From a bacterium (GTDB taxonomy: Bacteria; Actinomycetota; Acidimicrobiia; Spongiisociales; JAENVV01), in NCBI GenBank assembly GCA_024639975.1, contig JAHEFX010000001.1, positions 1,460 to 65,459 of the forward strand: DNA of 64,000 bases. Direction: 5' to 3'. Made by a program: the position numbers and the translations under genes. Below, piece by piece: positions 1-64,000 of this stretch. The notes under the pieces are model-generated. The model saw only the letters and a program-made list of their open reading frames with translations. It did not search any database and had not been told where the DNA came from. How positions within the stretch are numbered: the first letter of the stretch is position 1; the number at the start of each line of letters is the position of its first letter.

Positions 1-1666
1 CGGACTCGCCCGTGTAGAGGGCGAGGGTCCAGAGTGCTTCCACCGCCAGCGAAGAACCACCCGGGGATGGGTTGTCCATCTGGTCGGTCGGGCGGACGAT
101 GAGGTCCTCGACGTCGTGGGCGGTGGCATACAGCTCGTCTCCCGCCACGAACCATTCGACCACGAGACGGGTGAGGCGCTCGGCCTCCTCGTACCAGCGG
201 TGGTCCCCGATCGCCTGGTAGAGGGTGAAGCAGGCGTTGGCCATCGACGCATGGTCCTCGAGCACTCCCCGAGGTCCGCGCTTCCCCTTCGCCCAGGTGC
301 GGTGGAGTCGGCCGTCGGGCAGCGATGCCGAAGCCAGCACGAACTCGGCGGCGGCGGTGGCGGCTTCCAGGAACCGGGGTTCGTCGAGGATCGCCCCGGC
401 CTCGGCGAGGGCTCTGATCATCAGCCCGTTCCAGGCCACGACGACCTTGTCGTCCAGTCCGGGCCGGACACGCCGGGATCGGGCCTCGAACAGCGCATCC
501 AGGCAGCGGGCAGCACTGGCCCGGACATCGTCGGCACCCAACCCGAGTCGGCCGGCCACCTCGTCGACTCCCGCCACGACGCGTAGGTGGTTCCGTCCTT
601 CGAAGTTCCCCCGGGCCGTGATGCCCCAGAGCGCCTCGCCGACCGGTGAGTCCGACCCGCACACCGACCGGAACTCGTCGAGGGCCCACGTGTAGAAGAG
701 CCCCTCCTCGCCTTCTGAGTCGGCGTCCTCGGCAGATGCGAAGGCACCCCCGGGGAGCCGGAGGTCACGGAGCACGTACTCGAGTGTGGACACGGCCACG
801 TCCCGATGGTGGTCGGGGCCGTCGCCCTGCCAGGACCGGAGGTACAGCCGGGCGAGGAGGGCGTTGTCGTAGAGCATCTTCTCGAAATGTGGGATCTCCC
901 ATCGGCGGTCCACGGAGTAGCGGCAGAACCCGCCTCCCGCGTGGTCACGGAGGCCACCGGCGGCCATGGCGTCGAGCGTTCGGTGGACGAATGCCCTCGC
1001 CTCGTCGTTGCCCTCACCGCCGGCCCGGAGGAGGAAGTCGAGGACCGGAGCCTGCGGGAACTTGGGAGCACCCCCGAACCCGCCGAAGGTGTGGTCGGCG
1101 TCGGCGAGGAGGCGTCGTCGGGCGGCGGCCAATTGCTCCTTGCCGAGCGCGTGGGTTCCCTTCGGTAGTGACGCCCCGATCGCCTCCGTGAGGCGGACAG
1201 CCTGTTCGGTCGCTTCCGCTCGGCGGTCGCTCCAGATGGACGACACGGCCTGCACCACCTCGCGGAACGATCGCATCCCATGCCTCGGCTCGGACGGGAA
1301 GTACGTGCCGGCGAAGAAGGGCTCGGCATCGGGGGTGAGCCACACCGACATGGGCCAGCCCCCCCGACCGGTCAGGGCCTGGACGGCGTTCATGTAGATC
1401 GCGTCGACGTCGGGACGCTCTTCCCGGTCGACCTTCACGTTGACGAAGGCGGTGTTCATCAGCGAAGCCGTGGTCTCGTCCTCGAAGGACTCGTGGGCCA
1501 TCACGTGGCACCAATGACAGGACGAGTAGCCGACGGAAAGGAAGACGGGAACGTCGCGTTCCCGGGCCTCGTCGAAGGCCTCCTGGCTCCACTCGTGCCA
1601 GTGCACCGGGTTGTCGGCGTGCTGGAGGAGGTACGGGGATGTGGCCCCGGCGAGTCGGTTGGACAC
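1..1666 (-). CDS. Thioredoxin-domain protein of the YyaL/DUF255 family (Trx-like N-terminus + six-hairpin glycosidase-like domain); C-terminus runs off the window start
   Basis: Minus-strand frame gives (V)SNRLAGATSPYLLQHADNPVHWHEW...FLSVGYSSCHWCHVMAHESFED... with the CHWCHVM thioredoxin-like motif and the SPYLLQHA N-terminal motif typical of DUF255. GTG start at 1664-1666. Absent from the ORF track because it runs off the edge. Confidence 0.8.
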   Translation of the reverse strand, partial: MSNRLAGATSPYLLQHADNPVHWHEWSQEAFDEARERDVPVFLSVGYSSCHWCHVMAHESFEDETTASLMNTAFVNVKVDREERPDVDAIYMNAVQALTGRGGWPMSVWLTPDAEPFFAGTYFPSEPRHGMRSFREVVQAVSSIWSDRRAEATEQAVRLTEAIGASLPKGTHALGKEQLAAARRRLLADADHTFGGFGGAPKFPQAPVLDFLLRAGGEGNDEARAFVHRTLDAMAAGGLRDHAGGGFCRYSVDRRWEIPHFEKMLYDNALLARLYLRSWQGDGPDHHRDVAVSTLEYVLRDLRLPGGAFASAEDADSEGEEGLFYTWALDEFRSVCGSDSPVGEALWGITARGNFEGRNHLRVVAGVDEVAGRLGLGADDVRASAARCLDALFEARSRRVRPGLDDKVVVAWNGLMIRALAEAGAILDEPRFLEAATAAAEFVLASASLPDGRLHRTWAKGKRGPRGVLEDHASMANACFTLYQAIGDHRWYEEAERLTRLVVEWFVAGDELYATAHDVEDLIVRPTDQMDNPSPGGSSLAVEALWTLALYTGES

Positions 1667-1761
1667 GAGCAGACGGTAGGTGTGACTTCGGCGGGATGTT
1701 GAGGGTCCAACGCCCTACACCGGCGCTTAGGATCCCGGCCACCGACCATGGAGACGTACCG

Positions 1762-2367
1762 ATGACCTCGTTCGCCTCGCCACGTCCGGCGACCCTCGCC
1801 GACCTGCTGCCCCGATCACGGACCCTGGATGTGGTCCTGGTGGTCGGGTTCGCCTTGCTGACCGCGGGCGCCGCACAGGTGGTGATCCCGCTCGGGTTCA
1901 CGCCGGTCCCGATCACGGGCCAGACCTTCGCCGTGCTCCTCGCCGGTGGCGTGCTCGGTGCGAATCGTGGGGCGCTGTCCCAGCTCCTGTACTGGGGCCT
2001 CGGTGCGCTGGGACTGCCCTTCTACGCGGAAGCCTCGGGGGGCTGGGAAGCCGCAACCGGGGCGACGGCCGGCTACCTCGTGGGCTTCATCCTCGCCGCC
2101 TGGGTGGTGGGCCGTTTGGCCGAGCACGGGCAGGACCGCACCATCGCCACCGCCATCCCGGCCTTCCTCGCCGGAACCGCCGTCATCTACACCTTCGGCG
2201 CCGGCTGGCTCGCCATGGCCCTGGAGGTCCCGCTCACCGCTCCGGCCGGGGAGCCGAGCGCCATCGCCTTCGGCGTCGCCCCGTTCCTCGTCGGCGACCT
2301 GATCAAAGCGGTCCTCGCCGGCCTCGCGCTCCCACTCGGCTGGAAGCTGCTGCGCCACCGGAACTGA
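1762..2367 (+). CDS. bioY: Biotin transporter BioY (ECF transporter S component)
   Basis: Internal ATG at 1762 preceded by GGAGAC. The product is ~200 aa, multi-TM, with IPLGFTPVPITGQTFAVLLAGGVLG...ATGGYLVGFILAAW matching the BioY core. The ORF-track start at 1639 overlaps the divergent neighbour. Confidence 0.8.
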   Translation: MTSFASPRPATLADLLPRSRTLDVVLVVGFALLTAGAAQVVIPLGFTPVPITGQTFAVLLAGGVLGANRGALSQLLYWGLGALGLPFYAEASGGWEAATGATAGYLVGFILAAWVVGRLAEHGQDRTIATAIPAFLAGTAVIYTFGAGWLAMALEVPLTAPAGEPSAIAFGVAPFLVGDLIKAVLAGLALPLGWKLLRHRN

Positions 2368-2467
2368 GCGGGTTCGGGTCGACACCCCAAAGGAGAAGCT
2401 CGCCTCAGGGGGATGGGGGAACCGGGACGCCTGCGGGAGCGTCTCCTCGGGCCGCAGCGAACCGTCG

Positions 2468-2956
2468 TCAGCCGGGGAGGCGTTTGCCCAGTACTCGGGC
2501 GACGGTTGCCAGCGGGGGGACGAGCCATGCGGTCGGGCCAGCCAAGCGGAAGACGTCCGAGTACTCGCTGACGAGCAGCGTCTGACCGAGCGTGTCCCTG
2601 CCCAGCGCGTTGGCCGTGCAGAAGAACTCGGCGGTCCGCAGGGCGGGCCGGGTCTGCCAAAGGACGGTCGTCGTCTCGGTCTCTTGGGCGTTTCGTGCCT
2701 TGTGGCGCGTGCCGCGGGGGATCTCGATCTCGCTACCCACGCCAACCGGGACCTCCTTGCCGTCGAGAACGAAGAGCATCACCCCCTCCTCGACGATGAA
2801 CCGTTCGTCCTGGCCCGGGTGGAAGTGGGTTTGCGGGAAGGGTGAGTCCGGGCGGTAGACGACCCGCTGCTCGTGCAGTTCGCCGTCGGTCTCGACAGCC
2901 GTTCGGAGGAACTCCGTCACGCCGAACGGGCTCTCGAGGATGGTGCCGGGTCCCAT
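2468..2956 (-). CDS. Cupin-domain protein (small, RmlC-like cupin fold)
   Basis: 162-aa ORF with the beta-strand-rich cupin signature region HFHPGQDERFIVEEGVMLFVLDGKEVPVGVGSEIEIPRGTRH. Divergent from the downstream aminotransferase. Confidence 0.55.
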   Translation of the reverse strand: MGPGTILESPFGVTEFLRTAVETDGELHEQRVVYRPDSPFPQTHFHPGQDERFIVEEGVMLFVLDGKEVPVGVGSEIEIPRGTRHKARNAQETETTTVLWQTRPALRTAEFFCTANALGRDTLGQTLLVSEYSDVFRLAGPTAWLVPPLATVARVLGKRLPG

Positions 2957-3012
2957 GCCGGGACGCTACCCATGCCGGATGCATCGAAGCCTGTCTATGT
3001 ATTGTCGGGCCC

Positions 3013-4158
3013 ATGGATGTGACTCTCGGCCTCCCAGTCGGCGCACAGGCGCCCGACGCCGCTTCCCTCCGACGGTTCTTCGGGGAGCGGGAGGATCTCC
3101 TCCCGCTCTGGATCGCCGAGCCATACGTCCCCCTGGCGCCGCCGGTCGTCGAAGCCATCGAGGACCGAGCCGCCGCCGGCTGGTACGGCTACGAGGTGCG
3201 GCCAGGGATCGAGGCCGCTTTCCGTTCATGGATGACATCCCGACACGGGTGGCGGCTCGACGACCTGGCCATCGCCGTCTCCCCAAGCCTCGGGACGTCG
3301 ATCGGCTCACTGATCGAGATGCACTCCGAGCCGGGTGACGGCGTCATCCTCCAGTCACCGGTCTTCACCGATTTCAAGCCGCTCGTCACGTCGGCAGGTC
3401 GAACCGTGGCCAAGGCACCCCTCTCGCTGGTCGACGACCGCTACGAGATGGACTTCGGCGCCCTGGCCGAAGCAGCGGAGGGTGCCTCGATGCTGATCCT
3501 CTGCAATCCCCACAATCCGGTCGGCAGGGCCTGGTCCGGCGCCGATCTCGCCCGGGTTGCCGACATCTGCTCCGAGCACGGCGTCTTCGTGGTCGCCGAC
3601 GAGATCCACGCCGACCTGGTCCTGGCGGGCAACACCTTCACCCCCTTCGCCTCGGTGGCTGGTGGGACCGAGGTCCGATGGGCTGCCCTCCACGGGCCGA
3701 TCAAGACCTTCGGGCTCGCGGGGCTGGCCGACACGTTGATCGTGTCCGACGATGATGAGACCATCGGTCGGTTCGGCGATCTCTCGGGCCGCCTCCACCT
3801 CACGCGCAACAACGTCGTCGGGATGGCAGCGACCCTCGCTGCCTACGAAAGGGGTGGCGAGTGGCTCGACGGGTTCCTTGGCGACCTGGAGACGAACTTC
3901 GACCGACTCGTCGCGGGCCTCCCCGAGCCGATCTCCCTCGTCGAGCCCGAGGCGACCTACCTCGCTTGGCTCGACTTCCGGGGTCTCGGCCTCGAGGTGC
4001 CGGAGCTCTCGGTGTGGTTGGCCGACGAGGCAGGACTGGCGCTGTCGCCCGGGCATTGGTTCGGTCGCGAGGGTGCCGGTTTCGCCCGCATGAGCATCGG
4101 CGCAGAGCCGCAGGTCATCGACGAGGCCATCGAGCGTTTGGCGAGGGCCGTGGGCTGA
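3013..4158 (+). CDS. PLP-dependent aminotransferase class I/II, MalY/PatB-type C-S lyase (cystathionine beta-lyase-like)
   Basis: ATG at 3013 in frame with the track ORF. The MalY/PatB-like layout includes CNPHNPVGRAWS and the PLP-lysine region IKTFGLAGL. The upstream track extension overlaps the divergent cupin gene. Confidence 0.75.
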   Translation: MDVTLGLPVGAQAPDAASLRRFFGEREDLLPLWIAEPYVPLAPPVVEAIEDRAAAGWYGYEVRPGIEAAFRSWMTSRHGWRLDDLAIAVSPSLGTSIGSLIEMHSEPGDGVILQSPVFTDFKPLVTSAGRTVAKAPLSLVDDRYEMDFGALAEAAEGASMLILCNPHNPVGRAWSGADLARVADICSEHGVFVVADEIHADLVLAGNTFTPFASVAGGTEVRWAALHGPIKTFGLAGLADTLIVSDDDETIGRFGDLSGRLHLTRNNVVGMAATLAAYERGGEWLDGFLGDLETNFDRLVAGLPEPISLVEPEATYLAWLDFRGLGLEVPELSVWLADEAGLALSPGHWFGREGAGFARMSIGAEPQVIDEAIERLARAVG

Positions 4159-4159
4159 C

Positions 4160-5782
4160 TCAGTTCGGCGACAGCTCGATCACCAACGATTCGAACGGGG
4201 CCAGTTCCTCGACCGGCCGGTAGCCCGGTCCGGCGTCGGCGGCCACCTCCCGCCCGAGGGCCGATGCCGCAGTCGCTGTCTGGTCGAGTGCCAGCGCGTA
4301 GTCGGAGACCGGCTCGTCGTCGAGGTTGATGACGACCAGTACCCGCTCGTCCCCGTGGGTCCGGACCATGGCGAATACACCGGCCGTTCCGGAGTCGACG
4401 ATGTCGGTGGTTCCCAGCCGAAGCGGATTCGAACCCGTCCGATACCCGATGAGATCGCGGTAGTGGGACAGCAGCGACTCGGGATCGTCCGACTGCGTTC
4501 CCACGTTCGCCTCTGCGTATCCGGGATAGGGCTGCCACCAGGGCCGCCCGGAGGTGAAGCCGACCTTGCCCACCTCGTCCGTCCACGGCATCGGGGTCCG
4601 GATGTTCTCGTCCGGCTTGTCCCCCCGCATGCCCACCTCCTCGCCGTAGTAGACGAACGGCACCCCCTCGGAGGTCATGAGCCACGTGGCGGCTGCCGCG
4701 GCGGCGGGCCACCGTCGGTCGAGGCGGGACATGACCCGGTCCTGGTCGTGGTTCGAGAGGAAGGTGGCCACCTGGCCGGGTGGGTAGGACCCCGACGCCG
4801 ACCCGGTTGCGACGCGCAGGAACTCCGCGTTCCCCCGTTCCAGCCCCGTGAGGACCGCGTCCGAGAGGTCGAACTCGAACCCGAGGTCAATGGAGTCCGG
4901 CACGTAGCCGGCGACGGTCTGCGTGTCGGACCACACTTCTCCGACGATCAGCACGTCCGGGTGGGTCGACCGGAGATCGTCGCGGAAGCGGGTGAGCCAT
5001 TGCTTGGTCTCCAGCGTGTCCTCTTGGACCGGCCCGTCCTCGATGAGGTGACGGGCGGCGTCCAGCCGGAACCCGTCGACACCGAGGTCGAGCCAGTGGC
5101 GGGCGACGAACAGGAGCTCGTTCGTGGGCCCGGGCTCGGTGAGTGCGAGGTCGGGCATCCCGGACCAGAAGAGGCCGTAGTACCAACGCTCGTCGAGCGG
5201 GTGCCAGACCCGCTGGCCCCATGGCCCGGGCCAGCGGGGGTCCGTGTCGCTGAATTCGTACCAGTCCGACTTCTCCGAAGCGGGCTCGGAAGCCTCCACG
5301 AACCAGGGATGCTCCACGGATGTGTGGTTGATGACCAGGTCGAGGATCACGTGGATCCCGCGCTCGTGAGCCGCCCGGACAAACGCCTCGAAGTCCCCTT
5401 GGGTCCCGTAGTCGGGGTCGACCGTGAGGTAGTCGGTGACGTCGTAGCCGTGGTAGGACGGCGACTCGAAGATCGGCATCAGCCAGATCCCCGTGATGCC
5501 GAGGTCCGTCGTCGTCTCCGGATCCCCGTCGTTCAGGTGGTCCAGTCGCTCGGTCAGCCCGACCAGGTCGCCGATCCCGTCGCCGTCCGAGTCGGCGAAG
5601 GAACGCACGAACACCTCGTAGAACACCCGGTCGTTCCACTCGGGGAGACCGGCGTCGATCGCTGCGATCCGATCGGGTTGCGGCACCGTGGTCGTGGTGG
5701 GTGGCGCAGGCGTCGGAGTCCCTGCCACGCAGGCACTCGCGACAAGTCCGACGGCGAGGGGGACGAGCATGCGGAGACGCAT
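4160..5782 (-). CDS. Secreted/lipoprotein alpha-amylase-family glycoside hydrolase (GH13, alpha-glucosidase/trehalose-synthase-like)
   Basis: Signal peptide plus lipobox MRLRMLVPLAVGLVASAC. GH13 conserved regions are present: VILDLVINHTS (region I), GFRLDAARHL (region II, catalytic Asp), VGEVW (region III Glu), FLSNHDQDR (region IV). Start taken at the internal Met because the longer track ORF overlaps the dgt-like gene. Confidence 0.8.
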   Translation of the reverse strand: MRLRMLVPLAVGLVASACVAGTPTPAPPTTTTVPQPDRIAAIDAGLPEWNDRVFYEVFVRSFADSDGDGIGDLVGLTERLDHLNDGDPETTTDLGITGIWLMPIFESPSYHGYDVTDYLTVDPDYGTQGDFEAFVRAAHERGIHVILDLVINHTSVEHPWFVEASEPASEKSDWYEFSDTDPRWPGPWGQRVWHPLDERWYYGLFWSGMPDLALTEPGPTNELLFVARHWLDLGVDGFRLDAARHLIEDGPVQEDTLETKQWLTRFRDDLRSTHPDVLIVGEVWSDTQTVAGYVPDSIDLGFEFDLSDAVLTGLERGNAEFLRVATGSASGSYPPGQVATFLSNHDQDRVMSRLDRRWPAAAAAATWLMTSEGVPFVYYGEEVGMRGDKPDENIRTPMPWTDEVGKVGFTSGRPWWQPYPGYAEANVGTQSDDPESLLSHYRDLIGYRTGSNPLRLGTTDIVDSGTAGVFAMVRTHGDERVLVVINLDDEPVSDYALALDQTATAASALGREVAADAGPGYRPVEELAPFESLVIELSPN

Positions 5783-5811
5783 CGGCGTTGCCCTGGCCCT
5801 GATCGCCCGGG

Positions 5812-6813
5812 TCAGTCGAAGAGCGTCGGGCGGAACAGGGCGTCGTGGGCGGCCAGCGCGAACCGGTCGGTCATCCCCGATACGTAGTCGATGGCCCTCG
5901 TGAGGTCGTCGGCGTCGTCCACCTTGTAGGAATCCGGCACTTCGTCCGGGCGGTGGTGGAACCAGTCGGTCAGGTCCCGGATCACCTTGATGGCCCGGTC
6001 CTTCTGGCGGTCGGCATCGGCCCGGAGGTAGACATTGGTGAACATGAAGTCCCGCAGTTCGTGCATGACCTCGAGCGTCGGGTCGTCCATCACCACCTCC
6101 CCGGCTTCCACGGAGGCGTCGACGACCGCTCCCACCATCGATCCGATCCATTCCCTCGACGTGTGCCCGAAGCGTGCGAGCGCCGTCGGTGGGATTTCGT
6201 CGAATCGCAGCACGTCTGCCCGCAGGGCGTCGGAGACGTCGTGGGTGAGGTAGGCGATGCGGTCGGCGAATCGGCAGAGGTAGCCCTCAGGGGTGTTGGG
6301 CGGGGGGTCGATCTTCCACGAGTGGGCCCGGACGCCGTCGAGGACCTCCCACGAGAGGTTCAGCGGCTCGAGCACCGACAGGACCCGGACGCCCTGGGCG
6401 GAGTGCAACCATTCTCCATCGACGTAGGGGGTCAGGGCATCCTCACCGGTATGGCCAAATGGCGAATGCCCGACGTCATGGGCCAGGCAGATCGCCTCGG
6501 TGAGGTCCTCGTTCAGCCCGAGCCCGGCTGCCATCGCCCGACCCACCTGCGTGACCTGCATGGTGTGGGTGAGCCGGGTCACGTAGTGGTCGCCCTCGGG
6601 GTTGAGGAAGACCTGGGTCTTGTGCTTGAGCCGGCGGAAGGCCTTCGAGTGCACGATGCGGTCCCGATCCCGCTGGAAGGCGGTCCGGAACTCGTCGTGG
6701 GGCTCGTCGGATGACCGGCCCCGGCTCTCGGCGGCAAGGGTGGCTGCCGGGGAGAGGGTGTCCTGCTCGCGTTGCTCGCGTTCCGGTCGCAGGACGACGT
6801 GCATTCCGCTCAC
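5812..6813 (-). CDS. dGTPase-like HD-domain phosphohydrolase (deoxyguanosinetriphosphate triphosphohydrolase-like)
   Basis: HD motif LAHDVGHSPFGH and the dGTP triphosphohydrolase-like N-terminal region FQRDRDRIVHSKAFRRLKHKTQVF. Confidence 0.8.
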   Translation of the reverse strand: MSGMHVVLRPEREQREQDTLSPAATLAAESRGRSSDEPHDEFRTAFQRDRDRIVHSKAFRRLKHKTQVFLNPEGDHYVTRLTHTMQVTQVGRAMAAGLGLNEDLTEAICLAHDVGHSPFGHTGEDALTPYVDGEWLHSAQGVRVLSVLEPLNLSWEVLDGVRAHSWKIDPPPNTPEGYLCRFADRIAYLTHDVSDALRADVLRFDEIPPTALARFGHTSREWIGSMVGAVVDASVEAGEVVMDDPTLEVMHELRDFMFTNVYLRADADRQKDRAIKVIRDLTDWFHHRPDEVPDSYKVDDADDLTRAIDYVSGMTDRFALAAHDALFRPTLFD

Positions 6814-9107
6814 AGCAGGCGTTCACGCAGGCGTGAGGAGAGGTAGTCCATGCTCGCCACGACGATGGCGATGAAGAGCATCTGTACGGCAGCCGAGCGG
6901 TATTGGAGCAGGTTGACGTTCTGCTGCAGGATGAACCCGATGCCACCACCGCCGACGAAGCCGAGGATCGTCGACATGCGGACGTTGATGTCCCAGCGGT
7001 ACATGGTGAACGAGATGTATGGCGGAACGATTTGGGGCACGACCGCATAGACGATCGTCTGTAGACGCGTGGCGCCGGTGGCACGGACGGCCTCGATGGG
7101 ACCGGCCGCCACCCCCTCCACCTGCTCGGAGTACAGCTTTGCCAACGCTGCGGCCGTGTGCAGGGTGAGGGCGAGAGACCCGGCGAATGGACCGATGCCC
7201 ACCCATACGACGAACACGATGGCCATCACCAACGGCTCGATGGCGCGGAGCGTGTTGAAGATCGTGCGTGCGATGTAGTAGATGGTCAGGCCGATCTTGA
7301 CGTCCCCGTCGCCGCGTACGGCGCGGATCCCGATCAGGAGACCGACGATGCCGCCGACGATCGCGGCGATGAGGCGGGCCTGCCACGGGTCGGCGAATCG
7401 GTACAGCCAATCGAGGACCGACTCGACGACGAGGGCGACCACGGCACCGGCGACGATGGCCAAGGCGAGGTCGAGCACGGTTCGGGCCGCACCGTGGACG
7501 TTCCGGCGCAACGTGTAGCCGAGCCGGGAGGCGAGGTTGGCGAAGAGGCCGGCTCCGGCGATGGCGGCGATCGCGGTACTGAGGCCGGTGAGGATCTCGG
7601 CCATCGTGGAGAAGAACTCGGCGATGAAGTCGAAAGCTCCGAGGTATGGAGCCGTCAGGACCCCGAGGCGATCGAGGAGATCGGCGGCCACGAGGAAGGC
7701 AGCCAGCCCGAGGAGCGCCGCCACCACGATCCCGAGCGCTTGGAGCAACCGTTGGCGCCTTGACGGTCCGTCGACCTCGACCGGGGGCACCGTCAGGCGG
7801 AGAACGCCCACGATTGCACCGAGGATCGCCACAAGTGCGATCGCGGCCGTCAGCGGCCCTTGGGTGACGAGTTCTGCGCCGCTCCCGATGAGGGAGGCGG
7901 TGGCGACACCTACGCCGGCTCCGATCGGGAGCGCGATGAGTGACAGACCGAGGTTGGTGAGGGTGGTCGAGATATCCCGCATGACGTTGCGGGCGGAGAT
8001 GAATGAAAGCGGCACGGCGAGCAGGAGGCCGGCCGTGGTGGCGATCAGGGCCAGGAAGACGGTCTCGATGATGGCGTCGAGGCTGGTCCACGTCGTGTCG
8101 GAGACGCGCGGCGAGAGCTCTATCTGGTCGGCGACGAACGTGGCGTCGAGGAACTCCCCGGCCTCTGCGTCGTAGAGGGCAGTCCGCCACCCCGTGAGGT
8201 CGAAGCCGGGCGGACCGGTGATGACTATGTCCGTCCCGTCTTCGGTCGGAGAGAACGAGGCGACCGCCAACTCATTGGGCCCACGCTCGATCTCCCCGAA
8301 CGGCGTGGCGGTGGCGCCGTTTGCGAGCCCATCGGTGGCGGTGAAGGCCTCGCCGAACGAGACGAACTCGTCCACGGACCGACCGGGGTCGACGAGGGCG
8401 ACGGCGGCAACGGCCGGTGAAGCGCCTTCGATCGAGGCGGTGATGGCCCCGTCGGGACCGATCTCGGTCTCGTCGAGCACGCCGTTCTCGTTGGTGTCGG
8501 TCCACACCTCCACGCGGTCGCCCCAGGTGCCCACACGCTCCGAGGTGACGACCTCGATCGTTTGGGCCATGTCGGAAGGCCGATCAGGCGCCTCGAACTC
8601 GACGGTGAAGTCCCCGGCATCGTCGGCTTGGACCCGGCCCAAGGGGAGGTAGATGTCGAGGTCGGTGTTCGGCACCCAGTTCACCGAGACGATCTCGCCA
8701 GGGTCGAGGCCCCCGCCGGACACGACCATCGGCTCGCCGGGTGCGGCGCAGGTCGGTGTGACGGAGAAGGCCCCGGACGAAGGGTCCGCCGTTGCCGGCC
8801 CGCACGGCACCGCCGCTTCGAGTTCTCGAACCAGCTCGGTGGTGTCGTAGGTGACGAGCTCCGGCCGGGCGAGGGCTCGCATGATGCGGGTGAGGGAGTC
8901 CTGGCGAGTGGGTGACGAGGCGGCCGTCAAGTCGACTTCCGTGTAGTCGAAGGCGAGGGCGTAGGTCACGACCGCGGCGATGATCGCCAGGATGATCAGC
9001 AGCCGTCGGCGGGGGCCACGGTTGCGGCCGTCTCCCGGGACGGGGTCGGTGGTCGGGTCGTCCGTGTTCGGGGCGGACTCCGTGCGGGGCGGGGCGACGT
9101 CAGCCAA
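6810..9107 (-). CDS. phnE: Phosphonate ABC transporter permease PhnE, unusually large (765 aa): N-terminal ~330-aa extracytoplasmic domain + duplicated PhnE permease domains
   Basis: C-terminal region matches the PhnE permease (…VRATGATRLQTIVYAVVPQIVPPYISFTMYRWDINVRMSTILGFVGGGGIGF…). A second TM block lies upstream. There is a 4-bp overlap with phnC upstream, giving operon order phnD-phnC-phnE. Confidence 0.75.
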   Translation of the reverse strand: MADVAPPRTESAPNTDDPTTDPVPGDGRNRGPRRRLLIILAIIAAVVTYALAFDYTEVDLTAASSPTRQDSLTRIMRALARPELVTYDTTELVRELEAAVPCGPATADPSSGAFSVTPTCAAPGEPMVVSGGGLDPGEIVSVNWVPNTDLDIYLPLGRVQADDAGDFTVEFEAPDRPSDMAQTIEVVTSERVGTWGDRVEVWTDTNENGVLDETEIGPDGAITASIEGASPAVAAVALVDPGRSVDEFVSFGEAFTATDGLANGATATPFGEIERGPNELAVASFSPTEDGTDIVITGPPGFDLTGWRTALYDAEAGEFLDATFVADQIELSPRVSDTTWTSLDAIIETVFLALIATTAGLLLAVPLSFISARNVMRDISTTLTNLGLSLIALPIGAGVGVATASLIGSGAELVTQGPLTAAIALVAILGAIVGVLRLTVPPVEVDGPSRRQRLLQALGIVVAALLGLAAFLVAADLLDRLGVLTAPYLGAFDFIAEFFSTMAEILTGLSTAIAAIAGAGLFANLASRLGYTLRRNVHGAARTVLDLALAIVAGAVVALVVESVLDWLYRFADPWQARLIAAIVGGIVGLLIGIRAVRGDGDVKIGLTIYYIARTIFNTLRAIEPLVMAIVFVVWVGIGPFAGSLALTLHTAAALAKLYSEQVEGVAAGPIEAVRATGATRLQTIVYAVVPQIVPPYISFTMYRWDINVRMSTILGFVGGGGIGFILQQNVNLLQYRSAAVQMLFIAIVVASMDYLSSRLRERLL

Positions 9108-9849
9108 CGCGCTCAGCCTCCTGACCGTAGATCGACTCGAAGCGTTGGTCGTCGATGTCCTGGGGGGTGCCGTCGTAGACGAGACGACCGTCGTTCAGGG
9201 CTATCGCCCGGTCGGCGTAGCGGTGGACCAGGTCGAGGAAGTGCAAGGAACAGAGCACCGTCACCCCGTCGGACTGGATGCGCTCGAGATGCTGCATGAT
9301 GGAGTGGGCGAGAACGGGGTCGAGGCTGGCGACCGGCTCGTCGGCGAGGAGCATCTCGGGGTTCTGCATGAGCGCCCGAGCGATGCCGACTCGTTGCTGC
9401 TGCCCACCCGACAGTTCGTCGGCGCGGGCGTAGGCCTTCTCTCGGAGACCGACCCGGTCGAGCCGGTCGAGGGCAGCGATCATGTCCCTCTCGCTGAACC
9501 GGTTCACGACGGAGAGTGCCGGGTTGGTGTAGCCCAGTCGTCCTGCGAGCACGTTGGTGATCACCTTGGAGCGATGGACGAGGTTGAAGTGCTGGAAGAC
9601 CATGCCGATCCGCCGTCGGATTCGGCGCAGGTCCTCCTGGCCGGCGTCGGTGATGTCCTCCCCATCCCAGAGGATCCGGCCTTCGGTCGGCTCGATCAGG
9701 CGGTTGATGCACCGCAAGAGGGTCGACTTGCCCGAGCCCGACAGTCCGATGACGGCCAGGAACTCGCCATCGGGGACGGTGAACGACACGTCTTCGAGCG
9801 CGACGGTCCCGTTGTCGTAGACCTTGGTGAGGTTGCGGACTTCAAGCAT
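9100..9849 (-). CDS. phnC: Phosphonate ABC transporter ATP-binding protein PhnC
   Basis: Walker A GLSGSGKST, ABC signature LSGGQQQRVGIARAL, Walker B LLADEP. LEVRNLTKVY N-terminus typical of PhnC. Confidence 0.9.
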   Translation of the reverse strand: MLEVRNLTKVYDNGTVALEDVSFTVPDGEFLAVIGLSGSGKSTLLRCINRLIEPTEGRILWDGEDITDAGQEDLRRIRRRIGMVFQHFNLVHRSKVITNVLAGRLGYTNPALSVVNRFSERDMIAALDRLDRVGLREKAYARADELSGGQQQRVGIARALMQNPEMLLADEPVASLDPVLAHSIMQHLERIQSDGVTVLCSLHFLDLVHRYADRAIALNDGRLVYDGTPQDIDDQRFESIYGQEAERVG

Positions 9850-9914
9850 GGATGTCCCATTGTCGGGTGGGCGGGGCGAGGGCCCCGCCCACCCGAAATG
9901 GTCGTCAGTGGTGG

Positions 9915-11033
9915 CTACAGGTCGCCGAGCTCGATGCCGAGCTCCTGGACGATCGCACGGATCGAGTCGAAGTCGGAATCGCTCGTTGCCGCAACGTTGT
10001 CCCAGCTATAGGCATCGAAGGCGGTCGCGAAGCCGTCCGGGTCGTCTGCCGCGAACGCCGAGATCGCGTCGACGATCGCCTGACGCACGTCCTCGGGGAA
10101 CTCGGGGCCGAAGGCGACGCCGTCGTTGGGGATCGGCGCCGAGATGGCGAGGATCCGCACCTGCTGGGCGACGTCCGGCACCTCGTCGGAGAGTCCGGCG
10201 CGTGCATCGTTGATCCGGTAGTTGTCGCCGCAGAAGAGGCGACCCTCGTCGTTGGGCCCGCAGGCGTCGAGGAGGTCGGCGGGGACGTCGGCGCCCTCGT
10301 CGGTGCCGTCCCAGAGGCTGTTGCGGTCGGCGTCGGTGGCGGGGCTGAAGAACTGGGTGCCGAACTCGGCCTCCCCGTTCACGATGGCCCGGGCGACACC
10401 GGTGTGTCCGCCGGCCTCGAAGCCCTCACCCGGTTCGATACCGGCGGCACCGAGCTCACCGGAGGGTACGAGGAAGCCGGAGGTCGAGCCGGGATCGGGG
10501 TAGGCCCAGGTCTTGCCGTTCAGGTCGTCGAGGCTCATGAGCTCCGAATCGCGCGGCACGACGTACTGGGTCCAGTACTCGGTGTAGCCGAACCGCTCGG
10601 CCTTGAGATGGATCGACACGCCGCAGAGGTCGTTGGCAAGGACATAGGCCTGGGCAGGGATGAAGCCCATGGAGCGGTCGGGCGCGGCGCACAGTTCCTC
10701 GACGGTCGCGGCGTACGACGCCGGGACGCTCACCTCGAACACGAGGCCGGTGGCCTCTTCGAGGGTCTGGTCCAGCAACTCACCGCCGGCCACGATCTCG
10801 TCGGCGGAGACGGACGGGACGAAGAGCACCTGGATGGGGTTCTCCTCGGTGCCGATCTCCACCATCGCCTCGGTGGTGGTGGTCTCCTCGACCATCTCCT
10901 CGGTGGTGGTCGTCTCCTCGGGTGCTTCGGTGGTATCCGAAGCCGCCTCGGTCGTGGTGGTGTCGTCGTCGCCGCCACAGGCTGCGATCACGAGCACCAG
11001 TACGGCCAATAGGGCCAGTAGGCGTTTCGCCAT
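9915..11033 (-). CDS. phnD: Phosphonate ABC transporter substrate-binding lipoprotein PhnD with a Thr/Glu-rich repetitive linker
   Basis: Lipoprotein signal MAKRLLALLAVLVLVIAACGG. Low-complexity repeat EETTTTEEMVEETTTTEAMVE. The rest matches the PhnD/SsuA-like periplasmic binding fold. Upstream of phnC on the same strand. Confidence 0.7.
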   Translation of the reverse strand: MAKRLLALLAVLVLVIAACGGDDDTTTTEAASDTTEAPEETTTTEEMVEETTTTEAMVEIGTEENPIQVLFVPSVSADEIVAGGELLDQTLEEATGLVFEVSVPASYAATVEELCAAPDRSMGFIPAQAYVLANDLCGVSIHLKAERFGYTEYWTQYVVPRDSELMSLDDLNGKTWAYPDPGSTSGFLVPSGELGAAGIEPGEGFEAGGHTGVARAIVNGEAEFGTQFFSPATDADRNSLWDGTDEGADVPADLLDACGPNDEGRLFCGDNYRINDARAGLSDEVPDVAQQVRILAISAPIPNDGVAFGPEFPEDVRQAIVDAISAFAADDPDGFATAFDAYSWDNVAATSDSDFDSIRAIVQELGIELGDL

Positions 11034-11101
11034 TCCTCACTCCTTGTCAGGTTCCTCCGGACGGCCGCCAGGGCCGTCACGTCGGGAGGGTAACCAGTCG
11101 G

Positions 11102-11689
11102 CTAGCGATGGAATCCATCCTCGCGAGAACTTGCCAAACGGCGAACCGAGGCCTCGAACTCGCTCCAATCGTGGACGTCGGTGGCGCCGGGGACCGGCGA
11201 GTTCCATCGGCGTACGAATCGATGGACGGCCGCCTCCGGGCGTTCGGCGACCAGGTGGGGGAGGACGTAGGGGCCGTCGTCGAGGTAGGCGTCGGCCAGC
11301 ACTTTCGGCTTGGCGTCGGGCGAGTGGATGCCGGTGATGTGGACCTCGTCGGTGGGGAACCCGTGCTCGGCGAGCCACTCCATCGTGTCGGCGCGCGCTG
11401 ATGCAGGCTTGGCCGTGATGACCGCGAGGTCATGCGACTCCGCGAGTCGGAGCGCTGCTTCGATCGCCCCGGGATACGGGTCGAGGTGCCGGAACAGGGT
11501 TGCCCCGTCCAGGTCCAGGCTCCATTCCCAGAACTCGTCCATGGTGGCGAAGTGGGTCAGCTCCGGGATGATGTTCCAGTGGGTGATCTGGTCTTCGGTG
11601 ACGGTGGCATGGAAGTCGCGGTTGTAGAAGCGGATCCAGCCGGAGTTGAAGTCCGCCACCACACCGTCGAGGTCTATTCCGAGTCGCAT
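11102..11689 (-). CDS. HAD-family 5'(3')-deoxyribonucleotidase-like phosphatase
   Basis: HAD motif I GIDLDGVVADF near the N-terminus. ~195 aa. Start re-called at the internal ATG (11689); the long track ORF 11102..13057 is mostly an antisense shadow of the plus-strand genes. Confidence 0.6.
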   Translation of the reverse strand: MRLGIDLDGVVADFNSGWIRFYNRDFHATVTEDQITHWNIIPELTHFATMDEFWEWSLDLDGATLFRHLDPYPGAIEAALRLAESHDLAVITAKPASARADTMEWLAEHGFPTDEVHITGIHSPDAKPKVLADAYLDDGPYVLPHLVAERPEAAVHRFVRRWNSPVPGATDVHDWSEFEASVRRLASSREDGFHR

Positions 11690-11722
11690 CCGGCTGCAGG
11701 CTACGGCTCGTAGGCTCGCTGT

Positions 11723-12673
11723 ATGCCGGAACGTCTCAAGCTGGGTGTCTCCTCCTGCCTCCTCGGCGAGGAGGTTCGTTGGAATGGCGGACACAGTCGT
11801 GCGCGCTACCTGACCGACGTGCTCGACGAGTTCGTCGAGTTCGTACCGGTCTGTCCGGAGGTCGAGGTCGGCATGGGCGTGCCGCGCCCGACCGTTCGGC
11901 TCGTCCTCTCCGACGGTGAGGTCGCCATGATCGATCCCAAGAACGGGACCGACTGGACCTCGAAGATGCAGCGCCATTCGCGCTCCCGGGCTCGTCAGTT
12001 GGCCGACGAGCACCTGGATGGATTCGTCCTCAAGAGCAAGTCCCCGACCTGTGGCATGGAACGCGTCAAGCTCCATCGCGAGGGCACGAGTCCGCTGACG
12101 TCCGGCCGTGGCCTCTTCGCCGCCGAGCTCATCGACCGGAATCCGCTCCTGCCGGTCGAAGAAGAAGGTCGGCTGAACGACCCCGGTATCCGCGAGAACT
12201 TCGTCGAGCGCCTGTTCGCGTTCCGGCGCCTGAAGGAGCTCTTCGCCCCGAAGTGGACCGTCGGCGACGTCGTGGCATTCCACACCCGGGAGAAGCTCCT
12301 GCTCCGGGCCCACGATCCTGCGGGCTCGCGAGAGCTCGGCCGGATGTTGGCGGGAGCTGCTTCGAGGCCGCGATCGTCGTTCGCCTCCGAGTACCAGGAC
12401 GGGTTCATGTCGTCCATGGCCAAGCGGGCGACGATCCGCAAGCACGTCGACGTGCTGCAGCACTCGGTCGGATTCCTCCGCAGGTCCGGTGACGAGGTCG
12501 GCCGCGACGAGTTCTTCGAGGCCATCGAGGACTACCGCGCCGGCCTGGTGCCACTGGTGGTGCCGGTGACCCTGCTCCGCCACCTGGCTCGCCGGCATGA
12601 ACAGGCCTACCTCCTCGAGTCGTCCTACCTCGCTCCCCACCCCAAGGAGCTCATGCTCCGCAACCACGTCTAG
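11723..12673 (+). CDS. DUF523 (TudS/YbbK-like Fe-S thiouracil desulfidase family) fused to DUF1722 (YbgA-like)
   Basis: N-terminal Cys-rich DUF523-like region LGVSSCLLGEEVRWNGGH…FVPVCPEV…KSPTCGMERV, followed by a helical DUF1722-like C-terminus. 316 aa. Confidence 0.6.
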   Translation: MPERLKLGVSSCLLGEEVRWNGGHSRARYLTDVLDEFVEFVPVCPEVEVGMGVPRPTVRLVLSDGEVAMIDPKNGTDWTSKMQRHSRSRARQLADEHLDGFVLKSKSPTCGMERVKLHREGTSPLTSGRGLFAAELIDRNPLLPVEEEGRLNDPGIRENFVERLFAFRRLKELFAPKWTVGDVVAFHTREKLLLRAHDPAGSRELGRMLAGAASRPRSSFASEYQDGFMSSMAKRATIRKHVDVLQHSVGFLRRSGDEVGRDEFFEAIEDYRAGLVPLVVPVTLLRHLARRHEQAYLLESSYLAPHPKELMLRNHV

Positions 12674-12710
12674 GGGGAAGAACCTGCGGCCGCAGCAGGT
12701 TGCACCCGAC

Positions 12711-13973
12711 ATGCGCCGCCTGCTTCCCCTTGTGACGGCCCTCGTGCTCCTCTCCGCTGCCTGCGCAGGCGACGACGCCGATCCGTCGCCGGCGTCGACC
12801 GCTTCCCCGGATGCCACCACGCCGGAAGCCGGCTCCACCACTTCGGGGGCCGGGGCGGCCGCCCCCTCCGGGGTGATCGTCGACGAGGACCCGGCCCTCC
12901 CCGATCTGCTGGCACAGGCCACCGAGCCGTGGGGGACCGACTGGACCCGCCGGACGATCGAGTTGGACGAGTTGCTGCTCGGCATCCGCGCCGTCGACCC
13001 CCGGGACCGCATCCGGCCGCTGGATGCGCCCCGGTTCTCGGATCTCGAGGCGACCACCGAATGGCTGCCGGACGACCAGCCGGGCGTCGTGGTCGTCGTC
13101 GATGGCGACGCTCGTTTCTATCCGCTCACGATCCTCACCCGCCATGAGATCGTCAACGACCAGATCGGGGCGGTCCCGATCTCGGTCACCTACTGCCCGC
13201 TGTGCAACACGTCCGTGGTGTTCGATCGCCGCTTCGAGGGAGAGACGCTCAGGCTGGGCGTCTCCGGTCTCCTCCGCAAGAGCGACATGGTGATGTGGGA
13301 CGACGCCACCACCTCCCTTTGGCAGCAGGTGAGCGGCGTGGGGATCGTCGGGACCCACGCCGGCAAGGCGCTCACCATCATCGCCTCCCGGACCATGAGT
13401 CTCGGGGCGTTCGGAGATGCCCATCCCGGTGGCCGAGCCCTGTCCCAGGAACAGGAGTTCGGCTCGACCTACCTGGTGAACCCCTACCTCGCCTACTCCT
13501 CTCGGGATGCGCCCTTTGGGTACTTCACCGACGAGCCCGACCCGAGGCGTCCGGCCCTGGAGCGAGTCGTGGGCGTGGAAGCGGGCGGGGAGGTGGCCGG
13601 CTACCCCTTCGGTGATCTTGCCGAGGTCAGGCTGGTCAACGACGAGATCGGTGGCGTGCCGATCGTGGTCATGTGGGGCGACGACGATGCCGTGGACAAT
13701 CTGGATGCATCCGACCCGACCAACTCGGAGGCCGTCGGTTCGGGGGTTGCCTACCTCGCGACGGTGGGGGGCCGGACACTCACGTTCGTCCCGGGCGAGG
13801 ACGGCACGTTCATCGATGGGGAGACCGAGAGCACGTGGTCCTTCGACGGCCGGGCGATCGCCGGACCGCTGGAGGGTGAGCAGCTCGAGGTCGCCGTCCA
13901 CCGCAACGAGTTCTTCTTCGCCTGGGCGGCGTTCTTCCCCGACGGCCGTCTGTTCGAGGTGTCGTCCGGGTAG
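12711..13973 (+). CDS. DUF3179-family secreted lipoprotein
   Basis: Signal/lipobox MRRLLPLVTALVLLSAACAG at the internal ATG 12711. DUF3179 core (…DAPRFSDLEATTEWLPDDQPGVVVVVDGDARFYPLTILTRHEIVNDQIGAVPISVTYCPLCNT…). Confidence 0.6.
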   Translation: MRRLLPLVTALVLLSAACAGDDADPSPASTASPDATTPEAGSTTSGAGAAAPSGVIVDEDPALPDLLAQATEPWGTDWTRRTIELDELLLGIRAVDPRDRIRPLDAPRFSDLEATTEWLPDDQPGVVVVVDGDARFYPLTILTRHEIVNDQIGAVPISVTYCPLCNTSVVFDRRFEGETLRLGVSGLLRKSDMVMWDDATTSLWQQVSGVGIVGTHAGKALTIIASRTMSLGAFGDAHPGGRALSQEQEFGSTYLVNPYLAYSSRDAPFGYFTDEPDPRRPALERVVGVEAGGEVAGYPFGDLAEVRLVNDEIGGVPIVVMWGDDDAVDNLDASDPTNSEAVGSGVAYLATVGGRTLTFVPGEDGTFIDGETESTWSFDGRAIAGPLEGEQLEVAVHRNEFFFAWAAFFPDGRLFEVSSG

Positions 13974-14041
13974 GCCCGGGGAGGACGTCCTCGGATCCGA
14001 GCAGGTGGTGCAGTCGGCGGGCTCCCCGACATGGTCGCGGC

Positions 14042-16279
14042 GTGCTCGATGAGGACCGGCGATCCCACCGCGTGCCTCGAGACATGCAGTGGCATACTCG
14101 CCCGATGAATGACGCCCCACCGAGCAAAGCTTTCGACTGGGGCGCCCTGAAGGCCGATTTCACGCCGAGGACGGTCGTTGCGACGCTCCTCACGGGACTG
14201 GTCCTCGCGATGGTCAACACCTTGCTGACCGTTGCCTTGGTCTCCCTCATCTTCCGCGGTGAGCTGGCCGATTCGGCTCCCCTGGGAATCGGTCTGGGTT
14301 TGGTCTCGTCGGCGGCCCTCGGGTTGGTCGTGGCCGTCCGAAGCAGTTTCTCGGGAAGCTACGCGGGAGTCCAGGACGCCAGCGCGGCGATCCTCGGACT
14401 CAGCAGTGTCTCCATTGCAGGTGCCCTGGTCGGACCGACCAGCGTGTCGACGGTCGTCGCCATGGTCGCCGTGACGTCACTCGCAACCGGGCTGGTCCTG
14501 TTGGTGATGGGACACCTCGGATGGGGCGAGATCGCCCGATTCGTGCCGTTTCCGGTCATCGGGGGCCTCCTCGCCGGCACCGGCTACCTGATCATGGACG
14601 GCGCTCTCGGGATCGTCGGTGTCGGCTCCGTCGAGGCGCTTGCTTCGCCAGACGGACTCGGCCTGGTGTGGCCGGCGGCGGCATTGGCCGTGGCCTTCTT
14701 CCTAGCCTCCCGGCGCAGCTGGAGGCCGAGCTCCTACCTCGCCTTCCTCGTTGTCGCCATTGCGGGCTTCCACGCCCTCACTCGGATCGGTGGGGTGTCG
14801 CGTGCCGGCGCCTTGGAGCGGGGCTGGCTGCTCGGGCCCTTCCCCGATGGCGGCTTGTGGCCCGGCTCGGTCCTTCCGTCGGTGTTGGAGGCCGATTGGG
14901 AGTTGATAGGGGGAGAAGCAGCCGGTCTGACGACGATTCTCATCGTGGTACCGATCACGCTCCTGCTCTACATCAGCGCGTTGGAGGTCGAGACCAAGGT
15001 CGATGTCGACGTGAACCGAGAGCTACGCGCGACCGGCTGGGGGAACATCGCGGCCGGCCTGCTCGGCGGCCCCCCGGGATACATGTACCTGGGCGACACG
15101 GCCATAACGGCGAAGGTCCTGGGACCGAGGCGTGGGCCTGCCCTCATCGCACCGGTGGCGGTGGTGGGGATCGTCGCCCTGGGCGGAACGGTGCTCGAGC
15201 TCCTCCCCACCTTCGTCATCGGTGGGCTGCTCTTGTTCGTGGGGGCCGAGTTCGCCTATGAGTGGCTCTGGAAGTCCCGTCGGAGGATGTCGGTCCTCGA
15301 CTACCTACTCATGCTGGTGATCGTCCTCGTGATCGCCTCGGTCGGGTTCCTGTCGGGAGTGGTCTCGGGTCTGGTCGCAGCGATCCTCCTCTTCGTGGTT
15401 CGCTACAGCCGGACGGATGTCATCAAACATGAGTTCACCGGAGCGGAACGCCGCAGCAACATCGACAGGTCCATCGGCGAGACCGACTACCTGACGGAGC
15501 ACGGTTCGGCGATGCACGCCCTCGAGTTGCAGGGTTTCATCTTCTTCGGGACGGCCAGTCAGATCCTGAACAGGTTCCGAGCGATGCTGGGCCAGCCTGA
15601 TCCTCCCGTATCGCTGGTGATGGACTTCAAGCGCATCACGGGCATCGATTCTTCGGCTGTTGCCGTGTTCGAGCGAGTTGCCCTCTTCGCTCGAGATAGA
15701 GGGATTCGGGTGCTGCTGACCGGTCTGACGGAGGCCCAACTCGGCCAGTTCGCGGATCTGACCACTGCCTACCGGGACGTGATCAGCCTCCAACCCGACC
15801 TCGACCACGGTCTCGCGTTCTGCGAGGAACTCATCCTCGCCGACGTGGAGTTCGTCGGCACCGCCCAGGCCGATCGCCTGCGGGACCTGGTCGGTGAACT
15901 CGGTGCCCACCTGGAACACAGGCGGTTCGACAAGGGAGATGTCCTGATGCGGCAAGGTGACCCGTCGCCGGGTCTCTATCTCATTCGCTCGGGTCAGGCG
16001 ACGGTCTTGTTGGATGTCGATGGGCGAGCCTCGACGCGGCTCAGGACGCTCCTTCCTGGCACGGTGCTGGGCGAGATCAGCCTCTACCGGGACGAACCGT
16101 GCGTTGCCACCGTCGTGGTGGACGAGGAGTCCGAGATCCTGCATCTGACCCCGGACGGGTTCGCTGCCCTCTGCAGCCAGGATCCCGCCGGCGCCGCCAA
16201 GCTGCATGCATTCGTCGCCCGGGTCCTGGCCGGTCGGGTCAGCCATGCCAACAAGGCGATCCAGGTGCTCCTCGAGTAG
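14042..16279 (+). CDS. SulP-family anion (sulfate/bicarbonate) permease with STAS domain fused to a C-terminal cyclic-nucleotide-binding (CAP-like) domain
   Basis: SulP TM core ~500 aa. STAS region (…ALELQGFIFFGTASQI…VMDFKRITGIDSSAV…) followed by a cNMP-binding domain (…FDKGDVLMRQGDPSPGLYLIRSGQATV…LGEISLYRDEPCVATVV…). The true start may be the internal Met at 14084 (MQWHTRP) or 14105. Confidence 0.8.
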   Translation: MLDEDRRSHRVPRDMQWHTRPMNDAPPSKAFDWGALKADFTPRTVVATLLTGLVLAMVNTLLTVALVSLIFRGELADSAPLGIGLGLVSSAALGLVVAVRSSFSGSYAGVQDASAAILGLSSVSIAGALVGPTSVSTVVAMVAVTSLATGLVLLVMGHLGWGEIARFVPFPVIGGLLAGTGYLIMDGALGIVGVGSVEALASPDGLGLVWPAAALAVAFFLASRRSWRPSSYLAFLVVAIAGFHALTRIGGVSRAGALERGWLLGPFPDGGLWPGSVLPSVLEADWELIGGEAAGLTTILIVVPITLLLYISALEVETKVDVDVNRELRATGWGNIAAGLLGGPPGYMYLGDTAITAKVLGPRRGPALIAPVAVVGIVALGGTVLELLPTFVIGGLLLFVGAEFAYEWLWKSRRRMSVLDYLLMLVIVLVIASVGFLSGVVSGLVAAILLFVVRYSRTDVIKHEFTGAERRSNIDRSIGETDYLTEHGSAMHALELQGFIFFGTASQILNRFRAMLGQPDPPVSLVMDFKRITGIDSSAVAVFERVALFARDRGIRVLLTGLTEAQLGQFADLTTAYRDVISLQPDLDHGLAFCEELILADVEFVGTAQADRLRDLVGELGAHLEHRRFDKGDVLMRQGDPSPGLYLIRSGQATVLLDVDGRASTRLRTLLPGTVLGEISLYRDEPCVATVVVDEESEILHLTPDGFAALCSQDPAGAAKLHAFVARVLAGRVSHANKAIQVLLE

Positions 16280-16311
16280 CCGTGCGCCGAGCTCGGCGTC
16301 GACTCGGCTGC

Positions 16312-17007
16312 CTAGACCACCGAATCGAGCCAGGCGGCGACGGCGCCCGGATTGGTGACGGCGATGTCATGGGGGCCGTCGAGCAGGGCGTAGGGCTCAC
16401 TCCTGTTGTCCATCGCCGACCGGGTTCTCCAGCACGGGTAGATCTCGGGCGTCGCCGAACAGAACGCGAAATGGGCAGGCAGCGCTGCAGCATCCTCGTC
16501 GGAGAAGCGAAGGGGCTCCAGCGATGGGAGCACCGGCTGGGGCGTGACCAAGGCGTTCATCCAATCGGCGTCGGCGGCCGACAGGTCCGGTCCTGCCTCG
16601 AGGGGGAGTGGGGGCAGCGATGCAACGGGGTCGATCTCGGGGATGGTCCGCCCTTCCCACGACGGGGGCTGGAGGTCTATCGCCCGCAGGCCGTCCTCGG
16701 GAATGGGGGCGTCGAGGTAGGCGATCGCCGAGAATGAACCCGGCGAGCGCTCGGCCGCAACGCGGGCCACGACCCCGCCCTGCGAGTGGCCCACGAGGAC
16801 CGGGTCGACCATGTTGCGAGCCGTGGCGAGGACGGCATCGGTGTAGTCGGTCATGGTCACGGGCGGGTGGTCCTGGCGCCATTTCGATCCGGCGTTCGGC
16901 AGGTCGACGGCCACGGCTCGGTGTCCGAGCGACCCCAGCTCCGGGATGAGCCGGTCCCAAGCCCATGCACCCCGGAAGGCGCCGTGGATCAGGAGGAAGC
17001 TCGCCAA
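16312..17007 (-). CDS. Alpha/beta-hydrolase (methylesterase/salicylate-esterase-like)
   Basis: FLLIHGAFRGAWAWD N-terminus and nucleophile elbow VGHSQGG. 231 aa. Confidence 0.7.
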   Translation of the reverse strand: MASFLLIHGAFRGAWAWDRLIPELGSLGHRAVAVDLPNAGSKWRQDHPPVTMTDYTDAVLATARNMVDPVLVGHSQGGVVARVAAERSPGSFSAIAYLDAPIPEDGLRAIDLQPPSWEGRTIPEIDPVASLPPLPLEAGPDLSAADADWMNALVTPQPVLPSLEPLRFSDEDAAALPAHFAFCSATPEIYPCWRTRSAMDNRSEPYALLDGPHDIAVTNPGAVAAWLDSVV

Positions 17008-17312
17008 GCGTCCTCCGTGGTCGTGACGACGTCGGCGTAGGCGCGCACGTACCCGCCCTCGTACTTGGAAGGGTCCACGTGCGTCGAGAGGTCGTCGATG
17101 TGCTTGCGGTACTCGGCGATCTCGATGATCGCCTCGTAGTCGCCGACCGACTGCCAGACCCTCAGGTTCACCAGGTGGCAGGGATCCTCGGTGTCACGGA
17201 CGAGCGTGCGCGACACGAAGCCGGGCTGGGCCTCGAGGAAGGCGTTGAACGCCGCCGACTTGGCGATGTACTGCTCGGCGTGGTCGGGGTCCCAGGTCCA
17301 CGCATGGCTCAT
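16989..17312 (-). CDS. Antibiotic-biosynthesis-monooxygenase (ABM/Dabb) domain protein
   Basis: ~107-aa ferredoxin-like ABM region (…FLEAQPGFVSRTLVRDTEDPCHLVNLRVWQSVGDYEAI…). Start re-called at the internal ATG 17312; the rest of the track ORF is antisense to the protease gene. Confidence 0.5.
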   Translation of the reverse strand: MSHAWTWDPDHAEQYIAKSAAFNAFLEAQPGFVSRTLVRDTEDPCHLVNLRVWQSVGDYEAIIEIAEYRKHIDDLSTHVDPSKYEGGYVRAYADVVTTTEDAWRASS

Positions 17313-17396
17313 GACGATCTGCACGGTCGCAGGGTAGGGATCCCGGCAGGGGCTGGGGCGCACGTGAACGATCCGTCCGGCGATATCGTCGGTCGC

Positions 17397-18365
17397 ATGC
17401 GAACGGCCCTCGTCCTCCTGGTCCTGTCCCTGTCGACCGTGGCATGCGCCGGGGAGGCCGCTTCGGGTCCCGACCCGCTCCTCGGCGACCAGTACGCCAT
17501 CTCGGAGCTCCGGCTCGAGTCGGCCTGGGAGACAACACGGGGCGCCGGCGTGACCATCGCCATCATCGACTCCGGTGTCGATCTCGACCACCCCGACCTG
17601 CAGGACAATCTCCTGGAAGGCAAGGACTACGTCGATGGGGATCGGCGGCCCGACGACGAGAATGGTCATGGCACCCACGTGGCCGGCATCGCCGCCGCCG
17701 TGGCGGGCAACGGCGTCGGTATCGCCGGAGCGGCACCCGACGCCAAGATCCTGCCGATCCGCGTCCTCGATGCAGACGGTCTCGGTGACCCGGTCGCCAT
17801 CGCCGAGTCGGTGACCTGGGCGGTCGAGAACGGCGCCGACGTCATCAACCTCTCGCTCGGTGGCTCCTCGGACCTGCTCGGCCGGATCTTCAACAAGGTG
17901 AGTCCGATGAACGGGGCCATCGACGATGCGGTCGCCCAAGGCGTCCTCGTCGTGGCTGCGGCCGGCAACGACAGCACATTCCTGACTGCCTTCAACAAGG
18001 ACACCCCGGTCATCGTCGTGAACGCCTCGAACGAGGCGAACCTCCCGGCCGGGTTCTCGAACTTCGGTGACCCGCGGGCCGTGACGGCACCCGGTGCGCG
18101 GATCCTGTCGACCGCCCCACTCGAGCCGACGACCATCTGGCCGGAGGGGAGCGAGGGCTATGAACAACTGTCGGGCACGTCGATGGCCTCGCCCTATGTG
18201 GCCGGTGTCGGCGCCCTGCTGATCGCCCAGGGATTGACCCCCGGCGAGGTCTGGGATGTGCTCGTCTCCACGACTCGGGACCCGCAGGGGATCTTCATCC
18301 TCTCTGCCGGTTTGGTGGACGCCGGAGCAGCCGTCGTCGCCGCTGCGGAGGTGTCCGGCGGGTGA
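17397..18365 (+). CDS. Secreted subtilisin-like serine protease (peptidase S8)
   Basis: Signal peptide MRTALVLLVLSLSTVACA. Catalytic triad motifs IDSGVDLDHPDL (Asp), HGTHVAGIAAA (His), GTSMASPYVAGV (Ser). Confidence 0.8.
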   Translation: MRTALVLLVLSLSTVACAGEAASGPDPLLGDQYAISELRLESAWETTRGAGVTIAIIDSGVDLDHPDLQDNLLEGKDYVDGDRRPDDENGHGTHVAGIAAAVAGNGVGIAGAAPDAKILPIRVLDADGLGDPVAIAESVTWAVENGADVINLSLGGSSDLLGRIFNKVSPMNGAIDDAVAQGVLVVAAAGNDSTFLTAFNKDTPVIVVNASNEANLPAGFSNFGDPRAVTAPGARILSTAPLEPTTIWPEGSEGYEQLSGTSMASPYVAGVGALLIAQGLTPGEVWDVLVSTTRDPQGIFILSAGLVDAGAAVVAAAEVSGG

Positions 18366-18407
18366 ACGGGGTATGGCCCGATCGATAGATAAGGGGTTCA
18401 CAAGGAC

Positions 18408-18432
18408 GGAATCCTGTGACATGATGCCCGTT
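18408..18432 (+). promoter_or_regulatory. Putative ECF-sigma (SigE/SigH-type) promoter upstream of the SigB-like gene: GGAATC-N16-cGTT
   Basis: GGAATC at 18408-18413, a 16-nt spacer, then cGTT ending at 18432, ~90 nt upstream of the ATG. Matches the actinobacterial ECF consensus GGAAC-N16-18-cGTT. A direct repeat ATCCGTGCCAmCCCyT (18453-18468 and 18485-18500) lies in the 5' UTR region. Confidence 0.4.
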
Positions 18433-18520
18433 CGAGCGTTCCCCTGCCCACATCCGTGCCAACCCCTGTGGGCGCTCTGCATCCAAATCCGTGCCACCCC
18501 TTCTCCCTGAGGTAACACCC

Positions 18521-19510
18521 ATGCCTGCTGCTTCCGAAACGCGAGTCAAAGCCGAGATCAAACTGTCCAAGGACAAGGGCAACAAGCTCACCGATGATCG
18601 CGGCCGCCTCACCACAGACCTCGTCTCCCAGTACCTCACCGCAATCGGCGAGTACGAGCTGCTCACCGCCGAGCAGGAAGTCGAGCTCGCCCAGCTGATC
18701 GAGGCCGGCGAGACCGCCGCCGAGAAGCTCGAGGCGGGGAAGTTCAAGGACAAGCGCCAAGAGATCGGGCTCCGCCGCCGTGTGCGCCGTGGCCAAGAGG
18801 CCAAGGACGCCTTCCTGACCGCCAACCTCCGCCTCGTCGTCGCCAACGCCCGGCGTTACGCCAACACCTCCGGCATCGACTTCCTCGACCTGATCCAGGA
18901 AGGCAACCTCGGCCTCATCCGTGCCGTCGAGAAGTTCGACTGGCGCAAGGGTTTCAAGTTCTCCACCTACGCCACGTGGTGGATCCGACAGGCCATCACC
19001 CGAGCCATCGCCGACAAGTCCCGGACGGTCCGGATCCCGGTCCACCTCCACGACACCCTCGCTGCCGTGCGGGCCGCGCAGGCCAGCCTCAAGGCCGAGC
19101 TCGGACGCGACCCCAAGCCCGACGAGATCGCCGAAGAAGCCGGTGTCACGGTCGACAAGGTCGAGCTGGCGCTCACCGTCGCCGACACCGTCTCCCTCGA
19201 GCAGCCCGTCGGCGAGGACGGTGCCCAGCTCGGTGACTTCATCGAGGACGAGGATGCCGCCGACCCGGTGATCATCACCGAGGAGATGGACGTCGCCAAC
19301 AGCCTCCGCAAGTCCATCGACCGCCTCCCCGATCGGGAAGGCCGGATCCTGGCGCTCCGCTACGGCTTCTACGACGGCGTGCCCCGCACCCTCGAAGAGA
19401 TCGGCGACGAGTTCTCCCTCACCCGGGAGCGCATCCGCCAGCTCGAGAAACTGGCCCTGTGCCGACTCCGCCACCCCAGCTTCGGCATCCGCGAACAAGA
19501 CCTGGTCTGA
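18521..19510 (+). CDS. Sigma-70 family RNA polymerase sigma factor, group 2 (SigB-like, ~329 aa, no region 1.1)
   Basis: Region 1.2 [25 protein letters not shown]; region 2 with [43 protein letters not shown]; region 4 [12 protein letters not shown]. Size is typical of SigB-like alternative principal sigma factors. Confidence 0.85.
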
Positions 19511-19537
19511 CCGAAGGCCGTCGCCTTCTCCGAGAAA

Positions 19538-19559
19538 ACGGCGCCTCCCGGGGCGCCGT
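19538..19559 (+). terminator. GC-rich hairpin immediately after the sigma factor stop (ACGGCGCC-tcccgg-GGCGCCGT) followed by a T-rich stretch
   Basis: Perfect 8-bp inverted repeat starting 28 nt after the TGA (19508-10), followed by cttctcgtt. Confidence 0.45.
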
Positions 19560-19585
19560 CTTCTCGTTGGGGTTCTTGGGGTTTC

Positions 19586-19800
19586 GGGAGGCCCCCCTCC
19601 CACTTCGCTCCGCTTCGTGGGGCCCATCCCCCCTGGCGGGGGGATCTCTCGGAGGTGAGGGTGTTTGGGAGGCCCCCCTCCCACTTCGCTCCGCTTCGTG
19701 GGGCCCATCCCCCCTGGCGGGGGGATCTCTCTGATGGGCTGATTCCTCTTGGCGGGGGATCTCTCGGGTGGGGCCATTCCGTCTGGCGGGCGGGTCTTTC
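19586..19800. repeat. Tandem direct repeat of 81-bp period (2 full units + degenerate partial units), each unit carrying two GC hairpins
   Basis: Unit GGGAGGCCCCCCTCCCACTTCGCTCCGCTTCGTGGGGCCCATCCCCCCTGGCGGGGGGATCTCT at 19586-19649 and again at 19667-19730. The 3' half (TGGCGGGGGATCTCT-like) recurs twice more, degenerately, up to ~19800. Each unit carries palindromes GGGAGG-cccc-CCTCCC and CCCCCC-tggc-GGGGGG. Confidence 0.8.
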
Positions 19801-19810
19801 GGGTGGGGTC

Positions 19811-22108
19811 CTAGGCCATCGGGAGCCAGACCAGGCGTAGCTCGGTTACCCGCACGTCGGACTTCTCGAGGCCGATCTCGACTTCTTCGATTGCCTCGGC
19901 CTTGAGCGCCCACTCGTCGGTGATGTGTTCGACGTCGGTGGCGAGGTCCGTCTCGATGGCGGCGATTGCTTCCATGCGGGCGACGACCGATGCCTCCGCC
20001 TCGGCGAGACGGACCTCCGTCCGGTCGATCTCGGCTCGCCGTCTTGCGATACGACGGAGGCCGGCCGATGACGATCGTCCGCCGGCGAAGGCCCCCAGGA
20101 GATCTCCGACGCCCCCGACCATCTCGTCCTGGCGATCGGCCCGGAGGTCGATGGCGAGCGTGTCGGCTTTGGACTCGGCGGTCCTCAAGCGATCCTGAGC
20201 CGTCCTGACCTTGGTCTCGTACCGGTCCTTCAGCTTCGCCAGGTCGGCGTCGGCGCCGGCGGCAGCCACATCGCCGCAGCGCGCCAAGAAGTCGTCGCGC
20301 GATTCGCCGAGGCGTGAGTAGAGCTTGAGGTCGGGGTTCTTCCAGACGGACACGGAGCGTTCGGCCACGAGGGCGTTGGTGATGGAGGTCCGCAGGTTCC
20401 GCCAGTAGGTCCCGTCGGCGACGGGTTGGTCGGGTAGCTCGAAGGTGGCACCGCTCGGCGGTGAGTCCCCGAAGTCGCGGTCGTCGTGGTCCACGGCCAA
20501 TCCGAGGCCGGGGTCGAGTGCCTTCGGCAGCGGATGGAAGACGGCCTCCCATTCCTCGGCGTGGTCCACCTCGGCGTACCGGTCGTCGAACCGGAGGTCC
20601 ACTCGGGCCACCACTGCCGGTTCCAGCCGGGTGCCGCTGGGGTCGCCGCCGACCAGCGGGAGCCAAGGGGCGCCGGCCCGGGCGTACCCCGGGTTGGCGC
20701 TGTCGGCCGCTGCCGGAGCGACGGCGACGACATCCACGGCCGGCTCCGGCGCAGTGCGGGAAGCAGGCGGCTCGGGCTCCACGGGGCCCCGCAGGCGTTC
20801 GAGGCCCTCCCTGGAGAGCGGCCCGGCCAGGTAGCTCATGGCCCAACGTGTGGAGAACTGGACCGGCTCGTCGGATCGAGTCGCGTGGAGGACGAACTCC
20901 CGCTTCTCGAGCCCCGAGATCCGAGCCGAGAGATCGGCGAGGTCGACGTCACCCCCGACCGACGCCATCCCCTCGAGGATGCGGGCTTGGTCACGCTCGG
21001 TCTGGAGACGGCCGATCATCCAGGTGCCGGCGTTGGACATTGCCTTGTAGTCGAGGTCCATCGGGTTCTGGGTGGCGAGCAGCAGACCGACGCCATGGGC
21101 GCGACCCTGCTTGAGCAGCGTGAGGATCGGTTGCTTGGACGGAGGGTTCGCCGTGGGTGGGGCGAACCCGAACACCTCGTCCATGTAGATGAGGAGTCGG
21201 AGTCGGTCGGTTCCCGGCTGGCGCCTCGCCCAGGAGACGGCCTTGGCCATCACCGTGGCCACCACGAACTGGCGCGATGCATCGTCGAGGTGGGCGACGG
21301 AGATCACGGCCGCTGCCGGCCGGTCGCCCGTGGGTGCGAGCATGCGGTCGAGGTCGAGCGCCTCGCCCTCCCGCCAGGCCGCTGCGGTGGGGGAGGCGAC
21401 GACCGCGTTGAGTCGCATGGCCAAGGCCTCCCGGTCCTGCGGCGATATGAACCGATCCAACTCGAAGACGCCCAGCTTGCGGATCGGCGGGTCGAGTGTC
21501 CTTGCGATCAGGGCTTCGAGGTCGAGGGTCTCACCTGCCAACCAAGCCGATTCGACGAGGGTCGCGAGGAGCACATGGGCCGGATCGGCGACCGGGTCGG
21601 CCTCGATGTCGGCCAAGAGGAGGATCGAGGAAACGAGTGCTCTCGCCTCATCCCGGATCGACTCGGCGTCGGCATCGACCGGGGGCGCCATCGAACCGAG
21701 CAGCCCGAGGGGCGTGCCGGCCGCCGACCCGGGGGTGTAGATGACCACCTCGGCTCCGGCCACGGCCTCCATCCGTTCCCGATCGACCCCGGATCGTTCG
21801 AGACCCGATGCCCACAGGGCAGCAGTGGCGGCGGCAACCTCGGCCCGGTCCTCGCCCGGGGCCGGATCGACCCACGGCTCGAAATCCTCGGACGAGAGTT
21901 CGGGGAACACGAGGGCGAGGTTGCCGATATCCCCCTTCGGGTCGATCGCCAGCACCGGGACCCCCGACGACAGGGCTTCCTCGAGGCAGATGATCCCGAG
22001 GCCGGTCTTCCCGGAGCCGGTCATCCCCACCACCACTCCGTGGGTGGTCAGGTCGTCCCCGTCGATCTCGACCGGGTCGTCAGCCGATCCGCCCAGGTGC
22101 CAGCGCAT
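19811..22108 (-). CDS. HerA/FtsK-like P-loop ATPase (DUF87-like) with long C-terminal coiled-coil region, ~765 aa
   Basis: Start at MRWHLGG (22108). Walker A VVVGMTGSGKTG followed by LAIDPKGD (HerA-like DPxGE motif). Walker B LLIYMDEVFGF. C-terminal ATPase box GVGLLLATQNPMDLD…TWMIGRLQTERD. Residues ~560-760 are coiled-coil rich. Last gene of a four-gene operon. Confidence 0.65.
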   Translation of the reverse strand: MRWHLGGSADDPVEIDGDDLTTHGVVVGMTGSGKTGLGIICLEEALSSGVPVLAIDPKGDIGNLALVFPELSSEDFEPWVDPAPGEDRAEVAAATAALWASGLERSGVDRERMEAVAGAEVVIYTPGSAAGTPLGLLGSMAPPVDADAESIRDEARALVSSILLLADIEADPVADPAHVLLATLVESAWLAGETLDLEALIARTLDPPIRKLGVFELDRFISPQDREALAMRLNAVVASPTAAAWREGEALDLDRMLAPTGDRPAAAVISVAHLDDASRQFVVATVMAKAVSWARRQPGTDRLRLLIYMDEVFGFAPPTANPPSKQPILTLLKQGRAHGVGLLLATQNPMDLDYKAMSNAGTWMIGRLQTERDQARILEGMASVGGDVDLADLSARISGLEKREFVLHATRSDEPVQFSTRWAMSYLAGPLSREGLERLRGPVEPEPPASRTAPEPAVDVVAVAPAAADSANPGYARAGAPWLPLVGGDPSGTRLEPAVVARVDLRFDDRYAEVDHAEEWEAVFHPLPKALDPGLGLAVDHDDRDFGDSPPSGATFELPDQPVADGTYWRNLRTSITNALVAERSVSVWKNPDLKLYSRLGESRDDFLARCGDVAAAGADADLAKLKDRYETKVRTAQDRLRTAESKADTLAIDLRADRQDEMVGGVGDLLGAFAGGRSSSAGLRRIARRRAEIDRTEVRLAEAEASVVARMEAIAAIETDLATDVEHITDEWALKAEAIEEVEIGLEKSDVRVTELRLVWLPMA

Positions 22109-22127
22109 CAACCGAACCGGTCCGCCA

Positions 22128-22577
22128 TCAGAGCCTTGCTCGTAGGTCGTCGAGGTCGTCCTCGGCGGCCTTGCGGTCCTCGGCGTCAGCGATGGTCGTC
22201 GCGAGCGCACCGGCGCGTTCGAGGACCTCGCGCGCCGCCCGTTTGTCACCGCCGGCGAGCAGCGCTCGGGCAAGGGCTTCCTCGGCGAACACGACCATGA
22301 ATGCGTCGAGGTCGTGCTCGACGCAGATCTCCATGGACGAGGCGGCAAAGGCCCTGGCCAGGTCCGACTCGCCCATCAAGGCGAGTACCCGGCTGGCCTG
22401 CCAGTCGCTCATCGCGTGGTTCCGGGGATCCCCGGCCCGCCGCCAGTGGTAGCGGGAGGTGAGGGCTGTGGTGAGCATGTCGAGGTCCTGGGCCTCAGTG
22501 CGACCCTCGGTCCCGATCAGGTCCCACGTGTCGTTGAAGGTGTCGACGGCGAGCCGTCGGTGGTCATGTTCCGCCAT
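22128..22577 (-). CDS. Small all-helical hypothetical protein (149 aa) encoded between the NUDIX fusion and the HerA-like ATPase
   Basis: Start at the internal ATG (MAEHDHRRLAVDTFNDTWDL…). The longer track ORF is a GC-shadow extension. No recognisable catalytic motif. Spacing to neighbours is 28 bp and 19 bp. Confidence 0.45.
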   Translation of the reverse strand: MAEHDHRRLAVDTFNDTWDLIGTEGRTEAQDLDMLTTALTSRYHWRRAGDPRNHAMSDWQASRVLALMGESDLARAFAASSMEICVEHDLDAFMVVFAEEALARALLAGGDKRAAREVLERAGALATTIADAEDRKAAEDDLDDLRARL

Positions 22578-22605
22578 GCCCGCATACTCGCAGACGGCGA
22601 AGCGC

Positions 22606-23493
22606 CTAGGGGCCGGGGGGCACGTACCAGGCGTCGGTGAACTGGGTTCCCCCCGGGCGGAGCACCCAGGTCGAGCCCTTCTTGCAGTCGAAACGATCGT
22701 TGAACCGCATGCCCCTCCTGGCGAGGTGGTCCAGTGCCTCGGGGATGGCGTCGCCATGGGACGAGACCGCAGCCCGCCTTCCGGAGAGCCCCGACAGCAG
22801 GGCGGCGGTTGCCTCGGGTTTGGTTCCCTCTGCAAGGGCCTCGTGGATCTCGATCTCCAGGCCCAGCTTCTCCGCCAGCGGCTCGAAGGTCTGGATGCAC
22901 CGGGCAGCCGGTGACGAGATCAGTCGGGTGATGCCGGCGTGGCGCAGGCGTCGGGAGATCCCCTTGGCCTGCTCCAAGCCCTTGTCCGAGAGCGGTCGCT
23001 CCTCGTCCGGGCCCTTCCAGTCCTTCCGCCCACCGGCGTGGCCGTGGCGGACGACGTAGGTCATCGGGTTCGCCCGCACCCAATCGTCGGGGACGTTGGC
23101 CACGTGCAGCCGATCGGATCGATAGGTGAGCTCGCGCTCGGCCTGGTCGAGCGCCACCCACCGGACCTCGTCGACCTCGTCGTTCGGAACGAATCGACCG
23201 CTGATCGGCTCCATCGTGTACCAGGCGACGTACTTGGCCCGTGAGTTGACCTTGTAGGAAGAGAGCCCGTGGTCCTCGAAGGCGATGCATCGGTAGCCGG
23301 TCTCCTCCTCGACCTCCCGAAGCGCTGCGGTGAGGTCGTCCTCGCCCTTGTCGAGCCGGCCCTTGGGCAGCGTCCAGTCCCGATACTTCGGGCGGTGCGC
23401 GATGAGTACCTGTAGGCCCTTGGCATGGTGGGCTCGCAGCACCACACCGCCGGCGGCGCGGATCTTCAGTCGGGGCTTCTTGGTCTTGGTCAT
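22606..23493 (-). CDS. NUDIX hydrolase fused to a histidine-phosphatase (phosphoglycerate-mutase family) domain
   Basis: Nudix box GRLDKGEDDLTAALREVEEETG (GX5EX7REUXEEXGU). C-terminal histidine phosphatase RHG motif TYVVRHGHAGGR and a later catalytic His (SSHGDAIPE). Start ATG 23493 overlaps the upstream LOG stop (ATGA). Confidence 0.7.
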   Translation of the reverse strand: MTKTKKPRLKIRAAGGVVLRAHHAKGLQVLIAHRPKYRDWTLPKGRLDKGEDDLTAALREVEEETGYRCIAFEDHGLSSYKVNSRAKYVAWYTMEPISGRFVPNDEVDEVRWVALDQAERELTYRSDRLHVANVPDDWVRANPMTYVVRHGHAGGRKDWKGPDEERPLSDKGLEQAKGISRRLRHAGITRLISSPAARCIQTFEPLAEKLGLEIEIHEALAEGTKPEATAALLSGLSGRRAAVSSHGDAIPEALDHLARRGMRFNDRFDCKKGSTWVLRPGGTQFTDAWYVPPGP

Positions 23494-24017
23494 GGGGGAG
23501 CGGCGAGCCATGCTATTGCCTCGTCGACGGTCCCCACCCGCGACACGAGGGAGCCATCGAACCCGAATGCCTCGGCCATCGAGTCGAGCCACTCGGCCCA
23601 TTGCTCGCCGATGGCGAGCAATGGCATGGGCGTCGCCCCACGCAGGCCGTCGAGGTGGGCGCCGTTGAGGGCGGTGACCAACTCGGCGAAGGTGCCGAGG
23701 CTCCCGGGCAGGGCGACGGCCAGGTCCGCCCGGTCCACCAACTCGGCGATGCGTCCGGCGAGCGTGTCGGCGACGATGGCCTCCGCCACCCATCCATTGG
23801 GCCCGGTGCGCTGGGGGAACAGTCGGGGGGAGGTGATGCCGACGACGTGGCCACCGGCATCGCTCGCGCCACGGCTGACCGCCTCCATCAAACCGTGGTA
23901 GCCACCCGTGAGCACGACGTGTCCCTGCGCGGCCAGAGCGGCGCCGAGCGACATGGCCTCGACATAGATGGGCTCGGCCGGCTGTACCGAGGATGATCCG
24001 AACACGGCAACACGCAT
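23490..24017 (-). CDS. LOG-family / TIGR00730 Rossmann-fold nucleotide-binding protein (cytokinin-riboside-5'-monophosphate phosphoribohydrolase-like)
   Basis: MRVAVFGSS N-terminus. GGYHGLMEAVSRGA and LPGSLGTFAELVTAL (PGGxGTxxE-like) motifs. ~175 aa. Start re-called at the internal ATG 24017. Confidence 0.7.
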   Translation of the reverse strand: MRVAVFGSSSVQPAEPIYVEAMSLGAALAAQGHVVLTGGYHGLMEAVSRGASDAGGHVVGITSPRLFPQRTGPNGWVAEAIVADTLAGRIAELVDRADLAVALPGSLGTFAELVTALNGAHLDGLRGATPMPLLAIGEQWAEWLDSMAEAFGFDGSLVSRVGTVDEAIAWLAAPP

Positions 24018-24071
24018 GGCCGGAGCGTAGGGCCGGCGCGCGACGACTGGTCCCAACGTAGGCTGCCGCGG

Positions 24072-25139
24072 ATGCGTTGGAACGAAGCCGTGAGCCGAAT
24101 CGCGCCGTATGTGGGTGGTCGTCCCATCGAGGAGGTCGTCCGGGAGTTCGGCGTGGTTGACGTGGTGAAGCTCGCGTCGAACGAGTCGCCGGTCGAACCG
24201 TTCCCCGAAGTCGTCGAGGTGCTTGCGGCGACGGCCCCGGACGTGAACCGCTACCCCGACTCGGCGGTGTACTCGCTGACCCGTGAGATGGCGGAGGTCA
24301 TCGGCGTCGAACCCGACCAACTCTGGTTCGGTGCGGGGTCGAGCGAGCTGATCGGTGAGCTTGCCCTCGCTCTCGGCGGCCCGGGGACCAACGCCGTCAT
24401 GGCTTGGCCCTCCTTTGCCATGTACCCGATTTCCACGATGCGATCCGGTGCCGACCCGGTGATGGTCCCCCTCGACGAGGACCAGCGCCATGACCTCGAT
24501 GCCATGGGAGCCGCGATCGACGACTCGACCACGATCGTCTACCTCTGCAACCCGAACAACCCGACCGGCACGATCTTGCCGGGCGACGCCGTCGAAGCGT
24601 TCTGTCGCTCCACGTCCGACGACGTCCTGGTGGTCGTGGACGAGGCCTACCACGAGTTCGTCACCGACCCGGCCCATCGCTCGATGATCGATCTCGCCCG
24701 GGAACGCCCGAACGTGGTCGTCCTACGGACCTTCTCCAAGGTCTACGGGCTGGCCGGCCTCCGGATCGGGTACGCAATCGGCCAGGCGAACACGCTCGTG
24801 CATCTCAAGAGGCCCCAACGGCCATTCACGGTCACGGCGCCCGCCCAGATCGCAGCCGCCGAAGCGATCCGGCACCCACACCGGGTGGAGGGCCGACGCC
24901 TCGAGAACGCCGCCGGCCGCCGGATGCTGATGGCCGGTTTGGCCGAACGCGGTTTTCCAGCAGCGCGTTCCGAGACCAACTTCGTCTGGTTCGAGGTCGG
25001 CCCGATGGCAAAGAAGCTCTTCGAGGACCTCCAGCGCAAGGGCGTGATAGTTCGTGCCTTCGATGGTGCGGTCCGGGTGTCGGTCGGTACCGAGGTCGAG
25101 AACCGTCGGTTCCTGATGGCCCTCGATCAGGTGCTCTGA
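24072..25139 (+). CDS. hisC: Histidinol-phosphate aminotransferase
   Basis: VKLASNESP motif near the N-terminus; YLCNPNNPTG; PLP-lysine region RTFSKVYGLAGLRIGY. 355 aa. Confidence 0.85.
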   Translation: MRWNEAVSRIAPYVGGRPIEEVVREFGVVDVVKLASNESPVEPFPEVVEVLAATAPDVNRYPDSAVYSLTREMAEVIGVEPDQLWFGAGSSELIGELALALGGPGTNAVMAWPSFAMYPISTMRSGADPVMVPLDEDQRHDLDAMGAAIDDSTTIVYLCNPNNPTGTILPGDAVEAFCRSTSDDVLVVVDEAYHEFVTDPAHRSMIDLARERPNVVVLRTFSKVYGLAGLRIGYAIGQANTLVHLKRPQRPFTVTAPAQIAAAEAIRHPHRVEGRRLENAAGRRMLMAGLAERGFPAARSETNFVWFEVGPMAKKLFEDLQRKGVIVRAFDGAVRVSVGTEVENRRFLMALDQVL

Positions 25140-25678
25140 CCGAGCACCTTGGTCAACAGACGGTCGACGTAGGCGTCGTCGACGGACTCTCGAAGCAACA
25201 GGACCCGAAGGTGGGTCGCACCCATCAGTGCGTCGCGGACCACGGCCACCTCCTCGGGAGGAGGATCGCTCCCCATCACCTCGGCCACCAGTGCGTCGAG
25301 TTGGGGTAGGCCCTCGGCGATCACCGCTCCTCGCACCATCTCGAACCGCTCGTCCCACTCGGCCCTGGCGACGAGTAGCGCCAGGGCCCGGCCCTGCTCG
25401 TCCTCCATCGACCGAGCGAATCGCACCAGCACCTCGGCGAGCTGCTCCCTGGGGGAGTTACCCGCCGGGGGGACGAAGTGGGGCTTGGCACCCGCGGCCA
25501 GCAGGTCGGCGAGGATGTCGAGCCGCTCGGGCCAGTGGCGGTAGACCGTCGCCCGGCCGACGCCGGCCTCCTCGGCGATGCGAAGGTGGGTGACGGCGTC
25601 GGGCCCCTCCGACTCGAGGAGTCGGCTCGCGGCATCGATCATGAGCGAGTGCGTTCGCTCCACCTGGGGATTGGCCAT
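25127..25678 (-). CDS. TetR-family transcriptional regulator (divergent from the MMPL transporter)
   Basis: HTH LRIAEEAGVGRATVYRHWPER. ~185 aa. Divergent promoter region 25694-25756. Confidence 0.75.
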   Translation of the reverse strand: MANPQVERTHSLMIDAASRLLESEGPDAVTHLRIAEEAGVGRATVYRHWPERLDILADLLAAGAKPHFVPPAGNSPREQLAEVLVRFARSMEDEQGRALALLVARAEWDERFEMVRGAVIAEGLPQLDALVAEVMGSDPPPEEVAVVRDALMGATHLRVLLLRESVDDAYVDRLLTKVLGQST

Positions 25679-25756
25679 GAGGCCATGGTACACGTTGACC
25701 TAGGTGAGACATCTTGTATCATCTGATGTCGAGTCGGTCCCGGATCCAGCGGATTC

Positions 25757-28700
25757 GTGATCGAATGCACATATGATTCCCGTACCGGTCACCCCCGTGG
25801 CCGGTTCAACACTCCTTCGAGAGGTCGTTCCGTGGTCCACTTCGTCAACCTCCTTTCCGGTGCCGTCCGCCGGTTCCCCTGGCCGACGATCGTCGCCGTC
25901 CTGGTGCTGTTCTTCGTCCTCAGCGCGTTCATCCCACAGGCGCAGACGGCCACGCAGAATGAGGGTTTCGCTCCGGACGCGCCCGAGCTGACGGCCTCCG
26001 AGGACATTTCAGAGCTCTTCGGCGAGGACACCGGCGGCACGGTCATGCAGGTCGTCATCACGTCGGAGGGCGGTGACGTCGTCACGGCCGAAGGCCTCGA
26101 GACGGTCGAGACGGTCACCCGGGTCCTCGAGGATTCCGAGCTCGCCGTCGACCTCCAGGACTCGGGCCAGGGGTCGGTCGTCTCCTTCCTCGCCCCGGTC
26201 CAGCCGACCGACACGGGTATGGGTCCGGCGGCACAGATCGTCGTCTCCACCGACGGTGGTGACGTCTTCACGCCCGAGGGACTCCAGGTCGTCACCGACG
26301 TCCTCGACGTGGCCACGGCCGAGGTCGGACCGAAGTTGGACACGGAGGCCCCAACCGGCCCGGCCAGCTCCTTCCTCACTCCGGTGCTCGCAGCAGGTGC
26401 CCAGGGACCGTCGGCCCAAGTCGTCATCGCCAACCCGGGCGGCGACGTCATGACCAGCGAGGGCCTGCAGGCGTCGCTCGCGCTCCAGCAGGCCGTGTTC
26501 CAGTCCCCGCTGGCCGCCAAGCTCCCCCAGACAGAGTTCCCGCCGCCTTCCTCCTCGTTCATGACGCCGGTCGAGTTCGCCGTCCAGCAGGGCCAGGTCC
26601 CACCGACCGCGCCGACGGACGTGGTCAAGCAGGCGTGGGTCGGGGCGTTCGCCGCCCTGCCGGGCGAAGCCACGGAGTTCATTCCCTTCCTGATCTCGAA
26701 CGACCAGGACCTGTCGGTCCCGTCGGCCGAGCAGGGCCTGGTCGCTTTCACCCTCACGGAGCCCTTCACCACGGACGAGGAAGCAGCGTTCGCCGAGATC
26801 GTCGGCTCGATCCCCCTCGCCGACGGGTACACCGCCACCTACCTGCCTGCTGTCCCGACCGACGCCGAGACCCTCAAGGCGACCTATCTCGCCCGCACCG
26901 CCTTCCTCCCGGCGGAGGCGACCGAGTTCCTCCCATTCCTGTCCTCGAACGAAGGCGACGTCTCCGTCCCGGAAGCCGAGAAGGGCCTGGTCGTGCTCAG
27001 CCTGACCGAGGACCTGACCGCCGACGAGTCACGTGCCCTGTCGGATGCGCTGTCCGGCATCGAGACGCCGAGCGGCTTCACGGTGGGATACCTGCCGGTC
27101 GAGCCGACCACCGAGCAGCTCAAGCAGGCCTACTCCGACAACCTCGCCTTCATCCCCGCCGAGTTCGCCGGTCAGGTGACCGGGTTGCTCTCCGACGACG
27201 CAGACACCGATGCCGTGACGGCCTCTTCGGGACTGATGATCGTCTTCCTCGATGCAGGTGACACCGAAGACGAGTTCCTCGAGGCCGGCTTCCGCCAGGC
27301 TGCTTTTGCCGAGGACCTCGCCGCCGCCGAGCTCCCGGAGGGCTATTCGGCCGGGGCCTTCTCCCTTGGCCTGATCTTCTCGTCGACCGGCGACTTCACC
27401 GATGAGATCGCTCGGATGTTCGGCCTCGCCTTTGCCATCATCATCGTGGTCCTGCTCTTCAACTTCTGGGTCCGCGTCCGCGGTGCCGGTGGGACGCGGC
27501 GGGCGGTTCGCCGGACGCTGGCCGACACGTTCCTCACCCTCCTCACGATCATCATCGCCATCGCCTGGATGCAGGGGATCGGCGTGTTGCTCGGCCCCGA
27601 CTACCTGGGCGTGATCGGGCCCTTCAACGAGCTGGTCCAGATCCTGCCGATCCTGATCATCGGCCTCGGCGTCGACTACGGGATCCACATGACCTCCCGC
27701 TACCGGGAGGAGATCACTGCCGGCAATGACGTCTCGGAATCGGTCCGCCACTCGATCCGCACGGTCGGCGTGGCACTGGTCCTGGCGACCCTCACCACCG
27801 TCGTCGGCTTCCTCACGAACCTCATCAGCCCGGTCCCCGCCCTGGCCGAGTTCGGGATCATCGCCTCGGTCGGCATCGTCTCGGCCTTCATCCTGATGCT
27901 CACATTCGTCCCCGCCGTCCGACTCCTGCTCGACCGTCGGGCGGAGCGCAAGGGACGCCTCGACGCCGAGACCTTCGACCTCGACGCCAACCCCGGCTTC
28001 GTGTGGCCGTTCGTGATCGGCGCCGTCTCCGGTGTTGCTGCGTACCTCGCCTCTGCGCTCTTGGAGTCGGGGATCTCCGGAGAGGCATTCGCCGTGGATA
28101 CGACCCGATTGGTCGTGTTCGCGGTTCTCGGTGCCTTCGTCGGGGTCGTGCTCATGCAGCTGCCCAGCATCACCGGCGGTATCTCGGTGGTTGCCGAGAA
28201 GTTCGCCTGGGGTGTCGTGATCGTTGCCCTCGTCCTCGCCGGCGTCGGCGAGTTCGGCCGCCAGCAACTGGAGACGTCGTTCAACTTCGCCGACTTCCTC
28301 CCCACCGACAGCCCGGTCGTCGAGACGCTCGACGTGATCACCGAGGACTTCGGAGGCGGCTTCGGGGAGACCACGAGCGTCCTCGTCGGGAACGTGGGCC
28401 AGGACATCGCCACCGCCGAGGCACACAACGCCCAGGTCGACGCCTGGGACAACCTCGAGGACACCCCCGACGTGACCCAGTTCGGCGGGAACCCCGCCGT
28501 CAACATCTCGGTCGTGGCCCTGCTCGAGGAGCTCTCCGATCCCCAGTCCGCGGTCTTCAGCCCCGAGTTCGGACCGGCCGCCGCCGAACTGGGCCTGGCC
28601 GACGACCTGCGGGTTGCCGACGGGACCGACGTGGTGGCCCTGTACGACCTCGCCACGGAGCACGCTCCCGACGTGGCGGCGACCACCATCCACGCCGCCG

Positions 28701-29431
28701 ACGGCGGCGGGTACGACGCAGCCCAGTGGGTCATCAACACGAGTGCAGGCAGCGACGGCGCGTCCGATCTCCGGGATGCCCTCAAGGACGACTTCGCTCC
28801 GGTCACCGATACAGGCGTCGATGCCATCCCGACTTCGGAGAACATCGTCTCCGCAGCCGTCGTGGACGCACTTGCGGCGTCCCAGCTCTCATCGTTGCTG
28901 CTGACGTTGGGGGCCGCGACCCTGTTGCTGGTCGTCAACTTCTGGATCGAGGCCCGCCGCCCGCTCCTCGGCGTGCTGACGATGCTTCCCGTTGCCATCG
29001 TCGTGCTCCAGGTGTTCGGCATGATGGCCGCCCGAGGCATCCCCTTCGGTCCGGTCACGGCCACCATCTCGGCCCTCGCGGTCGGTATCGGAGTGCCGTT
29101 CACCATCCACATCACCCACCGCTTCCTCGAGGACCGGGTGCGCATGGAGTCGACCGAGGCGGCGATACGGTCGACCGTTCGTCACACCGGCGCGGCCCTT
29201 GCCGGAGCGGCGTTCACCACGATGGCCGGTTTTGGTTCGCTCGTGACGTCGACGCTCAAGCCCTTCCAGCAGTTCGGGGAGGTCACATTCTGGGCGATCC
29301 TGTTCGCCCTCGTGAACTCGCTGGTCGTCCTGCCGGCGATGCTCGTCATCTGGGACCGCTACCACCGCCGGCGCGGCGACGCGCTCGTCGATCCGGCGGC
29401 CGTCGAGGGTGCCCTGGGCCTCGAGGGCTGA
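25757..29431 (+). CDS. MMPL/RND-superfamily transporter (~1200 aa) with large repeat-containing extracytoplasmic domains
   Basis: Two 6-TM MMPL blocks (…ILPILIIGLGVDYGIHMTSRYREE… and …LAVGIGVPFTIHITHRFLE…). The N-terminal periplasmic domain holds internal ~40-aa repeats (…QVVITSEGGDVVTAEGLETV…, …QIVVSTDGGDVFTPEGLQVV…, …QVVIANPGGDVMTSEGLQAS…) and a ~80-aa duplicated segment (EATEFIPFLISNDQDLSVPSAEQGLV… / EATEFLPFLSSNEGDVSVPEAEKGLV…). The real start may be a downstream GTG (~25835). Confidence 0.75.
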   Translation: MIECTYDSRTGHPRGRFNTPSRGRSVVHFVNLLSGAVRRFPWPTIVAVLVLFFVLSAFIPQAQTATQNEGFAPDAPELTASEDISELFGEDTGGTVMQVVITSEGGDVVTAEGLETVETVTRVLEDSELAVDLQDSGQGSVVSFLAPVQPTDTGMGPAAQIVVSTDGGDVFTPEGLQVVTDVLDVATAEVGPKLDTEAPTGPASSFLTPVLAAGAQGPSAQVVIANPGGDVMTSEGLQASLALQQAVFQSPLAAKLPQTEFPPPSSSFMTPVEFAVQQGQVPPTAPTDVVKQAWVGAFAALPGEATEFIPFLISNDQDLSVPSAEQGLVAFTLTEPFTTDEEAAFAEIVGSIPLADGYTATYLPAVPTDAETLKATYLARTAFLPAEATEFLPFLSSNEGDVSVPEAEKGLVVLSLTEDLTADESRALSDALSGIETPSGFTVGYLPVEPTTEQLKQAYSDNLAFIPAEFAGQVTGLLSDDADTDAVTASSGLMIVFLDAGDTEDEFLEAGFRQAAFAEDLAAAELPEGYSAGAFSLGLIFSSTGDFTDEIARMFGLAFAIIIVVLLFNFWVRVRGAGGTRRAVRRTLADTFLTLLTIIIAIAWMQGIGVLLGPDYLGVIGPFNELVQILPILIIGLGVDYGIHMTSRYREEITAGNDVSESVRHSIRTVGVALVLATLTTVVGFLTNLISPVPALAEFGIIASVGIVSAFILMLTFVPAVRLLLDRRAERKGRLDAETFDLDANPGFVWPFVIGAVSGVAAYLASALLESGISGEAFAVDTTRLVVFAVLGAFVGVVLMQLPSITGGISVVAEKFAWGVVIVALVLAGVGEFGRQQLETSFNFADFLPTDSPVVETLDVITEDFGGGFGETTSVLVGNVGQDIATAEAHNAQVDAWDNLEDTPDVTQFGGNPAVNISVVALLEELSDPQSAVFSPEFGPAAAELGLADDLRVADGTDVVALYDLATEHAPDVAATTIHAADGGGYDAAQWVINTSAGSDGASDLRDALKDDFAPVTDTGVDAIPTSENIVSAAVVDALAASQLSSLLLTLGAATLLLVVNFWIEARRPLLGVLTMLPVAIVVLQVFGMMAARGIPFGPVTATISALAVGIGVPFTIHITHRFLEDRVRMESTEAAIRSTVRHTGAALAGAAFTTMAGFGSLVTSTLKPFQQFGEVTFWAILFALVNSLVVLPAMLVIWDRYHRRRGDALVDPAAVEGALGLEG

Positions 29432-29504
29432 GCAACTCCGTTTCTCGGACCGTGTCGTGGGGGCCTCCGGGCCCCCACGAACGTTCGTTGGGTAGCGTCG
29501 GCCC

Positions 29505-30074
29505 ATGGCACGAACCTCTCGCGAAGACGTGATCGCCGCCGCCGGCCGGCTCTTCGCCGACCGCGGTTTCCACGGCACGTCCATGCGGGACCTCGGCGAC
29601 GAGCTGGGCCTGCTCGGGTCGTCGCTCTACTCACATGTCTCCAGCAAGGAGGAGCTGCTCGTCGAGGTGATTGCGCGGGGCGCGGCCAAGTTCGACGAGG
29701 CGGCGGCTGCCGCCCGTGCCGGGGACGCTTCGGTCGCGGAAGTCATACGCCGGCTCGTAGCCGGCCACGTGGACGTCCTCGTCGAGCATGCCAGCGAGGC
29801 GCGCACCTTCCTCGACGAGGCCCGATACCTAGAGACAGAGGAGCGGGACAAGGCCATCGCCATGCGCGACAACTACGAAGGGGTCTGGCGCAAGGTCATC
29901 GCCGACGGCGTCGAAGGGGGCGAACTGCGGCAGGTGGACCCCGTCCTGGGGTCGATCTTCGCCCTCTCGACGCTGAACGCGTTGGTGCGTTGGTACGACC
30001 CCGCTGGCCGGCTCTCCAAGGGGGAGCTCGCCGACGACATCGCTGCCTACGTGCTCGAGGGGCTCGGCGCGTAG
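29505..30074 (+). CDS. TetR-family transcriptional regulator
   Basis: HTH FHGTSMRDLGDELGLLGSSLYSHVSSKEEL. 189 aa. Confidence 0.75.
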   Translation: MARTSREDVIAAAGRLFADRGFHGTSMRDLGDELGLLGSSLYSHVSSKEELLVEVIARGAAKFDEAAAAARAGDASVAEVIRRLVAGHVDVLVEHASEARTFLDEARYLETEERDKAIAMRDNYEGVWRKVIADGVEGGELRQVDPVLGSIFALSTLNALVRWYDPAGRLSKGELADDIAAYVLEGLGA

Positions 30075-30094
30075 CTTCGGGACCAGGAGGAAAC

Positions 30095-30505
30095 ATGCCA
30101 ACACTCGAACACTTCTGCACGATCGAGGGAACGATGCCCGCCACGGTGATCGGCCCGACGCCCGACGGGTTCCGGGTCGACTTCCCTTTCGAAGGCACGG
30201 CGACCGGTCCGCACTGGGAGGGTGAGATCCCCGTGGTCGGTACCGACCATGCCCGGGTGCGCAAGGACGGCACCGTGGTGCTCGACATCACCGCCCGGAT
30301 GGGAGAAGGGCCCGACACGGTCTTCTACAGGGCCAATGGCATCGCCCTGCCCACCGAGAACCGTGGTGACGCCGACCCCCAGGAGCTCCTCACCTTCGAG
30401 ACGGGCTCGGAGTCCCTCGCCTTCCTCAACCGGTCAATCGGCGTCGCCTTCGGCCAATCCCGTGGCCCCAGACTGAACCTCGAGGTCTACCTGGCGAAAG
30501 CCTGA
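30095..30505 (+). CDS. DUF3237-family small protein
   Basis: ATG 30095 preceded by AGGAGG. 136 aa, beta-rich. The track ORF start at 29990 overlaps the TetR gene. Confidence 0.45.
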   Translation: MPTLEHFCTIEGTMPATVIGPTPDGFRVDFPFEGTATGPHWEGEIPVVGTDHARVRKDGTVVLDITARMGEGPDTVFYRANGIALPTENRGDADPQELLTFETGSESLAFLNRSIGVAFGQSRGPRLNLEVYLAKA

Positions 30506-30589
30506 CGGCTCCTGCCGTCAGCCGATACCGAGTGCCGGCGCCCACGATCGTTCGACCACGTCAGTCGCCGGTACCCCAGTACTTGCCCG

Positions 30590-31369
30590 TCAGGATCCCA
30601 AGCCTCGGAACCGTGGCTTTCGTTTCTCCAAGAACGCGGTGACCGCCTCCAGGTGCTCGGGGCGGAGCCCCATCTCACCCTGCAGTCGCATCTCCTCGGC
30701 CAGGACCTCGGGCAGTGCATGACTCGACCCGAAATCGAGGAGTTGGCGGGTGGCGACGTAGGCGGCGGTCGGGCCGTCTGCCAGCTCGGCACCCCAGGCG
30801 ATCGCGTCGTCCACGACGTTCCTTTCGGAGGATCGATGGGCCAATCCGATCTCGACCGCCTCGTCGGCGGGGACCCGGCGTCCCGAGTAGGCGATCTCCA
30901 TGGCCCGGGAGAGGCCGACGAGTCGGGGGAGTGACCAGGGTGTCCCGGAGTCGGGGATGACGGCGACGTTGATGAATGCCGACATGAAGTAGGCGTCTGC
31001 GTGGACGACCCGCAGGTCGCAGGCGAGTGCAATCCCCATCCCCGCTCCCGCCGCCGCACCGTTGATCGCGCCGATCGTCGGGACGCGCGCGCCATGCAGG
31101 GCTTCGATGATCGGGTTGAAGACGTCCCGGATGGTGGCGGCGAGGTCGGGCTCACCGCGGTCGTACTCCTCCTTGAGGCTGAGTAGGTCCACTCCCGACG
31201 AGAAGGCCCGGCCCTCCCCGGTGAGGACCAGGGCCCGGGCTTCGTCCCCGGCCTGCTCCACATGGGAGATGAGCGATCGGCTCGTGGCCGGGTCGACGGC
31301 GTTGAACTTGTCGGGTCGGTCGATGGTGACGACGGCGACGTCGCCGTCGAGGCGGTAGGTCGTGGCCAT
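30590..31369 (-). CDS. Enoyl-CoA hydratase/isomerase (crotonase) family protein
   Basis: Crotonase fold with oxyanion region AINGAAAGAGMGIALACDLRV. 259 aa. Confidence 0.8.
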   Translation of the reverse strand: MATTYRLDGDVAVVTIDRPDKFNAVDPATSRSLISHVEQAGDEARALVLTGEGRAFSSGVDLLSLKEEYDRGEPDLAATIRDVFNPIIEALHGARVPTIGAINGAAAGAGMGIALACDLRVVHADAYFMSAFINVAVIPDSGTPWSLPRLVGLSRAMEIAYSGRRVPADEAVEIGLAHRSSERNVVDDAIAWGAELADGPTAAYVATRQLLDFGSSHALPEVLAEEMRLQGEMGLRPEHLEAVTAFLEKRKPRFRGLGS

Positions 31370-31408
31370 GGGACGACGCTACGCGGCCGATCCGTAGGCT
31401 GGCCGACG

Positions 31409-32161
31409 ATGAAACCCGTTCTCGAGAGGGAGACCCCGTTCGCCGCCGCCCATCGAGGGTCACGCATCCTCTGGCCGGAGAACACCATGCCGGCATTCCA
31501 GGGTGCCTACGACATGGGCTACCGGGTGATCGAGACGGACCTCCATGCGACCTCCGACGGGGTGCTCGTCACCTTCCACGACCCGACGCTCGACCGGTGC
31601 ACCGATCGCTCGGGCCGGGTCGTCGACCACTCGCTGGCCGACCTCGCCGGGGTCGATGCCGCCCACCACTTCTCCGGTTGGGAGGAATCCGTGGCGATCC
31701 CCACCTTCGAGGAGGTCGTCGCCGCATTCCCGGACGCCGCGTTCATCCTCGACATGAAGGCGCCCGACCTCGAGCAGCTCCTTGCAGATGCGATCGCAAC
31801 CCACGACCTCTGGGACCGCGTGATCGTCGGCTCCTTCTCGGATGGGCGGACGCGGCGGTTCCGGGAGCTGACCGGTGGGCGAGTTGCAACGTCGTCCGGC
31901 ACCCGTGAGACGATCGCCGTCCGGGTCCGGTCATGGCTGGGCCGACCATCGGCGAGCCCAGCCGACGTCTTCCAGGTCCCCGTGAAGCAGGGCATCACCG
32001 TCGTCGACGAGCGGTTCGTCGAGGCCGCCCACCGGGCCGGCAAGCATGTCCACGTGTGGACGATCGATGAAGAGGCCGAGATGCGGCGGCTCCTCGACCT
32101 GGGTGTCGACGGCCTCATCACCGATCGCCCGGACACCTTGAAGCAGGTGCTCGGTCGCTGA
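31409..32161 (+). CDS. Glycerophosphodiester phosphodiesterase (GDPD family)
   Basis: AHRGSRILWPENTMPAF (HRG…ENT catalytic motif) and IETDLHATSDGVLV. Start at the internal ATG 31409. Confidence 0.75.
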   Translation: MKPVLERETPFAAAHRGSRILWPENTMPAFQGAYDMGYRVIETDLHATSDGVLVTFHDPTLDRCTDRSGRVVDHSLADLAGVDAAHHFSGWEESVAIPTFEEVVAAFPDAAFILDMKAPDLEQLLADAIATHDLWDRVIVGSFSDGRTRRFRELTGGRVATSSGTRETIAVRVRSWLGRPSASPADVFQVPVKQGITVVDERFVEAAHRAGKHVHVWTIDEEAEMRRLLDLGVDGLITDRPDTLKQVLGR

Positions 32162-32181
32162 TTCGGCTCCCGGCGAATCAA

Positions 32182-32484
32182 TTGCCTAGAATTTCGGCGA
32201 TGGCCGAATCACAGTCTTCGGTGTTGAAGGCGCTCGCCCACCCGACCCGGCGCGGGATCATTCGCATCCTCCGGGACGGGGATCGCACGGCGGGGGAGCT
32301 CGCCGGCAGGTTCGATGCGGCGCCTTCCACGATGTCTGGGCACTTCTCGGTGCTGAGGAACGCCGGCCTGGTGCAGGGCCGCCGGAACGGCACGACGATC
32401 ACCTACACGCTCAACGTATCGGTTCTGGAGGAGACGCTGATGGCGACGATGGAGTTCCTCGGGATGGGAGCGGCGGATGAATGA
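32182..32484 (+). CDS. ArsR/SmtB-family winged-helix regulator (SdpR-like)
   Basis: VLKALAHPTRRGIIRILRDGDRTAGELAGRF… (HTH_20-like). ~95-100 aa. 8-bp overlap with the following membrane gene. Confidence 0.6.
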   Translation: MPRISAMAESQSSVLKALAHPTRRGIIRILRDGDRTAGELAGRFDAAPSTMSGHFSVLRNAGLVQGRRNGTTITYTLNVSVLEETLMATMEFLGMGAADE

Positions 32485-33160
32485 GGAACGCCAACGGGTC
32501 GTGACCGGACCCACAGCTTGGATCTCATGGGGGCTGGTTGCTGCCGGGTTCCTCGTCGCAGCGTGGGGCATCACCCGGGTACCGGCCGGTGAGCAGATTC
32601 CCATGCACTGGAATGCCGCCGGGGAGGTGGACGGCTATGGCTCGCGCTGGACCCTCCTGTTGACACCGGCAATCGGCGTCTTCGTCGTCGGGTTGGTCTC
32701 GCTGGTCGCGAAGATCGAACCGAGGCGGAAGAACATGGAGGCGTCGATGGTGCCGCTCCGGACGCTCATGGTCTCCATGGCCGCCTTCATGTTCCTGCTG
32801 ACCGTCCTGATCACGATGACCGGACTCGGCCGGGATGTCGACGTCGGATCGTGGATCACGGTCGGTGTCGGCCTGCTGATAGCGGTGATCGGCAACATGC
32901 TCGGCAAGATCCGTTCCACCTACACCTTCGGCGTGCGAACCCCGTGGACCCTCGCCTCGGACCTGTCGTGGATGAAGACCCACCGAGTCATGGGGTTCTC
33001 CTGGGTCGTGATCGGAGTCGCCACGGCCCTGCTCGGCCTCTTCGGGCTGTCGGAGGCGGCCATCTGGGTGCTGCTCGGTGGACTGATCGGGTCCGTCGTG
33101 CTCGGCACCGTCTACTCCTACTTCGTCTGGCGCGACGACCCCGACAAGCGCGACGAGTGA
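32477..33160 (+). CDS. SdpI/YhfL-family membrane protein (DUF1648 + SdpI immunity-like domain)
   Basis: N-terminal DUF1648-like segment (…IPMHWNAAGEVDGYGSRWTLL…) followed by 4 further TM helices. Paired with an ArsR regulator, as in SdpR/SdpI modules. Confidence 0.55.
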   Translation: MNEERQRVVTGPTAWISWGLVAAGFLVAAWGITRVPAGEQIPMHWNAAGEVDGYGSRWTLLLTPAIGVFVVGLVSLVAKIEPRRKNMEASMVPLRTLMVSMAAFMFLLTVLITMTGLGRDVDVGSWITVGVGLLIAVIGNMLGKIRSTYTFGVRTPWTLASDLSWMKTHRVMGFSWVVIGVATALLGLFGLSEAAIWVLLGGLIGSVVLGTVYSYFVWRDDPDKRDE

Positions 33161-34062
33161 TGGCCGACCTCGAGCGGAGCCGCATCGTCATCTTCCTGGC
33201 GGCGACCTTCGGCTTCACCTGGAGCTTCTACGCCGTCATCTGGGCGACGGGCGGCTTGGCCGGGCAGACGATCGTGGCGGGGCTACCGCTCTCGCTCCCG
33301 CTCCTACTCGTCGCCATGTTCGGCCCGGCGTTCGGGAACTTCGTGGCCCGGATCGCGACCAAGGAGGGCTGGGACGACCTTCGGCTCGGATTCAACGGAC
33401 CGGCCAAGGCTTGGGCCGTGGTCTGGCCCGGGATGATCGGCGCCGCGGTGGTCGGAGCGGCGGTCTACTTCCTCGTGTTCCCAGGTGAGTTCGATCCCAG
33501 CCTCTCCGCGTTCGAGGACCAGCTGGGTGAGGCGACCGGCGGCCAGGAGCTCCCGTTCGACGCCTCGGTACTGGTCGTCGTCCAGGTGGCGGCGGCGGTC
33601 CTGTTCGCCCCGTTCATCAACGCGATCCCCGCCTTCGGCGAGGAGTTCGGCTGGCGCGGCTACCTCCAGTGGAAGCTCCGTCCCCTCGGATGGCGACCGA
33701 TGCTCTTGTGGATGGGCGTGATCTGGGGCATCTGGCACTGGCCGATCATCGCCATGGGCTACAACTACGGCGAGGGCTATTGGGGTGCGCCGTGGACAGG
33801 AATGCTGGCATTCCTCGTCTTCACGACCTCCGTGGGAGCGATCCTCGCCTGGTCGGCCGAGGTCACCGGTTCGTCGATCCCCGCGGCCGTGGGCCATGGC
33901 ACGGTCAACGGCATCGCCGGGCTCGGCATCCTGTTCGCTGCATCCAATGACCGTCCGCTGTTGGGACCCGCGACGGTGGGTCTCGTCGCCGGGATCGGCT
34001 TCGTCGGCCTCGCGTGGCTCGTTGCCCGATCGGAACCGGTGGTCCCGGCCGAGAACCGCTGA
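33160..34062 (+). CDS. CPBP-family intramembrane glutamic metalloprotease (CAAX protease / Abi domain)
   Basis: ATG 33160 overlaps the upstream TGA (ATGA). CPBP motifs EEFGWRGYL (EExxxR), a second-motif region, and the His motif AAVGHGTVN. Multi-TM, 300 aa. Confidence 0.7.
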   Translation: MADLERSRIVIFLAATFGFTWSFYAVIWATGGLAGQTIVAGLPLSLPLLLVAMFGPAFGNFVARIATKEGWDDLRLGFNGPAKAWAVVWPGMIGAAVVGAAVYFLVFPGEFDPSLSAFEDQLGEATGGQELPFDASVLVVVQVAAAVLFAPFINAIPAFGEEFGWRGYLQWKLRPLGWRPMLLWMGVIWGIWHWPIIAMGYNYGEGYWGAPWTGMLAFLVFTTSVGAILAWSAEVTGSSIPAAVGHGTVNGIAGLGILFAASNDRPLLGPATVGLVAGIGFVGLAWLVARSEPVVPAENR

Positions 34063-34125
34063 CGAACGCATCGGTGGGTCGGGACCTACCATTCCCGGCC
34101 CACCGCCCAGAACGAAGGAACCATC

Positions 34126-35100
34126 GTGCGCCAACGCGTCTTCTCCGGGATGCAGCCGACCGGCATCGTCCACCTCGGGAACCTCATGGGCGCGCTCACC
34201 AACTGGGCGGCGATGCAGGACGACCACGACTGCATCTACTGCGTCGTCGACCTCCATGCGATCACTGCTCCGTTCGAGCCCGAGGAGATGCGTGCCGCCC
34301 GGACCGACCTTGCGAAGGCGATCATGGCGGTGGGTGTCGATCCTGACCGCAGCCTCCTCTACCGACAGGCCGACGTGCCCGAGCATGTCGAGCTCATGTG
34401 GCTGCTCGGTGTCGATGCGACGATGGGCCCGCTGGGTCGCATGACCCAGTACAAGGAGAAGTCGGACAAGGCGGGCGAGCGCTTCGGGCTCTTCGCCTAC
34501 CCGCTCCTCCAGGCGGCCGACATCCTCATCCACCGGGTGCACGCCGTGCCCGTCGGAGACGACCAGACCCAGCACCTCGAGTTGACACGTGACATCGCCG
34601 AGCGCTTCAACAACCGCTACGGAGAGACCTTCCCGATTCCCGATCGGATCACCCCGCCCGTGGGGGCCCGGGTCAGCTCCTTGCAGGACCCGACCGCCAA
34701 GATGTCGAAGTCGGACCCCAACCCCCATGCCATGGTCGGCGTCTTCGAGGACCCCGACGCGATCATGAAGAAGTTCAAGCGGGCCGTGACCGACTCGGGC
34801 TCGGAGGTTCGATACGACTGGGACGAGAAACCGGGCATCTCGAACCTGCTCGAGATCTTCTCGTTCTTCGACGGCCGCTCCATCGACGATCTGGTCGCCG
34901 AGTACGGCGACCAGATGTATGGCCACCTCAAGGTCGCCGTGGGCGAAGCCGTGGTGGAGGGCCTCCGACCGATCCGCGAGCGCTACGAGGCCCTCGCCGA
35001 TGACGAGGTGGAGGAGATCCTCTCCTCCCATGCCGCCCGAGCCCGGGAGATGGCCCAGTCGACCATCGAAGATGTCAAGCAAGCCATGGGCCTGGCCTAG
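34126..35100 (+). CDS. trpS: Tryptophanyl-tRNA synthetase
   Basis: Class I aaRS: SGMQPTGIVHLGNLMGA (HIGH-like) and AKMSKSDPN (KMSKS). 324 aa. Confidence 0.9.
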   Translation: MRQRVFSGMQPTGIVHLGNLMGALTNWAAMQDDHDCIYCVVDLHAITAPFEPEEMRAARTDLAKAIMAVGVDPDRSLLYRQADVPEHVELMWLLGVDATMGPLGRMTQYKEKSDKAGERFGLFAYPLLQAADILIHRVHAVPVGDDQTQHLELTRDIAERFNNRYGETFPIPDRITPPVGARVSSLQDPTAKMSKSDPNPHAMVGVFEDPDAIMKKFKRAVTDSGSEVRYDWDEKPGISNLLEIFSFFDGRSIDDLVAEYGDQMYGHLKVAVGEAVVEGLRPIRERYEALADDEVEEILSSHAARAREMAQSTIEDVKQAMGLA

Positions 35101-35139
35101 GCGACGCCCGGGGCGGGTCGTACTGGTGCACTGATGACC

Positions 35140-35205
35140 CCCCTCCCGTGGCGGGCGCCGCCCCCGGCGGTGCCATCCCCTCCCGCGGGGGGATCCCTCT
35201 GAAGG
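35140..35205. repeat. Dispersed copy of the hairpin repeat element seen at 19586-19800 (REP-like), between convergent trpS and CPBP genes
   Basis: CCCCCCTCCCGTGGCGGGCGCC…CCATCCCCTCCCGCGGGGGGATCCCTCT resembles the 19586-19649 unit (GGCCCCCCTCCC…CCATCCCCCCTGGCGGGGGGATCTCT). Contains the CCCCnn…GGGGGG palindrome. Confidence 0.6.
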
Positions 35206-35235
35206 GACTCAGGTGCCACTCGGCCGAAGACGGAG

Positions 35236-35982
35236 CTAGGTACCGGCGACGCCGCTGAAGAGGAGGATCACCTGCACGCTGTTGTAGGTGGCGTGCATGA
35301 AGAAGGCCCGGCCGATCCGCCCGTTGTCAGCCTCCACCAGCCAGCCGAGCACGAGCGACAGGAGGAAGATCGGCCCGAGGAGGACGAAGAGCACGGTCGC
35401 CAGGTTCCCTCCCTGGAAGTGCACCGCGGCGAAGATGAGTGACGTGATCACGATGGTCGGCATCGGGGCGAACCGACGGGACAGGGAGCCTTGGAGGACG
35501 CCGCGGTAGAGGAGCTCCTCGGTGAGGGGTCCGACCACCCCGACCCCGAGCACGGCGGCCGCCGTCCAGAGGGGTCCCTGGATGTTCTCGAAGCTGGTGA
35601 CCAGGTCCTGGGAAGGTGCGTCGACCCCGGTTGCCTCCACGATGAGACCGAACACGATGAGACCGCCAACCGCGCCCAGCCCCCAGAAGATCCCGCGGGC
35701 GTCGGCTCCGGTGATGGGCAGCCCGAAGTCCTCGAGCGATGCCCGGCGGATGGCCTTGAGCACGAACAGACCGGCGATGGAGCCGATCCACTGCGAGGCG
35801 AGCGAGATGCCCAGGAACGTCGGATCCGACAGGATCCCCACGACGTCGAGGGACTCCGGCGGGGCCATGATGAAGGCCACGATCACGCCGAAGAAGCTGG
35901 CGCCGAGCATGGTCGCGAACACGATCAGGAAGTCGTAGACGCGGAACGGTGACTCGGTGGAACGGGCGGGAATCTGCTGCAT
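35236..35982 (-). CDS. CPBP-family intramembrane metalloprotease (second copy)
   Basis: Motifs [10 protein letters not shown] (EExxxR), AAVHF and MHATYN. 248 aa, multi-TM. Start at the internal ATG 35982. Confidence 0.7.
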
Positions 35983-36053
35983 GTGTCCCGGGAGGTGTGG
36001 GATACGGCCGCTGGTACCGTAGCGCCCTCCCCGAAGCGCACAGGAGCCCCGAG

Positions 36054-37634
36054 TTGAGCGGACCCGTCGGACAGCCGAAGCACGGACAGGCGTCATCGCT
36101 CGAGGACACCGAGAAGGTCCTCGTCGTCGACCTCGGTGCCCAGTACGCCCGACTGATCGCCCGGCGTGTCCGCGAGGCCTCCGTGTTCTCCGAGATCGTC
36201 CCCCGGACGATCACACCCGAAGAGGTCCGGGCGACCGGCCCGATCGGCATCATCCTGTCGGGCGGCCCGGACTCCGTGAACGCCGACGACGCCGTCGAGA
36301 TCGACCCGAAGATCCTCGAGCTGGGGATCCCCGTCCTCGGGATTTGCTACGGCCACCAACTCCTCGCACGCGACTTGGGAGGGGACGTGGCGGCCACCGG
36401 CACCGGCGAGTACGGCCGGACGGACATGACCATCACCGGCGACTCCCGGTTGCTGGGTGGTCTGGACACCAGCCAGACCGTCTGGATGTCCCACGTCGAT
36501 TCCGTGACGACCCTGCCGGAAGGCTTCACCACCGTCGCCTCCACACCCGGGGCCCCGGTCGCCGCCATGGAAGCCCCCGAGCGCGGCTACTACGGGGTCC
36601 AGTTCCACCCCGAGGTCGTACACACACCGATCGGAGGCGAGGTCATCCGTCGTTTCGTCCAGGACGTCTGCGAAGCGGGGGAGGACTGGAACCAGGCATC
36701 GATCGCCGAGCACTCGATCGCCGCCATCCGCGAAGAGGTCGGCGATGGCAAGGTGATCTGCGGTCTGTCGGGCGGGGTCGACTCCTCGGTGGCCGCCGCC
36801 CTCGTCCACGAGGCGGTCGGCGACCAGCTGACATGCATCTTCGTGGACCACGGCCTGCTCCGCCTCAACGAAGCCGAACAGGTCGTGAAGACGTTCCGGG
36901 ACACCTTCGAGATCAACCTCGTGCACGTCGACGCTGCAGAGCTCTTCTTGTCCAAGCTGGAAGGGGTCACCGATCCCGAGGAGAAGCGGAAGATCATCGG
37001 CGAGCAGTTCATCCGGGTCTTCGAGGCAGAGGCCGCCAAACACTCCGATGCCAAATTCCTCGTGCAGGGGACGCTCTACCCCGACGTGATCGAGTCGGGC
37101 GGCGAGCACGCCGCCGTCATCAAGTCGCACCACAACGTGGGCGGCCTACCCGACGATATGGTCCTCGAGCTGGTGGAGCCGCTGCGCGACCTGTTCAAGG
37201 ACGAGGTACGCGCCGTCGGCTCCGAGCTGGGACTGCCCGATGAGATCGTCTGGCGCCAGCCGTTCCCCGGTCCCGGTCTTGCCGTCCGCATCATCGGTGA
37301 CATCACCGAAGAGCGCCTGGACCTGTTGCGACGTGCCGACCACATCGTGCGCGAAGAGCTCCGACTCGGCGGCCTCGAGCGCGAGATCTGGCAGTCGTTC
37401 GCCGTGCTTCCCGCCATCAGATCGGTGGGCGTGCAGGGCGATTTCCGCACCTACTCGTACCCCATCATCGTCCGCGCCGTCACCAGCGAGGACGCCATGA
37501 CCGCGGACTGGGCCCGGATCCCCTACGACGTCCTCGAGAAGATCTCCTCCCGGGTCATCAACGAGGTCGAGGGCATCAACCGCGTCGCCTACGACATCAG
37601 CTCGAAGCCGCCGGCGACGATCGAGTGGGAGTGA
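36054..37634 (+). CDS. guaA: GMP synthase (glutamine-hydrolysing)
   Basis: GATase1 region ([20 protein letters not shown]…GICYGHQLL…HPEV), ATP-PPase SGGVDSSV, and C-terminal dimerisation domain ending IEWE. Start uncertain: TTG 36054 proposed; the track GTG 35949 would overlap the divergent CPBP gene. Confidence 0.85.
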
Positions 37635-37714
37635 TCCGGCCCGACGGCCACCTGGCGACGGCCCAGCTCCAAAGGTACTGAAGGGGGACCCGCCGCAGGA
37701 ATGGGTCCCGCCGG

Positions 37715-39853
37715 TTGGAGTCCGGTGGGGGCGGGATCCTCGAGGACGTGAATCTTCGCCTTCCGACCTCCTCAGGTCGGCCCCTCACCATCCCGATACC
37801 ACTCCTACGCGTACCGGAGCATGTCCCCTTGGAGTGGTCGAACGACCCTGAACTCGTGAAGATCTTCGTCGCCGAGACGGCGGAGCGTTCCGCGCGTCTC
37901 GTGTCGGCTGCCGGTTCGATCTCCGAGAAGCGGCCGGACGCACGGATGGCCACCACGGCAGCACGCGACGCCCACACCCTGAAGGGCAACTTCGCCATGC
38001 TGGGCTACGAGTTCCTCAGCGCCGCAGCGGAGTCGATAGAGGACGCATGGAAGAGGATCGCCGACGACTCCCTGACCGTCGATGGCTCCTTCGCCTCCTC
38101 CCTTTCCGCTCTCTCTGCCGCCCTGCTGCCCGCCCTCGAGCACGGCGAGTCCACGCTCGGCCCTGCCTGCCGCTCGGTCTGCCATGCGCTTGGGCGGGCT
38201 TGTCGATTCGACGAAGGCGAAGCTGGGAGGAACGAGACCTTCTACGGCCTGGCCAACGACCGCCCGGACCTCGATGGCCTCCTCACCCGAACCCGAGGCC
38301 TCGTCCTCGGTGATGCCGTGCGTGTCGACTCCGGCCGCCTGTATGAAGTCATCAACCGATCCGTGGAGGTCCGCCTGGACATCGATGCCCTCGTGGAGGC
38401 GCTCAAGGCGGAGGTCGGTGAGGGTGCTTGGTCGCGCGCCGCCGAGGCGCTCCAGGCCGCCATCGGCAAGCTCCAGTCCGAGACCGCCGTGCTCGCCACC
38501 GGCCCGCTCCGGGAGATCACCACGACGCTCGCCCAGTTGGTGCGATACATCTCCAACCGGACGGGCAAGCGGGTCGACTTCAAGATCGTCGGGGACGAGA
38601 TCGAGGTCGATCGCCAGCTCTTGGATGTGCTCCGCGAGCCGCTGCGCCACCTCGTGGTCAATGCCGTGGACCACGGTTGCGAGCATCCCGACAAACGAAT
38701 CGCTGCCGGCAAGCCCGAGGTGGCGTCGGTCACCCTCTCGTTCGTCGCCGATGGTTCGACACTCCGTGCGTCGGTCACCGACGACGGCCGCGGGGTGGAA
38801 TGGGACGAGGTCGAAGCGGCCGCACGCCGGGCCCGACTGCTGACCGAAGAAGGCATCCCGAGCCGGACCGACCTCGAGCACCTCCTCGTCGCCCACGGTC
38901 TCTCGACCGGTGGATCCGGCGACGGCTTCTCCGGCGACGGGGTCGGGTTGGCGTTGGTGGCGAAGCTGGTGGACAAGGTCCACGGCGGCATGCGCATCGA
39001 TTCCCTCCCGGGCTCCGGCACCCGAGTATCGGTCTCCCTCCCGTCCTCACTGGCCCTCCAGGACGTGATCCTGGTTCGCTGTGCCGGCATGCGCTGGGGC
39101 GTCCCACGCGCCGCCGTGGTCGATGTCCTCGAGTACAAGCCGGCCAACCTCGTCGTCGAGGACTGGGACATCGCCTACCGCTACGCCGACGATGCCATCC
39201 CGTTCGTCTCGCTGTCCCAGCTCCTGGGCCGAGCAAGCGACGAACCGTCCCGGGAGGTCGTCGTCCTGACCACCCGCGCCGGGTTCGTTGCCATGGGCGT
39301 GCCGGCCGTCCTCAGCTCCCGGCTCGTGGCGGTCAAGCGTCTCGCCGGCGTGCTCTCGGGCAACGAGTTCCTTGCGGGTGCTGCCCTGCTCGGCGGTGGC
39401 GACATGGTGGTCGTCGTCGAACCGAACGGGATCGAGGCCGTCGGCGTCCGAGTCGGACCCGATCGGCCGACCATTGCCGTGGTGGACGACTCGCGCGCCG
39501 TCCGCCAGTTGCTCGCTGCGACGCTTGCCTCGGGGGGCTTCGAGGTCGAGTCGATGAGCGACCGGTCCGAGCTCATGGACCTCTTGGCCAAGCGGAGCAT
39601 CCAGGCCGTCGTGCTCGATTTCCACCTCGACCATGACGATGGCGTCTCGATCGCGGCGGCGCTCGGCGACCAGTACCCGGACCTTCCGGTGGTCCTGTTG
39701 TCCGGCGTGGCCGGAGAGACCGAGAAGGAGGCTGCCCGTCGGGTCGGCGTCCGAGAGGTCTTCGACAAGAACGGTCTGGGTGACGGCGCCTTCCTCGAGT
39801 CACTGCGCCGGCTGGTCGCCGGGGACCCGGTGCCCGAGGAGGCAACCCCGTGA
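37715..39853 (+). CDS. CheA-like hybrid histidine kinase: HPt – dimerisation/kinase (HATPase_c) – CheW-like – C-terminal receiver (REC) domain
   Basis: HPt motif AHTLKGNFAMLG. CheA P4 N-box LREPLRHLVVNAVDHGCEHP and G-boxes DDGRGV / GDGVGL. A CheW-like domain runs from DVILVRCAGMRWGVPRAAVVDVLEY to MVVVVEP. REC domain IAVVDDSRAVRQLL…VVLDFHLDHDDG…PVVLLS. No other che genes in the window. Confidence 0.75.
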   Translation: MESGGGGILEDVNLRLPTSSGRPLTIPIPLLRVPEHVPLEWSNDPELVKIFVAETAERSARLVSAAGSISEKRPDARMATTAARDAHTLKGNFAMLGYEFLSAAAESIEDAWKRIADDSLTVDGSFASSLSALSAALLPALEHGESTLGPACRSVCHALGRACRFDEGEAGRNETFYGLANDRPDLDGLLTRTRGLVLGDAVRVDSGRLYEVINRSVEVRLDIDALVEALKAEVGEGAWSRAAEALQAAIGKLQSETAVLATGPLREITTTLAQLVRYISNRTGKRVDFKIVGDEIEVDRQLLDVLREPLRHLVVNAVDHGCEHPDKRIAAGKPEVASVTLSFVADGSTLRASVTDDGRGVEWDEVEAAARRARLLTEEGIPSRTDLEHLLVAHGLSTGGSGDGFSGDGVGLALVAKLVDKVHGGMRIDSLPGSGTRVSVSLPSSLALQDVILVRCAGMRWGVPRAAVVDVLEYKPANLVVEDWDIAYRYADDAIPFVSLSQLLGRASDEPSREVVVLTTRAGFVAMGVPAVLSSRLVAVKRLAGVLSGNEFLAGAALLGGGDMVVVVEPNGIEAVGVRVGPDRPTIAVVDDSRAVRQLLAATLASGGFEVESMSDRSELMDLLAKRSIQAVVLDFHLDHDDGVSIAAALGDQYPDLPVVLLSGVAGETEKEAARRVGVREVFDKNGLGDGAFLESLRRLVAGDPVPEEATP

Positions 39854-40722
39854 CCGGCGGATTCGACCCCTGGGTCGGCCTCGTGGTCGGCCTCGTCCTG
39901 GCTGTCGCCGGACTCGCCTGGGGTCGTTGGCGGGAGGCGGCGGCGCATCGACAGTTCGAGCGTGCCGATCAGATGCGTATGGGCTTCGTCAACACGGTCT
40001 CGCATGAGCTCCGGACGCCGCTGACATCGATCGGTGGCTTCGCCTCGACGCTGCGACGCGACTGGTCCGAGCTGTCGGACCAGGACATCGACGAATTTCT
40101 GGACATCATCTGCCGGGAGGTCGATCACCTGTCGACCCTCGTCGAGGACATCCTCGTCGTGCCCAGCCTCGAGTCCGAGAGCCTCGATCTGGAGCCCGAG
40201 GTCATGGACCTGTCCGAGATGGTCGAAGAGCTCGTGGCAGCGGTCTTCGCACCGGGCCACGGCAAGGACCTCGTGATCACCATCCCGGCGGGGATCAAGG
40301 TCTACTCCGACGCCAAGCGGGTCGGTCAGATCGTCCGCAACCTCCTGGCCAACGCTGCGAAGCACGGTGGACGTCAGATCGCGATCGAGGGCCAGTACGT
40401 CGGGACCCACTACGAGCTGGTCGTCAGCGATGACGGTGCCGGGATTCCCCGCGAGTCCCGACGGGCCATCTTCGAGGAGTTCGAGAAGGGGCTCGGCGGT
40501 GACACCCGCTCCGGCGGAATCGGACTGGGTCTACCGATCGCCCAGCGCCTCTCCCGCCAGATGGGCGGCGACCTCTGGTTCGAGCCCCGGTTCCCCGCCG
40601 GGTCCCGCTTCTTCGTCACCTTCCCGCTGTCGGCCGGCGTCTTCGACGGCGGAGGCAGCGTCCCGCCGGGCACCCGCCAGCCCGAGTTCGAGCTCCAGCG
40701 CCCAATGCGCGGGATCGCGTAG
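39850..40722 (+). CDS. Membrane-anchored sensor histidine kinase (HisKA + HATPase_c), 4-bp overlap with the CheA-like gene
   Basis: One N-terminal TM. H-box VSHELRTPLTSI. N-box VRNLLANAAKHG. G-boxes DDGAGIP / GGIGLGLPIA. GTG start overlapping the upstream TGA. Confidence 0.75.
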   Translation: MTGGFDPWVGLVVGLVLAVAGLAWGRWREAAAHRQFERADQMRMGFVNTVSHELRTPLTSIGGFASTLRRDWSELSDQDIDEFLDIICREVDHLSTLVEDILVVPSLESESLDLEPEVMDLSEMVEELVAAVFAPGHGKDLVITIPAGIKVYSDAKRVGQIVRNLLANAAKHGGRQIAIEGQYVGTHYELVVSDDGAGIPRESRRAIFEEFEKGLGGDTRSGGIGLGLPIAQRLSRQMGGDLWFEPRFPAGSRFFVTFPLSAGVFDGGGSVPPGTRQPEFELQRPMRGIA

Positions 40723-40756
40723 GCGGCCCCCGCCCGCCGTACCACGCATCTCGTAG

Positions 40757-40775
40757 CGGCAACCTGCGGTTGCCG
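40757..40775 (+). terminator. GC hairpin (CGGCAACC-tgc-GGTTGCCG) 35 nt after the kinase stop, flanked by direct repeats CGTACCACG
   Basis: Perfect 8-bp inverted repeat. CGTACCACG at 40738-40746 and 40778-40786. No T-tract. Confidence 0.35.
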
Positions 40776-40881
40776 TGCGTACCACGAGGGTGAGGGCGGC
40801 CACGTCGAGGTACGAGGTACGTCCGCGGAGCGGACCACACACGTGTAATTCAGTCCTGACCCGGCGGTACCATCGACGGCG

Positions 40882-43182
40882 ATGGACACCCTCTTCCCCG
40901 GCTTGGGGGAGGCCGACGGAGCCGACCCCGCGGACTCGCCGATCTTCGACGGGCTCAACCCTGCCCAGCGAGAAGCCGTCGCGGCCACCGACGGGCCGGT
41001 GCTGGTCGTGGCGGGGGCCGGCTCGGGCAAGACCCGGGTGCTGGCCCACCGGATCGCCCACCTGATCCGCGACCTCGACGCCCACCCGTCAGAGATCCTC
41101 GCCATCACCTTCACCAACAAGGCTGCCAATGAGATGCGTGAGCGCGTCGAGCGGCTCGTCGGCGGCGCCGTCCGCCAGATGTGGGTCTCGACGTTCCACT
41201 CGGCGTGCGTGCGCATCCTTCGTCGAGAGGCGCATCGCTTCGGCTATCGGAGCGGCTTCTCGATCTATGACCAGTCCGACAGCCAACGGCTGATCGCCCA
41301 GTGTCTCAACGCCCTCGACCTGGACAGCAAGAAGTTCCCACCCCGGACGATCCAGGCCCAGATCTCCGCTGCCAAGAACGAGCTCGTGGACTTCGAGTCG
41401 TTCGCCGCCAACGGTTCCGGCTTCTTCCACGAACAGATCGCCGACGTCTACCGGCTCTACCAGCAGCGACTCGTAGAGGCATCGGCGATGGACTTCGACG
41501 ACCTGTTGATGGTCACCGTCGAACTCCTCACCGCCTTTCCCGAGGTCGCCGAGCACTACCAGCGTCGCTTCCGGTACATCCACGTCGACGAGTACCAGGA
41601 CACCAACCACGCCCAGTACCGGCTCGTCGGGCTTCTGGCTGCCAAGCACGGGAACCTCTGCGTCGTCGGTGACTCCGACCAGTCGATCTATGCCTTCCGC
41701 GGGGCCGACATCCGCAACATCCTCGAGTTCGAGAAGGACTACCCGGACGCCCGGATCGTCGTCCTCGACCAGAACTACCGATCGACCCAGAACATCCTCT
41801 CTGCGGCCAACGCAGTGATAGCCCAGAACCAGGGGCGCCGTCCCAAGCACCTCTGGACCGACCAGGGCGATGGCCCGACGATCACCCACTTCCAGGGCGA
41901 GGACGAGCACGACGAGGCCGCCTTCATCGCCGATCGGATCCGTGACCTCACGTCCAACGGACTCACGCTCGACGACATCGCCGTCTTCTACCGCACCAAT
42001 GCCCAGTCCCGAGTGGTGGAAGACGTCTTCAATCGTCGCGGCGTTTCCTACAAGGTGATCGGCGGGGTGCGCTTCTACGACCGCAAGGAGGTCAAGGACG
42101 CGACCTCCTACCTGCGTTGTGTGGTGAACCCCGCAGACCAGGTGGCGCTCAAACGGGTCATCAACGTCCCCAAGCGGTCCATCGGGGCGACGTCGGTGGC
42201 CCACGTCGACCGCTTCGCCGCAGCCGAGGGCATCGGCTTCCACGAAGCCCTCCGCCGGGCCGTCGAGATCGAGGCGTTGACACCCCGGGCCACGCGGGCG
42301 ATCGCCTCATTCGTCGCCATCCTCGACTCGATCGGCGAGGCTGCGGCCGACAAGGGCCCCGCCGCCGCCGTCGACGCCGTGCTCGGGGAGGTCGGCCTCC
42401 TCGCCGACGTCGAGGCCGACGGGAGCATCGAGGCGCTCGGCCGCGGTGAGAACCTCCGGGAACTGGCCAGCGTCGTGCTCGAGTTCGAGGAGATGATGGA
42501 GGGAGCGGTGGTCGACGAGGTCGACTGGTCCGAGCTCGACGGTCTCGACCGGCTGCGCCACTTCCTCGAGGGGGTCTCCCTCGTTGCCGAAGTCGACGAC
42601 CTGGACCCGAGCGCCGGTTCGGTGACCGTCATGACCATCCACAACGCCAAGGGCCTCGAGTACCCGGCGGTCTTCATCGTCGGCATGGAGGACGGCGTCT
42701 TCCCGCACATGCGTTCCTTGGGCGACCCATCCGAGCTCGAGGAGGAGCGGAGGCTCTGCTACGTGGGCATCACCCGGGCCGAGAGGCACCTCTACCTGAC
42801 CCATGCCACGAGCCGGATGCTCTGGGGCGGCCGCAACTACAACCCGAAGAGCCGGTTCCTCGACGAGATCCCCAAGGACCTGATGGAGGAGTCGGGCCGA
42901 CGTCGTCGACACCGACCGACCGAGATGCGACGCGCCCGGACCACCGGGTCGTCGTGGTCTGCGCCACTGCCGCCGCAGACGAAGACGATCGAGGAGAAGG
43001 CAGCCACCGGGGCTGAACCCGGTATCGAGCCCGGCGACCGGGTGGTCCATGACAAGTGGGGGACCGGCCTGGTGCGAGAGATCACGGGGTCGGGCGATCG
43101 AGCCGAGGCGCTGGTCCTCTTCCACGACCATGGACAGAAGCGCCTCCTCCTCGCCTGGGCGCCACTGAAGAAAGCGGACTGA
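40882..43182 (+). CDS. pcrA: ATP-dependent DNA helicase PcrA/UvrD family
   Basis: Helicase motifs: I VAGAGSGKT; Ia ITFTNKAANEM; II VDEYQDTN; III VVGDSDQSIY; IV YRS; V/VI VMTIHNAKGLEYPAVFIVG and VGITRAERHL. C-terminal KWGTG(L)V motif typical of PcrA/UvrD. Confidence 0.85.
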   Translation: MDTLFPGLGEADGADPADSPIFDGLNPAQREAVAATDGPVLVVAGAGSGKTRVLAHRIAHLIRDLDAHPSEILAITFTNKAANEMRERVERLVGGAVRQMWVSTFHSACVRILRREAHRFGYRSGFSIYDQSDSQRLIAQCLNALDLDSKKFPPRTIQAQISAAKNELVDFESFAANGSGFFHEQIADVYRLYQQRLVEASAMDFDDLLMVTVELLTAFPEVAEHYQRRFRYIHVDEYQDTNHAQYRLVGLLAAKHGNLCVVGDSDQSIYAFRGADIRNILEFEKDYPDARIVVLDQNYRSTQNILSAANAVIAQNQGRRPKHLWTDQGDGPTITHFQGEDEHDEAAFIADRIRDLTSNGLTLDDIAVFYRTNAQSRVVEDVFNRRGVSYKVIGGVRFYDRKEVKDATSYLRCVVNPADQVALKRVINVPKRSIGATSVAHVDRFAAAEGIGFHEALRRAVEIEALTPRATRAIASFVAILDSIGEAAADKGPAAAVDAVLGEVGLLADVEADGSIEALGRGENLRELASVVLEFEEMMEGAVVDEVDWSELDGLDRLRHFLEGVSLVAEVDDLDPSAGSVTVMTIHNAKGLEYPAVFIVGMEDGVFPHMRSLGDPSELEEERRLCYVGITRAERHLYLTHATSRMLWGGRNYNPKSRFLDEIPKDLMEESGRRRRHRPTEMRRARTTGSSWSAPLPPQTKTIEEKAATGAEPGIEPGDRVVHDKWGTGLVREITGSGDRAEALVLFHDHGQKRLLLAWAPLKKAD

Positions 43183-43222
43183 GTCCAATTAGGCTCTCCC
43201 GCCCAAGGACTGAAAGGCCTCA

Positions 43223-43600
43223 ATGGAACTGCTCGGAAACCTCTTCTGGACGATGTTCGTCATCTTCTTCTTCGTCGTGTACTTCATGGCGCTGTTCAGC
43301 ATCTTCGGCGACCTCTTCCGCTCGGACATGTCCGGTTGGTCGAAGGCCGGGTGGACCCTCTTCATCTTTGCCATCCCCCTCATCGCCATGCTCATCTACC
43401 TCATCGTCCATGGACGCAAGATGGGCGAGCGGGCTGCTGCCGATGCGGCGAAGCAGCAGGAGGCGATGGACTCCTACATCCGCGACGCCGCCGGCTCATC
43501 GAGCTCGGCGGACGAGATCGCCAAGGCAAAGGACCTGCTCGACCGCGGGGCGATCTCCCAAGAGGAGTTCGACGCCATCAAGGCCAAGGCCCTCGCCTAG
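43223..43600 (+). CDS. PLDc_N (phospholipase-D-like N-terminal membrane domain) + SHOCT-domain small membrane protein
   Basis: Two TM helices rich in F/I (MFVIFFFVVYFMALFSIF…WTLFIFAIPLIAMLIYLI) and a C-terminal SHOCT motif LLDRGAISQEEFDAIKAKAL. Confidence 0.6.
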   Translation: MELLGNLFWTMFVIFFFVVYFMALFSIFGDLFRSDMSGWSKAGWTLFIFAIPLIAMLIYLIVHGRKMGERAAADAAKQQEAMDSYIRDAAGSSSSADEIAKAKDLLDRGAISQEEFDAIKAKALA

Positions 43601-43621
43601 GCACCCCACCGCCGACCCGTT

Positions 43622-43653
43622 ACGAAGGCCCCCGGTAGACCGGGGGCCTTCGT
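43622..43653 (+). terminator. Strong 14-bp stem hairpin (ACGAAGGCCCCCGG-taga-CCGGGGGCCTTCGT) 22 nt after the stop codon
   Basis: Perfect inverted repeat. No U-tract, as is usual in high-GC actinobacteria. Confidence 0.5.
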
Positions 43654-43902
43654 CGTGGTCGGGTCCGTCCAGACGAGCTGGCAGAGACCGCGACCACGAC
43701 CACCAACGTGACCCGCGAATGGACCACGATCATGACCAACGTAGGGGCGACCGTCGCCGCTGCGATGTTGCGCTCGGCGCTCCCGAGCGCCTCACCCAGC
43801 GCTCGACGCGGCCCTTCCTCCTACTCGAACCCGGACCCGCCTTGGCAACACATGGAGTCGGTCCTTCGTCGGGGGTAGGTGCAAAGCAGGGGCGGGCACC
43901 AC

Positions 43903-44100
43903 TCAGGCATCGTCGGATCCTCGGTCTTCCGAGGTTCCGGATGCGGCGGAGCGGGCACTCCAGACCAGCAGGGCGATGGCTGCCAGAAGGACGAGCCACG
44001 CCCAATCGGCGCTTCCGCTGGTCGCCATCATGACCCACGAGTAGATCGCGATCAGCACGAGACCGGCGATTCCCGCAGCGAGTGGGCCTCGGTTCGGCAT
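43903..44100 (-). CDS. Possible small two-TM membrane protein (65 aa)
   Basis: Internal ATG gives MPNRGPLAAGIAGLVLIAIYSWVMMATSGSADWAWLVLLAAIALLVWSARSAASG…. The rest of the track ORF is a low-complexity shadow. Weak call. Confidence 0.3.
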   Translation of the reverse strand: MPNRGPLAAGIAGLVLIAIYSWVMMATSGSADWAWLVLLAAIALLVWSARSAASGTSEDRGSDDA

Positions 44101-44161
44101 GGACCCCTCCTCGTCGTCGAAGGTTCTCGAAGCTACCCTCCCGGCTCCCCGGCGCCGTCGC

Positions 44162-45160
44162 CTACGGCGTGATCGGTCCCCATCGAGATTCGTCGACCGA
44201 GACGACCCGGTGGGAGCCCGACAGGCCCTTGAGGGAGACCATGCGCGGGGACTCGAAGACCAGGCCCTCGGAGGTCCCGATGAGTTCCTCGACCACGGCG
44301 GAGGCGAGGATCTCCCCACCTTCGGCGATCGAGGCAACGCGTGCCGCCTTGTTCACCGTGACCCCGAGGAGGTCGCCCTCATCCCGGACGACTTCGCCGG
44401 CATGCATCCCGGTTCGGACGGTGAACGCTTGCCCGGTCGACTCCCGAATCGCCAGGGCGGCCCGCGCCGCCGAGCGAGCGGACCTGAAGGCAAGCATCGC
44501 GCCATCGCCCATCATCTTCACGACCGTGCCGTGGTGCCGGTCGGTGATCCGACGGATGTCCGCCTCGTGGTCCTTCCACAGCTTGATCCAGTTGGCATCG
44601 CCCATCTGCTCGGTCAGCACGGTCGAGTCCACGATGTCCGTGATCACGATCGTGGAGGTGCCCCTGGCCCGGTCCAGCGTCCCCAGCGCCCCGGTGTCCT
44701 CGGCGACCGCGTTGAGTAGGCCGTCAATCGTCGTCGTCAGCTCGACACCGAACGCCCGGACGTTGGGCGTGGGGATGGACGAGTGCCATTGGATGACCCG
44801 CCAGGCTCCCGCCTCCAACACGAGAACGGCCGTCGCCCGGAGGCGGACGCCGCCTCCCGGCGAGTCGACGGTCAGGAGCACCGATGCCCAGCCGACGTTG
44901 CCGTCCTCGAATGCATCGACCCGCTCGAGTGTCGCCTCGGACTGGTCCCAATCCTGCGCCACCAGCTCCTCCGCCTGCACCTGGCGCACTCGCAAGAACG
45001 ATTCCGCGCTCTCCCAGAACTCATCTGCATCCGTTCCGATCGCCCTGAAGGGCGCAGTCCTCGATATCTGGTTCGAGTACGTGTCGAAGTCCCTGGCTGC
45101 CCACGCCTCGCCGATGCGACGGATGACCGAGGCGATCTCGGGTGACTCACGAACAGCCAT
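44162..45160 (-). CDS. Class III adenylate/guanylate cyclase with N-terminal NTF2/SnoaL-like domain
   Basis: C-terminal CYC domain (…TIVITDIVDSTVLTEQMGD…VKMMGDGAMLAF…GMHAGEVV…TVNKAARV…). N-terminal ~140 aa is SnoaL/NTF2-like (VIRRIGEAWAARDFDTY…). Confidence 0.7.
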   Translation of the reverse strand: MAVRESPEIASVIRRIGEAWAARDFDTYSNQISRTAPFRAIGTDADEFWESAESFLRVRQVQAEELVAQDWDQSEATLERVDAFEDGNVGWASVLLTVDSPGGGVRLRATAVLVLEAGAWRVIQWHSSIPTPNVRAFGVELTTTIDGLLNAVAEDTGALGTLDRARGTSTIVITDIVDSTVLTEQMGDANWIKLWKDHEADIRRITDRHHGTVVKMMGDGAMLAFRSARSAARAALAIRESTGQAFTVRTGMHAGEVVRDEGDLLGVTVNKAARVASIAEGGEILASAVVEELIGTSEGLVFESPRMVSLKGLSGSHRVVSVDESRWGPITP

Positions 45161-45224
45161 GGGCCGACACTAGGGAGTGCCCCGGCCCGAACGGGTGCCG
45201 AGTGCTCTACCCTCACGCACCGTC

Positions 45225-45617
45225 ATGCCGAGACGGATCCTCATCGCCAAACCGGGCCTCGACGGCCACGACCGGGGTGCCAAGGTCATTGCCCGGGCGC
45301 TGCGCGATGCCGGGAACGAGGTGATCTACACCGGACTCCACCAGACGCCCGGCCAGATCGTCGAGGCGGCCTCGCAGGAGGATGTCGACGCCATCGGGCT
45401 CTCCGTGCTCTCCGGCGCCCACAACACCTTGTTCCCGAAGGTCGTCGAGCTCCTCCGCGCCCGGGACATGGCCGACGTCCTCGTCTTCGGCGGCGGCATC
45501 ATCCCCGAGACCGACATCCCCGGCCTCAAGGAGGCCGGTCTCGCCGAGGTCTTCACCCCCGGCACACCCCTCACCACGATCACCGACTGGGTCGAGACGA
45601 ACGTCCAGGCCCACTGA
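45225..45617 (+). CDS. Cobalamin (B12)-binding domain protein, methylmalonyl-CoA-mutase C-terminal-domain-like
   Basis: [34 protein letters not shown] (DxHxxG B12-binding motif) and GLSVLSGAH…VFGGGIIP. Start at the internal ATG 45225. Confidence 0.7.
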
Positions 45618-45635
45618 GCCACCACCGGAGCAGTC

Positions 45636-46859
45636 ATGAAGATCCACGAGTACCAAGCCAAGGAACTGATGGCCGGCCGGGGCATCCCCGTTCCGCTCGG
45701 AAGGATGGTCACCACGGTCGAGGAGGCCAGGGCCGCCGTGGCACCCCTCATCGGCGAGAGCGGGAACCCGGTGGTGGTCGTCAAGAGTCAGATCCACGCC
45801 GGTGGTCGTGGCAAGGGCCGGTTCGTGGAGCACCCGGACCTCGGTGGCGTCACCGTCGTGACGGACGGCATCTCCGGTGGCGTCGGGGCAGCCGAGGAAG
45901 CCGTGGCCGGACTCGCCGAGCAGATGCTGGGCTCGACGCTCGTCACCATCCAGACCGGCTCCGAGGGCAAGGTCGTCAACCGCCTCTACATCGAGCAGGG
46001 GATCGACATCGACCGTGAGCTCTACCTCTCGGTGCTGCTGGACCGCGCTCGCTCCCGACACATCGTGATGGCTTCCACCGAGGGCGGCACCGAGATCGAG
46101 GTCGTCGCCGAGGAGACCCCCGAAAAGATCCTGAAAGAGGAGATCGACCCGGCCGTCGGCCTCCTCCCCTTCCAGGCCGCACGCCTCGCTGCCGGCCTCG
46201 GCCTCGAGGGCGACGCCGGCAAGAACGGCGCACGGTTCATGAGCGCCCTCGCCGAGGCAGCAGTCGACTGGGACTCCGACCTCATCGAGATCAACCCGCT
46301 CGTCGTCACCACCGAAGGCGCCGTCATGGCGCTCGACGGGAAGATGGGCTTCGACTCGAACGCCCTCTTCCGGCACCCGGATGTGGAGGCGATGCGCGAC
46401 GAGTCGGAGGAGGACCCGGCCGAGCTGGAGGCCTCCGAGTTCGACCTGTCGTTCATCTCCCTCGACGGGACCATCGGATGCATGGTCAACGGCGCCGGTC
46501 TCGCCATGGCGACGATGGACGTCATCAAGTACGTGGGCGGCGAGCCGGCCAACTTCCTCGACGTGGGCGGTGGCGCCACGGCCGACAAGGTCACGGCGGC
46601 ATTCAAGATCATCACCAAGGACCCGAACGTGAAGGGCATCTTCGTGAACATCTTCGGTGGGATCATGCGGTGCGACACGATTGCGACCGGCGTGGTCCAG
46701 GCCGTCCAAGAGGTCGGGCTCGAGGTGCCGCTGGTCGTCCGGCTGGAGGGCACGAACGTCGAGCTCGGACGCCAGATCATCGCCGAGTCGGGCCTGAACG
46801 TCGTCACCGCCGACGACATGAAGGACGGGGCCGCCAAGATCGTGGAGCTGAGCGCATGA
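45636..46859 (+). CDS. sucC: Succinyl-CoA synthetase beta subunit
   Basis: [13 protein letters not shown]-terminus, ATP-grasp fold, and C-terminal CoA-ligase domain with GGIMRCD. 407 aa. Confidence 0.9.
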
Positions 46860-47794
46860 GCGTGCTGATCGACAAAGACACCAAGGTCATCGTCCAGGGC
46901 ATGGGCCGCACCGGCCAGTTCCATGCGGACAAGTCCATCGCCTACGGCACGAATATCGTGGGCGGTGTCCACCCGTCGAAGGCGGGGACGACCCTGTCGT
47001 TCTCCGGTGAGACCGACCACTCGGGCGTCCCCGGCCGTCCGGACACCTATGAGGTGGAGGTGCCCATCTTCGGCACCGTCCGAGATGCCAAGAAGACGAC
47101 GGGCGCCGATGCGACCGTCGTCTTCGTCCCGCCGCCGTTCGCCGCCGACGCGATCATGGAAGCCGCCGAGGCAGGCATCGAGCTGATCATCTGCGTGACC
47201 GAGGGGATCCCCGTCAACGACATGGTGCGAGCCAAGCGGTACCTGGAGGACAAGCCGGTCCGCCTCGTCGGACCCAACTGCCCCGGTGTGATCACGCCCA
47301 AGGAGTGCCGGATCGGGATCATGCCCGGCTACATCCACACGCCGGGTCGGATCGGGGTGGTCTCCCGCTCGGGCACCCTCACCTACGAGGCGGTCCACCA
47401 GCTCACCAACAACGGGCTCGGTCAGACGACCGCCATCGGTATCGGCGGTGACCCGGTCAACGGCACCAACTTCATCGACTGCCTGGCGTTGTTCAACGAC
47501 GACCCCGAGACCGAGGGCGTCATCATGATCGGTGAGATCGGCGGCACGGCCGAGGAAGAGGCCGCTGCCTGGATCACCGAGAACATGACCAAGCCGGTTG
47601 CTGGGTTCATCGCCGGCACCACCGCGCCTCCTGGAAAGCGGATGGGGCACGCCGGGGCAATCATCTCGGGAGGGATGGGGACCGCCGACGCCAAGATCGC
47701 CGCTCTCGAGGCGGCGGGCGTGGTGGTGGCACCCACCCCGACCGACATGGGATCGGCGATGTTGGAGGCGCTGGAGAAGGCCGGCATCTCCTGA
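46856..47794 (+). CDS. sucD: Succinyl-CoA synthetase alpha subunit
   Basis: ATG 46856 overlaps the sucC TGA (ATGA). [25 protein letters not shown], and the active-site His region GHAGAII. Confidence 0.9.
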
Positions 47795-47922
47795 GCGGGC
47801 TGCTCTCGGCCGTTGCCCTCGGCGTCGGATCCGGGCTGGCCCCCGGCCCGCTCCACTCCCTCATCCTGACCACGGCGCTCGAGCGGGGTCCGCGGGCGGG
47901 CGTCCGCGTCGCTTTCGCCCCG

Positions 47923-48387
47923 TTGTTGTCCGACATCGTCCCGGTGACCGTCTCCCTCGTGGCGGCGTCTCTCATGGACGACACGGCCGTGCGGGTCGTC
48001 TCGGTGGTCGGGGGCTTGGCCCTCGTCACGATGGCGCTGCGGTCGCTCCGGGAGCAGCCGGAACAGGCACCGCGTCGGTCGGCGTCGGGCGACTACCTGC
48101 GTGGCGCGGTGACGAACATCCTCAACCCGAACGCCTGGATCTTCTGGCTCGGCGCCGGGGCGCCGCTCCTGGCCGGCGTCTTCGAGGACGGCGCCTGGGC
48201 AGGAGCTGGGTGGGTGGGGCTGTTCTACCTCGGCCTCGTCGGCACCAAGGTCGTGTTCGCCGTCGCCGTTGGACGAGCGGGCGAGATGCTCGGCGAACGT
48301 GCCTTGCGCAGCCTGACGATCGCGTCGGTCGTCCTGATGGCGGGTGTCGGCGTGTGGTTGGTCGTCGAGGGCCTACGGGGCCAGTAG
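47923..48387 (+). CDS. LysE/RhtB-family amino-acid exporter (N-terminus unresolved)
   Basis: The in-frame translation upstream of the track TTG start continues as [33 protein letters not shown]… (the typical LysE N-terminal motif) right from the sucD stop at 47792-47794. No ATG/GTG/TTG is available there. So either a non-canonical start (CTG 47791) is used or the gene is 5'-truncated. Confidence 0.5.
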   Translation: MLSDIVPVTVSLVAASLMDDTAVRVVSVVGGLALVTMALRSLREQPEQAPRRSASGDYLRGAVTNILNPNAWIFWLGAGAPLLAGVFEDGAWAGAGWVGLFYLGLVGTKVVFAVAVGRAGEMLGERALRSLTIASVVLMAGVGVWLVVEGLRGQ

Positions 48388-48786
48388 CTCGAGCCGCTCG
48401 GAGAACACGGTGTCGCCGGCCAGCCAGGCGTCGACCGGCACCACGAGGCGGGAACCGTTCCAGCACCCGTCCTCGGCTCCGGGGATCGGGGCGCAGAGCC
48501 GTGCCACGGTCTGGGCGGAGGCGATCGTCACCGTGCGGCCGGCATCGATGGCTGCCCCCACACAGTCGGCGTCGAGGCCGAGTCCTTCCTCGATCCCGAC
48601 CGACTCGCCGGTGATGCGACCGGTGGGGTCCCGGTCCCCGGTGGTGCAGCGGGCTCCGACGGACTCGGAGACGGTCGGGGCGACGACCACGCGCTCTTCT
48701 GCCGTTTCCGACGACGCGGAAGCGGTATTGAGGCTGTAGACGGCGCCGATGGCGATGAGTGCGACGAGGGCGAGGACGGTGCGCAC
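48373..48786 (-). CDS. Hypothetical exported/membrane-anchored protein
   Basis: GTG start gives VRTVLALVALIAIGAVYSLNTASASS (signal anchor). No recognisable family. Cys residues suggest an extracytoplasmic location. Confidence 0.4.
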   Translation of the reverse strand: MRTVLALVALIAIGAVYSLNTASASSETAEERVVVAPTVSESVGARCTTGDRDPTGRITGESVGIEEGLGLDADCVGAAIDAGRTVTIASAQTVARLCAPIPGAEDGCWNGSRLVVPVDAWLAGDTVFSERLELLAP

Positions 48787-48823
48787 GTCGCGCAGCGTAC
48801 CGCTGCCCGCGGGTTGTCTGGAA

Positions 48824-49867
48824 TCATTCCAGATTGGCGGGCCGGGTTCGTTCGGCGAGGCGTTCACGAACCCCGGTACGGAGCGATGACGGTCCGAAGA
48901 TGACTTCCGAGGCGGCGCGGCCGATCTCGTGGAAGTCGGACGGTTCCCAGGCGAACGTCGTCGCCAGGAGGCGGTACTCGCCGGACATCGATGTCCGGCT
49001 CATGAGCCGGTTGTCCGGGCTCACCGTCACCACGAACCCAGCCCTGCGCAGCAGGTCGATGGGGTGGTCGACCACGGCCATCCCGGTCGTGTGCGTGTTG
49101 GAGATGGGGCAGACCTCGAGGGGGATCCGACCTTCGTGGACCCGGCGTGCGATCGGACCCAGATCGACGATCTCGCCGTCCGACACGGTGCAGTCGTCGA
49201 TGACCCGGAACCCGTGTCCGATTCGCTGGGCGCCGCAGTCGAGGGCGTCGAGGATCGACCGCGGCCCAGCCGCCTCGCCGGCATGGATGGTCAGGCCCAG
49301 GCCGGCCCCGAGCACCGTGTCACATGCCTTCCGATGTCGGCTCGCCGGGTGCCCGGCCTCCGGACCCGCCAGGTCGAACCCGACGACGCCGAGGTCGGCG
49401 GCGGCGATCGCCACCTCGGCCGCAGCGGCGGAGTCGGATTCCTGGCGCATGGCGTCGACGATGAGCCCCCAGGTGGTCCCGGTCTGGGCCTCGGCTCGAC
49501 GGAACCCCGCCACCGCCGCTGCGATTGCATCGGAACGACTCATCGAACCCTTGGTGAGCAAGGAGGGGGCGAACCGCGACTCGAGGTGGATGACACCGTC
49601 GGAAGCGGCGTCGACCAACGACTCGTAGGCGACCCGTTCCACCGCCTCGGGGTGCTGCATCACACCCACGGTGTGGTCGAAGGCCTCGAGGTACCGCTCG
49701 AGTGATCCGGAGAGGCCCTGGTCGAACCATTGCTCGAGGGCGTCGACGTCGCTGGTGGGGAGCTTCGCGTATCCGTACTCGGCTGCCAGCTCGACGATCG
49801 TGGCCGGCCGCAAACCCCCATCGAGGTGGTCGTGCAGCACCACCTTCGGGAGCGATGCGAAGTCCAT
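48824..49867 (-). CDS. add: Adenosine deaminase
   Basis: PKVVLHDHLDGGLRP (metal-binding HxH) and TIHAGE…VSPDN regions of the adenosine deaminase fold. 347 aa. Confidence 0.85.
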   Translation of the reverse strand: MDFASLPKVVLHDHLDGGLRPATIVELAAEYGYAKLPTSDVDALEQWFDQGLSGSLERYLEAFDHTVGVMQHPEAVERVAYESLVDAASDGVIHLESRFAPSLLTKGSMSRSDAIAAAVAGFRRAEAQTGTTWGLIVDAMRQESDSAAAAEVAIAAADLGVVGFDLAGPEAGHPASRHRKACDTVLGAGLGLTIHAGEAAGPRSILDALDCGAQRIGHGFRVIDDCTVSDGEIVDLGPIARRVHEGRIPLEVCPISNTHTTGMAVVDHPIDLLRRAGFVVTVSPDNRLMSRTSMSGEYRLLATTFAWEPSDFHEIGRAASEVIFGPSSLRTGVRERLAERTRPANLE

Positions 49868-49927
49868 GCACGGACGCTAGGCGGTCGCGGTGGCGAGGGA
49901 TCCGGCCGGTCCTAGGCTGCCGCCCGC

Positions 49928-50539
49928 ATGCGCATCGCCGTTCTCGTCTCCGGATCCGGTTCCAACCTGCAGGCCATCATCGATGCCGCCGCAGCCGACC
50001 CGACCTTCCCTGCCGAGATCGCCCTCGTCCTCTCCGACCGCCCGGGGGTCCGGGGTCTCGAGCGGGCCGAAGCGGCGGGTATCCCGACGCAGGTCGTGGC
50101 TTGGTCCGACCACGCCGATCGCCTCGCCTTCACGGAGGCTGTCTGCGATGCCGTCGAGGCATCGGACGCCGAGGGCCTGGTCCTCGCAGGCTTCATGCGG
50201 ATCCTGTCCGCGGAAGCGGTCCATCGGTTCCCGAACCGCATCCTCAACATCCACCCCTCGCTGCTCCCCGCCTTCGCCGGCGGGCATGCCATCCCCGACG
50301 CCCTGGCCTACGGGGCGAAGCTGTCAGGCGTGACGATCCACTTCGTCGACGAACAGGTGGACCATGGCCCGATCATCGCCCAGCAGGCGGTGCCCGTCGC
50401 CGATGACGACACGGAGGCGACGCTGCACGCCCGAATCCAGGCCGTCGAGCACGAGTTGTACCCCAGGGCCGTCGCCGATTTCGCCGCCGGGCGGCTGGTC
50501 GTCGACGGTCGACACGTCCGGATCCAGGAGCCCTTGTGA
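49928..50539 (+). CDS. purN: Phosphoribosylglycinamide formyltransferase
   Basis: RIAVLVSGSGSNLQAI, NIHPSLLPAF, and the catalytic Asp region VTIHFVDEQVDHGPII. 203 aa. Confidence 0.9.
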   Translation: MRIAVLVSGSGSNLQAIIDAAAADPTFPAEIALVLSDRPGVRGLERAEAAGIPTQVVAWSDHADRLAFTEAVCDAVEASDAEGLVLAGFMRILSAEAVHRFPNRILNIHPSLLPAFAGGHAIPDALAYGAKLSGVTIHFVDEQVDHGPIIAQQAVPVADDDTEATLHARIQAVEHELYPRAVADFAAGRLVVDGRHVRIQEPL

Positions 50540-52059
50540 CCCGTCAACCAGTCCGCACCGCCTTGCTCAGCGTCTCCGACAAGACCGGCCTGGTCCCGTT
50601 CGCCCAGAGGCTCGTCGACGCCGGGGTCCGAATCATCTCGTCCGGCGGCACCGCCAGGGCTCTGCGGGACGCCGGCCTTCCCGTGATGGGCGTCGGCGAC
50701 CTGACCGGCGCCCCCGAAATGCTCGGCGGCAGGGTGAAGACCTTGCACCCGATCGTTCACGGCGGGATCCTCGCCGACCTGGGTGACGAGCAGCACCGGG
50801 CCGACCTCGCCGCTCGCGGGATCGATCCGATCGGGCTCGTGGTGGTGAACCTCTACCCGTTCGTCGAGACGGTGTCCCGGGACGGGGTGACCCACGCCGA
50901 GGCCGTCGAGAACATCGATATCGGCGGGCCGACGATGGTGCGCGCGGCGGCAAAGAACCACGCCTGGGTCGGGGTGGTGACCTCACCCGACCGCTATGAC
51001 GAGGTGGCGACGGCCGTCGAAGCCGGCGGACTCGACGACGACCTCCGATACGAGCTCGCCCGGGAAGCCTTCTTCCACACCGCCTCCTACGACGCGGCCA
51101 TCGTCGACTGGTTCGAACGGGAGTCGACTCCGGCCGCCAACCGGGCGATCGCCATCCACCGGGCCGCCGAGCTCAGGTATGGCGAGAACCCGCACCAGGA
51201 GGCTGCGCTCTACGGCGAGGTGGGCGGGTCCGGCTGGTGGGCCGACGCCGAACAACTCCAGGGCAAGCAGATGAGCTTCAACAACTACCTCGACACCGAC
51301 GCGGCCTGGCGGATGGTGCATGAGTTCGACGGACCTGCCGTTGCGATCATCAAGCACGCCAACCCGTGTGGTCTGGCTGTAGCCGACGGGCTCGCCGATG
51401 CCTTCACCGCTGCATGGGACTGTGACCCCCTCTCGGCCTTCGGCGGCATCGTTGCGCTCAATCGCCCGCTCGACGCCGGCACCGCCGCCCGAATCGCCGC
51501 CGCCGGGTTCGTCGAGGTCGTGATCGCGCCGTCGATCGAGGACGCCGGCCCACTGTCGGGCAAGAAGAACCTGCGGGTGATCGCTGCACCGGCCCCCGAT
51601 CCCTCGGATCCCGACCTGCGACGCATCGATGGCGGGTTCGTCATCCAGGACCGTGATTCGGTGACCGTCGACGATGGGTGGACCGTCGTGTCCGAACGTC
51701 AGCCGACCGACGCCGAGATGGCCGACCTACGGTTCGCCTGGGTGGTGTGTGCGCACACGAAGTCCAACGCCATCGTGATCGCCAAGGACGGCGCCGCCAT
51801 CGGTGTGGGTGCCGGTGACCAGAGTCGGGTCGGCGCATCGGAGCGGGCCGTCGCCCGCGCCGGGGAGCGTTCGGCCGGTGCCGTTGCCGCATCCGACGCG
51901 TTCTTCCCGTTCCGGGACGGGATCGAGGCGCTCGCCGACGTCGGCGTCACCGCCGTGATCGAACCGGGCGGTTCGGTGCGGGACGAGGAGGTCATCGCCG
52001 CAGCCAATGAAGCCGGCGTCGCCCTCGTCTTCACCGGGAAGCGCCACTTCAAGCACTGA
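50536..52059 (+). CDS. purH: Bifunctional AICAR transformylase / IMP cyclohydrolase
   Basis: GTG start overlaps the purN TGA. MGS-like N-terminus ALLSVSDKTGLV…SSGGTA, and AICARFT C-terminal domain ending KRHFKH. Confidence 0.9.
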   Translation: MTRQPVRTALLSVSDKTGLVPFAQRLVDAGVRIISSGGTARALRDAGLPVMGVGDLTGAPEMLGGRVKTLHPIVHGGILADLGDEQHRADLAARGIDPIGLVVVNLYPFVETVSRDGVTHAEAVENIDIGGPTMVRAAAKNHAWVGVVTSPDRYDEVATAVEAGGLDDDLRYELAREAFFHTASYDAAIVDWFERESTPAANRAIAIHRAAELRYGENPHQEAALYGEVGGSGWWADAEQLQGKQMSFNNYLDTDAAWRMVHEFDGPAVAIIKHANPCGLAVADGLADAFTAAWDCDPLSAFGGIVALNRPLDAGTAARIAAAGFVEVVIAPSIEDAGPLSGKKNLRVIAAPAPDPSDPDLRRIDGGFVIQDRDSVTVDDGWTVVSERQPTDAEMADLRFAWVVCAHTKSNAIVIAKDGAAIGVGAGDQSRVGASERAVARAGERSAGAVAASDAFFPFRDGIEALADVGVTAVIEPGGSVRDEEVIAAANEAGVALVFTGKRHFKH

Positions 52060-52094
52060 TCCGGATGACTCGGCTCGGCCGAGTGGGCGGTGCG

Positions 52095-52676
52095 TCAGTT
52101 GGATGCCTCTAGGGCCGCGGCCTCGACCCGCCCGCGGTAGTCGGCCCACCAGGCGTCGTCGACAGGGGGCATGTTCTCGCCTCCGAGCCTGAGCCCGACG
52201 GCGCCGTCGATCATCTCGCGGACGATGTCGGCGTGTCCCGCGTGGCGGTGGGTCTCGGTCGTGATGTGCACCAGGATCTGGTGCAGGGTCACGTCGCCCC
52301 TGTCACCCCACCACGGTACGCGGCCCGCGGCGTCGAGGTCGAGCCCGGCGACCGTCCCCTCCGAATGCTCCCAGACCCGCCGATAGAGGTCGATGATCGA
52401 CGCGCTCGACTCGTCGGCCCCGACGAGGAAGTCGTCGTTGAATCCGGCGTCATCGGCGAACCACGGGAACTTCTCCGGGAAGGGCCGGCCGAAGCAGTCA
52501 CCGAGGTAGCCGGCTTCGACGCTGGCGACGTGCTTGACGATTCCGAGGAGATTGGTGCCGGTGGGCGTCATCGGACGCCGCATGTCGTAGTCGGACAGAC
52601 CGTCGAGCTTCCAGAGGAGAGCCTCGCGGGCGACTTGGAGGTAGCGGAGGAGGGTGTTCTTCGGGTCCATGGCCAT
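52095..52676 (-). CDS. DinB/DUF664-family (mycothiol-dependent maleylpyruvate-isomerase-like N-terminal domain) protein
   Basis: Start at the internal MAMDPKN (52676). Four-helix DinB_2-like with conserved His residues (…HVASVEAGYL…HITTETHRHAGHADI…). Confidence 0.55.
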   Translation of the reverse strand: MAMDPKNTLLRYLQVAREALLWKLDGLSDYDMRRPMTPTGTNLLGIVKHVASVEAGYLGDCFGRPFPEKFPWFADDAGFNDDFLVGADESSASIIDLYRRVWEHSEGTVAGLDLDAAGRVPWWGDRGDVTLHQILVHITTETHRHAGHADIVREMIDGAVGLRLGGENMPPVDDAWWADYRGRVEAAALEASN

Positions 52677-52719
52677 GGAACCAGTCTCGCATACCCCTCC
52701 GACCCCTAGGGTGCCGTTG

Positions 52720-53385
52720 ATGGTCGAACAGATGCAGAGATGGACCCTCGGGAGGATGCAGAACCCGGTTCGCGGGTTCCTGCACGGGTCCGCTGCGGTC
52801 CTTTCGGTGGTCGGCATGGGCTTCTTGGTCTGGCGGGCATGGGGAAACGGCTCCGCCTTGGCGGGGGCGATCATCTTCGGGATCTCGCTCGTCGCCATGT
52901 TCACGGTGAGCTCGCTCTTCCACTCGATCGAGTGGCGGGATGCCGTCTGGAAGTGGATGCAGCGGGTCGACCATTCGATGATCTTCCTGCTCGTCGCCGG
53001 GACGATCACCCCGCTCGCCATAGCGACGCTGGACCGGTGGACCCTCGCGCTGGTCCTCGGCTTCGTCTGGGGGATCGCCGTGCTCGGCATCACCTTGAAA
53101 CTGACGCTCCGCTCGCCGGTCACGTGGCTGTCGGTCACTCTCCAGCTGCTGATGGGTTGGTCGGCGATGTTCTGGTTCCCGACCTTCCTCGAGACCCACG
53201 GGTGGTGGGGTGCCTGGCCGGTCATCGCCGGCGGCCTCGCATACACCGTGGGCGTGGTGTTCTACGCCACCCAACGACCCCGCCTGTTCCCCCGCGTGTT
53301 CGCGGCCCACGAGCTCTTCCATGTGCTCGTCGTGGCGGCGTCGGCGCTCCACTGGGTTGCCGTCTTCCGGGTGGTCGCCGCCTAG
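52720..53385 (+). CDS. Hemolysin-III / PAQR-family 7-TM protein
   Basis: HlyIII motifs: HGSAAVLS; SSLFHS…DHSMIFLLVAGTITP; HELFHVLV near the C-terminus. Start at the internal ATG 52720. Confidence 0.7.
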   Translation: MVEQMQRWTLGRMQNPVRGFLHGSAAVLSVVGMGFLVWRAWGNGSALAGAIIFGISLVAMFTVSSLFHSIEWRDAVWKWMQRVDHSMIFLLVAGTITPLAIATLDRWTLALVLGFVWGIAVLGITLKLTLRSPVTWLSVTLQLLMGWSAMFWFPTFLETHGWWGAWPVIAGGLAYTVGVVFYATQRPRLFPRVFAAHELFHVLVVAASALHWVAVFRVVAA

Positions 53386-53389
53386 GCGC

Positions 53390-53782
53390 TCAAGTCCCGA
53401 TGGCGAGCCAGGCGCTCGACAGGCACATGCCCAGCGTGACGATCGCCCAGTAGCGCTCGGCGCTCGACCTCGAAACGGCGTTGGCCAGCGTCCCGATGGC
53501 GAAGAGTCCTGCGAGGACCCAGAGCCACACCGACGACTGCCCCTCCGTCCATCCAAGGACGATGAGGCCCGACGTATCGGCGACGAACAGGGCGATGAGC
53601 GGGTAGAGCAAGAACCCGGCGATGCCGCTGGTCACTCGTTGCCGGGTGGGAAGCACGCCGGGGTTCGTGCCCCCGTACGCAGCTGCGCCCCACGGGGCAC
53701 CGAGCGCCAGCGCCACCTGGAAGATCGTCATCACACCCGCGAAGGCGGCGAAGACGAGGCCCGCGACCTGGTCGGCATCCAT
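53390..53782 (-). CDS. Small 4-TM membrane protein, hypothetical
   Basis: The internal ATG gives MDADQVAGLVFAAFAGVMTIFQVALALGAPWGAAAYGG… with four hydrophobic segments. The rest of the track ORF is shadow. Confidence 0.4.
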   Translation of the reverse strand: MDADQVAGLVFAAFAGVMTIFQVALALGAPWGAAAYGGTNPGVLPTRQRVTSGIAGFLLYPLIALFVADTSGLIVLGWTEGQSSVWLWVLAGLFAIGTLANAVSRSSAERYWAIVTLGMCLSSAWLAIGT

Positions 53783-53866
53783 GGCTCGGAAGCTATCCGA
53801 CGCACGAGGGACGGCGATGATCGTTGTACATCGCAATCTGTCCCACCCTACTGACAAGATGCATGC

Positions 53867-54874
53867 ATGGAGCAACTCGACGAGCTGGAAGCTCGCTACG
53901 AGCGCATCGAAGCAGCAGAGCGGCTGCTTCACGCCGAGAAGCTGAGGCTGGTCGCCGAGCTCGACGCCCGGCAGGCCAACCTCACGGACGGCGCCCGCTC
54001 CATGACCGAGTGGATCGCCCGTCGGTCCGACATGCACCCGACCCGGGCCCGACGCCTCGTCCGGGCGGCGCGTGCCGCCGAGGCCCCCCTCCTCGCGGAG
54101 CTGGCCGACGGGCGCCTCTCGGTCGATCGGGCCGATGCCTATGCCGAGGCACAGGCGCGCGGGGTCGACCTCGCCGGGCTCGACCTCCACGACATCTCCG
54201 GCGCCTGGCGACGAATCCGGCGGTCCTCGCCGGCTGATCGCCGTCCCGACGATCGGCATCTCGCCATCCAGCCGTCCTTCGATCGGACCGGCTGGAAGGT
54301 CTGGGGCCGGCTCGATGCGGCCGAGGGCTCGATCGTCGCCGACGCACTCTCCAGGGAGGCCGACCGCATCGAGCAAGGCATACCGGCCGAGCATCGGTCC
54401 TCCCGGTCCGACCGGATGGCCGACGCGCTCGTCACCCTGGCGCTCGGCGAAGCCGACTACTCACCGACGGTCGCCGTGCACCTCGACGAGGCCAACGCGC
54501 CGGCCGAGGTCGACGGCGTGGACTCCCAACTCGGGGAGCTGGCCCATGCCCTGTGCGTCGGATCGGTCACGGTCGACCGCATCGAGCGAGGGCGACCGAT
54601 GAGCTACGGCACGGACACGAAGCAGGTCCCGCCCCGCCTCAGGCGCTTCATCGCATATCGGGACGGCTTCGCGTGCACGATCGACGGCTGCACGTCGACC
54701 TACCGACTCGAACCCCACCACATCATCCACGCCGGACGTCACGGTCCGACCGACCCCGAGAACCTCACGTCGATCTGTTGGTTCCACCACCACGAAGTGA
54801 TCCACAACCGGGGGTTCGGGATCGATCCCGACTCGCCCGCCCAGCGACGTCGGTTGATTCCTCCCGAACACTGA
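53867..54874 (+). CDS. DUF222 + HNH-endonuclease domain protein (actinobacterial REP13E12-like family)
   Basis: N-terminal DUF222-like helical region (…RLLHAEKLRLVAELDARQ…). C-terminal HNH motif CTIDGCTSTYRLEPHHIIHAGRHGPTDPENLTSICWFHHHEVIHN. Confidence 0.7.
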   Translation: MEQLDELEARYERIEAAERLLHAEKLRLVAELDARQANLTDGARSMTEWIARRSDMHPTRARRLVRAARAAEAPLLAELADGRLSVDRADAYAEAQARGVDLAGLDLHDISGAWRRIRRSSPADRRPDDRHLAIQPSFDRTGWKVWGRLDAAEGSIVADALSREADRIEQGIPAEHRSSRSDRMADALVTLALGEADYSPTVAVHLDEANAPAEVDGVDSQLGELAHALCVGSVTVDRIERGRPMSYGTDTKQVPPRLRRFIAYRDGFACTIDGCTSTYRLEPHHIIHAGRHGPTDPENLTSICWFHHHEVIHNRGFGIDPDSPAQRRRLIPPEH

Positions 54875-54932
54875 ACACCCCGCTCCGACCTCCCACCCCG
54901 ACTCGGTCGGGGTCAGAGGAGTGTCCGCGCTG

Positions 54933-56162
54933 TCACGGCCGCTCCAGGAAGAACGTCTCGGCCTCGCCGAATGACTTCACATCGATCATCTCGCGGGGAA
55001 CGAACCGGTAGGGCCCGGTGACCGCCTCCTTGAACCGGCCGGTGACCTGGACGCGTCCGGGGACGCCATGGGATTCCATGCGGCTCGCCAGGTTCACGGC
55101 CTCCCCCCATACGTCGTAGGCGAACTTCGTCTTCCCGACGACCGCTGCGATGACGGGTCCGGTGTCGAGGCCGATGCGCAAGTCGACCTCGAACTCACCG
55201 AACGGCATCCCTCGGATCTGCTCCATGAAGCGGAGTGCGGCTTCGGCGGCGGCGTCGGCGTGGTCGTGGGTGGCGACTGGAGCGCCCCCGACGAGCTGGT
55301 ACCCGTCGCCGATCGTCTTCAGCTTCTCGAGGCCGAGGTCGGACGCGATGTCGTCCATGGCCGAGAAGATGGAATCGAGGTCCTCGACGACTTCGACTGC
55401 ATCGGTGTCCCGAGACATGGTCGTGAACCCGACGATGTCGGCGAAGAGCACCGAGACCGCGGGGAGCCGATCGGCGATCGTCCGCTCCCCGTCCTTCAGT
55501 CGGTCAGCGATAGAGCTCGGGAGGATGTTGAGGAGGAGCTGATCCGACCGAGCGCGTGCCGCTTCCACGGCCCCCTGCATTCGCCTTCGCTCGGCCGTGA
55601 ACCACGCCAAACCGGCGAACACCGAGGCCGCGGTGCCCGCCAGATTGGCCGTGAAGAAGGCGAGCGAGACCATGGGGTCGAGGGGCTCGATCGCCCCCTG
55701 GAGGAACTGGTCCACCAGGGCGGATACCAAGAGCAGGGCCAAGAAGGCCCCGAACATGAGTCGGTGCCGGAACCCGAATGCGACTGCCAAGGCGGCGGGG
55801 ACGACGGCCCAGACCGCGACCGTGCCCGAAGATGCGAATCCACCGAGCACCCACTGGAGCATGAAGGGGAGCGGGAGTAGCAGGGTGATCTGTGCTGCCT
55901 TGAATCCGGCGAAGGACTTGGTGCGGTTGAGCCGCAGCGAGGTGAACAGCGTGACGACGGCATAGGCGCCGGGTATCAGTGCCGCCCACGGCCGCCCGAT
56001 CACCAGGTACGAGACCGACCAGAGGAAGGCAAGGAAACCGACCGCTACCGCGACCAGCGTCAGCACCTGACGTTCGAGGGTCTCCTCCGGCGGACAGTCG
56101 TCCTCGACGCCGATGCGCGACAAACGGTCGAGGACCCGCGGGAGCCGGTCGATGCTGAGCAC
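54933..56162 (-). CDS. Membrane-anchored class III adenylate/guanylate cyclase (6-TM N-terminal domain + CYC domain)
   Basis: CYC domain SVLFADIVGFTTMS…KTIGDGYQLVGGAP…LRIGLDTGPVIAAVVG…YDVWGEAVNLASRME, preceded by ~6 predicted TM helices. Confidence 0.7.
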   Translation of the reverse strand: MLSIDRLPRVLDRLSRIGVEDDCPPEETLERQVLTLVAVAVGFLAFLWSVSYLVIGRPWAALIPGAYAVVTLFTSLRLNRTKSFAGFKAAQITLLLPLPFMLQWVLGGFASSGTVAVWAVVPAALAVAFGFRHRLMFGAFLALLLVSALVDQFLQGAIEPLDPMVSLAFFTANLAGTAASVFAGLAWFTAERRRMQGAVEAARARSDQLLLNILPSSIADRLKDGERTIADRLPAVSVLFADIVGFTTMSRDTDAVEVVEDLDSIFSAMDDIASDLGLEKLKTIGDGYQLVGGAPVATHDHADAAAEAALRFMEQIRGMPFGEFEVDLRIGLDTGPVIAAVVGKTKFAYDVWGEAVNLASRMESHGVPGRVQVTGRFKEAVTGPYRFVPREMIDVKSFGEAETFFLERP

Positions 56163-56221
56163 GACCGACGACTCTACGGCTTGGAGGCGGTGGTCTGGGA
56201 CCCCGTTCTAGGCTCGCCCCC

Positions 56222-57097
56222 ATGTACGCCACCCTCCTCGACGGCAAGGCCGTCGCCACCGCCACCAAGGAAGCCCTCGGCCCCCGGATCGCGGCCCTGG
56301 CCGAGCGTGGTGTCACTCCCGGCCTCGCCACGATCCTCGTCGGTGACGATCCGGCCTCGGAGGTCTACGTCGCCAGCAAGCGGCGCACCGCTACCTCGCT
56401 CGGCATCGTCGACGTCCACCACCACTTGTCGGCAGATGTCACGCAGGACCAGCTCGATGGGCTCATCGAACAGCTCAACGACGACCCGGCCGTCCACGGG
56501 ATCCTCCTGCAGCTCCCCCTACCGGAGGGCCTCGATGGCGAGGAGGCGGTCCGCCGTATCGACCCGGCCAAGGACGCCGACGGCCTCCATCCGGAGAACC
56601 TCGGCCGGCTCATCCTCGACCAGCCGGGGCCGACGCCCTGCACGCCGACCGGGGTCCTGCGGATCCTCGACCACTACGAGGTCCCCACGGAGGGTCGACG
56701 GGTCGTCGTCGTCGGCCGGTCATTCCTCGTCGGCCGCCCCATCTCCGTGATGCTGTCCAGCAAGGCCCGCAACGCGACCGTCACCCTCGCCCATTCCCGG
56801 ACCGAGGATCTACCCGCGCTGTGCCGGGAGGCCGACATCATCATCGCCGCCGTCGGTCAACCCCAGCTCATCGGCTTGGACTGGGTCTCCGACGGGGCCA
56901 CGGTCATCGACGTGGGCATCAACCGCACGGACGATGGCCTGGTCGGCGACGTCGATTTCGCCGTCGTCTCCGAGCGGGCCGGAGCCATCACGCCGGTCCC
57001 CGGTGGGGTCGGTCCGATGACGATCGCCATGCTCATGGAGAACACCGTCGCACTCGCCGAGGCGTCGGCCTACGTTGCCGCCCGCCGTCGGGCATAA
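56222..57097 (+). CDS. folD: Bifunctional methylenetetrahydrofolate dehydrogenase / methenyl-THF cyclohydrolase
   Basis: LLDGKAVA start, LQLPLP, VVVVGRSFLVGRPIS, and the PVPGGVGPMT motif. 291 aa. Confidence 0.9.
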   Translation: MYATLLDGKAVATATKEALGPRIAALAERGVTPGLATILVGDDPASEVYVASKRRTATSLGIVDVHHHLSADVTQDQLDGLIEQLNDDPAVHGILLQLPLPEGLDGEEAVRRIDPAKDADGLHPENLGRLILDQPGPTPCTPTGVLRILDHYEVPTEGRRVVVVGRSFLVGRPISVMLSSKARNATVTLAHSRTEDLPALCREADIIIAAVGQPQLIGLDWVSDGATVIDVGINRTDDGLVGDVDFAVVSERAGAITPVPGGVGPMTIAMLMENTVALAEASAYVAARRRA

Positions 57098-57130
57098 TCG
57101 GCCACCCCACACGACTTCAGGAGTTCCGCC

Positions 57131-58333
57131 ATGGCCACCGCCATCACGATGGGCCCCGACGGCCTCAACGTCCCCACCGACCCGATCATCCCCTTCATCG
57201 AGGGTGACGGGATCGGCCCGGACATCTGGGCTGCCGCCGTCCGCGTGTTCGATGCGTCGGTCGAGAAGGCATACGGCGGCGAGCGGAAGATCCATTGGAC
57301 CGAGGTCCTCGCCGGTGAGAAGGCGTTCAACGAGACCGGTGACTGGCTCCCCAAGGCCACCGTCGACTCCTTCGCCGAGTACCTCATCGGTATCAAGGGT
57401 CCCCTCACGACCCCCGTGGGTGGCGGCATTCGCAGCCTGAACGTCGCCCTTCGCCAGGAGCTCGACCTCTATGTCTGCCTGCGTCCCGTGCGCTGGTTCG
57501 AGGGCGTCCCGTCACCGGTGAAGAACCCCGGTGCCGTCGACATGGTGATCTTCCGGGAGAACACCGAGGACGTGTACGCCGGCAAGGAGCTCGAAGAGGG
57601 CACCGCCGGTGCCGCCAAGCTTCTCGAGTTCGTGAAGGCCGAGTTCGGTTGGGACATACGCGAGGACTCCGGTATCGGCATCAAGCCCATCTCCGTGACC
57701 GGCTCCAAGCGCCTCATCCGCGCCGCCATCGAGTACGCGCTCGCCAACGGCCGCAAGAGCGTCACGCTCGTGCACAAGGGCAACATCATGAAGTTCACCG
57801 AGGGCGCCTTCCGCACCTGGGGCTACGAGCTCGTCAAGGACGAGTACGCCGACGTCGCCGTCTCGTGGGAGGACTCGGGCGGTGACGCCGGCGACAAGCT
57901 CCTCGTCCAGGACGTCATCGCCGACGCGATGCTCCAGCAGGTGCTCACCCGACCGGCCAACTACGACGTCATCGCCACGATGAACCTCAACGGCGACTAC
58001 ATCTCGGATGCCCTCGCCGCCCAGGTCGGCGGTATCGGAATCGCACCCGGCGGGAACATCAACTACGAGACCGGTGTGGCGGTCTTCGAGGCCACCCACG
58101 GGACGGCGCCGAAGTACGCCGGACAGGACAAGGTCAATCCCGGCTCGGTGATCCTCTCCGGTGAGTTGATGCTCCGCCACATGGGCTGGGATGAAGCTGC
58201 GGACCTCATCGTGAAGGGGCTCGAGGCCGCCATCGGCGACAAGATCGTCACCTACGACTTCGCCCGTCTGACCGAGGGTGCCACCGAGGTCCGGACGAGT
58301 GAGTTCGCCGATGCCATGATCGAGAGGATGTAG
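57131..58333 (+). CDS. icd: NADP-dependent isocitrate dehydrogenase (dimeric, ~400 aa type)
   Basis: [13 protein letters not shown] and [25 protein letters not shown] motifs of the isocitrate/isopropylmalate dehydrogenase family. Confidence 0.9.
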
Positions 58334-58373
58334 CACGGAGGAGCAACGCTCCGGGTCCCGATCCGGGCTCCTC

Positions 58374-59477
58374 GTGCTCGTCCTCCTGGTCCTCGTCGCG
58401 GGGATCGCGTGGACCGTCGGCGCCACCGATGGTGAGGCCGATCCTGTCGCGGGCTCGACGACCTCCTCCGTCCCTGCGCAGGCGGAGCTGCCGTCCGCGG
58501 GCGTGGTCGTCGTGCCGCCGGGCGGTGTTGCCATCAACGACTCCCCGGCTGGGGCCGTCCTCCAAACGGTCGGTGCGGGCCTGGTCCTCCCGTATGCCGT
58601 CGTCGACGACGAGTGGCTGGAGGTCACGACCACCTGTGACGAACCGGCGTGGCTTCGCGCCGACGACGTCGACGTCTCCGGACAAGCCGACCCCGGAGTG
58701 GCCGGGCCGGGATTCGACCTGGCGTCGGCGGTGGTCGTCATCGACCCGGGCCATGGCGGGCCGTGGCCCGGCGCCGTCGGTCCGACCGGACTGTCCGAGA
58801 AGATCCCGAACCTCGACATCGCCGACCGGGTTCGCGCCCTGCTCGGCACCGGTCACGACATCGACTGGTCCACGGGGGAGATAGCCCTCGGCGGGACCTA
58901 CCCCCCGGTGGCTTCGGTCTTCATGACCCGTGACCCCGATGCCGTCGAGAACGGTGACTTCGAGGCGAAGCTCGGGTACCGGGCGGCCGTCGCCGACGCC
59001 GCCGGTGCGGATGCCCTCGTCTCGATCCACAACAACACGGTTCCCAAGGGCTCCCGCTCATCCCCGGGTACCCAGGTCTTCCACTCCGTCGGGGCCGCCG
59101 GCTCCGATCGGCTCGGGACCCTCCTGCACCAAGAGGTCCATGACGCCCTGGCCGTCTTCGATGTCGCCTGGTCCGGCCTCGCCGATCTCGGAGCCAGGGG
59201 CTACACCGACGCCCAGGGAGGCGACTACTTCACGGTCCTCTCGGGAGGCACCCCTGCGGCCATCGTCGAGGGGATGTACCTCAGCGAACCGGAGGAGGAG
59301 GCCCTCCTCAGGGAGCCGTCGGTTCGGCAGGCGTATGCCGAAGGCGTCTACCGGGGATTGGTCCGGTTCCTGACAACGAACGACTGGGGGACCGACCCGC
59401 TCCCAACCATCCCGTGGCCCGGGGCGAGCCCGGGTTCACCGTCGGCCGACGGCTGCGTGGTCCCGTCGGCCGGTTAG
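58374..59477 (+). CDS. Membrane-anchored N-acetylmuramoyl-L-alanine amidase (Amidase_3 family) with N-terminal extracytoplasmic domain
   Basis: GTG start and signal anchor LVLLVLVAGIAW. Amidase_3 core VVIDPGHGG…ADALVSIHNN…SVLVELGYLSN-like (…AAIVEGMYLSEPEEEAL…). Confidence 0.7.
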   Translation: MLVLLVLVAGIAWTVGATDGEADPVAGSTTSSVPAQAELPSAGVVVVPPGGVAINDSPAGAVLQTVGAGLVLPYAVVDDEWLEVTTTCDEPAWLRADDVDVSGQADPGVAGPGFDLASAVVVIDPGHGGPWPGAVGPTGLSEKIPNLDIADRVRALLGTGHDIDWSTGEIALGGTYPPVASVFMTRDPDAVENGDFEAKLGYRAAVADAAGADALVSIHNNTVPKGSRSSPGTQVFHSVGAAGSDRLGTLLHQEVHDALAVFDVAWSGLADLGARGYTDAQGGDYFTVLSGGTPAAIVEGMYLSEPEEEALLREPSVRQAYAEGVYRGLVRFLTTNDWGTDPLPTIPWPGASPGSPSADGCVVPSAG

Positions 59478-59493
59478 TCCGGCGCCGGGCCGG

Positions 59494-60606
59494 TCAGAGG
59501 TTGCCGCGAGCCGCCTGATCCCGCTCGATCGCCTCGAACAGCGCCTTGAAGTTGCCCTCGCCGAAACCCATCGCGCCGCGACGCTCGATGAACTCGTAGA
59601 AGAACGTCGGTCGGTCCTGCATCATCCGCGTGAATATCTGCAGCAGGATCCCGCCATCGTCCTCGTCGATGAGGATGCCGAGCTCGCGCAGTCGCTCGAT
59701 TTCTATGTCGGCCGGGACGGCCGAGATTCGATCCGGGATCTCGGCGTAGTAGCTGTCCGGGACGCTCATCAGCCCCATCCCGCGCCGGCGGGCCTCGGCG
59801 ACGGTCTCCACCAGGCTCTCGGTCGTGATGGCGATGTGCTGGACGCCTGAGCCGCCGTAGAAGTCGAGGTACTCCTCGATCTGGCTCTTCTTGCGTCCGG
59901 TGGCCGGCTCGTTGATCGGCAGGCGTATGACGCCCTCGCCGTCCCAGACGACCTTCGACATCAGCGCCGAGTACTCGGTCGAGATGGCCTCGTCGTCGAA
60001 GTGGCGGAGGAGGACGAAGCCGAAGACCTGCTCGTAGAACTCCACCCACTCGTCCATCGCGCCGAGCTCGACATTCGCGACCACGTGGTCGATGTGGCCG
60101 AGGCCGATCGGCTGGGCGAGGGAGTCGTTGCGGACGCGGAAGTCCGGCGGCGGCCAGACCAACGCCTCGTCCTCGACGAGGGAGTGGATCGTGTCGCCGT
60201 AGGCATGGATCGCGGCCACGGACCAATTGCCGTGGTCGCCCTGCAGCGCTTGAAGGGGTGCTGCCTCCTTCGCCCCCCGGCTGGTCGCCATTTCGAGGGC
60301 TTTGGCGGCATCGGGGACGTGTATGGCGACATCCCGGACGCCGGGGCCGTGACGACGGACATGGTCGTTGATCTCGTGGTCCGGTTCGAGCGCGCTGGTG
60401 AAGAGCAGGCGCACGTCGCCTTGCCGGAGGGCGTAGGTGGCGGTCTCCGACGTACCGGTTTCCGGTCCCCGGTAGCCGGCGATCTCGTAGCCGTGGATCG
60501 CCCGGTAGTAGTGGGCGGACTGGTAGGCGTTGGCCACCCAGAACTCGATGTGGTGGAAGCCCTTGATCGGGAAGTCGTTCTTGTGGGCTTCGATTGCGTC
60601 GGTCAT
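59494..60606 (-). CDS. hppD: 4-hydroxyphenylpyruvate dioxygenase
   Basis: Two VOC/glyoxalase modules (GFHHIEFWV…; GLGHIDHVVANV…). Iron ligands in HIAITTE and the C-terminal FFYEFIER…FGEGNFKALFE tail typical of HPPD. Confidence 0.85.
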   Translation of the reverse strand: MTDAIEAHKNDFPIKGFHHIEFWVANAYQSAHYYRAIHGYEIAGYRGPETGTSETATYALRQGDVRLLFTSALEPDHEINDHVRRHGPGVRDVAIHVPDAAKALEMATSRGAKEAAPLQALQGDHGNWSVAAIHAYGDTIHSLVEDEALVWPPPDFRVRNDSLAQPIGLGHIDHVVANVELGAMDEWVEFYEQVFGFVLLRHFDDEAISTEYSALMSKVVWDGEGVIRLPINEPATGRKKSQIEEYLDFYGGSGVQHIAITTESLVETVAEARRRGMGLMSVPDSYYAEIPDRISAVPADIEIERLRELGILIDEDDGGILLQIFTRMMQDRPTFFYEFIERRGAMGFGEGNFKALFEAIERDQAARGNL

Positions 60607-61823
60607 GGTGTTCCTCCCGGTGCCGGCCGCACCGTGGCGGTGCAGCGTCCGAACTCGATGTGGTGGACGCCGTCGGATGCAGCGCCTCGAAGTGTGACCG
60701 TGTCCCCGTCCTCGACCCAACTCCGCTCGGCATCGCCGACCGTGATCGGACGGGTGCCATCCCGGGTCATCTCCAACAGGCTGCCGTGACCGTCCGGCCC
60801 CGGACCGCTGATCGTCCCCGAGCCAAGCAGGTCACCCGTCCGGAGGGTCGCCCCGTTGGCGGTCAGGTGGGCGATCTGCTGGGCGACCGTCCAGTACAGG
60901 TCGGCGAAAGAGACCTTGGTCACCGGTGTGCCGTTGATCTCGGCTGTGAGGTCGATCGACCAGGTCGGGCCCGCCGGCTGCAGGTGTGGCAGTGGCGCGG
61001 GGTCTTGCGAGGGTGCTGGTCGCTCGAAGGGGGTGAGGGCTTCGAGCGGCACCACCCAGGGACTGATCGTGGTGGCGAACGACTTGCCGGCGAACGGTCC
61101 GAGTGGCTGGTACTCCCAAGCCTGGATGTCCCTGGCCGACCAGTCATTGAGCAGCACGAGGCCGGCCACGTGGCCCAGCGCCGCGGAGATCGGGACCGGG
61201 CCCTGAGCGGGCCTGCCGATGACGGCGCCGACCTCCAGCTCGAAGTCGAGCTTCCGGGTGGGACCGAAGTCCACGGTCCCACCCGTGGTGAACTGCCCCT
61301 CTGGTCGGGTGACCGGCGTCCCGGACACGGCGACCGTGCCCGACCGGCCGTGGTAGGCGATGGGAAGGTGCTTCCACGCAACCGGCAGGGCATCGCCATC
61401 CGGACGGAAGAGGCGACCGACATTCGTGGCGTGGACCAAGGATGAGTAGAAGTCGACGTAGTCGGCAACCCCGAACGGGAGTCGCAGGTCGATTTCGGCC
61501 ACCGGGCGCACTGCCCCGGCGAGCGGCCTTTGGAGGCTCGGTTCGGTGAGCAGGCGCGCCACCTTCTCGCGGACAGCAGGAAGGATCGGCAGCACGGCGT
61601 CCAGGGAATCCCGGGTGGCCGCCTTCGGGAGGTCGATGTGACCTGCCTTGCGCACGGCGTCGAGGTCGAGGACGTGGTCGCCGATGGCAACCACGACGTG
61701 GGGCCGGCCGCCATCGACGGAGCCCGCGCCGAACGGGAGGTGGTCGAGGCCGAACCCCGACCCCGGTGGCACCGGTATCCACGAGTTTGGCGGCGTGGTC
61801 AGCGGCCCTCCAACCAGGTCCAT
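60603..61823 (-). CDS. fahA: Fumarylacetoacetase (fumarylacetoacetate hydrolase)
   Basis: N-terminal FAH_N domain (SWIPV…LPFGAGS) and C-terminal FAH fold (…DFELEVGAVIG…GDLLGSGTISG…). 4-bp overlap with hppD. ~25-bp overlap with hmgA. Confidence 0.85.
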   Translation of the reverse strand: MDLVGGPLTTPPNSWIPVPPGSGFGLDHLPFGAGSVDGGRPHVVVAIGDHVLDLDAVRKAGHIDLPKAATRDSLDAVLPILPAVREKVARLLTEPSLQRPLAGAVRPVAEIDLRLPFGVADYVDFYSSLVHATNVGRLFRPDGDALPVAWKHLPIAYHGRSGTVAVSGTPVTRPEGQFTTGGTVDFGPTRKLDFELEVGAVIGRPAQGPVPISAALGHVAGLVLLNDWSARDIQAWEYQPLGPFAGKSFATTISPWVVPLEALTPFERPAPSQDPAPLPHLQPAGPTWSIDLTAEINGTPVTKVSFADLYWTVAQQIAHLTANGATLRTGDLLGSGTISGPGPDGHGSLLEMTRDGTRPITVGDAERSWVEDGDTVTLRGAASDGVHHIEFGRCTATVRPAPGGTP

Positions 61824-62962
61824 GCGTACGCCTCGTCCTCGGAGTCCCGGGCACCGGGCCCGAGCTCGAGGGGACGGAACGTGTCGATCATGACGGCGTA
61901 CTCCTCGGTCCCCTTGGCGCCGATGGTTGCCTCCACCGAGCCGGGTTGGGGGCCGTGGGTGTGGCCGCCCGGGTGCAGGGAGACCGACCCGGCCTCGATA
62001 CCGGAGCCCTTGCGGCTCATGAAGTTGCCCTCCACGTAGAAGAGCACCTCGTCGGAGTCGACGTTCGAGTGGTTGTAGGGGGCCGGAATGGCTTCGGGGT
62101 GGTAGTCGAAGAGCCGCGGCACGAACGAGCAGACCACGAGGTTCGGCGCCTCGAAGGTCTGGTGGACCGGCGGCGGTTGGTGGATCCTCCCGGTGATCGG
62201 TTCGAAGTCGCGGATGCTCAGGGCCCAGGGGTAGAGGCAGCCGTCCCAGCCGACCACGTCGAACGGGTGGTTGGCATAGACGTACCGGCTCACGCCCGAG
62301 CGGGTGCGGACCAGGACGTCAACCTCGGTGTCGTCGGCGAGCAGCGGCTCGGACGGGGCGCGGATGTCACGCTCGCAGTAGGGGGCGTGCTCGAGGAGCT
62401 GGCCGTTGCGCGAGAGGTATCGCCTGGGCGGGCCGATGTGGGCCCTCGTCTCGAGGATGAGCATCCGTACCGTCTCACCCTTGTCGACCACCCACCGATG
62501 GATGGTGGACGCTGGGACGATGACGTAGTCGCCGGGCCCGACGTCGAGGGCGCCGAAGGTCGACTCGAGTCGGGCGGACCCGGACTCGACGAAGACCATC
62601 TCGTCGCCCATGGCGTTCTTGGTCAGCGGACTCGTCTCGCCCACGGCTGCGTACGAGATCCTGCAGTCCTCATTCAGCATCATGAGGTGGCGACCCGAGA
62701 CCGCGTCGCCACCGGTCTTCAGCTCATGGGTCCTGAAGTGTCGGGGGAGGAGCGGGTGGTTGGGGGTCGACTCCTGGACCTCGGAGTCCACCGGTTCGAT
62801 CGCGACGAGCTCCGTCGGGAGGTGTCGGTGGTAGAGGAGCGCCGAGTCGTAGTTGAACCCCTCCTCGCCCATCAACTCCTCGGCGTAGAGCGAGCCGTCC
62901 GGCTGGCGGAACTGGGTGTGGCGTTTGCGGGGGACCTCCCCGACCTGTCGGTAGTGCGGCAT
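61799..62962 (-). CDS. hmgA: Homogentisate 1,2-dioxygenase
   Basis: Cupin-like HGD fold with …FVPRLFDYHPEAIPAPYNHSNVDSDEVLFYVEGNF… and Fe-ligand region SLHPGGHTHGPQPG. Confidence 0.9.
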   Translation of the reverse strand: MPHYRQVGEVPRKRHTQFRQPDGSLYAEELMGEEGFNYDSALLYHRHLPTELVAIEPVDSEVQESTPNHPLLPRHFRTHELKTGGDAVSGRHLMMLNEDCRISYAAVGETSPLTKNAMGDEMVFVESGSARLESTFGALDVGPGDYVIVPASTIHRWVVDKGETVRMLILETRAHIGPPRRYLSRNGQLLEHAPYCERDIRAPSEPLLADDTEVDVLVRTRSGVSRYVYANHPFDVVGWDGCLYPWALSIRDFEPITGRIHQPPPVHQTFEAPNLVVCSFVPRLFDYHPEAIPAPYNHSNVDSDEVLFYVEGNFMSRKGSGIEAGSVSLHPGGHTHGPQPGSVEATIGAKGTEEYAVMIDTFRPLELGPGARDSEDEAYAWTWLEGR

Positions 62963-62965
62963 CGG

Positions 62966-63718
62966 TCAGCCTTTCGAGCGGATCTGGCCGAGGTGCGCCT
63001 TCGAGACCTCGGCGGCGGCGCGGCGGACGGAGCGGGCTACGGCCCGCTCGTCAGGGAAACGGTTCGATGGGGTGACGATGCCCAAGGACGCGATGGGGCG
63101 GCCGTCGATCCCGCGGATGGGGGCTGCCAGGCCCGACGCCCCCTGCTCGAGTTCGTCGTGGGAGACGAGGTAGCCGAGCTCCTCGAGGCGGAACAGCTGG
63201 GGACCGAGCTTCTCGGGATCGAGCCCGATCGCCTTCATCTCGGCGGGCCTCATGCCGAGGAGCAGGCATCGCCCATGGGCGGTCCTGGCCACCGAATGGG
63301 CCTGACCCGGGCGGTAGTGGATGCGGACCATCCGCTCGGGAGCCGTGACCTGTTCGATGGGCACGGCCTGGTCGCCTTGGCGGATGGTGAGGACGGCGGT
63401 TTCGCCGAACTCACGAACGAGCTCGGCCAACGCCGGACGGGCGTCGGCCCGAAGGTCGGGTTCGAGTCCTGCGGCGAGCTCGACGAGGCCGGCTCCGAGC
63501 CGGTACTGCATGCCGTTGCGGCGAATGAGCCCGTGGGGTTCGAGGGTCGCGAGAACTCGGAGGACGGCTTGTCGCGACATCTCGGTGCGTCTGGAGAGCT
63601 CGGTCGCCGAGCCCGGCCCACCATGGCGAACCTCGAACAGCAGGCGGATTGCCTGGTCGACGGTTTTGGAGGATTCGGCCACGCAGCGAGCGTATCGGAA
63701 AGTGTCCGGAGAAGACAC
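62966..63718 (-). CDS. IclR-family transcriptional regulator (likely regulator of the hmgA-fahA-hppD operon)
   Basis: N-terminal wHTH (…AIRLLFEVRHGGPGSATELSRRTEMSRQAVLRVLATLEPHGLI…) and C-terminal IclR effector domain. Confidence 0.8.
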   Translation of the reverse strand: MSSPDTFRYARCVAESSKTVDQAIRLLFEVRHGGPGSATELSRRTEMSRQAVLRVLATLEPHGLIRRNGMQYRLGAGLVELAAGLEPDLRADARPALAELVREFGETAVLTIRQGDQAVPIEQVTAPERMVRIHYRPGQAHSVARTAHGRCLLLGMRPAEMKAIGLDPEKLGPQLFRLEELGYLVSHDELEQGASGLAAPIRGIDGRPIASLGIVTPSNRFPDERAVARSVRRAAAEVSKAHLGQIRSKG

Positions 63719-63819
63719 TCCACTGTCCGGAAGATGGACAGGTCAACTGATCCGGCTCGTCCCTAGGCACGGCTCACCCCCGGCGCGATAATCGGGGGTA
63801 CGGATCGGAGGAAGGGTCC

Positions 63820-64000
63820 ATGGGTTCTACCTCCCGAGTTGCATTGGCGGTGGCCGTCGCTGCCTCGGTGGCGATCGGGGCTCTGCCGATCCTGACCCCG
63901 CCGCCCCCCGACGGTCTCGACGCGGCCGAGGCGCTGGTCCTCGAGCTCGCCTCGGTGCCTCATCCGATGGGATCGGCAGAGCTCGCAGTGGTGCGGGATC
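63820..64000 (+). CDS. 5' fragment of a secreted protein gene (signal peptide), continues beyond window end
   Basis: MGSTSRVALAVAVAASVAIGALPILTPPPPDG… signal-peptide-like N-terminus. Preceded by a GGAGGAAGGG RBS-like sequence. Confidence 0.35.
   Translation, partial: MGSTSRVALAVAVAASVAIGALPILTPPPPDGLDAAEALVLELASVPHPMGSAELAVVRD

Follow-up and report, generated by a model that had tools for sequence, protein, structure and literature searches.

A receiver-fused CheA-like kinase and an overlapping sensor-less histidine kinase form a conserved, syntenic pair in uncultured Acidimicrobiia

What is understood of CheA kinases relates almost wholly to their place in receptor-CheW arrays. A CheA-like gene lying between guaA and pcrA, and overlapping the gene of a membrane-anchored histidine kinase (HK), raises the question of what kind of circuit such a kinase could serve at a housekeeping locus. 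The initial annotation of this DNA, a window of 64 kb (the whole stretch analysed here), proposed a stripped-down, non-motility phosphorelay comparable to the Frz and Wsp systems. Here we examine the domain architecture of both proteins, the gene content of the window, and the conservation of the pair across related loci, and compare these with characterised systems. Our best reading, to which we give an even chance, is that the two genes form a conserved signalling operon of uncultured Acidimicrobiia that combines a stripped-down chemosensory kinase of the ACF ("alternative cellular function") class with a bifunctional HK. The features on which the analysis is based are collected in Table 1; guaA is listed as its longest open reading frame, and its true start is probably later.

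Table 1. Positions of the kinase pair, its domains and its flanking genes in the 64-kb window.
Feature	Residues	Coordinates	Strand	Evidence
guaA (GMP synthase), upstream neighbour		35949..37634	+	Pfam GATase and GMP_synt_C; synteny
CheA-like hybrid kinase, 674 aa, P1(HPt)-linker-P3-P4-P5(CheW-like)-REC		37829..39853	+	Pfam, family alignment, AF2 model, Foldseek
P1/HPt helical bundle	5-121	37841..38191	+	Pfam Hpt; helices 7-121 in AF2 model
Flexible P1-P3 linker, in place of P2	122-165	38192..38323	+	AF2 model, alignment
P3 dimerisation hairpin, motif RVDxxxLYxxINRxVE	166-222	38324..38494	+	AF2 model, structure alignments
P4 ATP-binding kinase domain	223-405	38495..39043	+	Pfam HATPase_c; Foldseek
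P5 CheW-like domain	406-535	39044..39433	+	Pfam CheW; all-beta double barrel in model
C-terminal receiver (REC)	546-664	39464..39820	+	Pfam Response_reg
GTGA overlap: HK GTG start and CheA-like TGA stop		39850..39853	+	Sequence read
Sensor-less, membrane-anchored HisKA histidine kinase, 290 aa		39850..40722	+	Pfam, hydropathy
pcrA/uvrD-type helicase, downstream neighbour		40882..43182	+	Pfam UvrD-helicase, UvrD_C and PcrA_UvrD_tudor; synteny

The first kinase gene had been taken to begin at 37715. Its start is corrected here to the TTG at 37829, which is preceded by a GGAG at 37816-37819 and agrees with every homologue as well as with a 674-residue database protein (P0001) that is 100% identical. 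A Pfam run on the open reading frame 37715-39853 detected Hpt (40.6 bits, cutoff 24.6), HATPase_c (52.6 bits), CheW (38.6 bits, cutoff 23.5) and Response_reg (54.6 bits; residues 549-648 of the 674-residue protein), which bears out the architecture first described for this gene (an HPt, P4 kinase boxes, a CheW-like P5 and an added C-terminal receiver, with the quoted motifs present). A P2 domain is absent. The AlphaFold2 (AF2) model has a mean pLDDT of 83.6, with values below 50 for residues 129-165 of the linker, and the linker is also the part of the family alignment with the most variation and indels. H-kinase_dim (PF02895) gave no Pfam match in this protein, though the model shows a hairpin at residues 168-222, composed of two long helices (168-196 and 201-222), and P3 aligns with the P3P4 structure 4xiv (from residue 160) and with 1b3q. 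In Foldseek, the model matched best the CheA P3-P4-P5 cores of E. coli and T. maritima in the PDB, with 6s1k_A (E 3e-28) and 1b3q among the top entries; P4 reaches TM-scores of 0.84-0.91 against CheA P4 structures, and P5 aligns with the CheA P5 of 2ch4, 3ur1, and 4jpb.

Across the 152 paired sequences, the two kinases and the receiver keep their catalytic residues invariant or nearly so. In P1, the phospho-acceptor His49 (codon 37973-37975) lies inside the motif DAHTLKG and is accompanied by the conserved Glu71; all but one of the 152 sequences share His49, Thr50, Gly53, and Glu71, the exception having an alignment gap. The N box (H274, N278, D281-H282-G283), G1 box (D318-D319-G320-x-G322) and G2 box (S368-G369-x-G371-x-G373-L374) of P4 are similarly retained (H274 in 150/152, D281 in 147/152, all others in 151-152/152). 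In the receiver, all 152 sequences share D553, D554, K647 and the phospho-acceptor D597 (codon 39617-39619); at position 625 a single sequence has Thr and the other 151 have Ser. Both the HPt histidine and the receiver aspartate on which the proposed phosphorelay depends are thus kept on alignment. REC is the best-conserved domain of the CheA-like protein (mean identity 0.69) and, together with the DHp domain of the HK (0.76), the best-conserved of the pair. Given a mean pairwise identity of 0.58 across the family, P5 is also under purifying selection. Retention of so well conserved a P5 suggests that it still couples to something, which could be a CheW or an MCP encoded elsewhere.

As the initial annotation stated, the second gene starts 4 nt inside the end of the first; a Shine-Dalgarno sequence, GAGGAGG, is present at 39836-39842. 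Its product contains HisKA (63.9 bits) and HATPase_c (83.1 bits; residues 154-261), and hydropathy reveals a single hydrophobic membrane helix (residues 8-24; 39871-39921), with approximately 7 residues ahead of it and 25 between it and the H-box in the family consensus. The DHp domain displays the motif H52-E53-x-x-T56, in which the His codon is 40003-40005. Within the H-box (S-H52-E-L-R-T56-P), the residues H, E, R, T, and P are kept in 151-152 of 152 sequences. Neither an extracytoplasmic nor a cytoplasmic sensor domain was found by Pfam, hydropathy, or consensus. The earlier description of a classical membrane histidine kinase holds for the HisKA H-box, the HATPase_c domain and the membrane anchor; of the other parts of a classical two-component sensor kinase, the sensor domain is absent, and so is a neighbouring response regulator with an output domain. 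In HisKA kinases, the E and the T/N of the H-box set kinase apart from phosphatase activity (PMC3510030), and the HK retains motifs for both, H-E for the kinase and x-x-T for the phosphatase. Among solved structures, T. maritima HK853 is the closest (E 8e-35); its partner, RR468, is a stand-alone receiver. The H-E-x-x-T-P H-box and HATPase_c of the HK are those of HK853 and other kinases of the PhoR/WalK type, but its lone N-terminal helix, its short linker, and the lack of PAS, HAMP, or periplasmic sensor domains are not, and its scores fall far under every NCBIfam equivalog cutoff (PnpS, 158 vs 400; PhoR, 130 vs 334).

To what else in the window might these kinases be connected? Pfam was run over about 50 open reading frames, and six-frame HMM and phmmer scans were seeded with REC, P5, CheW, MCP, CheB, and CheR, using two loci (L165 and L166), in which the seeds detected CheW and MCP, as positive controls. 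Neither other che genes nor a second receiver domain were found in the 64 kb by these scans. No CheB_methylest or CheR match was obtained, and the CheB and CheR seeds hit only through REC domains. The statements that the window lacks cheW, cheY, cheB, cheR, and MCP genes, that it encodes no cognate DNA-binding response regulator for the HK, and that the neighbours are guaA and pcrA (Pfam domains agreeing for both) all withstood this search. This is not a standard chemotaxis locus: of the minimal chemosensory core, in which CheA is accompanied by MCP, CheW, and CheY (as used by Wuichet & Zhulin and in PMC10746217), only CheA is represented in the window. The ACF-class trait of a CheA with a fused C-terminal receiver is present, and the CheB, CheR, and dedicated output regulator of an ACF cluster are absent.

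The pair is not peculiar to this window. Relatives are encoded by 448 GTDB species genomes and 327 metagenome stretches; the genome records are labelled Acidimicrobiia almost throughout, and the metagenome contigs carry no organism label. The order guaA, CheA-like gene, HK, pcrA is common to about 160 related loci, almost all from uncultured Acidimicrobiia, within a housekeeping block of trpS, an rce1-like gene, guaB (in some loci), guaA, the kinase pair, pcrA and, further along, sucCD. Synteny with guaA and pcrA is retained at 36-39% CheA identity. Where there was room for it, the HK lies directly downstream of the CheA-like gene in 152 of 157 loci, on one strand, in one order, and at tiny or negative intergenic distances, and the pair is also present on a complete chromosome of 1.70 Mb (L049, CP070681.1). 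No CheW, MCP, CheB, or CheR was found within 6-10 kb of the homologous pairs in the approximately 160 loci. Judged from alignment and gene order, the two kinases are a deeply conserved, syntenic family, and their near-obligate adjacency and start/stop overlap argue for functional coupling, although adjacency in so syntenic a backbone could partly reflect low rearrangement rates and not function.

Variants of the operon keep the CheA-like gene constant and swap its partners. In one clade (17/165 loci), a gene for a REC-GAF regulator stands between the two kinases, ahead of the HK; L021 and L168 have the REC-GAF gene and no HK, and in L098 the CheA-like gene occurs alone. What is inserted between the genes of the pair is either this related signalling protein or obvious mobile or foreign DNA. 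In L169, from a long-read assembly, the CheA-like gene is split in two at a 3-nt junction, most simply a frameshift error, and in L170 its C-terminus is degraded.

Outside the family, the nearest CheA-REC proteins share 27-29% identity with the CheA-like protein, and both contexts examined were MCP-CheW-CheA-CheB-CheR clusters; a further match, P0108, carries the annotation WspE. WspE- and FrzE-type hybrids of the ACF class have the same domain order (HPt ... HATPase_c-CheW-REC), but only 26-33% identity to the family. The out-group proteins match Pfam H-kinase_dim, whereas the Acidimicrobiia family does not, and the receptor, adaptor, adaptation enzymes, and dedicated output (WspR or FrzZ) of the Wsp and Frz systems are absent from the Acidimicrobiia locus. 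The CheA-like protein also falls under NCBIfam CheA equivalog cutoffs (CheA_Halo, 229 bits vs 950; PRK10547, 128 vs 793). With REC-fused CheAs from complete Wsp/Frz-style clusters as the closest relatives of the CheA-like protein beyond its family, and with receptor, adaptor, and adaptation genes missing from the window and the related loci alike, "stripped-down ACF-like" is a fair evolutionary description of the pair; this much of the original proposal stands, its non-motility and phosphorelay parts being taken up with the circuit below. A CheA is also known from the F5-class flagellar system of cultured members of the same class, some of which have flagella together with F5-class che clusters that bring a CheA of their own (PMC10746217). 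The F5 CheA, however, has an extra CheW domain, an AW...BR cluster and 38H receptors, where the CheA-like protein has REC instead and no che neighbours.

On our best reading, the closest precedents of the pair are CheA3/CheS3 of R. centenum and CheA3/CrdS of M. xanthus. The R. centenum Che3 system likewise encodes a CheA with a C-terminal receiver together with a classical HisKA kinase (PMC3868531, PMC4436063), a likeness to the Acidimicrobiia pair that consists in shared domain types. There, CheA3-REC transfers phosphate intramolecularly to its own receiver and phosphorylates the receiver that controls the HisKA kinase CheS3 (PMC3868531), and motility is not what is controlled; we propose a similar role for the receiver here, and a non-motility function is likewise presumed for the pair. 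The three-gene variant, with REC-GAF followed by HK, resembles CheS3 (REC-PAS-HisKA-HATPase) split into two proteins. The two systems differ in that the R. centenum cluster contains an MCP, two CheW, CheB, CheR, and CheY3, none of which occur at the Acidimicrobiia locus, and in that CheS3 is soluble with its own REC and PAS, whereas the Acidimicrobiia HK is membrane-anchored without an input domain; the HK of the window, consisting of membrane helix, HisKA, and HATPase_c, has no N-terminal regulatory receiver. In M. xanthus, CheA3 and the classical HisKA kinase CrdS act on one receiver and jointly set the phosphorylation of CrdA, CheA3 acting partly as a phosphatase, with an output that is regulatory and not motility (PMC3147164). 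That system includes two MCPs, CheW, CheB, CheR, and the DNA-binding NtrC-type regulator CrdA, while the Acidimicrobiia locus is without such a regulator or receptor.

These comparisons point to the following circuit. The CheA-like kinase would descend from the REC-fused CheAs of ACF (Wsp/Frz/Che3-like) chemosensory clusters, the ancestral local MCP, CheW, CheB, and CheR genes having been lost and the CheA-like gene fixed in the housekeeping block; the HK, an HK853/PhoR-like HisKA kinase on a one-helix membrane tether, would be translationally coupled to it. P4 would pass phosphoryl groups to His49 of P1, and from there to Asp597 of the same protein, serving as a sink or regulatory receiver as in R. 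centenum CheA3, and also to the REC-GAF protein in the clade that has it. The sensor-less HK may take its input from these receivers, or may act on them as a second kinase/phosphatase, so that two inputs would be brought together by the kinases on receivers that they share. The regulator that delivers the final output would be encoded outside the locus, and the function would be regulatory, not flagellar steering. Cross-talk of the two kinases via the REC domain, as first suggested, is plausible, though covariation between the DHp domain of the HK and REC (values below) was no stronger than in the controls.

Several other arrangements must be weighed against this circuit. A rather unlikely but substantial one is a split, otherwise conventional chemosensory system, in which P5 sits under an MCP and CheW encoded elsewhere, the HK is auxiliary, and the output is motility or something else. 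The conserved, above-cutoff P5 would be expected of it, as would the MCP- and CheW-dependent clusters of the out-group relatives (two contexts examined); flagellated, chemotactic species exist within the class, and some of them have ACF-associated 40H receptors with no ACF CheA listed (PMC10746217, Tables S3/S4). It is opposed by the absence of CheW and MCP around the related loci, by the size of the 1.70-Mb chromosome, which is typical of streamlined lifestyles, and by the F5 clusters having a CheA of their own; in addition, none of the top 120 relatives of an Acidimicrobiales MCP was on a contig matching a pair-carrying one in length, a weak negative. If the genomes were to lack MCP and CheW altogether, P5 might have been repurposed to dock CheA-REC on the sensor-less HK in place of a receptor array. 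This receptor-independent CheA, which we regard as quite improbable, would with the HK constitute a minimal two-kinase module belonging to the core genome throughout an uncultured lineage, and might read an intracellular variable, e.g. nucleotide or energy charge, as for CheS3.

The flow could also run in reverse, with His52 of the HK phosphorylating Asp597 of REC, His49 of P1 acting as an HPt module as in ArcB-, BarA-, or TorS-type hybrids, and a distal response regulator receiving the phosphoryl group, P4 being a second entry point. The two proteins contain all four module types of a His-Asp-His-Asp relay by Pfam, no other domains are as well conserved as DHp and REC, and most genomes have no receiver next to the HisKA kinase other than the REC of the CheA-like protein. 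Mutual-information covariation (Neff about 49) placed the top DHp-REC pairs on one face of DHp helix 2 (89, 93, 96) and on or near REC helix 1 (556, 562), but the DHp-REC signal (top Z 8.0) was not above the DHp-P4 (Z 9.3) and DHp-P5 (Z 7.2) controls. An HPt-only role of P1 would moreover not need the strictly conserved ATP-binding boxes of P4, loci L021, L168, and L098 keep the CheA-like gene without an HK, and in characterised CheA-REC hybrids the phosphoryl group moves from P1 to REC (PMC3868531); we consider this relay unlikely. The same covariation result, together with the few loci that lost the HK but not the CheA-like gene and the strongly syntenic backbone in which adjacency alone is weak evidence of function, would suit chance neighbours, i.e. 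an HK with its own regulator elsewhere and an independent CheA-like protein. Against this stand the shared strand and order with tiny or negative spacing, the internal Shine-Dalgarno, the absence of any other receiver in the 64 kb, and the nature of the inserts; and the HK, lacking its own sensor domain, depends on a partner for its input. We hold mere coincidence to be very improbable. A decaying, functionless relic of a lost chemotaxis system, to which the missing local che partners, the split gene of L169 and the degraded one of L170 might be taken to point, is effectively refuted by the conservation pattern, namely full-length frames in about 160 loci and catalytic residues invariant down to 33-37% identity; the split is itself most simply an assembly frameshift.

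The preferred two-kinase reading concerns a CheA-like family that is intact, under purifying selection, and carried at a single fixed housekeeping position by hundreds of species of uncultured Acidimicrobiia. Local receptor, adaptor, and adaptation genes are missing around it throughout, and a sensor-less HK nearly always accompanies it, a combination that points to a two-kinase circuit not yet characterised and away from ordinary chemotaxis. The pair offers a natural test case for (i) what a CheA core and P5 can do without an array, (ii) the wiring of chemosensory to classical two-component kinases, and (iii) the evolutionary reduction of complex Che clusters, and it draws attention to a core signalling module in a lineage abundant in soils, sediments, and aquatic settings. 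In databases, members of the family are labelled only as "response regulator", "hybrid sensor kinase", or "gliding motility regulatory protein", the last transferred from FrzE.

The CheA-like gene and HK (the adjoining membrane HisKA kinase) form a variant of a type already known, multi-kinase circuits of CheA-REC and HisKA proteins that do not serve motility. Its novel features are that receptor and adaptation genes are missing locally, that the partner kinase is membrane-anchored and sensor-less, and that the pair is conserved class-wide at a fixed housekeeping locus. Statements on architecture and evolution are made here with high confidence.

Coordinates and conservation of the pair and of neighbouring or related features (residue conservation refers to 152 paired CheA-like/HK sequences)
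Feature	Position	Mean pairwise identity	Residues invariant or nearly so
CheA-like ORF, + strand	window 37715-39853		
P1 helical bundle (AlphaFold2 model)	residues 7-121	0.46	His49, T50, G53, E71
Cys114-x3-Cys118-x6-Cys125 motif, P1 end/linker start	residues 114-125, window 38168-38203		
Disordered linker (AlphaFold2 model)	residues 129-165		
P3 dimerisation hairpin, two long helices (AlphaFold2 model)	residues 168-222	about 0.59	
P4 (AlphaFold2 model)	residues 224-405	about 0.59	H274, N278, D281, H282, G283; D318, D319, G320, G322; S368, G369, G371, G373, L374
P5, all-beta double barrel (AlphaFold2 model)	residues 411-530	about 0.59	
Alpha/beta receiver (REC; AlphaFold2 model)	residues 548-664	0.69	D553, D554, D597, S625, K647
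HK ORF	window 39850-40722		
HK membrane helix	residues 8-24	0.33	
HK DHp		0.76	H-box
HK catalytic domain		0.69	
guaB (IMPDH) position, Rce1-like gene to guaA	window 35100-36100 (vs L001-L004, L167-L170)		
REC-GAF regulator, example	L013:12052-13044		
Repeat-rich insertion, ~1.8 kb	L071:11992-13774		
CheA-like gene as two ORFs	L169:6001-8102		
Class-III adenylate/guanylate cyclases (one SnoaL-like-fused)	window 44162-45160 (-), 54933-56162 (-)		
SulP-STAS transporter, C-terminal cNMP-binding domain	window 14042-16279 (+)		

Four Pfam domains above curated cutoffs (Hpt, HATPase_c, CheW and Response_reg) and an AlphaFold2 model based on an alignment of 37 family members (mean pLDDT 83.6) agree on the CheA architecture with an added C-terminal receiver described in the initial annotation. 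The start proposed there lies 114 nt too early, as indicated by the database copy (P0001; 674 aa, 100% identical), by the equivalent start in all homologues, and by a GGAG just 5' of TTG 37829. The protein has no P2 domain, a disordered linker being modelled between P1 and P3, and its P3 is missed by the Pfam H-kinase_dim model even though the hairpin is modelled. Top Foldseek PDB matches are the P3-P4-P5 cores of Escherichia coli and Thermotoga maritima CheA (6s1k_A, E 3e-28; 1b3q; 4xiv), and phmmer against PDB sequences is in agreement, while scores against NCBIfam CheA equivalogs fall far below cutoff (229 bits vs 950). The protein is a divergent CheA and belongs to no curated orthologous group. 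A cysteine motif at the end of P1 is kept only in the window subclade (window, P0003, P0005, P0006 and P0008; 56-76% identity), other clades having a Pro-rich linker at this place; the motif may mark an insert that senses metal or redox state.

The GTG start of HK shares GTGA with the TGA stop of the CheA-like gene, an overlap already reported and here read in the sequence, and its Shine-Dalgarno sequence (GAGGAGG) lies within the 3' end of the upstream gene. Approximately 7 residues precede a single hydrophobic helix, which is followed by Arg-rich residues and, ~25 residues further on, by the H-box (S-H52-E-L-R-T56-P). Designation as a classical membrane histidine kinase was apt as regards the membrane helix and the HisKA and HATPase_c domains found by Pfam, but had passed over the absence of a sensor domain: PAS, HAMP, GAF and extracytoplasmic domains were all absent from HK, and lack of the last rules out a periplasmic sensor. 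Among solved structures, that of T. maritima HK853 is the nearest (E 8e-35). HisKA kinases, HK853 among them, need the acidic residue beside the His for kinase activity and Thr/Asn at +4 for phosphatase activity (PMC3510030). Because both the acidic residue and the Thr are invariant in the 152-sequence alignment, HK carries the hallmarks of a bifunctional kinase/phosphatase.

Genes of the window were predicted by GC3, and ~50 ORFs spanning the 64 kb were searched with Pfam, alongside six-frame HMM and phmmer scans using REC, P5, CheY, CheW, MCP, CheB and CheR seeds. Neither approach detected a second receiver domain or any chemosensory gene other than the CheA-like gene in the 64-kb window, while in two control loci the same seeds did pick up CheW and MCP; the lack of other che genes and the flanking guaA (upstream) and pcrA (downstream), both noted from sequence inspection, were therefore borne out. 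Rfam gave no match over 33000-45000, and promoter and terminator scans over 35800-43700 gave nothing above chance.

Among 5.8 billion proteins searched, ~100 clusters share this set of four Pfam domains, at identities of 34-76%; those with a named source derive from Acidimicrobiia MAGs, with no cultured species among the 120 matches listed. Existing annotations read only 'response regulator', 'hybrid sensor histidine kinase' or 'gliding motility regulatory protein'. Scanning one genome per GTDB species identified 448 genomes encoding a relative (identity to the window up to 74%), the best 80 of which are almost all Acidimicrobiia and include complete chromosomes of 1.70, 2.61 and 2.64 Mb, and a metagenome scan yielded 327 further stretches, of which 80 were fetched. 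Gene contexts were read from contigs encoding relatives and by tblastn of window proteins on the loci then in hand. The conserved order is trpS, Rce1-like, (guaB), guaA, CheA-like, HK, pcrA, often with tal, a B12-binding protein, sucC and sucD, and is kept even where CheA-like identity to the window is only 36-39%. Among 165 loci (including the window and a few redundant entries), HK lies directly 3' of the CheA-like gene in 152 of the 157 with room for it, intergenic distances being small or negative, and no locus has a CheW or MCP gene within 6-10 kb of the pair. In most related loci guaB occupies the position between the Rce1-like gene and guaA from which it is missing in the window and its nearest relatives (L005, L006). 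Full-text literature searches returned no account of this family, only precedents in the Che3 systems of Rhodospirillum centenum and Myxococcus xanthus.

The operon varies around a constant CheA-like gene, whose usual partners are HK and a REC-GAF regulator (~330 aa). The regulator lies between the two kinase genes in 17 loci, HK being undetected in two of these (L021, and L114, whose contig ends there) and two others (L110, L126) lying outside the HK check. Besides L013, REC-GAF occurs in L007, L008, L009, L011, L012, L015, L020, L021, L061, L087-L089, L102, L110, L114, L126, L156, L167 and L168. The insertion marks one clade. REC-GAF relatives (120 clusters or more, each at least 51% identical) cross-match to the same contigs as the CheA-like proteins of this clade, and the regulator lies inside the operon in every context examined, including both long contigs. 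In L021 and L168 the CheA-like gene is followed by REC-GAF and then pcrA, without HK; in L098 it stands alone; unrelated insertions between the CheA-like gene and HK are an antisense methyltransferase (L040) and repeats with a minus-strand DUF559-like (very-short-patch-repair endonuclease-like) ORF (L071, complete chromosome OZ244166.1), the latter looking like a mobile or selfish element. In L169 the CheA-like gene is divided at a 3-nt junction into P1-P4 (468 aa) and P5-REC (230 aa), and as the contig is a long-read assembly, a frameshift in the assembly is the probable cause and not a natural division of the gene. P0100 and P0099 were rejected as new architectures, the former being probably split by a frameshift and the latter a rearranged locus.

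Could the pair be a relic? The pattern of conservation rules out a pseudogene reading: of the phosphorylatable residues whose loss would have spoken against a phosphorelay, D597 is kept in all 152 sequences and His49 in 151 (the other has an alignment gap), and neither gene is decaying. CheA-like proteins of the window subclade and its sister L035/L049 clade are unusually diverged, both from each other and from other family members (window vs L035: CheA-like 37%, HK 64% identity), which suggests accelerated divergence of this protein in these lineages. Against L035 and L049 (the latter on a 1.70-Mb chromosome), HK of the window shows 62-64% identity, compared with 70-74% for guaA and pcrA.

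As to origin, the next-best database matches (26-33% identity, one annotated WspE) keep this order of domains and, in addition, are recognised by Pfam H-kinase_dim. The two out-group contexts examined are CheR-CheW-MCP-CheA(REC)-CheB-CheY (L165) and MCP-CheW-CheA(REC)-CheB-CheR (L166). Given this shared domain order and the MCP/CheW clusters of these two, the family is most simply a reduced derivative of a chemosensory cluster of the 'alternative cellular function' (ACF) class. A CheA of the flagellar F5 class is ruled out, both architecture and context being wrong; unlike the CheA-like protein, F5 CheA of cultured Acidimicrobiia has a second CheW domain and lies in an AW...BR cluster (PMC10746217). 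Some cultured members of the class are flagellated and have F5 systems; others, Ilumatobacter and Microthrix for example, lack both flagella and che sets (PMC10746217). The flagellated Acidimicrobium, Ferrimicrobium, Ferrithrix and Acidithrix are listed with chemoreceptors of the 40H type, which the authors associate with ACF systems, and none is listed with an ACF-class CheA (PMC10746217, Tables S3/S4), so that these may be unpaired receptors in the class. An insensitive cross-match of MCP relatives, limited to the 120 listed of more than 6,000, placed none on pair-bearing contigs.

In both Che3 precedents a classical HisKA kinase works alongside a CheA or CheA-REC. In R. centenum, phosphate from the His domain of CheA3 reaches the receiver of the same protein, a phosphate sink, and CheA3 also phosphorylates a receiver that controls the HisKA kinase CheS3 (PMC3868531), which is itself responsive to the ATP/ADP ratio (PMC4436063). 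Phosphorylation of CrdA in M. xanthus is set jointly by CheA3 and the kinase CrdS (PMC3147164). REC-GAF followed by HK looks like CheS3 (REC-PAS-HisKA-HATPase) split over two genes. By analogy, P4 would phosphorylate His49, from which the phosphoryl group would move on to Asp597 and, in loci with REC-GAF, to that protein as well; HK, having no sensor, would either take these receivers as its input or act on them as a second kinase/phosphatase. No output regulator is encoded in the locus. We consider this flow of phosphate possible, though somewhat less than evenly probable, and the overall explanation, the best at hand, as liable to prove wrong as right. Mutual information (APC-corrected; 83, then 152 paired sequences; Neff ~49) placed the top covarying positions of HK DHp and CheA-like REC on plausible interface helices, and control DHp-P4 and DHp-P5 pairs scored equal or higher. 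The initial reading of a stripped-down chemosensory-like phosphorelay is partly supported, through the ACF derivation and the lack of local receptor and adaptor genes; cross-talk of the two kinases via the REC domain would be plausible. When DHp and REC of two-gene and three-gene loci (without and with REC-GAF) were compared for a specificity shift, consensus DHp helix 1 was identical and helix 2 differed in no interpretable way.

Two class-III cyclases and a transporter with a cNMP-binding domain, encoded elsewhere in the window, suggest active cyclic-nucleotide signalling in this genome.
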